DNA from: Burkholderiales bacterium
GTDB lineage: Bacteria; Pseudomonadota; Gammaproteobacteria; Burkholderiales; Usitatibacteraceae
NCBI GenBank assembly: GCA_031370625.1
Contig: JANMQR010000314.1
Coordinates: forward strand, 5,052 to 69,051
DNA length: 64,000 nucleotides
Reading direction: 5' to 3'
In this document: piece by piece, positions 1 through 64,000 of the stretch
How the letters are laid out: each line of letters opens with the position of its first letter
Numbering within the stretch: the first letter of the stretch is position 1
Translations under genes and position numbers: made by a program
The notes under the pieces: generated by a model
Database searches by the model: none
What the model was told of the DNA's origin: nothing
Seen by the model: only the letters and a program-made list of their open reading frames with translations

Positions 1-1844
1 TTTCCAGCGCCGCCCTGGTTCGCTGCACAAGTCCAACCCGTGCCTGAAGGTGCTGCACTAAGCGTTAGACCTGCGGGCAGCGTATCGACAACCGTGATGG
101 TTCCTGCACTGGTTTGCGCGCCGATATTGGTGACGGTCAGCGTGTAGGTTCCGGTTGCGCCGACAGTGAAGTTGCCGTTATGGGTTTTGGTCATCACCAG
201 ATCAGTCGCGATTACGGGCGTGACTACCGTTGACACGTTATTGCCGGTATAAGTCGGTGCTTCGGCAACCGTCGTGCTGGCGATAGTTGCTGTGTTGGAT
301 GCACTCGGGAAAGCGCCAGCAGCAACCGCAACAGGGATGGTTATCGCATTCGTGTTGGTCGCCCCTGCCGCAATCGCTGCCGTACTGGTGCAATTAATAT
401 TTGCGCTGCCCACGGTGTTGTTGCCAGCACCACCCTGGTTTGCCGCGCAAGTCCAACCTGTTCCTGTAGGCACAGCAGAAAGTGTTAATCCGGTGGGTAA
501 TGTATCGGTGACGGTATAGACATTGCCGGCCGCGAAATTCCCTGCTCCTGCATTCTTTGCAGTAATCGTGTAGGTGCTATTGATACCAATAACAAACTGT
601 GTCGGACCCGCTTTGGTAATTTGCAGATCGAAATCATTGACCGGCGTAACCAGTGATGTCGAATTGTTGCCAGTCGCACTCGCCGGCTCACCGCCGCCAG
701 ATACGCTTGCCGTATTGGTGACACTCGGTACGGCCGCTTGTGCGACCGCGACCGATAATGTGACAACTGTGGATGTTCCCGCGGGGGCAATGGACGTTGT
801 GCTGGTGCAATTAATATTGCTGGAGCCAATCGTATTGTTACCAGCGCCGCCCTGATTTGCCGCGCATGTCCATCCCGCGCCCACCGTAGGGACGGCGGCG
901 AGCGTAATGCCCGCTGGCAGCGTATCGATTAGGGTGTAACTCGCGGCACCAGTAGAGACGCCGCCAACATTGGTCACGCTCAGCGTGTATGTACCCGGCA
1001 CCCCTGGCGTAAAGCTTACAGAGCCGGTTTTGTTGACTTTAATGTCAGCGCAGTCCGTTGCGCAAACTGACGTGACCACGGCACCGCTTGAGTTATTGCT
1101 ACTATTTGAAGCGGGTTCGCCACCACCAGATACAGTCGCAATATTGGACACGCTCGGCGATGCAGCTGCCGATGGCAGCACCGTGACGGTAATGGCATTG
1201 GCATTAGTCCCGCCAGCAGCGATCACCGTGGTGTTCGTGCAGTTGAGTTGTGTAGACGTCGATGCTGCGCAATTCCAGCCCGTTCCGGTTGGCGTGCCGA
1301 CGATCGTTAATCCCGTTGGCATATTATCGATGACCGTGTACGTGCCAACGGTTGCACTACTGCCGAGAAGATTATTGACCGAAATCGAATACGACCCATT
1401 TATGCCGATGCCGAAAGTGCCATTGGCCGTTTTGACGATCTGCAAATCAGGGCTCGGCGTAATCGTCACACTGGCTTGGTCATTTTCACCCGCAATATTG
1501 TTATTCGGCGTCGAATTGGGATCGGCCTGATCAGCGTAATAAACCTCTGCCGTATTGGTGATCGATGTGGCCACCGTCACGTTCGCAGTAATCGTCAGGG
1601 TCGCGCTTGCGCCGCTGTTAAGTGTACTCACCATCCACACGCCGGCAATACCGTTGGGTGCTACCACACCCACGTTGTAGACACCTTGGGTGGCCGTGGC
1701 AGAAACAAGCGTAAGACCTGCCGGCAGCTGATCTTTAACGCGCACATCGGTCGCGCGATTTGGTCCATTGTTGGCGACGACGACCTTGAAAGTTACTTGA
1801 TTGCCCGGCGTTAGATTGGTCGCGGTCTTGGTAAGTCGAAGATC
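1..1844 (-). repeat. Tandem array of at least 5 diverged coding modules (about 396-426 nt each) inside gene D
   Basis: Module starts on the minus strand are at about 1844, 1448, 1046, 629 and 203. A conserved nucleotide core recurs at 1-45, 421-470 and 838-880 (ccagcRccRccctgRtttgcYgcRcaWgtcca). It encodes GWTCAANQGGAGNNT. Confidence 0.7.
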
Positions 1845-2708
1845 CGATCGTTGGCCCGGCGCACTGGCTAGATCGCCCCATGCGACCGCGATGCTGGTAC
1901 CAAGCTGTGTCGCGATCAATGAGCCAATATTGACGGTATACAGATTAGTCACCGCGCCAGCCTGTTCCATCACGAACAGCCGACCCGCACTGTCAAACGA
2001 GCAGCCTGGCAAGTTAGCAGGCGTGCCGCCACCTGACAACGTGATCGAGCCAAGACGAGTAACCGCGCCGGTGGGCGAAATAGTAAACAAACTCGGCGTG
2101 TTACCACCGCCAGTGCTGGCCACCATGTAAAGCTGGTTCGTACCGGGCTGCAAACACAAATCTCCACCGGGAGGAATGTTGATACCGTCAGGCCCGCCAG
2201 CAGGCGTTTGCGTGATCACCGCACCTGAATTGGTATCGAGCGTAAAAATTGTGGCTGGCGGCGCAACGCCGAAGGTGGGCGTGGGATTGATTGCATACAA
2301 GGTGCCTGCACCATCAAACCCCAAGCGAATCACTGCCGTTACGGCTGCGCCGGTAGAGCCCACTAGCACGGGCAGTATGGTAGGCGTGCCGGGATCCCAA
2401 CGCCAAAGCTGGGGATTTGCACCCTGCGAATCAAGGTAGAACAACATACCATCGCTCGGCCGAACAGCGAGTGTGGCCGCCGCCACCAATGGCGCAGCGA
2501 ACGTCACCGCCTTTGTCACCAATTGCGTCGCGGTCTGGCCCGTTGCCGAATCGACAGTATAAATACCCGTCGCATCAATACCGTAAACAGTTTCGGCATT
2601 GGCTGCAGGCATAAACCAAGAGCAAATCGAAAGCGAGATGGCGGCGAGTGGCGACAGTAACCAATCACGCCCGCGGCGTTTAGTCGCATCGCATTTATTT
2701 TCACGCAC
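1..2708 (-). CDS. Gene D of the DUF11 operon: exported beta-propeller-like domain plus tandem DUF11-type repeat protein; first 902 codons only (3' end lies beyond window start)
   Basis: Absent from the ORF track because no stop lies in the window. Hand translation of the minus strand shows the frame open from GTG at 2708 to position 1. GAGG lies 5 nt upstream of the GTG, which is 26 nt after the stop of the 2369-aa gene. The N-terminus VRENKCDATKRRGRDWLLSPLAAISLSICSWFMPAANA/ETVYGIDATGIYTVDSATGQ is a signal peptide. About 250 aa of Gly/Thr-rich propeller-like sequence follow. Then come modules starting DLRLTKTATN, DLQIVKTANG, DIKVNKTGSV, DLQITKAGPT and DLVMTKTHNG, with LPxGL and GW(T/N)C..NC motifs. 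All listed minus-strand ORFs in 1-2708 are in another frame. Confidence 0.8.
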   Translation of the reverse strand, partial: MRENKCDATKRRGRDWLLSPLAAISLSICSWFMPAANAETVYGIDATGIYTVDSATGQTATQLVTKAVTFAAPLVAAATLAVRPSDGMLFYLDSQGANPQLWRWDPGTPTILPVLVGSTGAAVTAVIRLGFDGAGTLYAINPTPTFGVAPPATIFTLDTNSGAVITQTPAGGPDGINIPPGGDLCLQPGTNQLYMVASTGGGNTPSLFTISPTGAVTRLGSITLSGGGTPANLPGCSFDSAGRLFVMEQAGAVTNLYTVNIGSLIATQLGTSIAVAWGDLASAPGQRSDLRLTKTATNLTPGNQVTFKVVVANNGPNRATDVRVKDQLPAGLTLVSATATQGVYNVGVVAPNGIAGVWMVSTLNSGASATLTITANVTVATSITNTAEVYYADQADPNSTPNNNIAGENDQASVTITPSPDLQIVKTANGTFGIGINGSYSISVNNLLGSSATVGTYTVIDNMPTGLTIVGTPTGTGWNCAASTSTQLNCTNTTVIAAGGTNANAITVTVLPSAAASPSVSNIATVSGGGEPASNSSNNSSGAVVTSVCATDCADIKVNKTGSVSFTPGVPGTYTLSVTNVGGVSTGAASYTLIDTLPAGITLAAVPTVGAGWTCAANQGGAGNNTIGSSNINCTSTTSIAPAGTSTVVTLSVAVAQAAVPSVTNTASVSGGGEPASATGNNSTSLVTPVNDFDLQITKAGPTQFVIGINSTYTITAKNAGAGNFAAGNVYTVTDTLPTGLTLSAVPTGTGWTCAANQGGAGNNTVGSANINCTSTAAIAAGATNTNAITIPVAVAAGAFPSASNTATIASTTVAEAPTYTGNNVSTVVTPVIATDLVMTKTHNGNFTVGATGTYTLTVTNIGAQTSAGTITVVDTLPAGLTLSAAPSGTGWTCAANQGGAG

Positions 2709-2734
2709 GGGCGCCTCAAAATTTATAGTTGTTT

Positions 2735-5700
2735 TCATTGGTCTACACGCGGCTTCCCGGCAGGCTGACTTGGTGAGGTAGCATCACCTTTCGCGCCCTC
2801 AATAATCCCGCGATAGGCGGAACTCCCAGGAGCCGTCCCCGTTGGGGTTGTCTCGGCCCTGGACGCATCGTCTGCTGTATTCGATGAACTATTCTTAACC
2901 GATTTCGGAAACAAGTCTTCATCAAACTTGTAGCGGAGCCGCAAATACGTGCCCTTGTTTGTGTATTCGCCGTTTGCGAAATCTTCATCGCGATAACCGT
3001 AGACGTTATAGCCGCCGGACAGCCACAAATTCTCCATCACCATAAAGCCCAGCTCGACACCAACCGCATATGTTTTGGATTGCAAGGCGCGACCAATTAC
3101 GGTTGAGCCGGTTACCGAGATATCCCAGCGCGGTGCAATTTCCCAAATCGCGCGTGCAGACAGCAAATGCGCACTATTCTTCGCTTTGATGCCGTTCGAA
3201 TCTTCGTTGACCCATTTCGCCGCGTAGCGCCCTGAGAACGTGAATGGACGACGCGGTTGCCAATTGGCGTGCAACGAGAATAATTCCACCGTGCGCTTGA
3301 GTTGCAATTCAGGTTGCGTTGTATCGTTTTCACTGCGATGCTCAACCCGCGCCAAACCATTCCACACATCGGTTTCGGTATCGCGGTAAGCCACACCAAC
3401 CTGCAAACGTTCTTGTTCATTTTTGCCCGTTTGCGTTTGCGTCTGCGCACCCTGATTTTTGATCAATGAATATGTATTGCGACCCAGGAAAGTCCACTCG
3501 CGATTAATCTTGGAGGCGACGGCCACGGTTGATAGTAGCGAGTCGCTACTGGTGCCGTCGCGAAGCTCCAAGCGGGTCGAGCCTTTCCACAACGGGCTTG
3601 CGGTGTACTCAAGACCGAACGTGAGCGCAGCCGATTCACCGGTGCCGGTGCCGGAGAATGAATGCACCCGCTCAAAGCCAGTTTGCAGTTTCAAACCGTC
3701 ACTTAACGTCCATAGATTTCGTAGCCCTAATGCAGCCTCGGCATCGCCACCCGAAATGGCATCGCGAATGCGGTACTCGCTGAATACGTTGCCGTCTTTC
3801 ATGTAGTCCGTGCTGATACCGATCACGCTGCTATTTTGTCGCTGCACAGTATTTAAACCGTATGGGCCGGTGAGCGAGGAAATGAACTCGTGGCGGCCAT
3901 ACAAACGGCCGCTGTTCGGCAATTTGTATTCACCGCCAATCGCCGCAATTTTGCGATCTGTATCTTTAGGGTCAACCTCCGCTTCTATGTACGCGGCGGC
4001 ATCTTTTATGCCCGGAATATCGCCTGTCAAGCGAGTGCGAATGCTGGTGACTTCCGTGGGCAACGGTCCAGATGCTGTTGTCGCAGGTGCCAGCGTTTCG
4101 CGCGCATGACGCACACCTAATTCCAGGCGCATGCCATTGTCGAGCGTGCGCTCAACAGCTGCGAGCAGGCCATCACGCTTACCGTTGCTGAGCAAATCTT
4201 CGCTGCGCAACATCTCTGCCTTCAGGCGGGTTTTCTCGTCAATCCGGTATGAAACATTGCCGCCAATTTCAGTTCTGCCACTGCTGAGACTGGAGCTGAT
4301 ATTGTCGAATTTTGCATCGGCGCGACCTGCGTAAAACAGCGCATCTATGTCGTCGCCTTTATGGCGGAATTCAACGCGCGAAGCGATGCCTTTTTTCTCG
4401 CCTTTGGTATCCCCGGTCGTGCCCGAACCAACACCAGACAAACCGCCCGCAATGCTGGTGCCCACTCGGTCACGAGTAGTTTGCGCAATCTCGGCAATCA
4501 GAAACGTTTTGTCCGCGAGCTTGGCAATCGCGTTAATACCGATCATGCGGAATTTATCAACCGGATTGCGATCATCAACCACCATCGCACCGATTTCAAA
4601 ATTATTCGTTAATTTGATTTGTGCATCCGCACCCGCGACCCAGAACTGTTCGCCGCCTTGATCTATTTCATAGGTGACGCGAATCGAATTTGGGTTAAAC
4701 AATTCATCGAGCGTTGGCACTGGCGCTTTCAAAATAATACGGCCCGTTAACGGTTCAAGCTCGTAGTCAGCGAAACGTGCAAGTGGCACTGTGCGAATAA
4801 TCACGCCAGTCTGGTTGCGATCTCGGGTAATGATTTCAACTTTTTCGCTGTTGATTAAGCCCTTGGCATTTGCAAGCGTGAATGGGCCAGACGTGCCATT
4901 CGCTTTAAATTCCTGCAACAATTGACGCGTTGTGTCGCGGCTAGCGAAAAGATTGGCCGAGATTTTATCGTTCTCAAAGTGCTGCTTTAAGCCCGTTAGC
5001 GAGCGATTGTAATTGGCGAGTTTGCGTGCCTCGGATGCGGACGTGGTGTTGTAGTCACCGTAGAGCAAATACGATTTTTTATTATCGACGCGAACATAGA
5101 AACGACCTGTGGATTGCGCATCAAACGCACGCACGCTGGAGTCGCCATAGACCGGATAGAACTCATCAGGCTGAATATCGCGGAATAAACGATCCCGCGT
5201 ATTTTTATCTGAATCATAAGCTAACGTCAGCAAATACTCGCCTTTGATTTTGCCTTTGATAAACATCGCCGCACGTGCACCAGCATCGTATTTGCCACCA
5301 TTCCAATTGCGCGAAATATGCGTGATCTCTTGCTCGAAACCGTCTTGCGCGCGGGCAGGCGTTAGCGCACGAGTGTCGAGCTTGCGCAAATTCAGCACGC
5401 CCTCAATCACACCGACCGCCAGCAGTTCGCGCACATCCGGCAAGAAATCAAGGCGAGCCTCTGAACTCAAAGCACCGCTGCGCACATTAATCACGGCCTG
5501 ACCGGGCTCAGCCGGCGGCAGCAAGGTAAATTCACCCACACCGCCCGCCACAAAGTTTTGTACACCAGGCTCAGCCGTATTCAAATCTTCGGCTTGCCAG
5601 CGCCCGAGATTAGTTAGCAAAGTGATAGCGGTGCGCGATGTCACGGCCACACCTTTGCTGTCAACGACACGCACAATTACCGTGACCGGCGTTTTTCCGT

Positions 5701-8700
5701 CAGCTCGGGCACCTGCGCTTGTAGCCTGCGGAAACTCGATCAACAACTTAGAAATATTGCCCGGGGCTGTCACTTTGATGGTGGCTTCACCGCGCTCGTT
5801 GCCAAACGCGTCAATTTGCTTTGCGGTCAGCGTATTCACACCCGGTATCAAATCCGCACCGATAAATTCCCACGCCTGCAATTTTTTGTCTTCCATGACC
5901 GCTTTTTTACCCACGCGATCATCAGCCAGCTCTTTACCATTGACGAACAGTTTGAACGTCGTGCCCTGCACACCTTTGACGCGAATCGTGGATTGCTTAT
6001 AGGCCAGCGTGTCGCCATCTTTCAAGCCAATAAAGCCAAGCGTATTGTTTTCTTGCGGCAGAATATTTTCGAGCGTGATCGCAGGCGCGTCGGAGCTACG
6101 ATCCACAATGGCGCGATTCAATGGCGGCTGCGCAGGCGCAATAGTGGCAAAGCCGACAGTGCCTAGCGTGGCCGCGTTTGCCAGTGTATTAATACCCGAC
6201 GGCAAAATCGATGCAGCACTGGGCGCCGGCGCTTGGCTGGACGGCGCAGTCAAGCCCACCACGCCGCTTGCGGGCAATGCCTTGATATCAGTTGCAAATC
6301 TATTAGCGGGATCAGTGGTCAGTTGCTGCTGCAAACGGCCATCGATTTCAGTTTTTAATTTGTTTGCTTCATCGCGACGCACCGCGACTTGATTCGCCAC
6401 TGACTCGCTACATGACTGAATCGCAAAGTCAGCTTTGTGCAGCTCGCCATATTTCACATCGAGGAACCGGCTGTCGCCCTTACCAGTGTTGCGATTTGAG
6501 CCCGTCGCAAAATCTTTGGCGTCAATGCCGGCGGGCAGCGTGGTTCGATCAATTTTCAGCACATGCGTGCGCGCGGAAAGGCCGTAGAAACTGTATTTTC
6601 CTTCACTGTCGGAAACAACGTTAGTACCGTCCTCCAGATACAAACGAACACCCGGAACGCCGACTTCACGCGCCAGTTTTTTCTTGTTCGCGTCATCTGT
6701 AGGCAGATTTTGTATGCCGTTTTTATCGCAATCGATAAATACTTTGCCGACGACATACGCTTTGTCGCTGAGTACACCGCCAACAATCGTCACCTGCGCC
6801 GCTGCAACATTCGACTCACTGAAACGCGTGCCACCGTTACCGATGCGATAAGTTGCGACGACTCGATTGATACCATCGCCTTGTGCAGCGCCCGGCCCGA
6901 CGCGCACTCGGTAAGCGACGCGAACCTGCTGACCCAGCGCCATGCTGCCGATATTGAAAATTAGGCGCGAGCCGGAAACAAATTGCGGATCGGCGAGTGG
7001 CTTGCCTTCGAGGCGCGCCGTGCCGAGCACAAATGAGAAACCTGCTGGCAGCGAGTCCGTTAGCAGCACCGGGCTTTGATTCAATGCGTAGCCGGTGTTG
7101 TTATTGATTGTGACGCTGTAATCCGTTAAGTCACCGATCTCGACGGTAGTGCGCGACACCGTCTTCTGCACAAACAATCCACCAATACGGCCCGCGTCCA
7201 CCGGAATATCGATGATGACTGGCCCCGTCTCCGGCCCCACGCGGAACGCGCCACCATAGGAGCCACCTGTGGTTGGCCCGGTCGCCAACACGTTGCGCCC
7301 GGACGGCAGCTGGCTCACTGGCACAGCAGATACAAACGTATAACCGTTCGGTGGCGTGACTAATGCGCAATAATCGCCCGGCGACACCAGCGGGAAATCG
7401 AAGCGCCCGTCCGCACGCGTCACCACCGTCGCAGGCGCTGTGACAATAGAGCCATTCACAAGCTGGCTCACTGTCGCCAAGGTGCTTGTACACACACCAC
7501 CCTGCGCGGTGACCAATCTCACCGTCGCACCAGCAACAGGCTCATTGGTGCGGCTGTCAAACACGACGCCGTTAGGGTCGATCACAGTTACGCTGGTTGC
7601 AATTCTGCGTCCGCAACCGATAATTTCCACGCTGTAAGTGTCGTATGAATTACCCTCAAGGATGTTGTCGCCTGCGACCACTGGGGGCTTACGAACCGGC
7701 AATCCACCTGCTTCAAAAATACCGGTGTTAGGTCCCGTCTCAATCGCGATTATTTCTTCGCGTTCACCGTTAGCACCAGTGATGATAATAGTGCGGCGCT
7801 CAATCACATCTGGCAATTGATTACACGAAGGTGCATTCGCACGCAAAAATAAATCACGACCAATAAACGCCCACGGCGTGGCACGCAGGAAGCCGCCATC
7901 GATGAAACCTTGGATAATATTTTCTACCGTGGCGGTCGTACCAATAGTGGTTGTATCGCGATTGGTGAGCGTTCCGCTGGATGTTGTATTGACGCGGAAA
8001 TCTGTTGTGTTGCTCGCACCGCTTGCTGCGTTTACGGGTGCTACTACACGGCTCAAGAACACAATGCGCGCACCGGGCGACAGTGTAAATGTGCTGCTTG
8101 GCGTCACAACGACATCAGTCGCGTCGAACACGCCCACAATGGATTGACCACCCGCGACTGTGTTATCAACGACAATTTGTGCCGTCCAGCTGGCACTGCC
8201 ATTGACGAGGAAATTTGCTGGGAAGGTGATTGTTTCGCTACACGTGCCAACGTTAGTGAGCACGTGTGTGTACACAACATTTCCGCCCGGTGTGGTGCGA
8301 CCGGTGTTGTCTGGCTCCAGCACGACACGACACAGATTAGCAATTGATGTCACCACATCATCATCGACGGCACGAATGAGCGGATTGGTGATTGACTGCG
8401 CATTTTTGGAAACGCGGAACGGGCCACCTGCGATGCCCGGCGGCAGAATTGCTTTCACGACAATGCGATAAGTTGCACCCGCGGCGACGGGCCCGGTATC
8501 GGGAATCGTGTTGCCGTTGGTATCGGTCAATGGCGTGACGCCATCGGCTTTGAATAGCTGGAAAATCGTACCGGGTGGGAAGTTTGACCCCGATAAGGTC
8601 ACATCAAAACTATCGGACTTGCTGGTGTTGTTGGTCAACACGTTATTAAACGTGACTGCGCTACCGGGATCAGCTGAAGCCAGCGTCACGCCGCGCAAGG

Positions 8701-9844
8701 TGATGTTTTCTGTTCCGGTGATGCGGAAATCCACCGGGTTGCTGGTAAGCGGACCCACTCGTGTGCCGTTAACACTGGTGTAAGAATTTTCTGCGACGTT
8801 GGTGAGCACGCTATTCAACGCAAGGCCAGGCGCAATATTCACATCAAAAGAAACGAGGCCGGATTCATTCTGTGGCATCGTCGCGAAGTTCACGCTGACG
8901 CGATCGGCCGCGGTTGTGTAGGTGCCAGTAAGACCATTGAACATAAACGGCCCACTTGCCGCATTCAGACTTGCATCATTGGTTTGTGGAGGTGCTGCAA
9001 GGCGCAAGGTGCCGGGCACATAGGTCATGCCGGCAGGCAACACATCCGAAATAGTGACGTTGGTTTTTACAGCATCACCAATGCCTGCATTGCCATAACG
9101 AATCAACACGCGATAGGCACCGCTAGGCGAATTTCCTTGAATCGCGGAAATGGATTTACTGAAAAACAAATCGTAAGTCGTTGGCACGACAATCGGCGCG
9201 ACGATAACGAGACATTGATTCGTCACCGCATTTAAAACATTGGCGATACCGGTAATGGAGGCTGGCCCATTCGTAAACGCAGCCGGATTACCCGCGCAAC
9301 TTGCATTAATTTGCGTTGGCGCATTGGTGACGCCGCTCACAGAGATGTCACAAACCTGTGTGCCCGGCACCATGCTCGCATTCGACACGCTAATCGTCGA
9401 TGGCTGGGTAAACGTGACGGCGCCCGCGCAGCCGGGAGATCGTGTGACCACAGGCGCAGCGGTCAAACGTAAGCCTGCTGGCAATGTGTCTGTAAAGGCA
9501 ACGCCCGCTTGCGCAGGTGAGCCGAATGTATTGAACAGGCTGAATCTGATGGTCGCGGTTTCACCCGGATTAATGGACTCGACGGCGAACGACTTTCGCA
9601 ATGACGGCAAGCCCGCTGCTGCGCCAACAGTAGCCGTCACCATGTTGCTGGTGGTGGACTGCGGCAGGCCGCCAATTTGCTGGCTGCTCGAGGCGGTGTT
9701 GCTCAGCACGGTACCGGTGGGTGGTGGTGCGGCTAGAGCGCTCTGGCTGATCGCGAATGCCGCAACCAAACTCAACGCGACGCTGATTGGCCTGGCAAAT
9801 GAGCTGCATAGACGAGAATTTTTTTGATTATTATTCATCGTCAA
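2735..9844 (-). CDS. Gene C: giant exported protein (2369 aa) with DUF11 / Cna-B / SdrD-B / Big_1-like repeats fused to an ~840-aa C-terminal outer-membrane beta-barrel-like region
   Basis: ORF track. The TTG at 9844 abuts the TAG of the upstream gene; the ATG at 9838 is the likelier start. Signal peptide SVALSLVAAFAISQSALA/APPP.
- aa ~80-640 and ~890-1020: DUF11-type modules (LFVQKTVSRTTVEIGDLTDYSVTINNNTG..LLTDSLPAGFSF).
- aa ~755-885: Cna-B/carboxypeptidase-regulatory-like (ATVRLVTAQGG..TRADGRFDFPLVSPGDYCALVTPPNGYTF).
- aa ~1025-1145: SdrD-B-like (VVGKVFIDCDKNGIQN..GVPGVRLYLEDGTNVVSDSEGKYSFYGL).
- aa ~1362-1468: Big_1/invasin-like (ADGKTPVTVIVRVVDSKGVAV).
- aa ~1470-2307: amphipathic beta-strand-rich region ending GGYNVYGYRDEDFANGEYTNKGTYLRLRYKF.
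- Last 62 aa: S/T/P/G-rich tail. Confidence 0.85.
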   Translation of the reverse strand: MTMNNNQKNSRLCSSFARPISVALSLVAAFAISQSALAAPPPTGTVLSNTASSSQQIGGLPQSTTSNMVTATVGAAAGLPSLRKSFAVESINPGETATIRFSLFNTFGSPAQAGVAFTDTLPAGLRLTAAPVVTRSPGCAGAVTFTQPSTISVSNASMVPGTQVCDISVSGVTNAPTQINASCAGNPAAFTNGPASITGIANVLNAVTNQCLVIVAPIVVPTTYDLFFSKSISAIQGNSPSGAYRVLIRYGNAGIGDAVKTNVTISDVLPAGMTYVPGTLRLAAPPQTNDASLNAASGPFMFNGLTGTYTTAADRVSVNFATMPQNESGLVSFDVNIAPGLALNSVLTNVAENSYTSVNGTRVGPLTSNPVDFRITGTENITLRGVTLASADPGSAVTFNNVLTNNTSKSDSFDVTLSGSNFPPGTIFQLFKADGVTPLTDTNGNTIPDTGPVAAGATYRIVVKAILPPGIAGGPFRVSKNAQSITNPLIRAVDDDVVTSIANLCRVVLEPDNTGRTTPGGNVVYTHVLTNVGTCSETITFPANFLVNGSASWTAQIVVDNTVAGGQSIVGVFDATDVVVTPSSTFTLSPGARIVFLSRVVAPVNAASGASNTTDFRVNTTSSGTLTNRDTTTIGTTATVENIIQGFIDGGFLRATPWAFIGRDLFLRANAPSCNQLPDVIERRTIIITGANGEREEIIAIETGPNTGIFEAGGLPVRKPPVVAGDNILEGNSYDTYSVEIIGCGRRIATSVTVIDPNGVVFDSRTNEPVAGATVRLVTAQGGVCTSTLATVSQLVNGSIVTAPATVVTRADGRFDFPLVSPGDYCALVTPPNGYTFVSAVPVSQLPSGRNVLATGPTTGGSYGGAFRVGPETGPVIIDIPVDAGRIGGLFVQKTVSRTTVEIGDLTDYSVTINNNTGYALNQSPVLLTDSLPAGFSFVLGTARLEGKPLADPQFVSGSRLIFNIGSMALGQQVRVAYRVRVGPGAAQGDGINRVVATYRIGNGGTRFSESNVAAAQVTIVGGVLSDKAYVVGKVFIDCDKNGIQNLPTDDANKKKLAREVGVPGVRLYLEDGTNVVSDSEGKYSFYGLSARTHVLKIDRTTLPAGIDAKDFATGSNRNTGKGDSRFLDVKYGELHKADFAIQSCSESVANQVAVRRDEANKLKTEIDGRLQQQLTTDPANRFATDIKALPASGVVGLTAPSSQAPAPSAASILPSGINTLANAATLGTVGFATIAPAQPPLNRAIVDRSSDAPAITLENILPQENNTLGFIGLKDGDTLAYKQSTIRVKGVQGTTFKLFVNGKELADDRVGKKAVMEDKKLQAWEFIGADLIPGVNTLTAKQIDAFGNERGEATIKVTAPGNISKLLIEFPQATSAGARADGKTPVTVIVRVVDSKGVAVTSRTAITLLTNLGRWQAEDLNTAEPGVQNFVAGGVGEFTLLPPAEPGQAVINVRSGALSSEARLDFLPDVRELLAVGVIEGVLNLRKLDTRALTPARAQDGFEQEITHISRNWNGGKYDAGARAAMFIKGKIKGEYLLTLAYDSDKNTRDRLFRDIQPDEFYPVYGDSSVRAFDAQSTGRFYVRVDNKKSYLLYGDYNTTSASEARKLANYNRSLTGLKQHFENDKISANLFASRDTTRQLLQEFKANGTSGPFTLANAKGLINSEKVEIITRDRNQTGVIIRTVPLARFADYELEPLTGRIILKAPVPTLDELFNPNSIRVTYEIDQGGEQFWVAGADAQIKLTNNFEIGAMVVDDRNPVDKFRMIGINAIAKLADKTFLIAEIAQTTRDRVGTSIAGGLSGVGSGTTGDTKGEKKGIASRVEFRHKGDDIDALFYAGRADAKFDNISSSLSSGRTEIGGNVSYRIDEKTRLKAEMLRSEDLLSNGKRDGLLAAVERTLDNGMRLELGVRHARETLAPATTASGPLPTEVTSIRTRLTGDIPGIKDAAAYIEAEVDPKDTDRKIAAIGGEYKLPNSGRLYGRHEFISSLTGPYGLNTVQRQNSSVIGISTDYMKDGNVFSEYRIRDAISGGDAEAALGLRNLWTLSDGLKLQTGFERVHSFSGTGTGESAALTFGLEYTASPLWKGSTRLELRDGTSSDSLLSTVAVASKINREWTFLGRNTYSLIKNQGAQTQTQTGKNEQERLQVGVAYRDTETDVWNGLARVEHRSENDTTQPELQLKRTVELFSLHANWQPRRPFTFSGRYAAKWVNEDSNGIKAKNSAHLLSARAIWEIAPRWDISVTGSTVIGRALQSKTYAVGVELGFMVMENLWLSGGYNVYGYRDEDFANGEYTNKGTYLRLRYKFDEDLFPKSVKNSSSNTADDASRAETTPTGTAPGSSAYRGIIEGAKGDATSPSQPAGKPRVDQ

Positions 9845-12800
9845 CTACATCGTATTAATCTTCACGCAGAACTGCAGCGTGATGGTTTGGTTTTGCGCGA
9901 GCGGTGTTGTTGCTGCGGGTGAGGATTGCGCATTAATCGTTCCAGTAAAGCCAGCGGGGTAAGTGCCCCTCAACGCAATTGGCCCGGTAACAGTTGGTGC
10001 ACCGCAACCCAGCTCAAGCGATGTATTCGGCGGTACAAGATCGCTCAAATTAATATTCGTTGCGTTAGCCGTCGCCGAATTGATGCCGACGATAAGGTAT
10101 GAAATACAGTTTCCCGGAATCGTATTTGCACTCGCCGCCAACCCAGCACTACTCCAAGGCGAATTTGGCACGCCTGCGGTTAACGTTGTTGTCGGTGTCG
10201 TGGTGCAGGAGCCGTTTCCGCCGGGAAGCTGCTGATATTTTGCGAGCTTGAGTCCATCAGAAAGTGATGTGGTGTCAGTTACCGTCAAGATAGAAGCACC
10301 TCCGTTATACGTCACCGTTGCGGTCGTGATATTCGGCGGGCTGCCGACGGCAAGCGGCGCAGTCACGCGGATGAAAATAGCGCGCTGCTCGTTCGGCAAT
10401 AGAGCAGGAATAGTGGTGGTACCCGGCACAATTTGCGCATCTGTGCCCGCATCAAAAACACCGTTGCCATTGGTATCAATAAACGCGGTTGAAGTCCACC
10501 CGAACATCGGTGTTTGGTTATTCGCTAAAAAATTAGCCGGAAACACAATGGTTTCAGCGAGATTTCCGTTGTTCGTCAGCGTGTGCGTATACGTGACTGT
10601 CGCGCCTGCCACCGTACCCTGCGCGCCGTTCGGGGTTAGCGTTACTGCATGCACAGGCGCCACCGTGACCTGATCGCGTATCGTGTCGGCAATCGCTGGA
10701 TTGCTTTGATTTGCAATCCCGAACTGAATCACATAACTGCCGGCAGGCGACGGTGTCGGTGTCGCCACTGTGCCAGGGCTGGTTGCGGGCACGGTCACTT
10801 CTGCACAGACGATACGACTGCCACCGGCCGGTATCGGTGCGGCACCAGTGGTCGTGACTGCCGCGCCCAAGGGCGCATTACAGTTGGTGCCGTTACCGCT
10901 GTCCTTAAACGTGACAACCCAGCCCGCTGGTGGTGTCGCCAAGCCCACCGTGCCGGGCACGGAAATAAACGATGCACTCAAGTTATAAATCGACGCAATC
11001 GCGCTGGTGTTGTTGGCATAGAGCGTGAACACCGTCGTGGTCGGGGCTGCCAGCGCTGGCGTCACTGTATTGGTGATCTGCACTGTTGCGTTGTCAGGCC
11101 CTGTGCCCAATACGCCCACGCCAGCGAGGGGCGCATTGTTGGTGATGTCGGTGCTATTTGGAATAATAGTGGTGAGCGTATCGACCACGGTATCGAAGCG
11201 CGTGGTGTCGAAACGCGAGCGAGCTTCCAGCGTAATTCGATAACCATTGCCGCTGTTGTTTCCCGCCACCGCATTCGCAGGCAGCGTGGCGCGAATCACC
11301 ACCGGGTAGCCGCAGGAAACACCGCTTGCGCTGATGATGTAAGGCGCAGGACATGCGCCTGCATTTGGCAACGGAATCGTTCCCGTATCGGGGATGCCGT
11401 TGCCATTGCTGTCTTGTAACGCGGTGGCACCGTTAAACGACAAGATTTGGAAGGTGGTACCGGGCGGGAAAGTACACGCATCGACCACGCTACTATTCGC
11501 GGGACTACAAGTAGCACCGTTGGCTGACAATGCATTACCGGGATAGGCGGCTGCGGAAGTGCCATCACGAATAATCACATCAAAACTATCGGGCGAGGCG
11601 CCACGGTTCCACACGTAATCGGTGAACGTGACGGATTGCCCCGGCGCGGCGCTGGGTGCGGTAACTGGCTCGTTATCGGTAATGCCCGTGGTGGTGGAAG
11701 ATCCATTCACCGATAAATTCGCCGTTTGCACCACCGTGTATTGCACAGAGTTGGTTGGTGCGGGCGGCACCGAAATGGTGGTGACCCCAATCGTGTAGCC
11801 GTACTGAACGCTCGCGGTATTGGTGGTGGTGATCGCGTTTGATGGCGAGGTGACCGGCAAATTCGGCGCAATCGTTACCTGAAAATACACGCTGCCGTTG
11901 GCTGCCGGTGCCAATACTGTCAAGGTTGCATCGACCGCGCCCGAGACAGCCGTGGTCGGCGCTTGATACGTGATGCCAGCAGGATCGCCCGCAGGTGCAT
12001 CGGTGAGGGCGGTGGATGGGCCGGAAACAGACCAGCGCCCAGTGCCGGGCAGATACAACCAACCGCTCGGCAATTGGTCGAGCAGGCGCACATTGTCCGC
12101 CTGAATTGAGCCTGTGTTCGCGTACTCCAACACCACATAAAGCGGCCCCGAATTCGGGCTGACACCACCGGCGACCGGAATATAGCCCGGTGGTGGCACG
12201 CTCGATAATTTTTTCGTTACATTTACAGCCGCCGCACCAATCGTCGTGGTGTCGACCTGCGTGAGCGTATTTACTGTCGGCGCGTTGGTATCGCTGACTG
12301 AAACAATAATGGTACCGGCTTGCCCCACGGTGGCCGTTGCAGCCGTGGTGCCGCATACGACGAAGCTAAAACTCGCCCCCGCATTTATCGATACGGCTGC
12401 CGTAATCGGTGTTGCAGAATCCGCCACGCCGTCCTGATTGGCGTCCGAAAAATAAACGAGACCGGTATGCGCAAACATGCCGCCCGTGGTGGCTGGGTTC
12501 AGCGTGTATGAATCGGTACCATTACCGGTATTGGTAATCGTGTGTGGGTAGCAAACTTGTTGACTGGCGGGGACAGTCTTGGCACCTGTTTGCGTGAGCG
12601 TAAAGCTCTTCACCTGCAAGACGGTCGTCTGTACGGTGTTCGATGTGACGGGCCGCACCGTACCAGTGCTGTCCACATAAGTTGCTGAGGCTTGATTGCC
12701 GATCACCGAATTCGCAGGAGCAGGTGCTGCATGCGCGGCCAACGAGAGCAAAACCATGGTCGCAGTGAGCAAAAAGGCGAGCGCCTTCTCACGCGCGCGC

Positions 12801-12853
12801 AGCGCATATCGCATCCAGACGAATCCGGTCTGGTAGGATACGAGGACATCCAT
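9845..12853 (-). CDS. Gene B: exported 1002-aa multi-domain DUF11-type repeat protein
   Basis: ORF track. GGAGA lies 8 nt upstream of the ATG at 12853; an alternative start is M14 at 12814. Signal-like segment KALAFLLTATMVLLSLAAHA/APAP. There are repeated ~130-150-aa modules with motifs such as VCYPHTITNTGNGTDSYTL, VTFTDYVWNRGASPDSFDV and VTYTHTLTNNGNLAETIVFPANF. The C-terminus (TLQFCVKINTM) carries no membrane anchor or sorting signal. Confidence 0.85.
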   Translation of the reverse strand: MDVLVSYQTGFVWMRYALRAREKALAFLLTATMVLLSLAAHAAPAPANSVIGNQASATYVDSTGTVRPVTSNTVQTTVLQVKSFTLTQTGAKTVPASQQVCYPHTITNTGNGTDSYTLNPATTGGMFAHTGLVYFSDANQDGVADSATPITAAVSINAGASFSFVVCGTTAATATVGQAGTIIVSVSDTNAPTVNTLTQVDTTTIGAAAVNVTKKLSSVPPPGYIPVAGGVSPNSGPLYVVLEYANTGSIQADNVRLLDQLPSGWLYLPGTGRWSVSGPSTALTDAPAGDPAGITYQAPTTAVSGAVDATLTVLAPAANGSVYFQVTIAPNLPVTSPSNAITTTNTASVQYGYTIGVTTISVPPAPTNSVQYTVVQTANLSVNGSSTTTGITDNEPVTAPSAAPGQSVTFTDYVWNRGASPDSFDVIIRDGTSAAAYPGNALSANGATCSPANSSVVDACTFPPGTTFQILSFNGATALQDSNGNGIPDTGTIPLPNAGACPAPYIISASGVSCGYPVVIRATLPANAVAGNNSGNGYRITLEARSRFDTTRFDTVVDTLTTIIPNSTDITNNAPLAGVGVLGTGPDNATVQITNTVTPALAAPTTTVFTLYANNTSAIASIYNLSASFISVPGTVGLATPPAGWVVTFKDSGNGTNCNAPLGAAVTTTGAAPIPAGGSRIVCAEVTVPATSPGTVATPTPSPAGSYVIQFGIANQSNPAIADTIRDQVTVAPVHAVTLTPNGAQGTVAGATVTYTHTLTNNGNLAETIVFPANFLANNQTPMFGWTSTAFIDTNGNGVFDAGTDAQIVPGTTTIPALLPNEQRAIFIRVTAPLAVGSPPNITTATVTYNGGASILTVTDTTSLSDGLKLAKYQQLPGGNGSCTTTPTTTLTAGVPNSPWSSAGLAASANTIPGNCISYLIVGINSATANATNINLSDLVPPNTSLELGCGAPTVTGPIALRGTYPAGFTGTINAQSSPAATTPLAQNQTITLQFCVKINTM

Positions 12854-13015
12854 TACATTTTTCTCCGTTGCCTTTTTACGGCTTTTTTGCCGTTTTTTTT
12901 GTTGCTTTTTTACTGTTTTTTTACTACTTTTTTCTGCGCTAATTTGTTATCTAATTCTTGCTTTGTGTTGTGCTTTGCTTCGTTTTTTACTTTTTCCCGT
13001 CTTACCCAACCCCGG
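12854..13015 (-). promoter_or_regulatory. A-rich (mRNA sense) intercistronic spacer with roughly helically phased A/T tracts between genes A and B
   Basis: Plus-strand T runs of 5-8 nt start at 12858, 12873, 12883, 12893, 12906, 12916, 12928, 12983 and 12991. Centre-to-centre spacing for runs 2-7 is about 10.5-12 nt. This is the only long untranslated gap inside the operon. Confidence 0.5.
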
Positions 13016-13606
13016 CTATTTTTTTAAAGTTACGTCGACACCACTAACACTGGCAGCACCCGCGGCCACCCTGAACTGCGCCGAAAAAACAATTGATTGC
13101 TTTGGGCCTAACTCGCCCGGATACCAGCGCAGATAGCGATATTCACTCAGCGCTACCACCTGCTCAACTTCTACGCCATTTGCCTGCTTCACTTTTCGCT
13201 TTAGCGGCATGGCAAAAAAATTTGTCCCGTCAACGCTCGCGCGCGCGGCCGCTGGCGTGACGGTGTTCATAACCAATTCAGTATTAACCGGCACTGGCAA
13301 TGTCGCCACAACACCACTCAGTGTGCGACTGGATTTGTTAGTGTAGGTCGCCAAATCTTGCAGCACTTCGCCGGGCTTGGCAGTTGACGCATTCTGTAAT
13401 GATTCTTTGCCGGCGACGATGACAACTTTGCTGCGTTCCAGTCGGATGTCGAGTGGATTATCGGCCGCATTGTTCGTCACAACTTTTTGAGCCACAGCCG
13501 CGCTCACTCCGCCTACTGTCAGTGCACCGCAAGCTATACAAGCTGCTATCGCAAAATTTTGCCCAATGTTTCGACCGATGTTCCGATTTAGCGCGCGAAC
13601 CAACAT
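13016..13606 (-). CDS. Gene A: exported 196-aa single beta-sandwich (DUF11-like) protein
   Basis: ORF track. GGGGAG RBS upstream of the ATG at 13606. Signal/TM segment FAIAACIACGALTVGGVSAAVA/QKV. The mature ~160 aa carry DUF11-like motifs (PGEVLQDLATYTNKSSRTLSGVVATLPVPVNTELV .. YLRWYPGELGPKQSIVFSAQFRV). Confidence 0.8.
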   Translation of the reverse strand: MLVRALNRNIGRNIGQNFAIAACIACGALTVGGVSAAVAQKVVTNNAADNPLDIRLERSKVVIVAGKESLQNASTAKPGEVLQDLATYTNKSSRTLSGVVATLPVPVNTELVMNTVTPAAARASVDGTNFFAMPLKRKVKQANGVEVEQVVALSEYRYLRWYPGELGPKQSIVFSAQFRVAAGAASVSGVDVTLKK

Positions 13607-13727
13607 CTCGCTCCCCTAGTTACCTGCCTAACTTTTCAAATCCCATCTCACCGTCAACACCAACGCTACCGAAACATTGCTTTTTACAATTTCAATCATC
13701 GTCAGCACATGTCGCACAGATAGACAG

Positions 13728-13760
13728 ATTATAGAAATGATAACCGCATCTCATTGTCAA
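13728..13760 (-). promoter_or_regulatory. Candidate promoter of the DUF11 operon: TTGACA-21 nt-TATAAT
   Basis: On the minus strand: ggTTGACAatgagatgcggttatcatttcTATAATctg. Both hexamers are perfect but the spacer is 21 nt rather than 17. The site lies about 120 nt upstream of gene A. Confidence 0.35.
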
Positions 13761-13920
13761 CCTTTGTAAAACTTTAAGAATGTGCGATTAATTCTTGTAT
13801 TAAATACGTTTTTTATCTGGCGCGTGTAGATTTTTTCCTCGGCTTTACCGCTCACGAATTTGGATTAGCACTTGTTATCTACGTCAGCACTGCACTTTTC
13901 ACAAAGCAGGCACGCAAGTT

Positions 13921-13949
13921 TCGACATATTGCGAATGCGCAGCTATAAT
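13921..13949 (+). promoter_or_regulatory. Sigma70-type promoter of tRNA-Ser (TCGACA-17 nt-TATAAT)
   Basis: -35 TCGACA at 13921-13926, a 17-nt spacer, and -10 TATAAT at 13944-13949. The -10 lies 30 nt upstream of the mature tRNA 5' end. Confidence 0.6.
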
Positions 13950-13979
13950 CACTATTCGCGAATTAGCGAACGGCCCTGC

Positions 13980-14070
13980 GGAGAGGTGGCAGAGTGGTCG
14001 AATGCACCAGACTCGAAATCTGGCGTACGGTTTTACCGTACCGTGAGTTCGAATCTCACCCTCTCCGCCA
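13980..14070 (+). tRNA. tRNA-Ser (anticodon CGA), CCA encoded
   Basis: Folded by hand.
- Acceptor stem GGAGAGG/CCTCTCC.
- D stem GCA/TGC.
- Anticodon stem CCAGA/TCTGG with loop CTCGAAA.
- Long variable arm GTACGGT-TTT-ACCGTAC (class II).
- T arm GTGAG-TTCGAAT-CTCAC.
- Discriminator G plus CCA. Confidence 0.95.
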
Positions 14071-14075
14071 AACAC

Positions 14076-14100
14076 GAAACCCCGCAAGGGGTTTTTTGTT
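14076..14100 (+). terminator. Rho-independent terminator of tRNA-Ser
   Basis: gAAACCCC-gcaa-GGGGTTTtttgtt: GC-rich stem, GCAA tetraloop and a T run. Confidence 0.8.
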
Positions 14101-14244
14101 TGGCGGAGAGGAGTGAGCCAACTGCTTGGCTCACGCGTGAGATTCGAAGGGTTTTGCCTAAAGGCAAAACCGCGGCCCGCAGAATGTGGGCGAATCTCAC
14201 CCGGCCCTACAAACACGAAACCCCGCAAGGGGTTTTTTGTTTTG
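14101..14244. repeat. Inverted and direct partial copies of the tRNA-Ser 3' end plus a perfect 32-nt duplicate of the terminator
   Basis: - 14101-14111 (tggcggagagg) is the reverse complement of the tRNA 3' end at 14060-14070.
- 14137-14148 (gtgagattcgaa) is the reverse complement of the T loop/stem at 14048-14059.
- 14191-14202 (cgaatctcaccc) repeats 14050-14061 in direct orientation.
- 14211-14242 is identical to 14070-14101 (aaacacgaaaccccgcaaggggttttttgttt). Confidence 0.8.
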
Positions 14245-14270
14245 TTCGCTGCGAGGTCTAACGGGTTCGC

Positions 14271-14310
14271 AGAAAAAGCAAAAGGCGCAATCAATGCGCC
14301 TTTTGCTTTT
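14271..14310 (-). terminator. Rho-independent (bidirectional-looking) terminator downstream of the OmpA-family gene
   Basis: The 12-bp stem GCAAAAGGCGCA/TGCGCCTTTTGC (14278-14289 / 14295-14306) has a 5-nt loop. It is flanked by an A run and a T run. Confidence 0.75.
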
Positions 14311-14352
14311 CTGCCCCTCCCTAGCGGGAGGCCCTAAAGTTGTTTTGGTCGA

Positions 14353-25268: not shown

Positions 25269-25683
25269 AGCGCTTTTGTAAGGATTCGCCGACAACAGAA
25301 GCGGGGGTATTCCGGTCTTTTTAATTGAGTGCTTCAGAAATAATCAATTGGTCGAAATCGAATTACAGGCCATTATGAAAACTTCAAATGCACTCAAGCA
25401 GCGTGGGTTGGTCAGTGTTCTGGCGAATGAGCCCGAGGTGGCTCCCGACCACGTCCTCCGTTCCCCATTCGGCGTCATGAATTTTTTAGCGCCAGTATCG
25501 CAACTCAAACCGCGCGCAGTGCTTCATTCGCACAACACGTCTGCGCGTCTCGGCCCAGCGCATACGAATTTCGCCCGCACATCGGCTTTTCCGCTCCCGG
25601 GGCTCCGCGCCATGCCCGTACCTGATGGCCGAAGCCATGAAACGTTGACGAATTCAGTGACGAACCTGAAGACCAATTCCCCA

Positions 25684-26493
25684 ATGCAAAATAGCCTCTT
25701 GGCGGCATTGTCGCCAGCAGAACTTGATCGACTCACCCCCCATTTGGAATTGGTGAAAATGTCACTCGGCGACGTGCTCTACGAGTCCGGCGGTCGCCTG
25801 CAGCACGTGTTTTTTCCGACCACCTCAATTGTGTCACTGCTCTATGTGCTCGAAGACGGTGCATCGACGGAAATCGCGGCGGTGGGCAATGAAGGCATTC
25901 TTGGCGTGTCCACCTTCATGGGCGGCGACACGACGCCAAGCCGTGCGGTCGTACAAAGCGCGGGATACGGTTATCGCATCACCACACAAAATCTAAAGCA
26001 AGAATTCGAGCGCACTGGCGGCTTGTTCAGGCTTCTGTTGAGATACGCCCAAGCGCTGATGACGCAGACCGCACAAATGGCGGTTTGCAATCGCCACCAC
26101 TCGCTTGAACAACAGCTGTGCCGGCGACTTCTGTTCAGCCTGGATCGCCTGCCCACCGATTCGCTGTTCATGACGCAAGAACTTATCGCCAATATGCTGG
26201 GCGTGCGCCGTGAAGGCGTCACCGCTGCAGCGGGAAACTTACAGCGCGCCGGGCTCATTCGCTACAGCCGCGGGCGTATCGATATTCTGGATCGCAATGG
26301 CCTGGAATCGGCGGTCTGCGAGTGTTACGGCGTAGTGAAGCTCGAATTCAATCGACTACTCTCTGACAACCACCGCAGTGATCCGTTTCACACTCTTCGG
26401 CAAGCGGAGGAACGAGTTGACTCACTTACCCACTTCACGAATAAAAATTCCGCGAGCGTCAAACGGAACGTGAGCAATTCGTTGTATGCGTGA
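25684..26493 (+). CDS. Crp/Fnr-family transcriptional regulator
   Basis: The ORF track starts at 25348, but the first 112 aa are not protein-like. The likely start is MQNSLLAALSPAELDRLTPHLELV at 25684. It has a cNMP-binding-like fold and a C-terminal HTH (ELIANMLGVRREGVTAAAGNLQRAGLI). Confidence 0.8.
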   Translation: MQNSLLAALSPAELDRLTPHLELVKMSLGDVLYESGGRLQHVFFPTTSIVSLLYVLEDGASTEIAAVGNEGILGVSTFMGGDTTPSRAVVQSAGYGYRITTQNLKQEFERTGGLFRLLLRYAQALMTQTAQMAVCNRHHSLEQQLCRRLLFSLDRLPTDSLFMTQELIANMLGVRREGVTAAAGNLQRAGLIRYSRGRIDILDRNGLESAVCECYGVVKLEFNRLLSDNHRSDPFHTLRQAEERVDSLTHFTNKNSASVKRNVSNSLYA

Positions 26494-26623
26494 TTGTTCA
26501 CCGCAATTTGACGCTGTAACGTAACGCTGCAACGCGCATTTGTTGTATTCAAAAGATGTTTTACCGACCTAAACCATCAGGTTCAGTTTTTTCCACCGTG
26601 CAACCTAACGTAAGGAGTTCACC

Positions 26624-26803
26624 ATGAACAAAGATCAAGTTAAAGGCCGCGCCAAGCAAGTTGAAGGAAAAGTGAAAGAAATGACCGGAAAACTGGTCGG
26701 CAATGAAAAACTGGAAGTAAAAGGAAAAGTTGAAAAAGGTGTTGGTCGCGCGCAAGCGGGATTCGGGGACATGAAAGCCGACGTGAAGAAAAGTATCAAG
26801 TAA
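26624..26803 (+). CDS. CsbD-family stress-response protein (59 aa; below the ORF-track cutoff)
   Basis: AAGGAG RBS. Hand translation gives MNKDQVKGRAKQVEGKVKEMTGKLVGNEKLEVKGKVEKGVGRAQAGFGDMKADVKKSIK. Confidence 0.85.
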   Translation: MNKDQVKGRAKQVEGKVKEMTGKLVGNEKLEVKGKVEKGVGRAQAGFGDMKADVKKSIK

Positions 26804-26846
26804 TCAACGCAAACGTTGTGCGCTACTTTCCGAGCACATCGCACAT

Positions 26847-26878
26847 CAAAAAGGCCACGGATTCCGTGGCCTTTTTTA
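26847..26878. terminator. Bidirectional rho-independent terminator between the csbD-like and aldehyde dehydrogenase genes
   Basis: aaaaaGGCCACGG-att-CCGTGGCCtttttt. Confidence 0.8.
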
Positions 26879-26924
26879 TTGCGACGCGCCCTCGTAAACT
26901 TGTCTATTGTCTGCTGTCTATTGC

Positions 26925-28307
26925 CTACGCTGGCGCATCCAAAGCCGCCACCCGCACCAGCTTTTTGTTGACGAACTCCTGGATCCCCAAGCTCGAGAGT
27001 TCTCGCCCGTAGCCAGAATCCTTGACACCGCCAAATGGCAGATCTGGCGCGGTCCAGGTAGGGTGATTGATAAACACCATGCCCGTATCAATCCGGCTGG
27101 CGAGGCGTTTGCCGCGCGCGACATCGTTGGTAAAAATTGAACCGCCAAGTCCGAACGGTGAATCGTTCGCCAGCGCGACGGCCTCGTCTTCATCGTTCAC
27201 GCGGAAAAACAATGCAACCGGGCCGAAAAATTCATCTTTGTACGCAGGGTTATCCGGCGAAATGTCCGCGAGGATGGTGGGCTGCATGAACCAGCCTGGC
27301 CGCTCGATCCTGCCGCCACCCATGACCAAGGTCGCGCCATGTGCAACCGCTTCTTTGACCTGCTCAAGCAATTTAACAAGCGCCGCTTCGGTGGATAAGG
27401 GGCCCAGCGTGGTGGCCGCATCCATCGGGTCGCCGGGTTTCAGTGCAGAAAATGCCGATTGAAATTTTTCAAAAAACTTATCAGCCATTGCGTCGACTAC
27501 GATGAATCGTTTCGCGGCAATGCAACACTGACCGGTATTGTTCATCTTTGCCCACAGCGCCCATTTAATTGTTTTCTCCAAATCCGCGTCATCAAGAACA
27601 ATAAAAGCATCGCTCCCGCCTAATTCCATTGTGGATTTTTTCAAACTTTTTCCTGCCCGTTCGGCCACGCGTTTTCCCGCCTCCACACTGCCCGTCAATG
27701 CGACGCCTTTAATCCGCGGATCGTCGATGATATTGTTAACTTGGTCATACGAAATAAACAAATTTGTGTAAACGCCCGCGGGAGCACCGGCCTCTTCCCA
27801 CAGCTTCTCGAACGCGAGCGCGCATGCGGGCACGGTGCCGGAGTGTTTCACCATCACCACATTTCCCGCCATCAGATTTGGCGCTGCAAATCGCGCCAAT
27901 TGGTAATACGGGAAATTCCAGGGCTGCACGCCAAACAGCACACCAAACGGGCTGCTGTGTACCTCGGCCTCACCGATGCTCGGACTTAAGCGCTCGGGTG
28001 CCAAAAATTTTTCTGCGTTGTTCGCGTAGTAATCAAGAATGTCGGCACTGAGCGCGACTTCGCCTTGCGACTCTGCAAAAAGTTTTCCCATTTCCAGCGT
28101 CATCGGTTTGGCAAATTCATCCGCCCTTGTGCGCATGATCGCAGCCGCTTTGGTCACCACCGCTGCGCGCTGTGCAAAAGTCCAGCTGCGCCATTCTTCG
28201 AAACATTTGCTGGCTGTGTTAATTGCGGCTTCCACCGCCGCATCTGTGTGTTCATCATATTTCGTACCCGCTTTTCCGTCGTACGGGTTAACGCTTTGAT
28301 AGGCCAT
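26925..28307 (-). CDS. NAD(P)+-dependent aldehyde dehydrogenase, succinate-semialdehyde dehydrogenase (Sad/YneI)-like
   Basis: The likely start is MAYQSVNPYDGK at 28307. Motifs: QPWNFPYYQ, ELGGSDAFIV, and catalytic Cys in NTGQCCIAAKRF. Confidence 0.85.
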   Translation of the reverse strand: MAYQSVNPYDGKAGTKYDEHTDAAVEAAINTASKCFEEWRSWTFAQRAAVVTKAAAIMRTRADEFAKPMTLEMGKLFAESQGEVALSADILDYYANNAEKFLAPERLSPSIGEAEVHSSPFGVLFGVQPWNFPYYQLARFAAPNLMAGNVVMVKHSGTVPACALAFEKLWEEAGAPAGVYTNLFISYDQVNNIIDDPRIKGVALTGSVEAGKRVAERAGKSLKKSTMELGGSDAFIVLDDADLEKTIKWALWAKMNNTGQCCIAAKRFIVVDAMADKFFEKFQSAFSALKPGDPMDAATTLGPLSTEAALVKLLEQVKEAVAHGATLVMGGGRIERPGWFMQPTILADISPDNPAYKDEFFGPVALFFRVNDEDEAVALANDSPFGLGGSIFTNDVARGKRLASRIDTGMVFINHPTWTAPDLPFGGVKDSGYGRELSSLGIQEFVNKKLVRVAALDAPA

Positions 28308-28412
28308 GATTTGCTCGCTTTCGGTTTTTTGCAGACGCTGAAAAAACAAAAATCGTTGCCCACATCAACGCGGGTCAACGATTTTTGGGATGATGAAACG
28401 AAGCCAAGAATG

Positions 28413-28925
28413 TTAGCCAGCGCGCATCCTTATTTCGCCACTTTCACCCATGCCGCTTGGCCGTTCGCCGGTAATGGCTGCCTTCGCCATTTTATAAATC
28501 TGCACGATCTTGCTTTCCTTCACGTCCCAATAATGGGCGTGCACAATGGTGACTTGCACCAGCGCCAGATCCGGATCATCCACGCCGCCCGGAAACCAGG
28601 CTTGGGCAAATTTATTCCAAAGCTCGGTTTTTTTCGCCATGTCTTCCACCACTTTGGCCTCACCCGAAACTGACACGTAACTATCATCATCAGGGTCGGC
28701 ATAAGCGATATTGACGCGTTTATCAGTGCTGATGTCAACGACCGGATCGCCCTTGCGCGACATGAAGAACCAAAGCGATTCGTCATCATCGATAACCGTG
28801 TTCTGCGTCGTCATCGGCCGCGAGTGCAGATGGCCATTACCGTGTCGTGTGGTGAACATGCCGAAGCGGATGTCCTTGATCAAATCCCACAGCGTGTCTT
28901 TGGGGTTTTCAGTGTTGTCACTCAT
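28413..28925 (-). CDS. General stress protein 26 / pyridoxamine 5'-phosphate oxidase-like protein
   Basis: The likely start is MSDNTENPKDTLWDLIKDIRFGMFTTRHGNGHLHSRPM, with GGAGA upstream. This is a typical GSP26 N-terminus. Confidence 0.8.
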   Translation of the reverse strand: MSDNTENPKDTLWDLIKDIRFGMFTTRHGNGHLHSRPMTTQNTVIDDDESLWFFMSRKGDPVVDISTDKRVNIAYADPDDDSYVSVSGEAKVVEDMAKKTELWNKFAQAWFPGGVDDPDLALVQVTIVHAHYWDVKESKIVQIYKMAKAAITGERPSGMGESGEIRMRAG

Positions 28926-29199
28926 TGTTGTCTCCTTTAAAACCATAGGATGACGATTTGAGGGGCCATAACGTGTAAGCACATTACCGATGGTCGCGTA
29001 GGACGATCATCAACCGCAAAACTTTCGCTGCAAGGCGTGCGAAAAATTCACATTTGCCGCCTTTTAAGACCGTGCCAGCGTAGTCGCCGTTGCGGGATAA
29101 CTATCAGCGTTCTCCTACAAGCGCTGCGGCATGCCAGCGACATGCACCATGATCTGGCCGCTTTACTCTTGATGAGTTAACTAAAGTGAAAGGGCTGAA

Positions 29200-29841
29200 A
29201 TGGACACTATCATTGCGGGCAGGTTCGGTACTAAAACGGAAGCTGATGCAGCTGCCGATAAAATGCACGGCTTTGTGACTGAAAGCGATATCTGCATATT
29301 TCACAACAATCCGCCGGGACAACATCGAACAACCTTGTTCGGAAATGAGGACGCGGCCAAGCATGAAGCCTCGCATTTGAATCCACCGAACCGCGCGCAG
29401 AAAATCGCCGAAGCGGATGCATCGGAGCAGGCCGAAAAAGCTGAAAACACATCATTGGCTACCGCAGCGGTCGCTGGGGTCGCGGTGGGCGCACTGGCCG
29501 TCGCCGCGGGCCCGGTGGCCGCGCTGGCAGCAGCGGGCGTTGCCGCCTACACGGGCTCACTTGCGGGCGCGCTGACCGGGGCCGACGGGAATAATAGTTC
29601 TACTGTTTCCCGCGACGGTACGCACAACCCGGCAAACCACGGTTCACAATCGCATGCGGTCCGCCAGGGAGGTGCCATGATTGCAGTGAGGCTTGCGAAT
29701 GCAGATAGTCAAACTCGTGTTGTTGATGCACTTCGTTCGGCTGGCGCAGCCGATATTGAAATCGCGTCGGGCGAATGGCGGGACGGCGACTGGGTGGATT
29801 TTGATCCCCTCGACACACCAAAATTTGTAGCACCTCATTGA
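29200..29841 (+). CDS. Hypothetical protein with a central Gly/Ala-rich (glycine-zipper-like) segment
   Basis: ORF track. Central segment ATAAVAGVAVGALAVAAGPVAALAAAGVAAYTGSLAGALTG. The gene lies in a stress-gene neighbourhood. Confidence 0.6.
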   Translation: MDTIIAGRFGTKTEADAAADKMHGFVTESDICIFHNNPPGQHRTTLFGNEDAAKHEASHLNPPNRAQKIAEADASEQAEKAENTSLATAAVAGVAVGALAVAAGPVAALAAAGVAAYTGSLAGALTGADGNNSSTVSRDGTHNPANHGSQSHAVRQGGAMIAVRLANADSQTRVVDALRSAGAADIEIASGEWRDGDWVDFDPLDTPKFVAPH

Positions 29842-29852
29842 TCAAGCGAATT

Positions 29853-30791
29853 TTAAATGGGCGCTGGCTGCCGGCCAAATTCGAGCCGTTTCATAAACAG
29901 ATATTGACTGCGATCCACTTCTCGCAATTGCCTAGGGTAGCGCTCCGCGGCGCTAAACCAGTCATTGATCCGCTTTTCAAACTGCATCGCTTTCGGCACG
30001 CGCAATGCACCCAAGTAGGCTTCCACGGCCAAGTGGTAGCGCATCGTGTTGCGCTCCACCAATCCCAATAACCCTTCAACATAAATTGGCTCGCCGGTCG
30101 ACTGTGTGCCGATAACGGTGAAGCCTACCTTATCGCGTGCCACCGTATTTAAATACGCCTTCATCAAAAACTTTGCCGTGGCACCAAAGCCATAGGAATA
30201 CGAAAGATGAATGAACGTCTGACCGTTTTCTGTCGGCACTGCCTCCAGCACAATCCGGTAATTGCGGGTGCTGAGCGGGCCTGAGTCCGCAGACAAATTA
30301 ATTTGCAAAAAATCAGCTTTGCGATTGCTTTCTTTCCACAAAAGCGCGATGGGATAAGCATCCTTTGAACGCTGCTCAACTTTTTTGCCAACTGTCATCA
30401 ATAGCGTTGGCGCGCCATTCGGATTACCGGGGTTCGGCTGCAGCGCGCATGATTTGGTATTCAGATGCAGGATGAGAATATCGCACCACACTTGCGGCAC
30501 CGCAAGTGCTGCGCTGACGGTTGCAAACGAATGCTTGATCTCCGCGTAGACATCGCCCTTAATGTTTTCTGATGACTGCACGGATTCAATAATCAACGGA
30601 ATCTTGAACGGGCTGTTCGCCATACGACCGCGCAGCGACTCTCTTAGTTGTAACAACGCGGCGGGTGATGAAGCGGCACTTTCGTCGGCGTTTGCCGTTG
30701 CCGCCAAGCTCTCGCCGCCAGAAATCAATGCGACTGCCAACACCAACACACCAACGAAAACGTTAACTCTGGAAATATTCATATCTCGCAC
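29853..30791 (-). CDS. Exported hypothetical protein (possible lipid-binding alpha/beta fold)
   Basis: ORF track. Signal peptide VFVGVLVLAVALISGGESLA. The gene starts 20 nt after the PLD gene stop, so it is probably co-transcribed. Confidence 0.65.
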   Translation of the reverse strand: MRDMNISRVNVFVGVLVLAVALISGGESLAATANADESAASSPAALLQLRESLRGRMANSPFKIPLIIESVQSSENIKGDVYAEIKHSFATVSAALAVPQVWCDILILHLNTKSCALQPNPGNPNGAPTLLMTVGKKVEQRSKDAYPIALLWKESNRKADFLQINLSADSGPLSTRNYRIVLEAVPTENGQTFIHLSYSYGFGATAKFLMKAYLNTVARDKVGFTVIGTQSTGEPIYVEGLLGLVERNTMRYHLAVEAYLGALRVPKAMQFEKRINDWFSAAERYPRQLREVDRSQYLFMKRLEFGRQPAPI

Positions 30792-30810
30792 TTATTCATA
30801 TCTCGCACTT

Positions 30811-32496
30811 TCAAAGCCAGTAAGCCCATAAACGCGCCGCGCTTTCTTTGACGCGCAACATCAGCGGCCGCGATTTCCATTGATCCAGCGTCACTTGCTG
30901 TGAAGCCGCCAAATCCTGCTCAAACATTTTCAACATCTGCTTGCCGAATTCCGTACCAAGCACGATCGCCACCACTTCGTCGTTGTGCAGAAAGCTGCGC
31001 CAGTCAAGATTGCTCGAGCCAACACTCGACCAGACGCCATCAATAAGAGCCGTTTTTGAATGCAGCAACTTGTCGCTTCGTTCAAAGATTTCAATGCCGC
31101 CCTCCAGCATGCTTTGGTAATACGAGCGACCCGCATGAAACACCAGCCCCGAATCGGTATGCCCTGGCAGAATGATCTTTACCTTCACACCGCGCTTCAC
31201 CGCAAGCTTTAGCGCATCTATCAATTGCATATCGGGAACAAAATACGCATTGGTCAAAAAAATTGAGGTTTCTGCGCTTGCAATCGCCGATAGCAGCGTC
31301 GTGTAGATCGGCGCAGCGGCTTCATCATCGGGCGCGCCTTTCGTATCCTCAACGCCGGCTGAACGTCCGCTACCATTTGCGATTTTGCGCAATGGCGCGT
31401 CGTCGGACGATGAGCCAATCGCGCGGATCACTTCTTTTCCCTCCGCTTTGAGAACTGGAAAATAAACTCGTTCTTTCAGTGGCGGACCTTTTTGCTTGGC
31501 CCACGTGGATAAAAACATGCGTTGAAAACTTGCCACGACCGGGCCGTCAATCTGCACATGCGTATCTCGCCAAGGAACTCGCTTCTCACCCTGCTTAGCA
31601 TCTGGTTTCACCACGCGTTGTCGGCCAAACGATCCGCTTGAATACACTGAACTGATATTCACACCGCCCAAAAACACCGACTTGCCGTCGACGATAAGCA
31701 GCTTGCGATGATCACGCTGATTAATTTCCCAACCTTTTTTTGCCGTGAGCGGATTCACCGGATTGAACTCCAGCACGCTCGCGCCGGCCGCTTTCAGCCC
31801 ATCAAAAAAAGTACGCGGCGTGCCGATTGAACCGACGCTGTCGTAAATCAAATTTACCTGCACCCCCGCGATTTGTTTGTCGATCAGCGATTTGACGAAC
31901 GCCTGACCGATCTCGTCATCTTCAATAATGTATGTTTCAAAATTAATATGGTCCTTCGCCGCCAAAATAGCTTTGCTCATGGCCGCATAGGTCGAAACAC
32001 CATCCTGAAACAGCGCGACTTTGTTGCCGCTCGTGAGCGGCTCGCTTGACACCGCATTTTCCAGCGCGAGGTGGCGTTCAAAAATACCGGTGTCGGGCGC
32101 TTTGCGGTCAAGTCGGTCGAGCACGGCTTGGCTCTGCTTTGGCGTCAATGTTCCCGATGCACTTTCGATCTGAATAGCCGGTGGCGCAATCGACTTCCCA
32201 ACCGCCACCGAATCCGCCGCCACGCTTTGTTGCAACGGCGCAAGCTCAGGCAGTGAAGCACACGAAACGAGCGCAAATGCGAGCAATAAATTCAGTGCAG
32301 CTCTGCTCCACCGCGTGCACGGAAGCGCCCATCTTTGTGAATTAAGTCGGTAACTATTTTTCAACCGTTCCCCCGCTACGAATCCAGTGACGTTTATTTC
32401 CCCACCTGAGCTTATCAATGACGATTCACTTTCGATGCAAGCGCCAGGCGTCGCGCGTTGCAGGGTAATTCCTACGTGTACTGAATCAGAATTCAC
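30811..32496 (-). CDS. Phospholipase D / cardiolipin synthase-family lipoprotein (two HKD motifs)
   Basis: HKD motifs: HRKLLIVDGKSVFLGGVNIS and LHSKTALIDGVWSSVGSSNLD. Lipobox LLAFALVSC. The start is uncertain and probably downstream of 32496. Confidence 0.85.
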   Translation of the reverse strand: MNSDSVHVGITLQRATPGACIESESSLISSGGEINVTGFVAGERLKNSYRLNSQRWALPCTRWSRAALNLLLAFALVSCASLPELAPLQQSVAADSVAVGKSIAPPAIQIESASGTLTPKQSQAVLDRLDRKAPDTGIFERHLALENAVSSEPLTSGNKVALFQDGVSTYAAMSKAILAAKDHINFETYIIEDDEIGQAFVKSLIDKQIAGVQVNLIYDSVGSIGTPRTFFDGLKAAGASVLEFNPVNPLTAKKGWEINQRDHRKLLIVDGKSVFLGGVNISSVYSSGSFGRQRVVKPDAKQGEKRVPWRDTHVQIDGPVVASFQRMFLSTWAKQKGPPLKERVYFPVLKAEGKEVIRAIGSSSDDAPLRKIANGSGRSAGVEDTKGAPDDEAAAPIYTTLLSAIASAETSIFLTNAYFVPDMQLIDALKLAVKRGVKVKIILPGHTDSGLVFHAGRSYYQSMLEGGIEIFERSDKLLHSKTALIDGVWSSVGSSNLDWRSFLHNDEVVAIVLGTEFGKQMLKMFEQDLAASQQVTLDQWKSRPLMLRVKESAARLWAYWL

Positions 32497-32796
32497 AATC
32501 GCTCTTTTCAGCCAGCGTTCATTAATCGCAAACCAATCCTTTCAGGAACCAAAACGCCAGCACTGGTGCGCGGTTTGAGCCTGTTTTGCTTGAAACGGCA
32601 ACGTGGGCGCGGGTTTGGCGTTTAAAGAATCCATACGGACAATTGCGCGGCAGCCGCCGGTACATCTCGTAAATCTGTGTCACCACTTGCCAATCACGAG
32701 TAGGAAAGCGCTGACAGCAGATTGCTGCCGCGTCGCCTTTCGTCAACTGGGGTCGTCATTCAATACTGAGTTGAATAACCACATCCAGAGTGATCC

Positions 32797-33918
32797 ATGA
32801 CGCCACCGCCCTCTTTCGTAGATTCTGAAGCAACGCCGAAGCAAACCGTCATCGAGATTCGCAAAGGTCAGGCGCCGCCACAGCTGGAGCGCGACGAATT
32901 TGGCGCGCGCTTTCGTGCCGCATTTTTTGATCCGGCGTTTCGCGAAGAAGACGAGCCGATTAAGCGGCTCGAAGCGATTGCATGGGATGCCTACACTGAG
33001 GGTCGCAAGGCACCCGTTACCGAAAAAGCGGGCGCAGGCTATGCGGACCCCGACTACGATTTATCGAGCGAATGGGTGGCCACCAAAAAACGCATCGATG
33101 ATGCGGCGAAGGCGTGGGCCGATCCGGCTGCACGTTCCCGCGTTTTGTTGATCTGCGCATCCGCGCGCAACGATGGAACCTGTCCCGGCGAAATTTCAAA
33201 AACATTTCGCTTGAGCGAATACGCGCGCGAAATTTTGGAACAAGCCAATATCGATGTCGATTTTTTGGATCTTAGTCTGATCACATCTGAGTATGGCCGC
33301 ACCATTCACGCCTGCAAAGGCTGCGCTTCCACGGCGATGCCGTTATGCCATTTTCCCTGTAGCTGCTATCCAAATTATTCGTTGAACCAAGTCAACGACT
33401 GGATGGCTGAAATTTATGAGCGGTGGACCGCAGCGCACGGGGTCATCATCCTCTCACCGGTGTATTGGTATCAAAGCCCAAGCCCCTTGAAGCTGATGAT
33501 TGATCGCCTGGTATGTGCGGACGGCGGCAACCCTGACCCAACATCCACCTCTGGAAAAAAACCGGATAAAGCAAAAGCACTCGAGATGGCCGGCTGGGAT
33601 TATCCGAAACACTTGTCGGGCCGCGCATATGGTCTTGTGGTGCGCGGCGATGTGGCCGGTATTGAAGGATCGCGACGGTCATTATCGGATTGGCTCGATT
33701 GGATGGGCTTCATCGATTCAGGCGCACAGTCCAAGCTTGATCGATTCATCGGCTACTACGAACCATACGCCACCAGCCACATCACGCTCGACACTGACAT
33801 AGCGATGCAGGAAGAGACGCGCAACGTCGCACGCGCGGTGGCGAAAACGGTGGCTGAATTACGTTCCGGGAAACTGCAAGCGGTACAACCAAAACTGTCT
33901 CGGCCACGACCGAAGTAA
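32797..33918 (+). CDS. Flavodoxin-fold NAD(P)H-dependent FMN reductase-family protein with a Cys-rich insert
   Basis: Motifs: VLLICASARNDGTCPGEISKT; HACKGCASTAMPLCHFPCSCYP; GVIILSPVYWYQSP. Confidence 0.7.
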   Translation: MTPPPSFVDSEATPKQTVIEIRKGQAPPQLERDEFGARFRAAFFDPAFREEDEPIKRLEAIAWDAYTEGRKAPVTEKAGAGYADPDYDLSSEWVATKKRIDDAAKAWADPAARSRVLLICASARNDGTCPGEISKTFRLSEYAREILEQANIDVDFLDLSLITSEYGRTIHACKGCASTAMPLCHFPCSCYPNYSLNQVNDWMAEIYERWTAAHGVIILSPVYWYQSPSPLKLMIDRLVCADGGNPDPTSTSGKKPDKAKALEMAGWDYPKHLSGRAYGLVVRGDVAGIEGSRRSLSDWLDWMGFIDSGAQSKLDRFIGYYEPYATSHITLDTDIAMQEETRNVARAVAKTVAELRSGKLQAVQPKLSRPRPK

Positions 33919-34025
33919 TTGCAGCGATACCGGCAGTGTGAATACTTGAGCTGCCCTACCAGCGCGGTGTTTGAAGCACAAATGCTCTAAACACCGCTCT
34001 GGCGCTTGGGTATTAGAGTCTGCGA

Positions 34026-36275
34026 TCACGCTTTAACGTTTTTCTCCATCCCGGCAATCACTTTATCCAACGTGAGTGGGAAGTCGCGAATGCGCACGCC
34101 GCAGGCGTTGTACACCGCGTTCGCAATCGCCGCGCCTGCGCCGCAAATTCCTAATTCGCCCACACCTTTAATTTTCAGCGGATTGGTTTTGTCGTCTACT
34201 TCATTGATGAACAACGCCTCGATCGCAGGAATATCAGCGTGCGCAGGAACGTGATATTCCGCCAGATCATGATTCACAAAATACCCGAAACGAGGATCAA
34301 CCACCGCATGCTCATGCAATGCCGCACCGACACCCCAAATCATGGCACCCGTCGCTTGGCTTTTAGCGGTTTTCTCGTTCAAAATTCTGCCCGCCGCAAA
34401 CACGCCCAGCATCCGTCGCAAGCGGATCTCGCCAGTGTCGCGATCCACGGCTACTTCAGCGAAATGTGCGCCATACGCTTGCTGCGAGAACTTTTTATTC
34501 ATGGCGCCGGGTTTGATCTCTCCGGTCGCTTCCATCCCGTTTTTACCGGCTAACGCGGCAAGTGTTTCTGACTTACCACCAGCCGATATGCGTCCGCCTT
34601 CGAAGGTCGCATCTTCCACTTTCACGCCCATTTTTTTGGCGAGTTTCTCACGCAAATTCGCACACGCATCGAATAATCCAGAGCCAGCGCTCGCCGCACC
34701 CCACGACCCGCCCGAACCTGGCGTGGCCGGAAAATCGCTGTCGCCCAATTCCATTTTAATTTTTTCCATCGGCACGCCCAATGCTTCTGCGGCAACTTGC
34801 GTGAACACGGTATAGCTGCCGGTACCAATGTCGGTCATCGCCATCCGCACCGCCACCATCCCGCTGCCGTCGATGGTCACTGAGCAGCTTGATGGCATCA
34901 ACAAATTACCGCGCGTAGCGGCCGCCATGCCCATGCCGATCAGCCAGCGCCCGTCGCTTACCGCACCCGTCTTGGCGCTACGTTTAGACCAGCCGAATTT
35001 TGTGGCACCTTCACGCATGCAGGCAATGAGTTGGCGTGTGGAGAACGGAGTGTTTTGTTCAGGATCCATCGCAGGTTCGTTCAAGACGCGAAATTCAATC
35101 GGGTCCAATTTAAGTTTTTCCGCAAGCTCATCCATCGCCTGTTCCAACGCCAGCATCCCAACCGATTCACCTGGTGCGCGCGTTGAATCAGAAATCGGCA
35201 GATCAAGCGGGACTGAGCGATGCGTGGTCAGACGATGTGGTGCCGCATACAGCGTGCGCGTTTGCATGCTCGCGTTTTCAAAAAAATTATCGAAGCGCGC
35301 GCTCTGCGACCAGGTTTCGTGCGCGATGGCGGTAAGCTTCCCGTCAGCCGTGGCGCCCAAACGCAGCCGCTGAATCGTGTCGCTGCGATGGGTGGTGAAA
35401 TGAAACATTTGCTGGCGCGTCAGCGCAGTTTTCACTGGAACGCCCAACTGCTTTGCCGCCATGGCTGACAACATCACGTCGCCATAAATCGGCAGCTTGC
35501 CGCCAAATCCGCCGCCGATGTAACGGCTGACAATGCGCACTTTCGAGGGCGAAATTTTTAGCGTGGCAGCAACCGCATTTTTTGCACTCACCAGTAACTG
35601 CGATGAGCAGTGAATAATCACCTGCCCGTCTTTCCAATAGGCTAGCGTGGCATGCGGCTCCATCTGTGCGTGAATATGCGCAGGTGTGGTGAAAGTGGAA
35701 TCGACTTTGATCTCAGCGGACGCAAATGCCGACTCAAAATTACCCACAACACTGTCGGTTTTTTGGCCGAACTGATCTTCAGGTTTTTCCGCCTTCGCCA
35801 AATTCGGTTTGAGTTCTGATTCCGGTTTTTGCTGCGCGTAATTTATCTTCACCAATCGTGCCGCTGAGCGCGCTTGTTCGAAACTTTTTGCGACCACAAA
35901 CGCTACCGCCTGACCATAATGTTCAACGCGATTATTGGCCAGCTGCGGTGAGGCGCGCGCGTAACGATCCTTTGCATCAATTGGGCCCCATGCACCTTGT
36001 GCGGGTGCATTTTTGTGTGTCATCACCAGCATCACGCCGGGTGAGCGTTCGGCAGCTTCAGTGTCTATTGACGCCACGGTTCCTTTGGCGATGGTCGCAT
36101 CGACAATAAATCCGTAGGCTGCATTTTTGACTTCAACACCTTCCGTAATTTCATGCGCGTACGGTGCCTTGCCGGTAACTTTTAATCGGCCTTCAACTCG
36201 GTCGATCGGTTTGCCAATCAGTCCCTGACGATTTTCGTCAATGGCATTGCGCGGTGCGGGTGCATTCATATCCAT
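34026..36275 (-). CDS. paoC: Periplasmic aldehyde oxidoreductase, molybdopterin-binding subunit (xanthine dehydrogenase family)
   Basis: 749-aa ORF, last gene of a FeS-FAD-Moco operon whose order and sizes match E. coli PaoABC (YagTSR). Confidence 0.8.
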   Translation of the reverse strand: MDMNAPAPRNAIDENRQGLIGKPIDRVEGRLKVTGKAPYAHEITEGVEVKNAAYGFIVDATIAKGTVASIDTEAAERSPGVMLVMTHKNAPAQGAWGPIDAKDRYARASPQLANNRVEHYGQAVAFVVAKSFEQARSAARLVKINYAQQKPESELKPNLAKAEKPEDQFGQKTDSVVGNFESAFASAEIKVDSTFTTPAHIHAQMEPHATLAYWKDGQVIIHCSSQLLVSAKNAVAATLKISPSKVRIVSRYIGGGFGGKLPIYGDVMLSAMAAKQLGVPVKTALTRQQMFHFTTHRSDTIQRLRLGATADGKLTAIAHETWSQSARFDNFFENASMQTRTLYAAPHRLTTHRSVPLDLPISDSTRAPGESVGMLALEQAMDELAEKLKLDPIEFRVLNEPAMDPEQNTPFSTRQLIACMREGATKFGWSKRSAKTGAVSDGRWLIGMGMAAATRGNLLMPSSCSVTIDGSGMVAVRMAMTDIGTGSYTVFTQVAAEALGVPMEKIKMELGDSDFPATPGSGGSWGAASAGSGLFDACANLREKLAKKMGVKVEDATFEGGRISAGGKSETLAALAGKNGMEATGEIKPGAMNKKFSQQAYGAHFAEVAVDRDTGEIRLRRMLGVFAAGRILNEKTAKSQATGAMIWGVGAALHEHAVVDPRFGYFVNHDLAEYHVPAHADIPAIEALFINEVDDKTNPLKIKGVGELGICGAGAAIANAVYNACGVRIRDFPLTLDKVIAGMEKNVKA

Positions 36276-36297
36276 GGCTGTGATCCCTTTAAATTCT

Positions 36298-37269
36298 TCA
36301 AGCTTCGGTAATCACCGCGCGCAGCGTACGGCGAGCCAGTGAAATTTTGAAATCGTTATGACCAAATCCGCGCGCGCCCGACAGCACTGCATCTGCGGCA
36401 GCATCAGCACTTTTCAAATTCACTGATGCATTGGTGAGCGCAGTTTCAGCAGCAGCAACGCGCCACGGCTGATGCGCGACGCCGCCAAACGCCATTCGCG
36501 CCGATTTGATGCGGCCACCAGTGGAGTCGATAATCGCGGCCACTGATACCATCGCAAACGCATACGACGCACGGTCACGGACTTTGCGATATACATGTCG
36601 CCCCGGTAATGGCGGCGGCAAGGTCACGGCGGTAATCATTTCGCCCAGCGCTAGATTGGTTTCGATATGGGGCGTGTTGCCCGGCAGTCGATGGAAATCG
36701 GCAATCGGGATCACCCGCTTGGCACCGGTCGCAGAAATTGTTTCCACTTTCGCGTCAAGCAGCCGCATCGCTACCGCCATATCGGAAGGATGAATCGCGA
36801 TGCACGCATCACTGGTGCCCAAAATGGCATGCATGCGGTTATAACCCTGAATCGCGGAACAGCCTGAGCCCGGCGCGCGCTTGTTGCACGGCTTGGATGT
36901 ATCGTAGAAGTAATAGCAACGCGTACGCTGCAATAAATTACCACCGGTGGTCGCCTTGTTTCGCAGCTGCCCCGACGCACCACTCAATAGCGCCCGGCTC
37001 AGCACCGCATAATCTTTTCGCACACGCATGTCTGCTGCCAAGTCGGCATTACGCACCATCGCACCGATCCGCAATCCGCCGTCGCTGGTCGCCTCGGTCT
37101 TGTCCAAACCGAGCCGCGTGATGTCAATCAAGTGCGAGGGCGTTTCTACTTCGAGCTTCATGAGGTCGAGCAGATTTGTTCCACCCGCGATGAATTTTGC
37201 GCCCGGCTTGGCACCCGCTGCCGCGGCTGCCTGAAGTGATTCGGGACGCTCGTAATGAAAGGCTCTCAT
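36298..37269 (-). CDS. paoB: Aldehyde oxidoreductase FAD-binding subunit
   Basis: FAD_binding_5-type motif [14 protein letters not shown]. There is a 4-nt ATGA overlap with the upstream FeS gene. Confidence 0.8.
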
Positions 37270-37970
37270 GTTTGCACCGCCGCTGTTGATACTGATGCGT
37301 CTTTGATCGCAGCAATAATGTTTGGATATGCACTACAGCGACAAATATTGCCGCTCATGCGCTCGCGAATTTCTTCTTCGTTGACTGCACTGATCGCGGT
37401 CAAATCTCTCGTCACATGACTGGGCATGCCCGCGCGAACTTCAGCGAGCATTCCCACCGATGAGCAGATCTGTCCCGGCGTGCAATAGCCACATTGAAAG
37501 CCGTCGTGTTTCAAAAACGCGGCCTGCATCGGATGAAGCTCCTCGCCCTTCGCCAAGCCTTCGATAGTGGTAATTTGCTGACCATCGTGCATCACCGCGA
37601 GCGTCAGACACGAATTGATTCGCCGACCATCGATCAGTACGGTACATGCGCCGCATTGGCCGTGATCGCACCCCTTCTTGGTGCCCTTCAGCCCCAAATT
37701 TTCGCGCAATGCATCAAGCACTGTCGTGCGCGTATCCACGCTCAACGGATAGGCGCGGCCGTTCACTTGCAAGGTCATGTCGATTCGGCTTGGTGCCGTC
37801 GTGGCTGCCGTGGCTGCCGCAGATTTACCCGCCTTGGCCGCACCGGGCGACTGCGCCCCGGCGAGCCCCGCCACCGGCACCGTCGCCAGCGCCGCACTCG
37901 CCTTCAACATGCCGCGACGAGAAATATGCCCAAACTCAGGCGGTTCAAGTGACTCACTATTCGCAGACAT
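37266..37970 (-). CDS. paoA: Aldehyde oxidoreductase 2Fe-2S subunit with Tat signal
   Basis: Twin-arginine signal [27 protein letters not shown]. 2Fe-2S motifs [11 protein letters not shown] and [10 protein letters not shown]. Confidence 0.85.
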
Positions 37971-38270
37971 GTTTTTTCCTTTTTAAGATACTTTGAAGAT
38001 CGCGCTAACGATCTTGATGTTAATGATCGGGCTGACAAACGAAGTACGATGCTTGCGCTATTGCGTGTAGGCGGCGGCTGATGCGGAAGGTTTGGTTAAC
38101 GTAATTGGGCTGTGGGCTTTGGCTGCGGCTGTGGCTCCGGAAAATGCGGCCAACAACTGAATTCTCAAATACGCGTTACGTAGCGTCTGTGCGCTCCCGC
38201 ACTTATAAAAAAACGAGGCGAGCGCTGAGCTTGCGGAAATAAATGTTGAATATTTTCTGCTTTTGGCGCA

Positions 38271-38286
38271 CTGTATAAAACAACAG
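38271..38286 (+). promoter_or_regulatory. LexA (SOS) box CTGT-N8-ACAG
   Basis: CTGTATAAAACAACAG lies 78 nt upstream of the ATG at 38364. Confidence 0.65.
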
Positions 38287-38363
38287 CTGCGCCATTTTCA
38301 CGGCCCTGGTCGCATCACTGCGCCGGGCTTCAAACCCCATATCTTTGAATTCAGCGCGAGGCA

Positions 38364-39800
38364 ATGTTCAACTATTCTTTGGCGATTATCGATACCGAAA
38401 CCACTGGCATGACCGCGACGGCGGATCGCATTACCGAAATCGCGATTCTTCGCGTGATTGATGGCAAGCTGGTGGAGGAATGGTCGAGCCTGGTGAATCC
38501 GGAATGCTCAATTCCAGTCGAGATTCAAGTGTTAACCGGCATAACCAATGCGATGGTGCGGACCGCGCCAAAATTTCGCGAGATCGCGGATGAAGTCCAT
38601 CGACGGTTGCATGATCATGTATTTGTCGCGCACAACGCGCGATTTGATTACGGCTTTATCAAGAATGAATTTCGACGCATCGGCAAGCCGTTCACCGCCG
38701 AGGTGCTGTGCACGGTAAGACTCTCGCGCCGTTTATATCCCGATGCCGCCTCGCATTCGCTGGATGCGTTGCGTGATCGTCATCACCTGACCTCGGCGGG
38801 ACGGCACCGCGCATTGGGCGATGCGCGTGCAGCGTGGCAATTCATCAAAATCGCCGCGCGCCAGCACGCGCCCGAGGTACTCGCACTCGCGGCAAAAGTA
38901 TTGATGAAAATGCCCAGCCTGCCGCCTCAGTTGCAACCAGGTGCGCTGGATAATTTGCCGGAAGGTCCGGGCGTGTACACCTTCTACGGCGTGAGCAACA
39001 CGCCGATTTATATTGGTAAAGCGAACGATATTCGCACTCGCGTGCGATCACATTTCTCGAGCGACCATCGCAGCGCAAACGACCAGCGGCTCTCGGTCGA
39101 AATCATGCGGATCGACTACGAGGAAACCAGTGGTGAAATGGGCGCGTTATTGCGCGAGGCGGTGTTGATCAAAACGTTGATGCCATTACGAAACCACAAA
39201 CTGAGGCGCAATCGGGAGCTGACTTTTATTCGTTTGGCTGATCTTGCGCGACCAGTGGAAATCGTGAAAATTGGGGACATAGACTTCGCGAATACGCAGC
39301 GCGTTTATGGTCCTTTTTCAACCAAGGCGCAGGCAAAGGCGGTGCTGGCTTCGGCGGCCGCTGAGCATTTTTTATGTTTAAACGCAATGAATACGAAAAA
39401 AATTCCGGGTCCGTGTTTCTCGTATCAATTAAAAAAATGCGCGGGATTTTGTGCGGGGCAGGAAAGTTTATTTCAACACAATCTCCGCTTGCTCCAAGCG
39501 CTGGCGGAACACAAATTTCAGGACTGGACTGCACCGGGTTTTATCGCCATCAAGGAAATTCATCCTGAACACCGATGGGAACGCATTCATGTTTTCGAAC
39601 ACTGGCTCTATCGCGGCAGTGCGCGTGACGAGTCAGCGCTGGAGGAGTTGATGGTATCTCGCGCAGTGGTCGAATTCGACGCCGACATCTACAAAATATT
39701 GCGCAAATATTTGCAGAAAAATTTGCCGTATCGCGTGATCAGTGTGGCGTCATTAACACCAGACGAATTCGACTCGGCGCTGACGGCGGAATTGAATTGA
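38364..39800 (+). CDS. DnaQ-like 3'-5' exonuclease fused to a GIY-YIG (Cho/UvrC-N-like) nuclease
   Basis: DEDDh exonuclease motifs: AIIDTETTG, FVAHNARFDYGF, HRALGDA. GIY-YIG motif: GPGVYTFYGVSNTPIYIGKANDIRTRVRSHF. Confidence 0.85.
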   Translation: MFNYSLAIIDTETTGMTATADRITEIAILRVIDGKLVEEWSSLVNPECSIPVEIQVLTGITNAMVRTAPKFREIADEVHRRLHDHVFVAHNARFDYGFIKNEFRRIGKPFTAEVLCTVRLSRRLYPDAASHSLDALRDRHHLTSAGRHRALGDARAAWQFIKIAARQHAPEVLALAAKVLMKMPSLPPQLQPGALDNLPEGPGVYTFYGVSNTPIYIGKANDIRTRVRSHFSSDHRSANDQRLSVEIMRIDYEETSGEMGALLREAVLIKTLMPLRNHKLRRNRELTFIRLADLARPVEIVKIGDIDFANTQRVYGPFSTKAQAKAVLASAAAEHFLCLNAMNTKKIPGPCFSYQLKKCAGFCAGQESLFQHNLRLLQALAEHKFQDWTAPGFIAIKEIHPEHRWERIHVFEHWLYRGSARDESALEELMVSRAVVEFDADIYKILRKYLQKNLPYRVISVASLTPDEFDSALTAELN

Positions 39801-39835
39801 ATTGAATTGAGAGAGCAGCAACTGGCACGTAGTAA

Positions 39836-39990
39836 AGGGAACTTCTCATAACCTCAAAACACCGTCATTCCGGCGAAGGCCGGAACCCAGTCCTTCGTAT
39901 ATTCAAATACTTGGAGCGGACCGGGCCCCGGCCTTTCGACGGAGACCCCCGAACGGGGGCGCCGGGGTGACGGGTTTTTAGAAGTTCCCT
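39836..39990. mobile_element. 155-bp MITE/REP-like element with 11-bp terminal inverted repeats
   Basis: Terminal inverted repeats AGGGAACTTCT (39836-39846) and AGAAGTTCCCT (39980-39990). Internal nested hairpins: TTCCGGC-gaag-GCCGGAA, CCCCGGC..GCCGGGG and CCCCC-gaac-GGGGG. It has no coding capacity. Confidence 0.6.
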
Positions 39991-40002
39991 AAAGTAAAAC
40001 CC

Positions 40003-40078
40003 TAACACCAGCGCGCCACTACAGCCATAATTGCCTGCAAGCGCGCGCCAGCGATAGAGTTCTAATTTCCTATCAATC
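40003..40078 (+). repeat. Copy 1 of a repeated intergenic sequence of about 55-75 nt (partner at 56634-56700)
   Basis: An identical 15-mer ACAGCCATAATTGCC occurs at 40021-40035 and 56647-56661. It is followed by 24/38 ungapped identities, with further similarity upstream (taac..gcgc..acagcc). Confidence 0.6.
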
Positions 40079-40083
40079 TTTTT

Positions 40084-40380
40084 TCAGCCACGCGGGCGTG
40101 GCGGCATGCGGTCGTTCGACACACGATCATTGCCCGCACCCGGATCGTTGGGCGAAGTCACGTCATTATTAATTTCATCATCATTGTCGCCATCGCTGTC
40201 AGGGCCGCGATCAGAAACAATCACATCGGCACCGGGTGGCGTGTCGCTTTCATCGTCAAAACCTTGTTCAGCGCTGCGAGTCGGCTTTTCAGAGCGGCCG
40301 GGACGGCGGGTTTGTGGAAGATTATCCGGTGTAAGGCTATCGTAGTTTTCATCAGATCGCTGCATGATTAATTTCTCCAT
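40084..40380 (-). CDS. Small acidic, probably disordered protein
   Basis: ORF track. Asp/Asn/Pro/Gly-rich sequence (DSDGDNDDEINNDVTSPNDPGAGNDRVSNDR). No recognisable domain. Confidence 0.5.
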   Translation of the reverse strand: MEKLIMQRSDENYDSLTPDNLPQTRRPGRSEKPTRSAEQGFDDESDTPPGADVIVSDRGPDSDGDNDDEINNDVTSPNDPGAGNDRVSNDRMPPRPRG

Positions 40381-40720
40381 AAATAAGGTGACCTTTTCAT
40401 CGCTGCTATAACCTTTGCAAGTGCCCTGCCGTCACCGCTGGCATTGGTTCAATCATCACAAACTGCCATGCCCGGAGACGTAGGACGATCAGCCGAATTT
40501 TTGTACGCGTTTTTTGCATCTCCAATTTATTTCATCACAGATCGGTGGATCCATCTCGACTGGACGGGCAACATCCGCTAGCACAACGTAGGAATTCACC
40601 TTGCTTCCGGCCCTCATTTGTAAGACTTTCCCTACACTTAGACGGGCCGCTTTCTCACGCACACGCTGTGTTATCGTTATTGCATTCCGCATATTAATTT
40701 TTAGAGCGCATTAAGCCGGT

Positions 40721-41413
40721 ATGACCATTTGTCCAGCTACTGACCCCATTGCTCAAATTGAGATCTTAGCTGCAATCGTCAAGGCGCCTTCGATCCTCAC
40801 TCGGCTCCGGCTCGAAACTCGAAATGAGCACGAGGCCGTCGAGCAGGTGCTTGATTTGATGGCTGCGTCATTAACACGAGAAGGGTATCGCCAACGCCTC
40901 GAGCAGTTCTACGGCTTTTATGCGCCGCTCGAAAAAGCTTTGCTTTTACGCGGTAAAGATAAGTCCACGCAGTCACTGCCACCAAGCACATGTTCTGCGT
41001 TGGTCTCGCGCTTGAATAAAAGCGCGCTGCTGAAAAAAGATCTTCGCCATCTCGGCATCGCGACCCGAGATTTACCGCTCTGCCCTGCTCTTCCACCACA
41101 ACACACCCACGCTGACATTCTGGGCGCATTGTATGTAATGGAGGGTGCAACATTGGGTGGTCGCCTGATCACGCAACACATTCGAGCCACGCTCGGGATT
41201 ACGCCGAATACCGGCGGTAGTTTTTTTGAAGGCTACGGTTACAACACTGGAAAGATGTGGCAAACCATGCGCCAGTTGTTGGTCAACGGCGCATCTGATG
41301 CCTCCACTGAAAACGCGATCGTGACCAACGCGATCACCACCTTCGCCAGCCTGCGTCGCTGGTGCCAATTGAGCCCGAAACGCACCCAAACAGAGACGAC
41401 TCGCCATGCATGA
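40721..41413 (+). CDS. bphO: Heme oxygenase (biliverdin-producing, BphO type)
   Basis: Motifs LRLETRNEHEAVEQ, FYGFYAPLEKAL and GALYVMEGATLGGRLI. The gene overlaps the bphP start by 8 nt. Confidence 0.8.
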   Translation: MTICPATDPIAQIEILAAIVKAPSILTRLRLETRNEHEAVEQVLDLMAASLTREGYRQRLEQFYGFYAPLEKALLLRGKDKSTQSLPPSTCSALVSRLNKSALLKKDLRHLGIATRDLPLCPALPPQHTHADILGALYVMEGATLGGRLITQHIRATLGITPNTGGSFFEGYGYNTGKMWQTMRQLLVNGASDASTENAIVTNAITTFASLRRWCQLSPKRTQTETTRHA

Positions 41414-43826
41414 AAGCGCGAACAAAAATCTGCTTGGCGCAACTGCCGCTGAAGCGCCAGAAACCACCGGTGCCCAGCCATGGGGTACCGAGCCCTACAG
41501 CACCAAGCGCGATGGCGCCAGCATCACCGACTGCGACGCAGAGCCGGTACGCACGCCCGGGTGCATACAGGCACACGGTGCGCTACTGGTGCTGCGCCGG
41601 TCAGACCTGTCGATCTTGCAGGCAAGTGAAAACACCCAGGCTATTCTGGGTCAGGCGGCCTCAGAGCTGCTTGGTCGCAATGTAGCGGTGGTTGTCAAGC
41701 TGGAGGGTGAGACTCAATTGCGCAACATCCTGGCCGCCGAGCCGATCGAGCGCAACCCGACTTACGTTTTCACAATGCCCGAAGGCGAGCATGTTAGCGC
41801 GCTGGACGTGACGCTGCACACCATCGATGGCTTGGTGCTGATGGAGTTTGAACCCTTGGGAGTCAGCCACACCGGGAGCGCCGTTGCCCCCATGCCGTTT
41901 GCGACACGCGCTCAACCCGATTACTACGCGATCATCAAGAAAACGGTTACCCGGCTGCAGTTGGCCAATACCCTGCAGCAGTTCTGCCAGGTGCTCGCGG
42001 ACGAAGTCAGCCTCGTGTCCGGCATGGAACGGGTGATGATCTATAAATTTCATGCCGACCATCACGGTGAAGTCGTTGCCGAAAGTCTGCTCGGCGACCA
42101 GCCGCCCTGGCTAGGCCTGCATTATCCGGCCGAAGATATTCCGAAACCGGCGCGCGATATGTTTGCCAAGACCTGGATCCGCCCGGTACCCGACACTAAC
42201 GTCGCGCTGGCCGAAATGACACCTCTGCTAAATCCCGATACCGGCAAGTCTCTGGACATGACGCACTGCGCGCTGCGCGGTGTATCCATGTTGTATACCG
42301 AATACTTGAAAAACATGGGCGTTTCGGCCGGCCTGACGATGGCACTGCGTCGTGGCAACGAGCTGTGGGGCCTTATCACCTGCCACCATTACAGCGGGCC
42401 TCGCGCGGTGCCGTATCAGTTGCGTGCGGCCTGCGAGTTTTTAGCACAAGTCGGCTCGCTGCAACTGCAGGCCGTTGAAGACCGTGAAAACGCGGCCTAC
42501 CGCATTAAACTGGAAGAAGTTAACCAGCAACTGCTAACGATGGCCGCGCAGGAAGGCGGGCTTGCGTCGATCACAGACGGGAAACCGTCGCTTTTAGACG
42601 CCATGCATGCCAGCGGCGCGGCGCTATTCCATCGCGACAGATGGTGGCGGATTGGCCAGACACCCGAGGAGATACAGTTGGACGCGCTTGCTGCGTGGCT
42701 GATGGCGCATCTCCACACCAATTCGCTGACAGACTCGGTTTACGCCACCGAGTCGCTCATCGCTGACTATCCGCCAGCCGCAGCCTTTTCTCATGTGGCC
42801 AGCGGTTTGCTCGCCGCGCCGTTGTCGTACAGCGGACAAAACCTGATGATGTGGTTCCGGCCTGAAGTGATTCAAACCGTGAATTGGGGCGGGGATCCGC
42901 GCGACAAGCCGATGATACCGAGTCCGTTCGGCAGTCGCCGGATGCCCCGGCGCAGTTTTGAGCGGTTCACCGAGTCGGTTCGGCATCATGCTTTTCCGTG
43001 GTTGCAGGTCGAGATTGACGCAGCGGCGCGGCTGCGTTCGTTGATCATGGAGCTGGTCATCGTGCGTGCCGAGCGGATGGCCGGCCTGAATGCCGATCTG
43101 GCACGCAGCAACGAAGAGCTTGACGCGTTTGCCTATGTGGCCAGCCATGACTTGAAGGAGCCGCTGCGCGGCATCCATAAGTACGCCCACCAGCTAATGG
43201 AAGCAGCATCGGGGGACGAGGAAGAAAAACGCAAGCTCAACGGCCTGATGCGCCTGACCTTGCGCATGGACAGCCTGCTCGATTCGCTGCTGCATTTTTC
43301 GCGCGTGGGCCGCGAAGATTTGACGCTGGAAGAAGTTGATCTGAACGACGTCTTGGCCGACGCGATCGAGATGGTCAGCTCCCGCACCAGCGATGGCCGC
43401 ACGCAGATCGCGGCACCGCGCCCGTTGCCGCAGATCGTGGGTGACCGCGTCCGGATTCGTGAAGTGCTGGTCAATCTATTGTCGAATGGGCTGAAGTACA
43501 ACGACAAGACGAACAAGCAAGTCGAAGTGGGTTTTATCGAGGCGCATGAATCGTTGTTGCGTAGCAGTTTTCCCAAATCAAGCGATGGGCAAACCGTGTA
43601 CTACGTTCGCGACAACGGCATTGGCATAGCGCCCCGCCATTTCGAGCAGGTGTTCAAGATGTTCAAGCGCCTGCATGGCCGCGAAGAGTATGGCGGCGGT
43701 GCCGGTGCTGGCCTGACAATCGTAAAGAAGCTGGTCGAGCGGCATCGCGGGCAGGTCTGGCCAGAGTCCGCAGTCGGTGATGGCAGCACGTTTTTCTTTA
43801 CCCTTAGTGCGATGGACGAAACCTGA
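41406..43826 (+). CDS. bphP: Bacteriophytochrome histidine kinase (PAS-GAF-PHY-HisKA-HATPase)
   Basis: N-terminal chromophore Cys context ITDCDAEPVRTPGCIQAHGALLVL. GAF/PHY region. H-box FAYVASHDLKEPLRGI. ATPase G-boxes VRDNGIGI and GGGAGAGLTIV. Confidence 0.9.
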   Translation: MHESANKNLLGATAAEAPETTGAQPWGTEPYSTKRDGASITDCDAEPVRTPGCIQAHGALLVLRRSDLSILQASENTQAILGQAASELLGRNVAVVVKLEGETQLRNILAAEPIERNPTYVFTMPEGEHVSALDVTLHTIDGLVLMEFEPLGVSHTGSAVAPMPFATRAQPDYYAIIKKTVTRLQLANTLQQFCQVLADEVSLVSGMERVMIYKFHADHHGEVVAESLLGDQPPWLGLHYPAEDIPKPARDMFAKTWIRPVPDTNVALAEMTPLLNPDTGKSLDMTHCALRGVSMLYTEYLKNMGVSAGLTMALRRGNELWGLITCHHYSGPRAVPYQLRAACEFLAQVGSLQLQAVEDRENAAYRIKLEEVNQQLLTMAAQEGGLASITDGKPSLLDAMHASGAALFHRDRWWRIGQTPEEIQLDALAAWLMAHLHTNSLTDSVYATESLIADYPPAAAFSHVASGLLAAPLSYSGQNLMMWFRPEVIQTVNWGGDPRDKPMIPSPFGSRRMPRRSFERFTESVRHHAFPWLQVEIDAAARLRSLIMELVIVRAERMAGLNADLARSNEELDAFAYVASHDLKEPLRGIHKYAHQLMEAASGDEEEKRKLNGLMRLTLRMDSLLDSLLHFSRVGREDLTLEEVDLNDVLADAIEMVSSRTSDGRTQIAAPRPLPQIVGDRVRIREVLVNLLSNGLKYNDKTNKQVEVGFIEAHESLLRSSFPKSSDGQTVYYVRDNGIGIAPRHFEQVFKMFKRLHGREEYGGGAGAGLTIVKKLVERHRGQVWPESAVGDGSTFFFTLSAMDET

Positions 43827-43827
43827 C

Positions 43828-44301
43828 ATGCCCGCGCCAATTTCCGCATCACTTGCTGAGTCGATCCTTGTCGTTGAAGATTCCGACGAGGATTTCGACA
43901 CCTTGGTCGAGGCAGCACGTGGCCTTGGCGAGACACCAATCATTCACCGTGTGCTGTCGGGCGGAGATTGTCTGGCACTTTTGCGCGGCGAAGGCGGCAC
44001 CCATCAAGCGCCTCTGCCCTTACTGCCGTCCCTGATCTTCATGGACCTCAACTCTCACGGTGTTGATGGCCGTGAAGCTTTGGTAGTCATCAAATCCGAA
44101 CCGCGGGTCAAAGAGATTCCTCTGGTGATATTGACCACCTCGGCCAATCCCAAAGACCTGACTTTCTGCTATCAAGCGGGTGCCAATGCATATCACGTCA
44201 AACCGGTGCGTCATGATCAGTACCTGCTGTTACTGCGCTCCATATTGCGTTACTGGTTTGAGACCGCCACGCTTCAACACCCGATGGCCGGAGCCGATTG
44301 A
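43828..44301 (+). CDS. Single-domain response regulator (phytochrome-associated, Rcp-like)
   Basis: The ATG at 43828 is 1 nt after the bphP stop. Motifs ILVVEDSDEDF, LIFMDLNSHGVDG and LVILTTS. The TGA overlaps the next ATG (TGATG). Confidence 0.85.
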   Translation: MPAPISASLAESILVVEDSDEDFDTLVEAARGLGETPIIHRVLSGGDCLALLRGEGGTHQAPLPLLPSLIFMDLNSHGVDGREALVVIKSEPRVKEIPLVILTTSANPKDLTFCYQAGANAYHVKPVRHDQYLLLLRSILRYWFETATLQHPMAGAD

Positions 44302-47201
44302 TGTCGCATACTGAAAAATTACCGCTGCAGCCTTGGTGCATCTTCATCATTGACGAAAGCCCTGATGACCGGGCTGATATTCGCCGCATGCTGCTGGGTG
44401 GCCTGGAGCGGAGATTAACTTTTATTGAGGCCGAGTCGGGAGGCGGCGGTATCAAAGCCGTACTAGGTGCCGCGCAACCGCCCGACTGCATTGTCCTGCA
44501 CTACAACCTGCCGGATATGTGTGCACCGGAGTTGCTGGCCGCCTTGATTGGGCCTGACGGTATGCCGATTTGCCCGGTGGTGGTGGTGACTGGCGGTGCC
44601 AACCGCGAAGAGGGCCGCTTGGCTCTGCGCGCTGGTGCGCAGGACTACATCGCCAAGGACTGGACCAACCCGAGCGCCCTCACCCGTGCCGTCGAAAACG
44701 CCAGTGAAAGCTGGGCCATGGCGCGTGAGCTGCGCGAAAGCAAAGGGGCGCTGCGCCTGGTCACTGACCGCGAAACATTTCGCAGCGTATTTGGCGACGC
44801 GACGCGTGGCCTGACGGAAGAGCATGAGCTCAGGCGTGTGGCTTCACATCTGCTGGGCGTTCACCTGCAAGTCAGCCGCGTCCTGTACGGTGAGGTGGTG
44901 GGTGAAGAAGCCATCGTGATCGGGCAGAGCTACGTCAGCGGTGTGCACCAGATAGAAGGCAGCTACAGGCTCAAAGACTATGGCCCGAAGTTGTTAAACA
45001 CTTTCCTATGTGGCGAAAACGTGGTTGTGTCGGACATACGCACTGATAGCGGCTACTCTGAGAGCGAAAAAGCAGCCTACGCCGACTTGAAGATTGTGGC
45101 CAATCTGACTGTTCCTATTTTGAAAAATGGGCGGCTGGTGGCTGTACTCGGTATTCACCATCATGCACCACGTCAATGGACCGCGAACGACATGGCCATC
45201 TCGCGGGAAATCGCCGAGCGCACATGGGCCGCGGTGGAACATGTGCGGGCTGAAAGAAAACTTCATGCCAACGAGCTGCAACTCTCGCAGATGCTGGACA
45301 TCATGCCGTCTTTCTCGGTGGTGCTGACGGGGCCATCGCATGTGTTTAAGCTGGTCAACCAGGCTTACTTCGACCTGATTAAACGCGGCCCGGAGATCAT
45401 CGGGAAAACCTTCGTGGAGGCATTGCCGGAGCTGGCCGATCAGCCCTTTCCGGCTTTGCTTGATGAGGTTTACCGTACTGGTCAACCGTTTGAGGCCAAA
45501 TCGATGATGGCAAAGCTCAAGTTGGGGCCAGACGGGAAGTTGATCGATATGTTTTTTGATTTTTCGTATTTGCCATTGCGAGACGTTAACGAAAAGGTAT
45601 CGGGTGTTTTTATTCATGGTGTGGATCGCACTGCCGAAGCGAAGGCGAACGAAGCACTGGCTCGGCGGGAGCGCGAAATACGCAGCGTGACCGAAAATAC
45701 CCCGGATGTGCTGACGCGCTTTGACCGCCAGTTTCGCCATGTGTTTGTCAACTCGGTGATTGAGAAATTCACTGGCCGGCCAGTGGCAGAAGTTTTGGGC
45801 AAAACCAATCGTGAGTTGGACATGCCGGAACAACTTTGCGAGCAGTGGGAACAGGCCATCTCGCATGTGTTTGATCATAACGAGCACACATCGCTGGATT
45901 TTTCGTGGCAAACACAAATCGGCGTGCGTCATTTTTCGTGTCGTCTGGTGCCCGAGCATAATGAGCGCGGGCAGGTGGAGTCGGTGCTGGCGGTGACCCA
46001 CGACATTACTAATCGTCGCGCCTATGAGCAGCGGCTGCTGGAGCAGGACGTGCGCAAGGATGAATTTCTGGCGACTCTGGCGCATGAGCTACGAAACCCA
46101 CTGGCCCCCATACGCACCGGCTTGCAGGTGCTCAAACTTACGCCCAAAGCAGATGTCGTTGCGCGTACGTTGCCGGTGATGGAGCGGCAGTTGGGGCAGC
46201 TGGTGCGCTTGATTGACGATCTGCTTGATGTTTCGCGGATCAGCAGCGGCAAGATTGTGTTGAAGCGCGAGCGCATTGCCTTTCAGGAAGTTGCCGCGGT
46301 CGCGCTGGAGGCATCACGGCCCGCCATTGATGCCGCAGGCCATACGCTAAACATCGACTGGCCGAGCGAGGCGGTATGGCTGGACGCGGATGCGACCCGG
46401 CTGACGCAAATACTCAGCAACCTGCTGACCAATTCGGCCAAGTACATGCGCCCAGGTGGTCAGATTAAATTTTCTGCGCGGCGAGAAAATGAAAACATTT
46501 TAATCACGGTAGCGGACACCGGCATGGGCATTCCCGCCGATATGCTGGACACGGTGTTCGATATGTTCACGCAAATCAATCGCACGCTGGATCGCGCACA
46601 AGGCGGCATGGGCATCGGCTTGTCACTGGTAAAAAACCTGGTTGAAATGCATGGTGGCTCGGTTTATGCCGCCAGCGACGGTGTTGATCAGGGCAGCGAA
46701 TTTATCGTCAGCCTGCCGATCATCGCCGTGGTAGCCGCCGATGCGCTCGCGCCTGCCCTTTCTTATCCGCCTGCTCAAGGTGTTGCTCATTTGCCACGCC
46801 GCATCTTGGTGGTCGATGACAACGTCGACGCTGCCGAGACCATGGCCCTGTTGCTGGAGCTGTCGGGCCACGATGCGCGTTCGGCGTTCAGTGGCCAAGA
46901 GGCGCTCGAGGTCGCGTTTTCTTTTCATCCCGAGGCGGTGTTTCTGGATATCGGCTTGCCCGGCATGAATGGTTATGAAGTGGCGCGCCAACTGCTGGCC
47001 AATCCGGCCACAGCTGCGAGCAAATTGATTGCGTTAACCGGCTGGGGCAGCGAAAACGATATTCGAAAATCAACCAGTGCAGGCTTTCATGCCCACTTGA
47101 CCAAGCCGGTGGATCCGGACGCGGTCGAGGCGATACTGTCTACGCTTTTGCATTCGCATAAGTCCAGCGCTGACGACTCTTTTTCTCGAGCCAACAACTG
47201 A
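44301..47201 (+). CDS. Hybrid sensor histidine kinase (atypical REC - GAF - PAS - PAS - HisKA - HATPase - REC)
   Basis: H-box FLATLAHELRNPLAPI. N/G boxes LLTNSAKYM, DTGMGI and GGMGIGLSLV. C-terminal receiver ILVVDDNVDAAE..VFLDIGLPGMNG..HLTKP. Confidence 0.9.
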   Translation: MSHTEKLPLQPWCIFIIDESPDDRADIRRMLLGGLERRLTFIEAESGGGGIKAVLGAAQPPDCIVLHYNLPDMCAPELLAALIGPDGMPICPVVVVTGGANREEGRLALRAGAQDYIAKDWTNPSALTRAVENASESWAMARELRESKGALRLVTDRETFRSVFGDATRGLTEEHELRRVASHLLGVHLQVSRVLYGEVVGEEAIVIGQSYVSGVHQIEGSYRLKDYGPKLLNTFLCGENVVVSDIRTDSGYSESEKAAYADLKIVANLTVPILKNGRLVAVLGIHHHAPRQWTANDMAISREIAERTWAAVEHVRAERKLHANELQLSQMLDIMPSFSVVLTGPSHVFKLVNQAYFDLIKRGPEIIGKTFVEALPELADQPFPALLDEVYRTGQPFEAKSMMAKLKLGPDGKLIDMFFDFSYLPLRDVNEKVSGVFIHGVDRTAEAKANEALARREREIRSVTENTPDVLTRFDRQFRHVFVNSVIEKFTGRPVAEVLGKTNRELDMPEQLCEQWEQAISHVFDHNEHTSLDFSWQTQIGVRHFSCRLVPEHNERGQVESVLAVTHDITNRRAYEQRLLEQDVRKDEFLATLAHELRNPLAPIRTGLQVLKLTPKADVVARTLPVMERQLGQLVRLIDDLLDVSRISSGKIVLKRERIAFQEVAAVALEASRPAIDAAGHTLNIDWPSEAVWLDADATRLTQILSNLLTNSAKYMRPGGQIKFSARRENENILITVADTGMGIPADMLDTVFDMFTQINRTLDRAQGGMGIGLSLVKNLVEMHGGSVYAASDGVDQGSEFIVSLPIIAVVAADALAPALSYPPAQGVAHLPRRILVVDDNVDAAETMALLLELSGHDARSAFSGQEALEVAFSFHPEAVFLDIGLPGMNGYEVARQLLANPATAASKLIALTGWGSENDIRKSTSAGFHAHLTKPVDPDAVEAILSTLLHSHKSSADDSFSRANN

Positions 47202-47227
47202 AAAAAGTCGGCAAGAAATTCACTTTT

Positions 47228-47968
47228 TTGAAACCAATTTCTACCATGTCAACCATCGCCGATAAAGCACCAGCGGTTTCTGCAGACCCTCCTTTACTGC
47301 CTTCAGAATTGTCGGCGCAGTGGCGGGCCGAAGCGGCCAATTACGCGGTGTTGCGCCGAATCGCGCCGGCGCTTCGCCACGACGTGGCGGGATTGATGCA
47401 GCCGCTCGGCATGCTGATGATGGTGCTGCAACGGCGCATGCAAATGCCGGATCCGGATCTGGCGGCGATTAGTAAAAACGTCGCCTCGGTCAACGCGCTC
47501 ACCAAGGAGGCGACCGCCGGTTGTATGAATGCGATGGGATGGATGGTGACAGGCGACGACGCGCCGACTGCCTTGCGAACTGCGGTCAACGAGGCCATCA
47601 AATTGCTGGAGATGGAATTCGCAGCGACGGCGCTGGAACTGGTCAACGGCATTGCCGATGACCAAGCCGTTGCGCCGAAAAACTTTCTCCACAGTGTACT
47701 GACGGGCGCACTGTTGGCGTTTTGTGATCAGCGCACGGCAGGGGCCGCGCTGGAAATCAAATTTGAAGCTGGCAGCCGCGATGAAAGGCCGCGCCTCAAG
47801 CTGTGTATGCTGCCAGGCGATGCGTCCAAATTGTCGGCACCCACAGAAATGACTCGACCATCGCGCGCGATTGATTGGTCCGATGTCGAGGCCATGGCGA
47901 ACTCGTTTAACGTCACAATGGCCAGAGGCGAAGGTTGGCTAACGCTGAGTTTGCCGGTCACCGGGTGA
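47228..47968 (+). CDS. ChpT-like histidine phosphotransferase candidate (H-box present, degenerate ATPase-like C-terminus)
   Basis: LRRIAPALRHDVAGLMQPLGMLMMVLQRR resembles the ChpT/HPTransfase H-box (R-h-x-H-D-h-x-x-P-h-G). The 246-aa size fits. No N/G1/G2 ATP-binding boxes are seen. Assignment is by eye only. Confidence 0.5.
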   Translation: MKPISTMSTIADKAPAVSADPPLLPSELSAQWRAEAANYAVLRRIAPALRHDVAGLMQPLGMLMMVLQRRMQMPDPDLAAISKNVASVNALTKEATAGCMNAMGWMVTGDDAPTALRTAVNEAIKLLEMEFAATALELVNGIADDQAVAPKNFLHSVLTGALLAFCDQRTAGAALEIKFEAGSRDERPRLKLCMLPGDASKLSAPTEMTRPSRAIDWSDVEAMANSFNVTMARGEGWLTLSLPVTG

Positions 47969-48010
47969 TGCTCAGCACGGTAGCACGGTAGGTCGGGCTG
48001 GCCTCATTAA

Positions 48011-48058
48011 GCCCAACATCGGTGATGGCGCGATGTTGCACTAACGCCGATGTTGGGC
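48011..48058. repeat. Stem-loop with alternative pairings 3' of the phosphorelay cluster
   Basis: GCCCAACATCGG (48011-48022) pairs with CCGATGTTGGGC (48047-48058). An internal CGATGTTG (48031-48038) offers an alternative partner. Confidence 0.6.
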
Positions 48059-48109
48059 AAACGATGAAACTGTTTATCTAACCTACTAATTTCCGATTTC
48101 AGTGTTTTA

Positions 48110-48193
48110 GGATGGGTGGAGCGGCTTTTTGCGATACCCATCATCGGTGTCGAAATGCTTGATGGGTATCGCTAAAGTTCGCTTCACCCACCC
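48110..48193. repeat. REP-like palindromic element
   Basis: Perfect 13-bp stem GCGATACCCATCA/TGATGGGTATCGC (48131-48143 / 48160-48172). It is nested in the imperfect outer pair GGGTGGAGCG / CGCTTCACCC. Confidence 0.6.
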
Positions 48194-48296
48194 CCGACAT
48201 CTAATTTCAGAAGTTGATGTTGCGCGCCATGCGCTTTTCAACTTGGTGACTTGGGTGGTAAAAAGCGCCTACAACGTGTAAGAAAAGCAGCGTTGC

Positions 48297-48336
48297 GTGC
48301 GCTAGCGCACAGTCAGATCGTGTAGGAGTCCTACAC
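48297..48336. promoter_or_regulatory. Two perfect palindromes upstream of the CHRD gene (candidate operators)
   Basis: GTGCGCTAGCGCAC (48297-48310; 14 bp) and GTGTAGGA-G-TCCTACAC (48320-48336; 8-bp arms). They lie 60-100 nt upstream of the ATG at 48396. Confidence 0.4.
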
Positions 48337-48395
48337 AATGCAGTGTGAGCTTGCCTGTTCGTTGTCTGTTCCTGCGTGGACTTTTGGAGAAACTG

Positions 48396-48857
48396 ATGAA
48401 TTACTTTCGTATGCGGTTGTGGATTGGCGTTTTCGCCGGTTTGTTGACCTTGGGTTCAAGTTTAAGCGCGCACAGTGCGACGCCGGTTTCCAGCGAGACC
48501 ATTGACATGACCGCGAGCTTGTCACCCAAGAGTGAAGTACCGCCGGTGGATTCCGCCGCCACCGGCAGCGTCATCATAAAATTTGATAAAAAGACCAGTC
48601 TGTTGAGCTACACGATTACGTTTGCGAATCTTGGCGGCGCGGTCACGGCAGCACACTTTCATGGCCCTGCTCCGGTGGGGAAAAATGCGGGTATTGCCGC
48701 GCCGATCAAGGGTGCGATGATTAGTCCGATGACCGGCGGGGTGACATTAAACGCGGCGCAGTCAGCCGACTTGCTGGCGGGCATGTGGTATGTGAATTTG
48801 CACACGGCGGCGAATCCAAATGGTGAAATTCGCGGGCAAGTGATCACTCAGCCTTGA
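48396..48857 (+). CDS. CHRD domain-containing exported protein
   Basis: The likely start is MNYFRMRLWIGVFAGLLTLGSSLSAHSA (GGAGA RBS). CHRD motifs: LSPKSEVPPVDSAATGS, AAHFHGPAPVGKNAG and YVNLHTAANPNGEIRGQV. Confidence 0.8.
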   Translation: MNYFRMRLWIGVFAGLLTLGSSLSAHSATPVSSETIDMTASLSPKSEVPPVDSAATGSVIIKFDKKTSLLSYTITFANLGGAVTAAHFHGPAPVGKNAGIAAPIKGAMISPMTGGVTLNAAQSADLLAGMWYVNLHTAANPNGEIRGQVITQP

Positions 48858-49117
48858 AAGAGCGCTCCTTCATGCGAGTTTTATGCAGCAGCGCTGCATC
48901 GCGTCGATGCTATGGCCGCAAATGCGCGGCATCGTCGGCGATGGTGTCCAAGCACACTGGTTTGCAGCGCGAGAATATGAATACCCAATATCGTTATGTG
49001 CTGTACCATACAAAGTTCGATACCGCTCATAGCGAATCTCTTTCACTTTCACTTTCACTTTCGCTTAAGTTGAGCAATCGTGATTGTCTTGCAAATTAAT
49101 GGTCAACGGAGGCTCCG

Positions 49118-49513
49118 ATGACACAGCTCAGCATTCTCTACGTTGAAGACAACAAACAGCTTCGCAATACTATTTGCGAACTGCTTCAGAGTGATGCGCG
49201 CGTAATCGCCACCTGCGCCAGCGCGGAAGAAGCTTTTACTTTGCTGGCTACCCGTCACTACGACGTTCTCATTACCGACATCAGCTTGCCGGGTTTGTCT
49301 GGAACCGAATTAACCCGTCGCATGATCGCATCGCGTCCCGATCAATGGGTGGTGCTGTGCTCGGGCTATGAACTGCCGCCGGATCTCAGCAAACTCGGTG
49401 CCAACGTCCGCTCGCTGATCAAGCCGTTCGAAATCGGTGATCTCGACGCCATGTTGGACGAAATCGCGTCGGCGGTGACTCGCGCGGAATCAAGCCAGAG
49501 CGCACTCAGCTAG
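49118..49513 (+). CDS. Single-domain response regulator (receiver only)
   Basis: Motifs ILYVEDNKQL, VLITDISLPGLSG and LIKPF. Confidence 0.85.
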   Translation: MTQLSILYVEDNKQLRNTICELLQSDARVIATCASAEEAFTLLATRHYDVLITDISLPGLSGTELTRRMIASRPDQWVVLCSGYELPPDLSKLGANVRSLIKPFEIGDLDAMLDEIASAVTRAESSQSALS

Positions 49514-50876
49514 CCCTGCCGCCGGCCCGCTTGTCGCGTGCGTAGCGATCCATCAGACTCGTCACCGACACACCATGCAGCACGATGGATGCAGCAACTA
49601 CCGAAAGTGTGGTGGCGGCAAGTGTGCTGGCAACGTCCGGCGGTAGATCGTAATTGATCGCGTACATCAAATAAAACAGTGAGCCAACACCGCGAATGCC
49701 AAACCAGGCGATCAAGCGCTTTTGGCTTTTCGACATACCTGAGCCTGCCAGCCCCAGCGCGACCGAGATCGGTCGAAACACGAAAAACATCAGACCAACA
49801 AAGATCCACGACACGTCGCGCCAATCCACACTCCACAGCAACATGCCAATCACGATCACCACAATAACTTCGCCAATCCGCTCCAGTTGCTCGTTAAAAC
49901 TCAACACCGCATACGCCATATAAGCCGATGCATGCTTTTCATCGGTTGCCAACTCTTCTTTGTGCGCGGAATCGAGAATGCCGGGGTGGCTGCTCAGCTG
50001 GTCATCGTCCTTTGCGGGCGTGGCGATCTTCGACTCTGTTGGTGGTGCCGATGCACTCGCCGCAGTCTGGATTTGTTCCACGCGTCGCAACGCCGCACCC
50101 GCGGCGAATACCGCAAGAAAGCCATACGCGTTCAGCATCAACGCCGCCCCATAGGCCGCAGCAATTAATCCCACCGCCAAAAAGTTATCGAGACCCACGG
50201 CTTCTTTGTGCCTGCGGCGGACGTATAGCACCAGTTTGCCCACGCCAGTTCCGAGCGCAGCACCAATCACGATCCCCGCAGCCACCGCCCAGAAAACATC
50301 GACCGCGAGCCAGCGCCAACCGATTGCGCCGATTTCATGCAGGCCCATCAGCCCCAAGCCCAGCATAACAATGGGGAATGCCGTGCCGTCGTTTAGCCCG
50401 CCTTCTGCGGTCAACGCGAAACGCAATTGATCGCGGTCGGTTGGCTCAGTCACCTGAACCTCTGACGCCAGCACCGGATCAGTCGGGGCGAGAATGCCGC
50501 CCAAAAGGATCGCAGCCCCCAGCGAAAGCCCCAACAGCGTTACACCCGCCACTGCAACCAGCGCAACCGTTATCAGCATCGACACCACCGCGAGTCGAAG
50601 TGATGGCATCCAGCGGCGGTCGCGAAGGCCGGGACTTAATTTTAATCCCGACGTAAAAAGCGAAATGAGCACGACGATTTCGGCGAGCAATTCAAGTGCC
50701 GACGAATGCGTTTCTGCATTTAACGCCGTGACCGCTAGCCACAAGGGACTGAGTGCGGCACCGATGGCGAGGTAGAGCATGGCGCTGCTAAATGGCAGGC
50801 GTGAAATGTAGGAGCTGCCAAGACTCATCGCCAGCAACAGCGTACCGCCCAGGGCGAACCAGACACCGGCTTCCAT
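49506..50876 (-). CDS. Cation:proton antiporter (Na+/H+ exchanger family)
   Basis: 456-aa polytopic membrane ORF with motifs ILAPTDPVLAS and ALTAEGGLNDGTAFP. Its 3' end overlaps the convergent response-regulator gene by 8 nt. Confidence 0.85.
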   Translation of the reverse strand: MEAGVWFALGGTLLLAMSLGSSYISRLPFSSAMLYLAIGAALSPLWLAVTALNAETHSSALELLAEIVVLISLFTSGLKLSPGLRDRRWMPSLRLAVVSMLITVALVAVAGVTLLGLSLGAAILLGGILAPTDPVLASEVQVTEPTDRDQLRFALTAEGGLNDGTAFPIVMLGLGLMGLHEIGAIGWRWLAVDVFWAVAAGIVIGAALGTGVGKLVLYVRRRHKEAVGLDNFLAVGLIAAAYGAALMLNAYGFLAVFAAGAALRRVEQIQTAASASAPPTESKIATPAKDDDQLSSHPGILDSAHKEELATDEKHASAYMAYAVLSFNEQLERIGEVIVVIVIGMLLWSVDWRDVSWIFVGLMFFVFRPISVALGLAGSGMSKSQKRLIAWFGIRGVGSLFYLMYAINYDLPPDVASTLAATTLSVVAASIVLHGVSVTSLMDRYARDKRAGGRAS

Positions 50877-50915
50877 CAGCGCGCGCGGCCTGGGGTGCGA
50901 CGAAAACTTTGTTTA

Positions 50916-51830
50916 CTAAACACGTTGCAGCTCAATTGCTGCGTTGACGCGCTGAGCTGGCTGTGGCGAATCGCGCATTGAACCAAATCGCTGCGCGTAC
51001 ACCCAAGTAAATTCCGCGCCGATCAGGAAAATTTGCGCTGAGTAATACACCCAGACCAGAATCACCGCGATCGAGCCCGCCGCGCCAAATCCGGATGCGA
51101 CACCGCTTTTGCCGATGTATAAACCAATCAAAAATTTACCCATCGTAAACAGCGCGGACGTCACAAGCGCGCCAATCCACACGTCCTGCCAACGCACCTG
51201 CGCACGCGGCATGAGTTTATAGATCATCGCAAACACCAGCGTGGACAGCATGAATCCGACGGCCGCGTTTGCAATCTGCGCGACGATTTCCCAGCCGCCA
51301 AAAATCGGTGCCCACCACTTGCCTAGCGCGCTCACAAACGCGCCTGCGACCAACGATACCATCAACAAAAACGCCAGCCCGAAAATCATGCCGATGGAAA
51401 GCAATCGTTCACGCAGCAGATTCAGTAGGCCTGAATTTTTTTGTCGAATCGGCGCGCGCCAAATTCGGTCCAGCGCGTTTTGCAATTCACCGAACACACT
51501 TGTCGCCCCAATCACCAACAGCGCCACGCCCGCCATGCTCGCACCGATGCTCTGCGCGGGCTTATTCAATGACGCCAATAATGTTTCGAGTGCAGCAGCC
51601 GCATCACTGCCCATCAGGCCGCGCAATTGCCCAAACAACTCGCCGCGTGCTGCCTCGGCACCGAATACAAACCCGGCGACCGACATCACGATCAACAGCA
51701 GCGGTGCCAACGAAAATATCGTGTAGTAAGAAAGCGCCGCACCCATGCTGGGGGCAGCGTCGTCGAGCCATGCGGTGATGGCTTGTTTGAAAAGACTAAG
51801 CGAGTCGCTCGCAAAACGTCGCACGTTCAT
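50916..51830 (-). CDS. YihY/BrkB-family membrane protein
   Basis: The likely start is MNVRRFASDSLSLFKQAITAWLDDAAPSMGAALSYYTIFSLAPLL at 51830. This is a typical YihY N-terminus, and the protein has 6 TM segments. Confidence 0.85.
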   Translation of the reverse strand: MNVRRFASDSLSLFKQAITAWLDDAAPSMGAALSYYTIFSLAPLLLIVMSVAGFVFGAEAARGELFGQLRGLMGSDAAAALETLLASLNKPAQSIGASMAGVALLVIGATSVFGELQNALDRIWRAPIRQKNSGLLNLLRERLLSIGMIFGLAFLLMVSLVAGAFVSALGKWWAPIFGGWEIVAQIANAAVGFMLSTLVFAMIYKLMPRAQVRWQDVWIGALVTSALFTMGKFLIGLYIGKSGVASGFGAAGSIAVILVWVYYSAQIFLIGAEFTWVYAQRFGSMRDSPQPAQRVNAAIELQRV

Positions 51831-51937
51831 TGGATTCCACGCATAGAAAAACGAATTGAAAGCGAAAACAATACATGTGTTCAAATTCAATGCAAAAACT
51901 CGGGTCTAGTACTGGCGCGGCTTTCAAGCCACTATTC

Positions 51938-51968
51938 GCCCGAGAGGCTTGCTGCTGCTCGGGTTTTT
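51938..51968 (+). terminator. Orphan terminator-like hairpin (no plus-strand gene upstream)
   Basis: CCCGAG-13 nt-CTCGGG followed by TTTTT. Confidence 0.35.
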
Positions 51969-52336
51969 AATTTCGATTCTGCACCAGCGGAATTATTCGG
52001 TGTTGCTTACACAGCAATCGTTGCGCCAATAGTGGCAAAAAATTGATTGACTTGACGTAGGAGAAATGACCTATCCGGCGTAGCGGTTTTAGGTTTTTGT
52101 AGAAGTATTGAGACCTGATCAATCAGCAGCGCAGATGCTTGAGAAGTCTTCAGCAAGTATAAAAACAGAGAATTTATTTTCTGCGGAGGACATGTGAAGC
52201 AACACTTCGCCTACACACAAACCAACATATTGCCTACCGCCTTGACTACCTGCTAGTCGTATCGTGATTGTTGACCGGATTCACCGGCCATGTGATGAAC
52301 ATTCGCCAGCAATCAATTTAACCAAGGAGTATCGAA

Positions 52337-52804
52337 ATGAATGCAACCAAACTGCTCGTATCCACTGCCGCCGCCTTCGCAACGATTGGCGCCATGGGCG
52401 CAATTGGCGTCGCTTCCGCGCAATCAACTTACAACACGCCATCCGCAGCACCTGTGCCATCGACATCGAAAGCAACCGACCCAAATCGCGAAGCGCAGCA
52501 GCGCACCAACAAACCGGGCACCGCGAGTCCGGCTGATGCTTCACCGGTTAACAGGCCAATCAGCGGCATGAACGACGGCGCTGCCAGTGCCATGGACAAA
52601 AGCAACACCGGCCGCGTGAAAAGTACAGCACCAAATACCACCGACAACAGCAGCATGGGCACAACCATGAATGCGACACCCAACGCCACCGACAACACTA
52701 GCACCATGAACAAAGATACGAGTGGGAATACGGAGCGCTCAACCAACATGAACGACACAACCGGCATGCGCGCTGAACGTGCACCAAGAGCCGACCGCAA
52801 CTAG
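52337..52804 (+). CDS. Secreted low-complexity Ser/Thr/Asn-rich protein
   Basis: AAGGAG RBS. Signal peptide LLVSTAAAFATIGAMGAIGVASA/QS. The remainder is compositionally biased. Confidence 0.6.
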   Translation: MNATKLLVSTAAAFATIGAMGAIGVASAQSTYNTPSAAPVPSTSKATDPNREAQQRTNKPGTASPADASPVNRPISGMNDGAASAMDKSNTGRVKSTAPNTTDNSSMGTTMNATPNATDNTSTMNKDTSGNTERSTNMNDTTGMRAERAPRADRN

Positions 52805-52916
52805 GAAAATTCGCGCGCAATTGGTGTGGCAGTCCGCCTGCAAAGCGGGCGGTCGACCGCGCCGCGCGGTTCCTTGACCAGCGAAACGTTTTAATCCACC
52901 ACGAGCGCGCAAAGCA

Positions 52917-53681
52917 ATGCGAATTTCGCCGTCAAGCGCTCGTCAATCGCTGCTGGAGATAAGCGTCGGCGGCGCGCTGGGCGGTGCTTGTGTGATTGCA
53001 GGCTGGTTGGCAATCGCAGTGGCCTCGACGCCACCGGCAAACTCGGCCCCATTAACGTCTTCTGCCAGCACCGTAGTGGAAAGGATTGCCGACATCGGCG
53101 ACGCTGCTATTTCCAATCAGGCGCGACAAATTGCAAACTGGGTCGCAAATTCTCGGGACAACCGTGAACTTGATTTTGTCATCATCGATAAAAAGAACGC
53201 AGCGGTATATGTGTTCAATGCCGATGCGCATTTGCTCGCCTCGTCCCCCGTGCTACTAGGTTCTGCGGCGGGCGACGATTCTGTGCCCGGTATCGGCACA
53301 AGGCCAATGAAGCAGATACGTCAAGCCGAACGGACCACACCCGCTGGCAGGTTCATCGCCGAGCGCGGCAGAAATACAGATGGCGAAGATATTGTCTGGA
53401 TTGATTACGATGCGGCGGTATCGATGCACCGCGTGCGTGCGACTAATAAAACAGAGCGACGGCTCGAGCGATTGGCCACAGCCAGTACCGACGACAATCG
53501 AATTTCCTACGGATGCGTGAACGTACCGGTCAGATTTTATGAAGCGTACATACAGCCTCTGTTCGCGACAAATCTCGCTGTAGTCTATGTGCTGCCCGAG
53601 GTGAAGTCATTGGCAGAAGTTTTCGGCGTCGCTGCTTCGGCGGCGTATTTATCCTCACCAACGAGACCGGCTCTGCCATAA
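52917..53681 (+). CDS. L,D-transpeptidase (YkuD)-like protein
   Basis: An N-terminal TM segment and a C-terminal H..(n)..S-x-G-C motif (SMHRVRAT...RISYGCVNVP). Confidence 0.55.
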   Translation: MRISPSSARQSLLEISVGGALGGACVIAGWLAIAVASTPPANSAPLTSSASTVVERIADIGDAAISNQARQIANWVANSRDNRELDFVIIDKKNAAVYVFNADAHLLASSPVLLGSAAGDDSVPGIGTRPMKQIRQAERTTPAGRFIAERGRNTDGEDIVWIDYDAAVSMHRVRATNKTERRLERLATASTDDNRISYGCVNVPVRFYEAYIQPLFATNLAVVYVLPEVKSLAEVFGVAASAAYLSSPTRPALP

Positions 53682-53823
53682 CTGGACATTTAAATTTTCA
53701 CGTGCGTGTAGATAGATTTCGCCTCACCCGTTCAAACACTATTTTTAGTTGTGCCTACATTGGAAAGCTGCCCGGCCGGATTCGCCGCGTGCTGCTGATG
53801 TCGGGGCTAGCGCAAAAAGCTGA

Positions 53824-54282
53824 CTAGGCAAAACCAATATCGTTCGCACAACTTGAAAGCAACGACTGACCGCGCTTCGTGCTCAACGCTTGCTGATGAA
53901 GAGCGACGCCGCCACGATGGATGACTTGGTGTTGGCAATGTTCTGGCGCGAACAGCGCCACCAGCTTTTCAAAAACGCCTTTGGCTTTTTCGCTGTTGTC
54001 TTCAGTGACATTGCACACATAAAGATCGATTGCCACGCTCGCAAATTCTGGCCAGGTATGAATGGCCAGGTGTGATTCGGCGAGAAGAAATAAACCGGTG
54101 GCTCCTTCGGGCGCGAATTGGTGAAAAGCTCGACCCATTATTTGAAGGCCGGAGGCGCTGACGATTTTTTCGCACGCTGTTTCCAATATCGCCGAACTTC
54201 TGAGTAGCGCGGCATCACATCGACATTTGGCAAAATCGCCAACCCATTGCGTGCCGACTGCTGTTGAGATGAAATGATCCAT
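53824..54282 (-). CDS. speD: S-adenosylmethionine decarboxylase proenzyme (small pyruvoyl type)
   Basis: GLFLLAESHLAIHTWPEFASVAIDLYVCN contains the E-S self-cleavage site and the HTWPE motif. Confidence 0.8.
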   Translation of the reverse strand: MDHFISTAVGTQWVGDFAKCRCDAALLRSSAILETACEKIVSASGLQIMGRAFHQFAPEGATGLFLLAESHLAIHTWPEFASVAIDLYVCNVTEDNSEKAKGVFEKLVALFAPEHCQHQVIHRGGVALHQQALSTKRGQSLLSSCANDIGFA

Positions 54283-54308
54283 GAGTGTAAATAGATTTAG
54301 TGGTTGGT

Positions 54309-54596
54309 CTAAGACGCATCAGCGGATGACGCGGGCGGATTCGCTTTGCTTCGTGAATACAAGAATTGACCGATGCAGGCGGTGGCGAGCATAAAGACAT
54401 TGGTGACGACAAAAACCCAATTTTTTAGCATCAGGCTATAGATGATGAAACCGGTCGATGCTGCCATTTGCCCAACAAATAGCCACTTTGAGACACCCGC
54501 CGATTTTCCGGATTTCCATTGAGTGTAGACCTGCCTGCCGATTGTCGTCAGCAGCACCACACTGGCCGTCCATCCGATTGCATCCACCAGTTCCAT
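54309..54596 (-). CDS. Small 3-TM membrane protein, SemiSWEET/PQ-loop-like
   Basis: 95 aa with three hydrophobic helices and GRQVYTQWKSGKSAGVS after TM1. It resembles the PQ-loop motif, but with RQ in place of PQ. Confidence 0.45.
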   Translation of the reverse strand: MELVDAIGWTASVVLLTTIGRQVYTQWKSGKSAGVSKWLFVGQMAASTGFIIYSLMLKNWVFVVTNVFMLATACIGQFLYSRSKANPPASSADAS

Positions 54597-54652
54597 CTGC
54601 TTTCAAGCCTCTATTCCATATCAATGTCACATCAAATTTCTGTTGCCAATTG

Positions 54653-54970
54653 CTAATGCGTCTGTGACCCGATTTCATCGCGCATGCTCGTCGGAATGGC
54701 TGATTCCAGCGGGATTCGGAATTCATTTGATTCCGGTAGCGCCGCAACGGTGCGCAAATGGCGATTACAAATAAACCAGATTTCATCGCGGTCATTCGAC
54801 AAAATAAAATAGGCGTCGGAGGTTTCTGATGGATTAAACATGCCGAGCGCGCGGTAGCTGGTGTTGAGCGTAAACCCACTTTCGAGCGGCAGCGGCCGTG
54901 GACCATTCTCGAGCTGGTTGATGCGCAAAAAAAGATGTGTGTCTAGCGTTAGCATAATCAAATCTTTCAA
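54653..54970 (-). CDS. Hypothetical protein
   Basis: ORF track only; no recognisable motif. Confidence 0.4.
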   Translation of the reverse strand: MKDLIMLTLDTHLFLRINQLENGPRPLPLESGFTLNTSYRALGMFNPSETSDAYFILSNDRDEIWFICNRHLRTVAALPESNEFRIPLESAIPTSMRDEIGSQTH

Positions 54971-55112
54971 TCGGGTTCAGCGAGTTCGCTAAACGATGAA
55001 CATGATCATGCCTTTGAAGCGGGCCAGCGAAAGTAAGCGTCGATACATACGGCGTGTAGGGAATCGTCCCGTGCATTTCAGGTGACCAGCTGCACGCGTT
55101 GCGGTTGCAGTT

Positions 55113-56021
55113 TCAATTCACGCGCTGCACCCGCACATCCACATCCATGCCCAGGTAATCACCCGGCGCGCCGATCCACGTGCCACTGACCGGTGACGCC
55201 TGCGCCGCGTGTCGCGCAAATCCAACGCGCACCAGTTCATTACCGCCCACCAAGTTGTTGGTCGGATCAAACGGCAGCCAACCCGCGCCCGGCAAATAGA
55301 CTTGCAGCCATGCGTGGGTCGAGCCGCCACCTATCACTCCCCCGCCGAGATCGTCGGCATTCGCGTCCAGTGCGCGGGAGTAAAGATAACCAGACACAAA
55401 TTTTGCGGCATAGCCAAGATGGCGAACGGCTTCGATCATGAGCGTGGCGAAATCGCGGCAGGTCCCGCTATTGCGGGCCAACGTTTCATACGGTGTTTGC
55501 ACGCCTTCGACGAAGCGTGCCTCGTAGCTGAACGTATCTCGGATATGGCGGGTCATTGCGATCAGCGCATCGCGTATTCCCACCTGGCCGCCAGTGGTGA
55601 TATCAGCATTAACGAACTGGCGCGCCCACATTGCAAGCGTGCCGTCCGGATCGGCGTAGTACGGCGTAATGTAGGGCAGCAGCACAATGTAGTCATCCGC
55701 ATCGTAGGCGAACGGATAATATTGCGTGGACGGATCCAACGGTAAATCAAGAGCGCGCGTGCCGGTGTGCTCAACTTTGAATGAGGCGACAATTTCAAGC
55801 TCTTGCGCGGGCGATTGTGGCTCTACGATTGCGACTGAATTCAAAAACACGTCTTGAATGAGGCGGATGTCGACTGGCTCTGGTGTTACGGTCAAATCAG
55901 TTTCCAGAACGCGCAGATCATGGCTGTCGCGCGGGCGAAACATCACCCGATGCTCTCCTAACGTCACCGGCTGCGCGAACCGATAGCGGGTGGTGTGAGT
56001 AATTTTCAAAATGACACTCAT
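55113..56021 (-). CDS. Transglutaminase-like cysteine protease-family protein
   Basis: The likely start is MSVILKITHTTRYRF at 56021. Catalytic core: GTCRDFATLMIEAVRHLG..HAWLQVYLPGAGWLPFDPTN. Confidence 0.85.
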   Translation of the reverse strand: MSVILKITHTTRYRFAQPVTLGEHRVMFRPRDSHDLRVLETDLTVTPEPVDIRLIQDVFLNSVAIVEPQSPAQELEIVASFKVEHTGTRALDLPLDPSTQYYPFAYDADDYIVLLPYITPYYADPDGTLAMWARQFVNADITTGGQVGIRDALIAMTRHIRDTFSYEARFVEGVQTPYETLARNSGTCRDFATLMIEAVRHLGYAAKFVSGYLYSRALDANADDLGGGVIGGGSTHAWLQVYLPGAGWLPFDPTNNLVGGNELVRVGFARHAAQASPVSGTWIGAPGDYLGMDVDVRVQRVN

Positions 56022-56274
56022 GGAACCTCTTGTTGAAACGTTCGGCCTTGCTGCCCTTATCGCGCGAAGGCATTGAAGCGCAAATGCGCACAAGCGTTGA
56101 AAAATAGCGCTGCTCGATTGCAGCAACGTCAGTGTTGTCTTACGTCTTGGCGACATTTCCACCGATGGATGAAAACACGGAAATCATTAAACTCAATCTT
56201 CGAATCCAAATTCTATTGAATTTGCAATGTGGAATTTGCACTGTGTAGGACCACGAAACCGAAAGGAAGTCATC

Positions 56275-56436
56275 ATGATCAAAAAACTTTTAATGGTTGT
56301 ACTCACCACCAGCCTCGTTGCAAAAGGTGTGCAAGTTTTGCTGCAGCGTGCTGATGCGCGCACCCGAGTGCAGAAGAAGCGCGAGCGCAAATCCGAGGTA
56401 CAACGTTGGGAAAACGAAGGCGGGCCGGCAGCTTAG
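56275..56436 (+). CDS. Small (53 aa) membrane-anchored protein ending in a WENEGG motif
   Basis: The RBS-like GGAAG lies 5 nt upstream of the ATG at 56275. Sequence: MIKKLLMVVLTTSLVAKGVQVLLQRADARTRVQKKRERKSEVQRWENEGGPAA. Confidence 0.5.
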   Translation: MIKKLLMVVLTTSLVAKGVQVLLQRADARTRVQKKRERKSEVQRWENEGGPAA

Positions 56437-56633
56437 TGCTGGTTTTCCGGAACCTAAAAAGTCCACTGCCCGCATCGTAAAAGTGGTGCGGGTTTGCGCT
56501 TGCCCGTTCAATTCCTCAGCCCATCAGTAAAAGTGGCTGAGTTACTGTCTGTTTCTCAACGCTGAAAACTGCAGTATCTGCTGTAGTGAGACTGGCAGTA
56601 ATTTAGGCGAATCTACTTTAGTCAAATCAAGCA

Positions 56634-56700
56634 TTAACGCGCTTTTACAGCCATAATTGCCCCAAACACCGCGCTAGCAATGGCGTTCACATATTCTATT
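56634..56700 (+). repeat. Copy 2 of the repeated intergenic sequence (partner at 40003-40078)
   Basis: See copy 1. It contains CATAAT (56652-56657) and is followed by the hairpin at 56721-56745. Confidence 0.6.
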
Positions 56701-56720
56701 TTAACCAAAACGCCGCGCCG

Positions 56721-56745
56721 CATCGGCCGCAACTAGCGGCCGATG
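56721..56745. terminator. GC-rich hairpin between the repeated element and the EF-hand gene
   Basis: CATCGGCCGC-aacta-GCGGCCGATG. Short T runs lie a few nt away on both strands. Confidence 0.5.
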
Positions 56746-56763
56746 CATCGTTTTGACATCTAA

Positions 56764-57126
56764 TTACTTGCGCTGAACGCTTCCGGGCATGGAAGAATTG
56801 CCCTGCGTGTTCCCGTCTGTCTTGCGAATTTCTCGCTCGAACATTCTGGTGCGCATGTCTTGGCGTGACATGTTGCCTTTTTTGCCTGAATCCATCCGGT
56901 CGTAATTCGAACCGTAATAGGCCACGTATTCATCACGTGAAATCATGCCGTCTTTGTTGCTATCCATCGTGGCGTACAGCGAGTCGTACTCTGCATCGGT
57001 CATGCGAGCCACTTCGGCTGGCGTGGCCTGAGTTTGGGCAGATACACCCATTGATGCAGCACCTATGGCGCCAGCACATATCGCTGACATCAGTACCACT
57101 TTTGCATTGCGCATTGTCTTATTCAT
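56764..57126 (-). CDS. Exported EF-hand calcium-binding protein
   Basis: Signal peptide VLMSAICAGAIGAASMGVSA. EF-hand loop DSNKDGMISRDEY. Confidence 0.8.
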   Translation of the reverse strand: MNKTMRNAKVVLMSAICAGAIGAASMGVSAQTQATPAEVARMTDAEYDSLYATMDSNKDGMISRDEYVAYYGSNYDRMDSGKKGNMSRQDMRTRMFEREIRKTDGNTQGNSSMPGSVQRK

Positions 57127-57211
57127 TTTCGAACTCCTGGAAGTTGAACTGCTAAAGCGCGAGCCGGCCGGGGTCGGCGGCTCGCGGAAACGTCACATAA
57201 TCGGTCAACGA

Positions 57212-57640
57212 TTACAGGCGATTTTCATTTCTCAAGGTGGTGCCGTAGTAACTGTGGACCTGGCCCTGCCATGTTTGATCTGCCATATCAGGCCAATCAT
57301 CTTTATCAAAGCCTGGCGCATCCGCCAAACGCTCTTTATCGATATCGAGTACGAAACGTTTGTTTACTGTGTCGAGCTTTAACGCATCCCATGGCACAGC
57401 AAAAAGTTTCTCGCCGAAACCCATCACACCGCCGTACGACAAAACGGCATAGCTGACTTTTCCGTTTGGCACATCGAGCATGATCTCTTTAATGTCGCCT
57501 AAATCTTCGTCCTGCTTGTTATATACGTCGTTGCCCAGCAACGTCTCGGCCCCCATCAATCGCGGTCCCGGTCCATCACCGTCGCTTTTCGTATTTGTGC
57601 CCGCATACATTCCGTATTGGTCGTTTTCAAGATAGCTCAT
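57212..57640 (-). CDS. PRC-barrel domain protein
   Basis: The likely start is MSYLENDQ at 57640 (AGGAAA RBS). PRC-barrel core: LLGNDVYNKQDEDLGDIKEIMLDVPNGKVSYAVLSYGG..FAVPWDAL. Confidence 0.85.
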   Translation of the reverse strand: MSYLENDQYGMYAGTNTKSDGDGPGPRLMGAETLLGNDVYNKQDEDLGDIKEIMLDVPNGKVSYAVLSYGGVMGFGEKLFAVPWDALKLDTVNKRFVLDIDKERLADAPGFDKDDWPDMADQTWQGQVHSYYGTTLRNENRL

Positions 57641-58106
57641 TGAATTTCCTTTCAAAGTTCGAAGTACTAATTACACGATAGGCGAGGCATATCAAAGCTA
57701 GGCTCAACACCTCCTAAAGGTGCTGCATCCTCGCTGGCAACCTGCAAACAAACAGGCTCGCCAGCTTTTGCTGCCCTCTTGATCAGCAACGTTTAAAACA
57801 ATTGCGACCAGACGAAATAATAAGGTCGCGGCAAAAAAAGTCGTGTCCGAAAATCTCGCCAACGCTTGTAAGACGTTGGGAAAAATGCGCTCGAACCGTT
57901 GCATTCGGCACGCATGTGCAGCGCGTGCGGGGCATGTTTGCGCTGCCGGATAGTGCGATGCCTGCTAGCGCGATGCCTGATACCACGTGGCTGAATGTCG
58001 GCGATGTCCTACCGCCCACACCGGCATGCGCGTACGGAAACGTATTTTCGTTTTCTCTACAGTTATCCCTGTACGAAAAATAACTTTCCACACAGGAGCT
58101 GTAAAG

Positions 58107-59087
58107 ATGTCCACCGTTTCCAATCCCATGACCGATGGCTTGGGCCGCGCAAATCGCGAACCCAAACCCGGATTTATCAACATCGGTACTAAAAGTAATT
58201 TATCTGAATCGAATGACTCGGGCGTCTCTTGGGCCGCGATTGTTGCGGGGGCCGTGGTTGCCTCAGCGTTGTCGTTGGCGCTGCTGGCACTTGGCGCCGG
58301 GCTCGGATTCTCCGCCATGTCACCGTGGTCGGGGCAAGGTGCATCCGCATCTACGCTCGGCGCGGCCAGCATTGCGTGGCTTATCGGTATGCAGGTCGTT
58401 GCCGCCGCCTTGGGTGGGTACCTCGCAGGAAGACTTCGGACCAAATGGGCCGGCGTACACACCGATGAAGTATTTTTTCGTGACACAGCGCACGGATTTT
58501 TGGTCTGGGCAGTCGGGCTCGTGATCACCGCCTCAATGCTCGCATCGGCGGCGTCTATGTTGGCGGGCGGCGTGGCAAAAGCAGGCACTGCCGTGGTCGG
58601 CGCAAGCGCGGGTGGAATGGCCGCAGGTATCGGTGGCATGGCAACAAACGCTAACCCTGGGAGTAGCGTTAGTGCCGCGGCCGGAAATTACTTTGTTGAT
58701 GCGCTATTCAGAGCTGACCGTGCAGGTGCAGCGTCAGGCACAGCTGTTTCAGCGCCAGCGTTCGCGGATGACGGCGCAACTCGTGGCGAGGTGCTGCGCA
58801 TAATTTCAAACGGTGTAGATGAAATGCCAGCAAGTGACAAAGCCTATTTGTCGCAGCTGATCGCGGCAAAAACCGGCATCACACCCGCCGACGCCGAGAA
58901 GCGGGTAAATGATTTGATCACGCAAATTAAATCAAAAGAACTTGCCGCAAGAGAAGCTGCCGACGCCGCCCGCAAGGCCGCTGCAAAGGTTTCGCTTTGG
59001 ACGTTTATCGGTCTTTTGATTGGCGCATTTTGCGCATCCTTTGCCGCCACCATTGGCGGGCGTCAGCGCGACAACGTCTATTCGTAA
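58107..59087 (+). CDS. Hypothetical polytopic membrane protein
   Basis: AGGAG RBS before the ATG at 58107 (MSTVSNPMTDGLG). It has several Gly/Ala-rich TM segments. Confidence 0.65.
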   Translation: MSTVSNPMTDGLGRANREPKPGFINIGTKSNLSESNDSGVSWAAIVAGAVVASALSLALLALGAGLGFSAMSPWSGQGASASTLGAASIAWLIGMQVVAAALGGYLAGRLRTKWAGVHTDEVFFRDTAHGFLVWAVGLVITASMLASAASMLAGGVAKAGTAVVGASAGGMAAGIGGMATNANPGSSVSAAAGNYFVDALFRADRAGAASGTAVSAPAFADDGATRGEVLRIISNGVDEMPASDKAYLSQLIAAKTGITPADAEKRVNDLITQIKSKELAAREAADAARKAAAKVSLWTFIGLLIGAFCASFAATIGGRQRDNVYS

Positions 59088-59145
59088 CCGTTGAACAGCT
59101 ACTGCGCGAGCATAAATTTCACCACTTTTAAATTCGGAGACAAGC

Positions 59146-59217
59146 ATGAAATCACTGCTACTACTATTTCTCGGGGTGCCTATTCCAATCATTATTTTGA
59201 TTGCGATATTCACCTGA
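59146..59217 (+). CDS. Possible 23-aa hydrophobic peptide
   Basis: A GGAGA lies 5 nt upstream of the ATG. The ORF encodes MKSLLLLFLGVPIPIIILIAIFT. This is a short-ORF call only. Confidence 0.3.
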   Translation: MKSLLLLFLGVPIPIIILIAIFT

Positions 59218-59302
59218 TTCAGCAGGTAAACAACAGCTGAATTTTGAAGTTCGACTATTTTTACTGTCGAACGCATTCCAATTTTATTAAGGAGACTTTC
59301 CA

Positions 59303-59827
59303 ATGGCAACGTCACAATCTCGACCCACCACCCTTTCAAAAAATGCAAAGCCTGCTCGCAAACTGGCGAGTGATGCGGTTGCACTACTGAAAGCCGATCA
59401 CGCGGAAGTGAAAAAATGTTTTAAAGATTATGAAAAATTAGTGAAGAAGGACGCAAGCGCATCCGAGCGGCAAGCGCTCGCAGCCGAAATTTGCAAAATG
59501 TTGTCGGTACATGCGCAGATCGAAGAAGAAATTTTTTACCCGGCATCACGCGAGCTGTTGGGCGACGAAGCGGAATTGGTTGACGAAGCCGATGTCGAAC
59601 ATGCAACCGCAAAAGAGCTGATCGCGCAAATCGAAAGTGGGAATGCGGACGACATGCATTTCAATGCGCGCGTGAAAGTGTTGGGCGAATATATCGATCA
59701 CCACGTCAAGGAAGAACAAGATGAATTATTTCCCAAAGTAAAAGCGGCGGGCATGGACACGAAGGCTGTCGGTCAGGAACTTACTGCCCGTAAAGCGGAG
59801 CTCACCGGCAACGGCGCTAGCAGGTAA
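59303..59827 (+). CDS. Hemerythrin (HHE cation-binding) domain protein
   Basis: AAGGAG RBS. Motifs LLKADHAEVKKCF, HAQIEEEIFYPA, EHATAKELI and HHVKEEQDELFP. Confidence 0.85.
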   Translation: MATSQSRPTTLSKNAKPARKLASDAVALLKADHAEVKKCFKDYEKLVKKDASASERQALAAEICKMLSVHAQIEEEIFYPASRELLGDEAELVDEADVEHATAKELIAQIESGNADDMHFNARVKVLGEYIDHHVKEEQDELFPKVKAAGMDTKAVGQELTARKAELTGNGASR

Positions 59828-59900
59828 TTTAAGGGCTCGTATAGTGGCGATGAACGACTGGCCGCTCATTTTCAAATTCACTTATTGATCGGAAACGTTG

Positions 59901-62423
59901 ATGGCCAAGCAAAAAGTTACACCTCCGGCAGAACAGTCCTCTTCGCAAAATTCGCGCGATCACAAAAGTCGAGGCGGCGAGATGCTGCAAACGTTGCTGG
60001 TGGCTGCATCGCGTGGCACCGTGGCACTAAAGAAAGTCGAACAGGCTGACACGAAAAGCAAACTCGATGCGCAGAAAGCTGGAGCGCAGGCAATGGCCAG
60101 CGCAATGCCAGCCAATGAGTTGAAAGCATCTGAGTTCGGGCTTGCTGCCGGGCATTCTCCGATTCGAGGTAAGCCGATCAAGGCCGCGCAGCCGGTGGTT
60201 AGCGCCAGTTCGGTAACCGAAGACATTGCATCCGGAAAACTCGGCGATGGCAAGCCGCAGATTGGGCTCAACCCAGGAAATGCATCGCTGGATGGCGTGC
60301 GCGTTGATTCTGGCGGTCAGGCGCTCACCACCAACATGGGCTTGAAAATCAGCGACAACCAAAATTCATTGAAGGCGGGTTTGCGCGGCCCCACCTTGCT
60401 GGAGGATTTTGTTCTACGTGAAAAGATCACCCATTTTGATCATGAGCGTATACCCGAGCGCATAGTGCATGCGCGCGGCTCGGCGGCGCACGGCTATTTT
60501 GAATCTTATGCGGCGCTTGGCAAATTAACCAAGGCTGCGCCGTTTAGTGAGGCCGGGAAACGCACGCCGGTATTTGTCCGCTTCTCGACCGTGGCAGGTG
60601 AGCGCGGTTCAGCCGATCTGGCGCGCGATGTGCGCGGGTTCGCGGTGAAGTTTTACACCGAAGCGGGTAATTGGGACATTGTCGGCAACAATATGCCGAT
60701 CTTTTTTATTCAGGATGCGATGAAGTTCCCTGATCTGATTCACGCGGTCAAACCGGAACCGAATAATCAAATTCCGCAAGCCGCATCAGCGCATGACACG
60801 TTCTGGGATTTCGTTTCGCTGATGCCGGAATCTACGCACATGTTGCTCTGGGCAATGTCTGATCGCGCGATCCCGCGCAGCTTGCGCATGATGCAAGGCT
60901 TTGGTGTGCACACCTTTCGACTCGTCAATGACGCCGGTGAATCGGTGTTCTGCAAATTCCACTGGAACCCAATTGCGGGCACGCACTCCGTTACTTGGGA
61001 TGAAGCGGTCAAAATAAACGGTGCGGATTCTGATTTTCATCGACGCGACTTGTGGGATGCGATTGAATCTGGCGCGTTTCCGGAATGGGAATTAGGCCTG
61101 CAAGTTTTTACCGAAGCCGAGGCCGACAAATTCAGTTTTGATGTGTTAGATGCCACCAAGTTGGTTCCTGAAGAACTGGTGCCGGTGCAGCCAGTAGGCC
61201 GCATGGTGTTGAATCGCAATCCCGATAATTTTTTTGCAGAGACCGAGCAAGTCGCATTCGGTACCGCCAACGTGATACCCGGAATTGACTTCAGCAACGA
61301 TCCGCTGCTGCATGGCCGACATCACTCGTATCTTGATACCCAGCTGAGTCGTTTGGGTGGGCCGAATTTCCACGAGCTACCAATCAACGCATCGCTCGCA
61401 CAAGTTCACAACAATCAGCGGGATGGCATCCATCGCCAATCCATTGCACGTGGTCGTGTTGCGTATGAGCCAAATTCGCTTGGCGGCGGTTGTCCGTTTC
61501 AAGCGGGGATGCAGGGTTTTGTGACGTTCCCCGCGCCGGTGATGGAAGACAAAGTACGCGGCAAACCGGAAAAATTTGCTGACCACTTTTCGCAAGCGAC
61601 GCTGTTCTGGAAGAGCCAAACGCCAGTGGAGAAAAAGCATATTGTTAGCGCATTTCGCTTTGAGCTGACCAAAGTTCAAGTGCCCGCCATTCGCCAAAGA
61701 ACCGTATCAATGCTCGCAAATGTCTCCACTGATTTGGCCAGCGCGGTCGCGGAGGGATTGGGTATTCCGCTACCTTCGCCTCAGCCACGTGTGCTGCAAA
61801 ATCCCGCCACACCCGAAGTAATGCATTCACCGCAGCTATCACTATTCGCCCGGCCCGGCGACGGCGGTGTCAAGACGCGGCAGATCGCAATGGTGGCATG
61901 TAACGGCATGAGCGGAGAGGCATCACGCAACGTGCACGCGGCACTCATCGCCGCAGGAGCAGTGCCAAAATTCATCGGTGAATCACTGGGCGAAGTACAG
62001 ACCAGCGACGGGAAACCCATCAAGATAGACGTAACGTTCGAGGCGACCGCTTCGGTGCTGTGGGATGCCGTGGTGCTACCCGCAGGAAAGGAAGCGGCGG
62101 CGACGTTGGCGCAGAACGATCATGTGCTCGATTTTGTGAAAGAGCAGTATCGTCATTGCAAACTTATTGGCGTCTTGGGTGAACTTGACGTGCTCACTCA
62201 AGCGGTTGGGATGCGCGCGACCGTGGACGAATTGAAAGCTGACCCGGGCATCATTATTTTCGGGACGCAACCATCAGCAGCGCTCGACAAAAATCAACGG
62301 ACTGCCAAAACCGATGGTAAAACCAAAACTGTAAACAAGGCCAAAGCACCAGCGAATACCGGGATTGCCGCCCTGCTCTCTCAGTTGGGCAAGCATCGAA
62401 ATTTTGCGCGCGAACTGCACTGA
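59901..62423 (+). CDS. katE: Large-subunit monofunctional catalase (HPII type)
   Basis: [51 protein letters not shown] is near-identical in pattern to the E. coli KatE core. There is a C-terminal flavodoxin-like extension. Confidence 0.95.
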
Positions 62424-62465
62424 TGCGGCCACTGATCCGGCAACTATTTAAATGACGAACGCGCC

Positions 62466-63830
62466 ATGAAAACTATCCTGATTCCGAGTGCAATGATCGT
62501 GGCGTTCACTGCTGCAATTTCGGGCTGCGGAGAAATGTCGCGCTTACCATCAAATGCAGGCATGGGGCCAAATCCCACGCTGCCGGGACCCGTCAAAACG
62601 CTTGTACCCACGCTCAATATTGCCCCAGCGCAAGGCTGGGCAGTAGGCAACAAACCGTTGGCCGCGGTCGGCACTACGGTTAACGCGTTTGCCGCAGATT
62701 TGGATCACCCGAGATGGATTTATGTGCTGCCCAACGGTGATGTATTAGTCGCTGAATCAAACGCGCCACCGAAGCCTGATGATGGCAATGGCATTCGCGG
62801 TTGGGTACAAAAACAAGTGATGAAACGCGCCGGTGCCGTTACGCAAAGCGCCAACCGCATTACCTTGCTGCGCGACGCCAACGGAGACGGCATAGCCGAA
62901 GTCCGTTCAGCGTTTTTGGAAAACCTCGCCTCACCGATTGGCATGGCGCTAATTGGCGAGACGCTCTACATTGCCAATACCGACGCCGTGGTGCGCGTGC
63001 CGTATAAAACGGGCGATATCAAAATTTCCACTGCGCCACAAAAAGTGGTCAGTCTTCCCGCAGGAACGATCAATCATCACTGGACAAAAAATATTATTGC
63101 CAGCGTGGACGGCAGCAAGCTTTATGCAACTGTCGGCTCGAACAGCAACGTGGCAGAGCGCGGCATGGACGTGGAAGTTGATCGCGCAGCCATTTGGGAA
63201 ATTGATGTGAAGACGGGGACGCATCGCGTCTTCGCTTCAGGCATCCGTAACCCCAACGGCATGGCTTGGGCTCCGGAAACCGGCGCATTGTGGACGGTCG
63301 CCAATGAACGTGATGAGCTCGGCAGCGATTTGGTGCCCGATTATTTGACATCGGTGAAAGACGGCGGGTTCTATGGTTGGCCGTATAGCTATTACGGAGC
63401 GATCGTGGATGATCGCGTAAAACCACCGCGCCCAGATTTGGTGAGTAAAGCAATCAAGCCCGATTACGCACTGGGCGCGCACACGGCGTCACTCGGGCTC
63501 GCTTCAGCACAAACTGCGAAGCTCGGGGCACGCTTTGCAAACGGCATGTTTATTGGTCAGCACGGATCATGGAATCGCAAACCGCACAGCGGCTACAAAG
63601 TGATATTTGTGCCATTTGCAAACGGGCAGCCGGCTGGCGATGCGACCGACGTGCTGTGGGGATTTTTGAGTGAAGGTGGCAAAGCCAATGGCCGTCCGGT
63701 CGGGGTGGCTATCGACACACGCGGCGGCTTACTGGTGGCAGATGATGTTGGCAATGTGATCTGGCGCGTGAGGGCGTCAGCTTCAGCGGCAGCGGCAGCG
63801 ACAGCGACAGCACCCAGAAACGAAAAATAA
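62466..63830 (+). CDS. PQQ-dependent sugar (sorbosone-type) dehydrogenase lipoprotein
   Basis: Lipobox AFTAAISGC. Beta-propeller motifs: LPNGDVLVAESN, RNPNGMAWAP, GGFYGWPYSYYG and GRPVGVAIDTRGGLLVADD. Confidence 0.85.
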   Translation: MKTILIPSAMIVAFTAAISGCGEMSRLPSNAGMGPNPTLPGPVKTLVPTLNIAPAQGWAVGNKPLAAVGTTVNAFAADLDHPRWIYVLPNGDVLVAESNAPPKPDDGNGIRGWVQKQVMKRAGAVTQSANRITLLRDANGDGIAEVRSAFLENLASPIGMALIGETLYIANTDAVVRVPYKTGDIKISTAPQKVVSLPAGTINHHWTKNIIASVDGSKLYATVGSNSNVAERGMDVEVDRAAIWEIDVKTGTHRVFASGIRNPNGMAWAPETGALWTVANERDELGSDLVPDYLTSVKDGGFYGWPYSYYGAIVDDRVKPPRPDLVSKAIKPDYALGAHTASLGLASAQTAKLGARFANGMFIGQHGSWNRKPHSGYKVIFVPFANGQPAGDATDVLWGFLSEGGKANGRPVGVAIDTRGGLLVADDVGNVIWRVRASASAAAAATATAPRNEK

Positions 63831-63844
63831 GTTGCGAGCGCTGG

Positions 63845-64000
63845 TTAATGTTTCGGCTGAGTGGCCGCCAAACCAAACCGCTCAGTCATCATCGCCACAT
63901 AGTCTTCATCGGAGGATTTCGCGCGTGCAGCAAGCAGTGCCTCGGCGTCAGCACCGACCACATATTTAACTTTCAGCAAGTCGTCGGTCGCCGCTTTAAA
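63845..64000 (-). CDS. 3' end of an unidentified gene (5' part beyond window end)
   Basis: Hand translation of the minus strand gives FKAATDDLLKVKYVVGADAEALLAARAKSSDEDYVAMMTERFGLAATQPKH, with the stop at 63845-63847. Confidence 0.4.
   Translation of the reverse strand, partial: FKAATDDLLKVKYVVGADAEALLAARAKSSDEDYVAMMTERFGLAATQPKH

Follow-up and report, generated by a model that had tools for sequence, protein, structure and literature searches.

The operon at the start of the 64,000-nucleotide stretch of DNA analysed here (the window) is one copy of a widespread, undescribed bacterial gene set; the literature searched for this computational analysis contained no account of it. Four genes are present (A to D), but the conserved unit is the A-B-C core, not the A-B-C-D quartet. 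A giant beta-barrel encoded by C stands constantly beside Ig-like fibre proteins that have a common end domain, and the set therefore probably represents a new route for surface-fibre export or anchoring. On balance, we favour the view that A-B-C is the core of a widespread uncharacterised outer-membrane export or anchoring system of diderms for CLIPPER-type fibres, with D as exchangeable cargo. CLIPPER is the name given in 2025 to DUF11, and its crystal structure (9IFR) shows a Lys-Asn isopeptide bond (PMC12617251); the treatment of DUF11 as an unknown repeat in the preliminary description of this DNA is thereby superseded.

Layout of the operon

ORF listing and translation of the window gave four minus-strand ORFs whose sizes match the preliminary description exactly: A (13016-13606, 196 aa), B (9845-12853, 1002 aa), C (2735-9844, 2369 aa) and D (1-2708, at least 902 aa, running past the window edge). 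The tight packing described for these genes was found at two junctions: the start of C abuts the stop of B, and the GTG of D lies 26 nt from the C stop with GAGG upstream of it. A and B are 162 nt apart, so the A-B junction is not tight. Signal peptides, called heuristically from charge, Kyte-Doolittle hydrophobicity and an AxA-type site, are predicted on all four proteins as proposed; in each N-terminus, 3-6 K/R precede a hydrophobic core of 12 residues (Kyte-Doolittle 2.0-2.5) and such a site.

Upstream, the A-D transcription unit is bounded by a tRNA-Ser(CGA) gene on the opposite strand (13980-14070, plus strand; Rfam tRNA 61.6 bits, ARAGORN). It separates the operon from an OmpA-family gene (14353-15513, minus strand; Pfam OmpA 3.3e-22, OMP_b-brl 6.1e-14) encoding an 8-strand barrel and a peptidoglycan-binding domain, which is a possible partner of the barrel system. 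We scanned A-D, this OmpA-like neighbour and 16 further large ORFs from the rest of the window (~50 kb), the side beyond D being outside the window. None of them matched an usher, PapD-like chaperone, sortase, Omp85/TpsB, T1SS or T2SS family, in line with the preliminary description, which saw no such gene in or next to the operon.

C carries a giant barrel of a new family

C consists of a signal peptide, an Ig-like N-terminal passenger and a giant C-terminal beta-barrel, and relatives of 2288-2520 aa have the same architecture. The Ig-like types are mixed, with Pfam matches to DUF7933 (residues 80-177), CarboxypepD_reg (759-842), a single DUF11 (891-997) and SdrD_B (1035-1120) in addition to a Big_1-like domain; six LPxGh motifs were counted against 0.74 expected. 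Residues 1-604 (8033-9844, minus strand) are B-like by BLASTP and include an N-terminal motif common to B. The barrel-proximal passenger module, residues 755-1184 (6293-7582, minus strand), comprises the CarboxypepD_reg, DUF11 and SdrD_B domains and a helix. Between this module and the barrel, residues 1185-1464 (5453-6292, minus strand) form a low-complexity P/A/S linker and Big_1/invasin-D3-like Ig domains, assigned from sub-threshold Pfam matches to Big_1 (E 3e-4), Big_13 and Invasin_D3. PF09134 or PF02369 adjoins the barrel in homologues of C.

The barrel itself (residues 1465-2320; 2885-5452, minus strand) gave no match in Pfam, NCBIfam or PDB sequences, even at E <=10. An AF2 model (mean pLDDT 76.6, pTM 0.67) showed ~40 long beta-strands and a small inserted beta-domain, the strand count being read from the DSSP string of a model of moderate confidence. 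When this model was used in Foldseek, only generic large barrels were retrieved (SlpA, MtrB, SprA, LptD, TonB-dependent receptors and PapC), all with TM <=0.33. The Pfam and structure searches proposed for C thus placed it in no characterised transporter family, and its barrel is a new family. In a coevolution analysis (Neff 257), signals for neighbouring hairpins emerged, but none for closure of the first strand with the last. The barrel profile matched no other ORF of the window, in keeping with the claim that only C has a barrel. Its location is probably the outer membrane.

Two elements of the barrel are highly conserved. The motif RLFRDIQPDEFYPVYGDSS..FDAQS (C ~1555-1577; 5114-5182, minus strand), which also served as the pattern for the genome scan, is the most conserved non-strand motif of the family, with R91, D92, Y99, P100, G103, D104 and A112 invariant (alignment A1). 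AF2 models it as short helices with pLDDT <50, and it is a candidate gating or binding element. The inserted beta-domain, C 1654-1714 (EKVEIITRDRNQ...DYELEPLTGRIILK; 4703-4885, minus strand), follows approximately the eighth barrel strand and was delimited using DSSP and the alignment. Its strands (204-241 of the AF2 model) lie between long strands, and the family shows little or no variation at E203, R210, D211, R212, D229, Y230 and G237. In the model, its position is plug-like.

The barrel gene belongs to a conserved A-B-C core

Clustering at 50% identity gave 5358 representatives of the barrel family, from Pseudomonadota, Verrucomicrobiota, Acidobacteriota, Nitrospirota and Gemmatimonadota, with the barrel almost always C-terminal. 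The gene order A-like, B-like, C-like was found in Burkholderiales, Gammaproteobacteria, Geobacteraceae, Nitrospirota, Verrucomicrobiota and Acidobacteriota. Upstream of the barrel gene, B was present in 41 of the 44 evaluable loci, A in 37 and both in 36. D behaves differently. The closest relative (L007) has 83% nucleotide identity through B and C, but the similarity breaks off at the end of C (window position ~2916); the protein encoded next is a different one, with a different head domain. Massilia loci contain A, a short B and C, with D absent. The D slot is swappable and cargo-like; of the quartet put forward as a conserved module, A-B-C is kept across phyla and D is not.

Fission and fusion variants link the passenger, the barrel and OmpA. 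In three loci (L002, L036 and L050), the equivalent of C 755-1184 forms the C-terminal end of a giant protein encoded by its own gene upstream (37-38% identity, E 1e-65 to 1e-71), and the barrel protein, equivalent to C 1378-2312, has its own signal peptide. An OmpA-like gene lies directly downstream of the barrel gene in 10/46 loci, while two proteins (P0459 and P0415) continue past the barrel into a fused OmpA domain.

A common C-terminal domain connects A, B and D

A profile built from the final 100 aa of proteins downstream of the barrel defined a C-terminal domain (CTD). Scores of 93-146 bits were confined to the very C-terminus of the protein encoded next after the barrel (~30 loci), against 18-62 bits at the ends of B-like proteins and 12-35 bits at internal repeats. 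B 928-1032 (six-frame coordinates) scored 82.8 bits, and the CTD of B (9848-10147, minus strand), supported by alignment A4, the profile and hhalign, extends to the final residues of B (...LQFCVKINTM). The full-length D orthologue at L022 (E 1e-229; 1783 aa) has the CTD at 135 bits, again at its exact C-terminus. In hhalign comparisons, the D-type CTD matched B-CTD (99.4%, E 1.4e-21), and A matched the CTD of D-like proteins (92.8%, E 3.9e-7); the internal D repeats reached only 18% with D-CTD and gave no match with A. Judged from these profiles, A is a stand-alone relative of the CTD of B and of D-position proteins.

The association was also found in reverse. A search of metagenome contigs with the CTD alone, counting loci with >=6 kb upstream (n=26), showed a same-strand barrel gene 2-4 kb upstream in 25, scoring >1000 bits in 24; many of these loci are from near-duplicate lineages, so independent cases are fewer. 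Gene-neighbourhood conservation, set beforehand as a refutation test, is thus strong from both the barrel and the CTD side. The CTD, which contains conserved Cys pairs, may be a docking or targeting element. It is a diverged member of the CLIPPER superfamily, and for that reason could alternatively be just a conserved terminal stalk domain.

A consists of a signal peptide and a single CTD-like beta-sandwich. No Pfam domain was matched in A or in its 275 homologues of 160-220 aa. The AF2 model has 10 strands (pLDDT ~96 over residues 51-180), and its best-geometry Foldseek match, at rank 45 by E-value, was the CLIPPER structure 9ifr (TMt 0.53, rmsd 3.8 A). Between distant taxa, identity was 35-48% for A versus 43-50% for the barrel. 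With its complete, confidently predicted fold, its barrel-like conservation and its kinship with the CTD of B and D, A fits better as a conserved accessory or adaptor protein than as an exposed major pilin, and its suggested role as the major polymerised subunit is not supported.

B is a conserved Ig-like repeat protein that ends in the CTD and is paralogous to the first ~600 aa of C. In BLASTP, B 230-525 matched C 237-468 and B 673-834 matched C 452-604; in distant phyla B aligns full length at 31-37% identity. The motif AP.AGT.I.N.A.A.Y...SN.V was found at the N-terminus of 41/49 B-like and 22/61 C-like proteins, and in 0/427 other ORFs. TIGR01451 matched B weakly and strict DUF11-type motifs were absent from it. 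The idea that all four proteins are built of DUF11-type modules therefore holds for D, with five repeats, and for part of the mixed array of C, but not for the motif-less B or the single sandwich of A.

A putative export route and its alternatives

We propose that A, B, C and D would cross the inner membrane by Sec, and that the last ~850 residues of C would then form an outer-membrane beta-barrel of ~36-40 strands with its conserved inserted beta-domain and internal motif. The barrel would be both conduit and anchor for long Ig-like fibres, namely the C passenger (fused to its own barrel in autotransporter fashion), the constant partner B and the variable adhesin D, whose DUF6923 head would sit on a CLIPPER stalk that isopeptide bonds probably stiffen. 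B and D would be coupled to the barrel via the distinctive CLIPPER-like CTD at their extreme C-termini, giving fibres, presumably surface-exposed, with the N-terminus distal and the C-terminus proximal. A would not polymerise; as a secreted stand-alone CTD-like domain, it would probably occupy or prime the CTD site as a plug, adaptor or assembly factor. Where present, the OmpA-type peptidoglycan-binding protein or domain would tie the complex to the cell wall. The earlier proposal of a self-contained module without characterised counterpart, with C as the barrel for its Ig-like neighbours, gains support from the new family, the reciprocal synteny and the fission and fusion variants. Co-location establishes a functional link but not translocation, and B and D may take another surface route or stay in the periplasm. 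Neither an energy source nor a periplasmic chaperone is evident for the proposed export.

Alternatively, C might work alone as a giant autotransporter-like adhesin whose only export substrate is its own N-terminal passenger; A, B and D would then be co-regulated surface or periplasmic proteins independent of the barrel. Its polarity (N-terminal passenger, C-terminal barrel, Big_1-like domain and linker beside the barrel) is that of an autotransporter, and the fused and split forms parallel types Va and Vb. We consider this unlikely, as ~40 strands are far beyond the need of a single unfolded chain, A and B are kept beside C across phyla, the CTD family is essentially confined to directly after barrel genes, and A, a CTD relative, would have no other obvious role. 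The OmpA-like genes and fused OmpA domains, the Cys pairs of the CTD (compatible with periplasmic oxidation) and the fact that no energy source for export is evident would suit an envelope scaffold, in which the barrel is a peptidoglycan-tied outer-membrane anchor and the Ig-like proteins a periplasmic structural or spacer complex. This is improbable given the size of D-type proteins, their DUF6923 heads and their CLIPPER/DUF7933/SdrD_B stalks, typical of surface fibrillar adhesins (PMC12617251); moreover, close relatives differ in what fills the D slot, as would be expected of exposed diversifying proteins, and a pure anchor would not need ~40 strands.

There is a similarly small chance that C is an usher-like pilus platform polymerising small subunits by strand complementation, with A as major pilin and B and D as minor or tip subunits. 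A is modelled as a complete sandwich with no missing strand and no N-terminal extension, is conserved like machinery and not variable like exposed pilins, and lacks the N-terminal motif of B and C (0/41); Usher, PapC_N/C and PapD-like families gave no match, and a chaperone gene is absent. What speaks for such a platform is the early-inserted beta-domain, reminiscent of the PapC/FimD plug, the Ig-like nature of all partners, the strand-like motif common to B and C, and PapC among the Foldseek matches, although PapC matched no better than TonB-dependent receptors or LptD (TM 0.24/0.28). A role for C in nutrient uptake or as a porin-type channel, similar to that of a SusC-like TonB-dependent transporter with N-terminal CarboxypepD_reg, is highly improbable. 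C does have a CarboxypepD_reg domain, but ~600 residues before the barrel and within the Ig-like array; TonB-dependent receptors are among the Foldseek matches, but with TM-scores of 0.15-0.27. One barrel homologue matched Porin_4, while Plug, TonB_dep_Rec and a TonB box were not found in searches. Instead of binding lipoproteins, C has fibre proteins as its obligatory partners.

D has CLIPPER repeats with triad-like spacing

D is a variable protein of the adhesin type, in which CLIPPER repeats follow an N-terminal DUF6923 head. The head scored 37.9 bits (gathering cutoff 27), making the propeller tip suggested earlier plausible. Five DUF11 repeats were detected (E 9.4e-60), with five D-L-x-h-x-K starts versus 0.00 expected from shuffles and six LPxGh motifs. 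D-type proteins range from 900 to >3000 aa and combine DUF6923 heads with CLIPPER, DUF7933 and SdrD_B stalks. In the four complete CLIPPER/DUF11 modules of D (234-1844, minus strand), K6, D38 and N97 are invariant (alignment A5), and D probably contains isopeptide bonds. The K-to-D spacing of 32-36 and K-to-N spacing of 91-106 are like those of the isopeptide triad K715/D748/N806 of 9IFR, at 33 and 91 (PMC12617251).

Gene layout of the operon and its surroundings

The preliminary description had placed four genes on one strand, and a six-frame ORF listing returned them at the sizes noted: A (13016-13606, minus strand, 196 aa), B (9845-12853, minus strand, 1002 aa), C (2735-9844, minus strand, 2369 aa) and D (1-2708, minus strand, at least 902 aa, cut off by the window edge). 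B, C and D are as tightly packed as described, with the B stop abutting the C start and 26 nt, including a GAGG, between the C stop and the GTG of D. The gap between A and B is 162 nt, and GC content is even over the region. Each N-terminus shows the features expected of the proposed signal peptide: basic residues come first, then a hydrophobic core, then a site of AxA type. The further claim that all four genes carry DUF11-type motifs held for D and in part for C, and failed for A and B. In D we counted five D-L-x-h-x-K starts, where shuffled sequences gave about 0, and six LPxGh motifs, where they gave about 0.4. In Pfam and NCBIfam searches A gave no family match and B a weak TIGR01451 match only; C combines DUF7933, CarboxypepD_reg, DUF11 and SdrD_B domains with a Big_1-like one that stays below threshold.

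As had been reported, no usher, chaperone, sortase, Omp85, T1SS or T2SS gene was found in A-D, the OmpA-like neighbour or 16 other large ORFs of the window, which encode metabolic and signalling proteins. The OmpA-family gene (14353-15513) is separated from A by tRNA-Ser(CGA) (13980-14070, plus strand) and by terminators. Given this opposite-strand tRNA and the terminators, it forms a separate transcription unit and was rejected as a member of the operon; its product is kept as a possible partner in view of the linkage and fusions seen in other loci.

A 52-nt stretch made up of the last ~20 nt of the tRNA-Ser and the terminator hairpin recurs, at 90% identity, 141 bp downstream (14050-14101 and 14191-14242) and resembles the trace of an attachment-site duplication. 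Related Burkholderiales loci also have this tRNA region close to the A gene (L008, L010, L015, L016, L021, L023, L051). A 131-aa ORF upstream of A (13899-14294, minus strand) was considered as a gene and rejected; the ORFs of 129-131 aa found here (13899-14294, minus strand; 13872-14261, plus strand) are artefacts, and the conserved peptide in them, GEGEIRTHGTVKPYARFRVWCIRPLCHLS, arises from antisense translation of tRNA-Ser and of its partial repeat. Divergently transcribed from the OmpA-like gene is a 3069-aa ORF (16059-25268, plus strand) with GH94 supersandwich, GH94 catalytic and glucoamylase-like domains, an architecture we take to be that of cyclic beta-1,2-glucan synthases (NdvB/Cgs type). 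Also present are a Crp-like regulator (25348-26493) and, at 41406-47201 (plus strand), two histidine kinases: a bacteriophytochrome (PAS_2-GAF-PHY-HisKA-HATPase) and, after it, a hybrid PAS/GAF kinase that carries receiver domains.

A conserved A-B-C core with an exchangeable fourth gene

At E ≤0.001 an exhaustive HMMER search with the barrel of C retrieved 5358 cluster representatives, and at E ≤1e-30 it retrieved 2623. Nearly all of these proteins, which are 1000-4600 aa long and carry generic NCBI names such as "DUF11 domain-containing" or "hypothetical", have the barrel as their C-terminal domain. Taking one genome per species, we found at least 570 barrel loci, which include Burkholderiales, Usitatibacter, Massilia, Noviherbaspirillum, Gallionella, Steroidobacter and Moraxellaceae, and further Geobacteraceae, Nitrospirota, Verrucomicrobiota, Gemmatimonadota, Acidobacteriota and Entotheonella.

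For 86 loci, ORFs were called and searched with the window proteins. The gene order was A-like (160-220 aa), B-like (about 440-1180 aa) and then C-like. Where enough upstream sequence was available, B preceded the barrel gene in 41 of 44 loci, A in 37 and both in 36, all of them lower bounds because the ORF caller was crude. Metagenome contigs with precomputed gene calls gave the same A-B-C pattern. In distant taxa, identity to the window proteins was 43-50% for the barrel, 35-48% for A, 31-37% for full-length B and 30-42% for the N-terminal part of C. The linkage of these genes and the homology of their products are shown.

The proposed conservation of the whole quartet stood for A-B-C only. 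In L007, the closest relative, 83% nucleotide identity runs through B and C and homology ends at window position ~2916, where a protein with a different head takes the D position. Loci of Massilia and Noviherbaspirillum have A, a short B and C only. Together these show that the core is A-B-C and that the D slot is exchangeable. A second class of cargo head occupies the D slot of unrelated loci (L007 7900-9349; downstream genes of L035, L049 and L072); its N-terminal motif, ...R[YF]..[NT]TNG[AD]I...GN..., differs from the DUF6923 head of the window D.

C itself occurs in fused and divided forms. In one sub-family (L002, L003, L036, L050, L053) it is cleanly split, into an upstream giant protein whose C-terminal module matches C 755-1184 and an ~1080-aa barrel protein with its own signal peptide that corresponds to C 1378-2312. 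An OmpA-like gene comes next in L002, L003, L050 and L053; in L036 the gene after the barrel is not OmpA-like, and A and B were not visible upstream. Overall, 10 of 46 loci have an OmpA-like gene after the barrel gene, and in two proteins (P0459 and P0415) an OmpA peptidoglycan-binding domain is fused directly after the barrel, a fusion implying that the C-terminus of the barrel would lie in the periplasm. B is a paralogue of the first ~600 residues of C, and the two have in common an N-terminal motif that no other ORF carries. Other members extend past the barrel: P0369 (2393 aa) has TPR repeats there, and several other ~2400-aa members have ~450 residues.

The barrel of C

We compared C 1465-2320 with Pfam, NCBIfam and the PDB sequence set and obtained no match, even with permissive thresholds and a 54-sequence profile. 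Searched against PDB chains, A, B and C returned only noise (HIV protease and antibody light chains, E above 0.05), and the barrel profile found nothing below E 0.03. Ten individual barrels searched against Pfam at E ≤10 gave only scattered sub-threshold matches to porin, OMP_b-brl and DUF2490.

The AlphaFold2 model of the barrel, built on the 54-sequence alignment (mean pLDDT 76.6, pTM 0.67), is all-beta, with about 40 long strands, as counted from its DSSP string, and short turns. Following roughly the eighth strand, a small four-strand beta-domain (C 1654-1714) interrupts the series. Conservation within the family is highest in this insert (EKVEI[IL]TRDR...DYE.EP.TGR) and in a segment of low model confidence that lies between early strands, RLFRDIQPDEFYPVYGDSS; the last strand is also conserved (...YLRLRYKFDEDLF). 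Foldseek against the PDB gave a probability of 1.0 for many outer-membrane barrels; all were generic large ones with TM ≤0.33 and none stood out: SlpA (30 strands), MtrB, SprA (36), LptD, TonB-dependent receptors and PapC. We also applied mean-field DCA (322 sequences, Neff 257, reduced alphabet) to find the pairing partner of the last strand and hence the strand count. Neighbouring hairpins were recovered (control scores 4-10), no closure signal appeared, and the C-terminal region showed artefacts.

SprA, with 36 strands, has been called the largest known barrel (bioRxiv 10.64898/2026.03.07.710327), and a 2022 preprint states that a predicted barrel family with at least 38 strands has been reported, a figure we did not find in the 2021 preprint that is its likely source. 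If the barrel of C has about 36-40 strands in a single chain, it would equal or exceed SprA, the largest solved, and how BAM could fold it would become a pressing question.

Beyond its conserved last strand and a DEDLF motif, C continues for ~55 residues (~2316-2369; window 2735-2900, minus strand). This tail is of low complexity and rich in S, T, A, G and P; the tails of homologues are short. Nucleotide homology to L007 stops within it, at about 2916.

A C-terminal domain shared by B and D and related to A

The large proteins encoded after the barrel gene range from 900 to over 3000 aa and vary in their domains, yet all have a common end domain of ~100 residues. Its consensus, ...PGD.ITYTITY.N....L.N.VI.D.TPAFT.F...C...W.L.G.L.PG....V.F.V.V, is directly followed by the stop codon. 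In about 30 loci of many phyla, a profile of this C-terminal domain (CTD) reached 93-146 bits, and such scores were confined to the very C-terminus of the post-barrel gene; the related domain at B-like C-termini scored 18-62 bits and internal DUF11 repeats 12-35 bits. The full-length D orthologue in L022 (1783 aa, E 1e-229) carries the CTD at 135 bits. In profile-profile comparison the D-type CTD matched the B-type CTD at 99.4% (E 1.4e-21) and the A family at 92.8% (E 3.9e-7). The same D-type CTD reached 18% against the internal repeats of D, to which A had no match at all. Pfam and NCBIfam gave only weak DUF11, DUF7927 or DUF7507 matches on the CTD, and its recognition as a shared domain is new to the present analysis. 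Both the CTD and the A family could become annotation models at once.

In the reverse direction, a scan of metagenome contigs with a narrower CTD alignment found a same-strand barrel gene 2-4 kb upstream in 25 of 26 loci located by the CTD alone, counting loci with at least 6 kb of upstream sequence, many of which are mutually close relatives. Apparent stand-alone CTD proteins (matches of 80-184 aa) were rejected: they have no signal peptide and start within the preceding domain, and are miscalled C-terminal fragments of large proteins. One such short match directly follows an array of C-like, OmpA and D-like genes.

AlphaFold2 models A as a single complete sandwich (pLDDT ~96). Foldseek of this model gave nothing at E ≤0.001, which makes A a generic beta-sandwich; the best geometric fit among the PDB matches listed was the CLIPPER crystal structure 9ifr, and PapD-like chaperones were absent among the 50 matches listed.

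D as a putative fibrillar adhesin

D contains five stretches of tandem PF01345 repeats (E 9.4e-60), by which Pfam places it among the CLIPPER/DUF11 fibrillar adhesins, and its L022 orthologue has seven such stretches and four DUF7933 domains. The N-terminal 290 residues of D match DUF6923 (37.9 bits, cutoff 27), with weak beta-propeller-type matches beside it. Throughout the modules of D a Lys, an Asp and an Asn are invariant, at distances of 32-36 (K-to-D) and 91-106 (K-to-N). DUF11 has been renamed CLIPPER, and in its crystal structure the triad K715/D748/N806 has spacings of 33 and 91; the isopeptide bond is reported to confer heat and protease resistance (PMC12617251). The residues of D are spaced as for an intramolecular Lys-Asn bond with a catalytic Asp, and its modules may form such isopeptide bonds. 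The passages of that paper covered here mention neither secretion nor a Gram-negative export route.

The CLIPPER adhesin of Acinetobacter silvestris, B9T28_05395 (9IFR), resembles D in its PF01345 repeats and triad spacing, and D follows the head, stalk and anchor organisation of CLIPPER adhesins. B9T28_05395 differs in being a single chain with an OmpA-like anchor domain, whereas here a separate giant barrel and a dedicated CTD would supply anchor and export.

Most CTDs contain a conserved cysteine pair (...SA.C......T.C...), and internal modules of D (window 234-1844) contain W-x-C...N-C-T pairs. Such pairs would fit the disulfides reported as frequent in CLIPPER and DUF7933 domains of Pseudomonadota and Acidobacteriota (PMC12617251).

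A proposed outer-membrane system

Most economically, the findings can be read as a self-contained outer-membrane system of A-B-C with an exchangeable D. This supports and sharpens the core idea of the preliminary description, a self-contained module of a barrel and Ig-like partners. We regard the finding as real and, as far as could be assessed here, the system as outside all known secretion and pilus families. We infer localisation and export, as well as what the CTD and A do. The barrel of C would act as conduit and anchor, with the passenger of C, B and D as fibres. The CTD would couple B and D to the barrel, A may be a CTD-like accessory serving as plug, adaptor or primer, and OmpA-type proteins may tether the complex to the cell wall.

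Its three main rivals are less probable. C might export its own passenger only, and the fused passenger-barrel chain would suit this; the B and A genes kept upstream in most loci and the CTD family, found almost only next to barrel genes, speak against it. Usher-like polymerisation of A would suit a small Ig-like partner encoded in the operon of a large barrel; the complete sandwich predicted for A with high confidence argues against an incomplete-Ig pilin fold, though a monomer model may miss strand exchange. A periplasmic scaffold would fit the OmpA-like genes and fusions; against it stand the adhesin-like make-up of D and the swapping of the D slot between close relatives.

Returning to the A-B-C system with its exchangeable D, we consider it possible, if somewhat doubtful, that it represents a new outer-membrane secretion/assembly class spread over at least five diderm phyla. 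In it, a single-chain barrel of the size of SprA or larger would pass or anchor folded Ig-like fibres recognised by their CLIPPER-like CTD, A, as a small CTD mimic, would gate or prime the pore, and folding of the extracellular stalk would drive ATP-free export, with stalk domains folding sequentially outside the cell and possibly being locked by isopeptide bonds. If true, this would be an independent invention of the type IX logic of giant barrel plus CTD signal, with the cargo in the same operon.

Our literature search, which was incomplete, found no description of the barrel, the CTD or the operon; one may exist elsewhere. The catalogue of diderm surface-protein routes is considered nearly complete, and a further route in thousands of soil, freshwater and groundwater lineages would be a real addition. 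The compact operon of three core genes and a swappable cargo slot is directly testable and a potential surface-display scaffold; culturable carriers include Massilia spp., Noviherbaspirillum suwonense DSM 26001, Oleiharenicola lentus and strain GR16-43.

Comparison with known secretion and pilus systems

Family and fold searches placed the system in none of types Va, Vb and Ve, chaperone-usher, T9SS or TonB-dependent transporters. TonB-dependent, SusC-like proteins combine a Plug (PF07715) with a 22-strand TonB_dep_Rec barrel; neither family matched C, and TM was 0.15-0.27. In type Ve (intimin/invasin), Ig domains of Big_1/Invasin_D3 type likewise adjoin the barrel and the stalk is Ig-like, and such domains occur by the barrel of C at sub-threshold level and by that of its homologues. 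The Ve barrel is N-terminal, however, whereas that of C is C-terminal and about three times larger, and IAT_beta (PF11924) gave no match on C.

Chaperone-usher operons encode an Usher (PF00577, with PapC_N and PapC_C) and a PapD-like chaperone, and their pilins are completed by donor-strand exchange. Like PapC/FimD, C has a large barrel with an early-inserted beta-domain and Ig-like partners in its operon. The usher has 24 strands compared with about 40 in C, and pilins are ~150 aa with an incomplete fold, whereas the partners here are multi-domain proteins of 1000-3000 aa and A is modelled as complete. Usher and PapD-like chaperone families were absent from A-D and their neighbours, and PapC fitted the barrel of C no better than unrelated barrels (TM 0.24/0.28).

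Type V systems share several traits with C as proposed here: export by Sec, a passenger at the N-terminus and an outer-membrane barrel at the C-terminus, the existence of both a fused gene and a split passenger-plus-barrel pair, an N-terminus at the distal end of the fibre, and no ATP source at the outer membrane. Va proteins have a C-terminal 12-strand barrel (PF03797) with a helical linker in the pore; PF03797 did not match C (E ≤0.01 for the whole protein, E ≤10 for the barrel alone), and its sole trace in the region was a sub-threshold match on the neighbouring OmpA-like protein. In Vb, the TpsB is of Omp85 type and carries POTRA domains, and its TpsA partner starts with a TPS domain; ShlB, POTRA, Bac_surface_Ag and TPS-domain families were absent from A-D and the window ORFs scanned. 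Type V barrels have 12 (Va) or 16 (Vb) strands rather than about 40, and the window system has extra obligatory partners, A and B, and a slot for CTD-bearing cargo.

The T9SS also has a giant single-chain barrel, SprA/Sov, with SprA among the Foldseek matches, and very large adhesin cargo whose extreme C-terminus is formed by an Ig-like domain of ~100 aa. NCBIfam and Pfam matches to C, D-like proteins and window ORFs included no T9SS family, and NCBIfam matches for CTD-bearing proteins included no T9SS sorting domain. Compared with SprA, C has no sequence similarity and TM of only 0.21-0.22; its cargo adjoins the barrel gene and is not scattered, and the host phyla differ (Bacteroidota for the T9SS). 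In its logic the system is like type V in having fused and split passenger-barrel forms, and like type IX in combining a giant barrel with an Ig-like C-terminal signal.

Follow-up and report, generated by a model that had tools for sequence, protein, structure and literature searches.

The open reading frame at 2735..9844 on the minus strand of the window, the 64,000-nucleotide stretch of Burkholderiales DNA analysed here, encodes a protein in which a putative signal peptide and approximately 1,430 aa of stalk modules are followed by about 835 aa of β-strands running up to GTYLRLRYKF, and we tentatively read it as the base subunit of a barrel-anchored, three-protein cell-surface fibre built by hairpin complementation. 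The stalk combines CLIPPER/DUF11, prealbumin-like, SdrD_B and Ig-like modules, and the C-terminal module is a predicted outer-membrane β-barrel of very large size. Counted from TTG, the frame holds 2369 codons; the likelier start is an ATG at 9838, which lies 6 nt past the stop of the upstream gene and gives 2367 aa. Because the C-terminal module alone draws thousands of homologues, the architecture is far beyond chance. The domain order given in a preliminary description of this DNA was confirmed by Pfam and NCBIfam matches, by Ig-like domains in the AF2 model and by the GTYLRLRYKF sequence end, and the proposal made there of a very large barrel that carries its own repeat stalk at the N-terminus is supported, as a prediction, by the AF2 model and by Foldseek matches to large barrels.

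Stalk architecture

The protein begins with a signal-peptide-like segment (residues 3-38, 9731..9838; all coordinates given here are on the minus strand), read from the sequence as ...SQSALA followed by APPP, and homologues start with an N-terminus of the same type. The first stalk module to match Pfam is a CLIPPER-related DUF7933 domain (residues 80-177, 9314..9607, E 1e-12), followed by a β-rich repeat region (residues 180-750, 7595..9307) that has zero Pfam matches and is homologous to the 1002-aa neighbour discussed below. A CarboxypepD_reg/SpaA prealbumin-like (Cna-B-like) domain spans residues 759-842 (7319..7570), and a complete DUF11/CLIPPER domain, with its own β8-β9 (VATYRIGNGG...SNVAAAQVTIV), occupies residues 891-1022 (6779..7174), of which residues 891-997 match DUF11 (TIGR01451, E 3e-17). 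For the SdrD_B-like domain that comes next (residues 1035-1120, FIDCDKNGIQN, 6485..6742, E 3e-8), the score exceeded the gathering score, and a profile search of the PDB matched the SdrD crystal structure at E 3e-7. A helix-like, low-complexity linker (residues 1157-1299, 5948..6376) marks the position at which the gene of a sister clade is divided into passenger and barrel. Finally, the AF2 model places two Ig-like β-sandwiches (residues 1300-1394 and 1395-1469, 5438..5947) ahead of the barrel; the second, Big_1/Invasin_D3-like in relatives, is present across all family members.

The stalk thus contains DUF7933, DUF11/TIGR01451, CarboxypepD_reg/SpaA and SdrD_B, the modules by which CLIPPER/DUF11 adhesin stalks are defined (PMC12617251). 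Since CnaA- and CnaB-type modules have turned out to be frequent in the stalks of Gram-negative adhesins (PMC12617251), the earlier remark that SdrD-B and Cna-B modules are unusual in such a context is outdated. Lys, Asp and Asn positions are conserved in the internal DUF11 consensus, and Lys-Asn isopeptide bonds inside the stalk domains are putative. Stalk length and composition vary widely across the family and the barrel is conserved. Judging by its domain types, the stalk would be exposed at the cell surface.

Predicted barrel

The predicted outer-membrane β-barrel covers residues 1475-2307 (2924..5422), with approximately 38 wall strands according to the AF2 model, the strand list, Foldseek, covariation and dyad hydrophobicity. 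The AF2 model of residues 1300-2320 reached a pLDDT of 80.5 and a pTM of 0.67, and AF2 has been reported to be accurate on giant barrels (10.1101/2022.10.09.511469). Taken together with mean-field DCA on 323 homologues, it points to one long antiparallel sheet with a predicted total of about 38 strands, at least 32 of them with good support, well above the 22-30 strands first suggested. Most adjacent pairs among strands s15-s45 were antiparallel and consecutive, mostly with z of 4-17, and the best non-neighbour z was below 4. Four adjacent couplings within this range were weak (z 1.5-2.5), the weakest being s25-26, s30-31 and s43-44 (z 1.5-1.9), and covariation was also weak in the first six or seven barrel strands (z 2-4). 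In the same analysis, covariation of the closing pair, strand 1 with strand 38, was indistinguishable from noise, as was that between the second Ig-like domain and the barrel.

Generic traits of outer-membrane barrels were found: an amphipathic antiparallel meander, short turns opposite long loops and a β-signal ending in an aromatic residue. Over the 38 strands, the outer face has a mean KD of +0.87 with 10% charged residues, against -1.14 and 34% for the inner face, and on one side all turns measure 7 aa or less, every long loop lying on the opposite side. The last strand, GTYLRLRYKF (residues 2298-2307, 2924..2953), resembles a BAM β-signal and corresponds to a family consensus YLRLRxKF, conserved as [YF]LRLRxKF; relatives mostly stop about 7 residues beyond KF, whereas the protein in the window carries a 62-aa low-complexity tail (2738..2923). 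The motif conserved most strongly across the family, DSDKxTRxRLFRDIQPDEFYPVYGDSS (residues 1545-1581, 5102..5212), falls in one of the long loops, on the side of the barrel that bears them; AF2 confidence is low here. A small, conserved β-domain (residues 1639-1728, NGTSGPF...EKVEIITRDRNQ, 4661..4930) is inserted between wall strands 7 and 8; by covariation its strands pair among themselves and the flanking strands pair with one another (s8-s15, z 11.5), which makes it a candidate plug or clamp.

The barrel region on its own matched nothing in Pfam or NCBIfam, and the C-terminal 901 aa had zero matches to PDB sequences even at E<=10; besides SdrD, in the stalk, the profile search of the PDB gave a marginal match to the OmpT porin (E 0.038). 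In relatives, every weak Pfam match was to a family of outer-membrane barrels (DUF2490, Porin_4, OMP_b-brl and KdgM). Likewise, the top Foldseek matches in the PDB were all large outer-membrane barrels (SprA, TonB-dependent transporters, SlpA, LptD, MtrB and PapC), mostly with probability of about 1.0 yet with low TM-scores (0.1-0.33), and closed barrels alone were matched. We consider it very improbable that the module is instead several smaller barrels, or an open or soluble β-structure over-regularised by AF2: multi-barrel chains are known (PMC8346858), the closing contact is at noise and a few neighbouring couplings are weak, but no alternative closing contact stands out, the weakly coupled strands are joined by loops of 2-7 aa with no linkers between putative sub-barrels, and the best Foldseek E-values belong to SprA, a single 36-strand barrel.

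Relatives with extensions past the barrel bear on its orientation. In three of them (P0333, P0372 and P0246) the chain continues straight from the barrel into an OmpA peptidoglycan-binding domain or TPR repeats, which places the barrel C-terminus in the periplasm; with an even strand number, the N-terminus of the first strand would be periplasmic too. With both ends probably periplasmic, the passenger must cross the lumen of its own barrel, a property shared with classical autotransporters. A fourth relative, P0368, has CARDB/DUF7619-like sequence past the barrel, which counts against the fibre-base reading.

The same orientation is compatible with an envelope-structural protein, in which the repeats would stay in the periplasm as a connector or spacer between outer membrane and cell wall, as in Deinococcus SlpA, or with a large porin. 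SlpA is among the best query-normalised TM-scores (0.22-0.23), and the family has a functional link to the OmpA peptidoglycan-binding module. Nevertheless, a stalk of 600-1,400 aa or more, with its roughly 10-14 Ig-like modules, would be too long to fit across the periplasm, and modules of the CLIPPER, SdrD_B, Big_1 and prealbumin-like kinds typically belong to extracellular stalks (PMC12617251). A variable stalk on a conserved barrel is what would be expected of a surface adhesin, and neither an SLH domain nor a coiled coil was matched. We regard this alternative as improbable.

Distribution of the family

The preliminary description called the protein a chimera; it is not peculiar to its genome and proved to have the standard architecture of a large family. 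The C-terminal module was found in at least 3,363 protein clusters (E<=1e-3), in nearly all of which it is C-terminal in proteins of roughly 1,300-2,800 aa, and its carriers span at least 539 GTDB species of many diderm phyla; Burkholderiales, Gammaproteobacteria, Verrucomicrobia, Acidobacteria, Nitrospirota, Desulfuromonadales and Gemmatimonadota are among the groups represented. Cultured hosts include Massilia, Noviherbaspirillum suwonense, Polaromonas sp. CF318 and Alkanindiges illinoisensis. The architecture is almost always the same, and stalk and barrel are fused in most of the 61 complete family genes recovered (930-2459 aa); in one clade the passenger and barrel are separate proteins, without an obvious donor/acceptor pair. 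On the matter, raised earlier, of a full-length family with this architecture and an established function, full-length relatives run to thousands and none has an established function or has been characterised. The literature searched on DUF11 plus barrel, on 38- or 40-stranded barrels and on Gram-negative intermolecular isopeptide bonds gave no description of the family.

Partner genes

The barrel gene belongs to a cluster of same-strand genes, in which it follows its upstream neighbour after 6 nt and overlaps its downstream one. At the head of the cluster is an OmpA-family gene (14353..15513) encoding an 8-strand barrel and a peptidoglycan-binding OmpA_C domain, followed by genes for a secreted, DUF11-like single β-sandwich protein of 196 aa (13016..13606) and for a 1002-aa DUF11 protein with a signal peptide (9845..12853). 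Downstream, a gene for more than 912 aa with at least five DUF11 repeats (1..2738) continues beyond the window, and its ATG overlaps the stop of the barrel gene (ATGA). Among 83 related loci, 51 have a homologue of the 196-aa protein upstream on the same strand, and 55 have one of the 1002-aa protein there; an OmpA-family gene adjoins the barrel gene in 16 related loci, and in P0333 and P0372 the OmpA-like protein is the one fused behind the barrel. A β-sandwich protein of about 190 aa and a DUF11 protein of about 900-1000 aa, often with an OmpA-like protein, form a conserved cassette. In one locus (L021) the 196-aa and 1002-aa genes seem to be fused, but the join is out of frame and not real. 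These conserved partners and the split-domain logic described below, which are most telling on mechanism, had been missed in the preliminary description.

AF2 folds the 196-aa protein as a confident, self-contained sandwich. Foldseek returned generic β-sandwiches alone (best E 5e-3), by which we rejected a chaperone-like or LptE-like role, and the cluster contains no chaperone gene. At the acidic position of the EATLP motif of its relatives, the protein in the window has Val.

The presence of several secreted DUF11 proteins in the operon, with no other secretion genes recognised in the flanks examined, favours a usher-like or two-partner-like translocon, in which the giant barrel would mainly export the separate proteins of 1002 aa, 196 aa and more than 912 aa in folded form, the fused N-terminal region being one substrate among several or a periplasmic recruiting arm. 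Like ushers and SprA, a wide barrel could let Ig-like domains through in a folded, disulfide-bonded state (both PapC and SprA were matched by Foldseek), and the clade with separate passenger and barrel proteins fits this picture. The plug of ushers is located between strands 6 and 7. The inserted domain between wall strands 7 and 8 lies near that position, but loop parity assigns it to the side with the long loops and not to the periplasmic one. In addition, Usher (PF00577) was unmatched, the TM-score to PapC was 0.21-0.28, no PapD-like chaperone gene is present, the 196-aa protein being a generic β-sandwich with no significant Foldseek match, and fusion of stalk to barrel is the rule among the complete genes. 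We judge such a translocon unlikely as the main role; it overlaps the fibre-base reading and is not exclusive of it.

Split domains and proposed fibre

The fibre-base reading draws on orphan hairpins and truncated domains in the partner proteins. Between its signal peptide and DUF7933 domain, the barrel protein has an orphan N-terminal β-hairpin (residues 44-77, GTVLSNTASSSQQIGGLPQSTTSNMVTATV, 9614..9715), the proposed donor, which resembles strands β8-β9 of a CLIPPER/DUF11 domain (motif HMM iE 5e-4). The motif occurs within the first 110 aa in 109 of 178 long barrel relatives, with just 4 internal matches, and the same HMM also matches the C-terminal end of the complete internal DUF11 domain. 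The 1002-aa protein has a corresponding N-terminal hairpin (residues 47-86, 12596-12715), a motif near-invariant across phyla in nearly all of its 52 homologues. At its other end, its CLIPPER-like domain (about 9848-10216) is truncated after β7, and nearly all of 45 homologues end 0-7 residues past the ...ltF.VkIn strand. Aligned by hhalign with complete DUF11 domains (probability 96.8%, E 2e-10), this terminal domain halts at column 105 of 151, keeping the conserved Lys and Asp and lacking the last two strands, the Asn-bearing one among them. In CLIPPER domains, the isopeptide joins the β1 Lys to an Asn of the penultimate strand (PMC12617251). The 196-aa protein ends where β8-β9 would come, on a weak DUF11 alignment (E 2.4e-3, probability 12%); its hhalign result is interpretable against family alignments only, comparison with single sequences giving just a motif match of 15-44 residues.

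Seen in sequences and profile alignments, this pattern suggests hairpin complementation between the partners, although the hairpin of the 1002-aa protein could instead act in cis, on the C-terminal domain of the same chain. For CLIPPER/DUF11 adhesins, proteins that share a split CLIPPER domain are undescribed; archaeal threads combine donor-strand complementation with intermolecular isopeptides (PMC9715654). In the fibre we propose, Sec would export all components and BAM would insert the barrel with both ends in the periplasm. The folded Ig-like stalk would pass through the wide lumen and emerge at the surface, its second Ig domain holding it at the periplasmic rim and the inserted domain, together with the conserved long loops, serving as a clamp or gate. 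The hairpin at the N-terminus of the stalk would then complete the truncated last domain of the 1002-aa protein, whose own hairpin would complete the 196-aa protein as the cap, giving a linear order of cap, extender, stalk and barrel with joints perhaps locked by intermolecular Lys-Asn isopeptides. The OmpA-like protein would link the base to peptidoglycan and so allow load bearing. No energy source for export is evident.

It is possible, though doubtful, that these features amount to an undescribed secretion and assembly pathway, in which a barrel of about 38 strands would export a pre-folded fibre through its own lumen, stay covalently attached to the fibre base and join the subunits head-to-tail by split CLIPPER domains with intermolecular Lys-Asn isopeptides. 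If so, diderms of hundreds of species and at least seven phyla would possess a natural pilus in the style of SpyTag/SpyCatcher. Should the fibre reading hold, a large and phylogenetically diverse set of environmental diderms would make its surface fibres by means that the catalogued secretion types do not cover. Such a system would explain how Ig-like stalks folded in the periplasm and stabilised by isopeptides or disulfides still get to the surface, and would offer a natural split-domain ligation module of biotechnological interest, along with a testable function for thousands of proteins annotated as hypothetical or 'DUF11 domain-containing'.

Comparison with known systems

In line with the preliminary description as regards classical and inverse autotransporters, no sequence test assigned the protein to either class, nor to the ushers, LptD or Omp85. 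It resembles classical autotransporters (Va) in that a single chain combines a putative Sec signal, a repetitive passenger at the N-terminus and a predicted outer-membrane barrel at the C-terminus, but PF03797 was unmatched in the ORF and 8 relatives even at E<=1, and about 38 strands are predicted as against 12. The barrel sequence is unrelated, the predicted lumen is wide enough for folded domains, conserved partners are obligate, and an Ig domain directly precedes strand 1 where Va proteins have an α-helical linker. With inverse autotransporters (Ve) it shares the Big_1/Invasin_D3-like Ig domains beside the barrel and the logic of an adhesin stalk; the order is reversed, however, with the barrel C-terminal, and there is neither an IAT_beta barrel nor a LysM domain. 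A divergent member of either class, for which passenger order (Va) and adjoining Ig domains (Ve) speak, deserves next to no credence: it is already contradicted by the absence of Autotransporter and IAT_beta matches in the query and relatives, a barrel about three times too large, the order opposite to Ve and conserved partner genes foreign to type V systems.

Among other export systems, two-partner secretion (Vb) and Omp85 were rejected with no Bac_surface_Ag, POTRA or TPS match, as was LptD membership, which no sequence test supports. Chaperone-usher pili, rejected on the Usher, PapC and chaperone results above, offer parallels to the predicted barrel and the proposed joints: a small β-domain is inserted early in their barrel, and their Ig-like subunits lack part of the fold and receive it from the N-terminal extension of a neighbour. 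Here, though, the putative donor has two strands instead of one, a hairpin split off from a CnaA-like (CLIPPER) domain, the subunits are giant and multi-domain, and the base is covalently fused to the pore.

The T9SS translocon SprA/Sov (36 strands) gave the best Foldseek E-values and is likewise a giant single-chain barrel, able to pass folded proteins. Its match (E 7e-8) had a TM-score of 0.11-0.15 and 7% identity, and no T9SS CTD family was matched; SprA is found in Bacteroidota only, has no fused passenger and reads C-terminal-domain signals, none of which applies here, the hosts of the present family being Proteobacteria, Verrucomicrobia, Acidobacteria and others. An SlpA-like connector (SLH, trimeric coiled coil and 30-strand barrel) was rejected with SLH and coiled coil unmatched and a TM-score of 0.22-0.25. 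A superfamily of 38- and 40-strand barrels (PMC8346858) and 38-strand barrels in Deinococcus (PMC9388160) have been predicted computationally; compared by description, these are also single-chain, of the same predicted size and known from prediction only, and no function, operon or stalk is described for them there.

For the stalk, the nearest likeness is to Gram-negative CLIPPER/DUF11 adhesins such as Acinetobacter silvestris B9T28_05395 (PMC12617251), which has the same modules and a link to an OmpA-like anchor, there a domain of the protein itself and without a giant barrel. Archaeal threads, homopolymers of small subunits made without outer membrane or barrel (PMC9715654), share by description the chemistry proposed here, donor-strand complementation with intermolecular isopeptide bonds.

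Architecture and family of the large protein

The reading frame at 2735-9844 on the minus strand is real. Its TTG immediately follows the stop of the upstream gene, and translation likely starts from the ATG at 9838, six bases downstream (the closest relative has the N-terminus MNNNQKNSR). Pfam and NCBIfam place a DUF7933 domain at residues 80-177, a CarboxypepD_reg/SpaA prealbumin-like (Cna-B-like) domain at 759-842, a DUF11 domain, now called CLIPPER, at 891-997 and an SdrD_B domain at 1035-1120; residues 180-750, for which Pfam gave no match, are homologous to the neighboring DUF11 protein. Two Ig-like sandwiches were modeled by AlphaFold2 (AF2) over residues 1300-1469, the second of which (Ig2) has Big_1/Invasin_D3-like counterparts in relatives, and the remainder up to GTYLRLRYKF (2298-2307) is nearly all β-strand. 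The preliminary description of the ORF, its domains, its Ig sandwiches and its strand-rich C-terminus thus held up. Behind the β-signal strand lies a 62-aa low-complexity tail rich in Ser, Thr, Ala and Pro (2738-2923, minus strand), whereas the family consensus stops about 7 residues past KF.

The same description had called the protein a chimera, which we can no longer maintain because the C-terminal module belongs to a large family with the same C-terminal placement. While 718 proteins in one database match the module, an exhaustive search collected 3,363 clusters at 50% identity with E ≤ 1e-3 (1,383 at E ≤ 1e-30), and in nearly all of them it is C-terminal, in proteins roughly 1,300-2,800 aa long, with a maximum of 4,597 aa. 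In GTDB, the genomes of at least 539 species carry the module, with hosts spanning Burkholderiales, Usitatibacter, Steroidobacter, Moraxellaceae, Verrucomicrobia, Acidobacteria, Nitrospirota, Geobacteraceae, Gemmatimonas and Balneolaceae. Complete genes of the family (n = 61) encode 930-2,459 aa, and the names in the source records are solely "hypothetical", "large repetitive protein" or "DUF11/SdrD B-like/Ig-like domain-containing". In one clade the protein is divided, at the linker past SdrD_B, between two genes that overlap; one encodes the passenger (1,381 aa) and the other the barrel (1,082 aa), which has a signal peptide of its own.

A predicted giant barrel

The C-terminal module had no sequence match in Pfam, NCBIfam or the PDB, and a family profile searched against the PDB gave only a marginal porin match (E = 0.038). 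The AF2 model of residues 1300-2320, built from an alignment of 76 homologues, reached a mean pLDDT of 80.5 and a pTM of 0.67, with 45 DSSP elements past the Ig domains. Mean-field direct coupling analysis of 323 non-redundant homologues (Meff about 270) recovered antiparallel pairing for most neighbors among the last 31 strands (z 4-17), four pairs being weak (z 1.5-2.5). Model strand 329-338 couples with strand 435-445 (z 11.5), which makes the intervening stretch of roughly 90 residues, whose own strands pair mutually (z 4-8), an inserted small β-domain. A predicted wall of 32 strands is well supported; six further N-terminal wall strands come from AF2, with weak covariation (z 2-4), and include LLAVGVIEGVL, which begins 5 residues past Ig2, so that the modeled total is about 38.

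Every turn on one side of the barrel has at most 7 residues, and the opposite side holds all long loops (35, 37, 15, the insert of about 96 aa, 23, 14, 13 and 15 residues). The strand faces differ likewise, one being hydrophobic and charge-poor and the other polar with 34% charged residues, and a conserved YLRLRxKF motif lies on the last strand; all three features fit an outer-membrane barrel. Covariation, assessed with a sliding-window null, did not pick out the closing strand pair, and barrel closure accordingly stands as a prediction. A non-barrel or multi-barrel fold is the rival to a single barrel here; Foldseek against the PDB returned large outer-membrane barrels only (SprA, TonB-dependent transporters, SlpA, LptD, MtrB and PapC), most with a probability of about 1.0 but with TM-scores of only 0.1-0.33, and thus no close structural relative. 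The fold class of the modeled module is nonetheless clear.

Two local observations concern the interior of this predicted barrel. The strongest covarying pair of the whole module, model residues 311 and 470 (about 4435-4437 and 4912-4914 of the window, minus strand), joins wall strand 10 to the loop connecting wall strands 5 and 6, which implies that this loop folds onto the inside of the wall. The family's most conserved sequence, RLFRDIQPDEFYPVYGDSS (residues 1545-1581; 5102-5212, minus strand), is also the region that AF2 modeled worst (pLDDT 26-35), and this coincidence suggests that it needs a partner to fold against, which might be the stalk, the 196-aa protein or a substrate.

Gene cluster and orientation

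The minus-strand genes are tightly packed, with junctions of 6 nt or ATGA overlaps. An OmpA-like gene (14353-15513) comes first, followed by the genes for a 196-aa protein (13016-13606) and a 1002-aa DUF11 protein (9845-12853), the latter directly before the large ORF; after it, a gene for a DUF11 protein of more than 912 aa (1-2738) is translationally coupled, its ATG overlapping the large ORF's stop (ATGA), and runs beyond the window at its C-terminus. Among 83 related loci from many phyla, a same-strand homologue lies upstream in 51 for the 196-aa protein and in 55 for the 1002-aa protein, and OmpA-like genes follow in 16. An usher-like exporter of these partner proteins is a rival to the barrel-anchored surface fiber that we propose. 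The >912-aa protein, with homologues in only 25 of the 83 loci, carries a signal peptide, and its N-terminal region, ETVYGIDATGIYTVDS, is distinct and lacks the donor-hairpin motif described below.

Two relatives (P0333 and P0372) continue straight from the barrel into a peptidoglycan-binding OmpA domain and a third (P0246) into TPR repeats, which places the C-terminus of the predicted barrel in the periplasm; given an even strand count, its N-terminus would therefore be periplasmic too. A periplasmic structural role is a further rival to the surface fiber. One other relative, P0368, carries CARDB/DUF7619-like sequence behind the barrel, which sits oddly with a periplasmic C-terminus and may reflect a gene-call fusion.

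Divergently oriented to the cluster and adjoining it is a 3069-aa gene (16059-25268, plus strand) with Glycoamylase, GH94 supersandwich and GH94 catalytic domains, whose predicted product resembles a cyclic β-1,2-glucan synthase (NdvB/Cgs-like); a Crp/Fnr-type regulator (cNMP_binding and HTH_Crp_2; 25348-26493, plus strand) lies downstream. In the locus of one relative (L001, 1-5810) the cassette adjoins exopolysaccharide export genes (Poly_export/Wza-like, Wzc-like kinase and glycosyltransferases), which hints at a connection with the biofilm matrix.

Proposed split CLIPPER domains

The 1002-aa protein has a mature N-terminus (consensus AGTSIGNQASATYTDASGVTRTVTSNTVSTTVQQV) that barely varies, even between phyla, among nearly all of 52 homologues, and its conservation far exceeds that of the remainder of the protein. 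A degenerate copy lies directly past the signal peptide of the barrel protein (residues 44-77), and 109 of 178 long relatives have one within their first 110 aa, internal matches numbering only 4. In CnaA-like CLIPPER domains, an isopeptide Asn on the penultimate strand bonds to a Lys on strand 1 (PMC12617251). Because the same motif HMM matches the C-terminal end of the barrel protein's complete internal DUF11 domain (residues 996-1022), where this Asn strand sits, the N-terminal motif is, judged by its sequence, an orphan β8-β9 hairpin.

Candidate acceptors end where such a hairpin would begin. Among 45 sequences homologous to the 1002-aa protein, nearly all end 0-7 residues past ...gtL.pG.sa.ltF.VkIn. 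Profile-profile alignment of their terminal domain with complete DUF11 (probability 96.8%, E = 2e-10) breaks off immediately ahead of β8-β9, at column 105 of 151, with the Lys and the D.tP Asp retained. Similarly, the 196-aa protein, confidently modeled as a single β-sandwich, aligns weakly with DUF11 (E = 2.4e-3) and ends at the equivalent column 108; a structural search with it gave no significant match. At its residue ~98, equivalent to the acidic position of CLIPPER D.LP, the window's copy has Val (GVVATLP) and most relatives Glu (vEATLP). The 196-aa, 1002-aa and large proteins would thus offer two donors and two acceptors, and the simplest order would have the 196-aa protein as cap, then the 1002-aa protein as extender, the stalk of the large ORF and finally the barrel, although the hairpin of the 1002-aa protein might instead complete its own terminal domain in cis.

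Proposed assembly and comparison with known systems

The intermolecular chain is part of a mechanism that we infer in every step. Sec would export the components and BAM insert the barrel; the folded stalk would pass through the wide lumen while remaining tethered at the periplasmic rim, clamped or gated by the family's most conserved elements, the YPVYGDSS loop (poorly modeled by AF2) and the inserted domain. Hairpin complementation would lengthen and cap the fiber, its joints possibly locked by isopeptide bonds as in archaeal threads (PMC9715654), and OmpA would hold its base to peptidoglycan.

Literature searches found no description of the module's function, the operon or the split CLIPPER domains. 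Two earlier reports contain computational predictions of 38-40-strand barrels (PMC8346858, PMC9388160), and the present one may already be in such a catalogue. Membership tests spoke against a divergent autotransporter, which we reject, and membership in the type Ve, Omp85/TPS, SprA, LptD or SlpA families was rejected. Overall, our preferred reading of the system is a barrel-anchored, Sec-dependent adhesin fiber, with a substantial chance that it represents a new assembly pathway; although a member of neither, it combines some functional features of type Va autotransporters with some of chaperone-usher pili.
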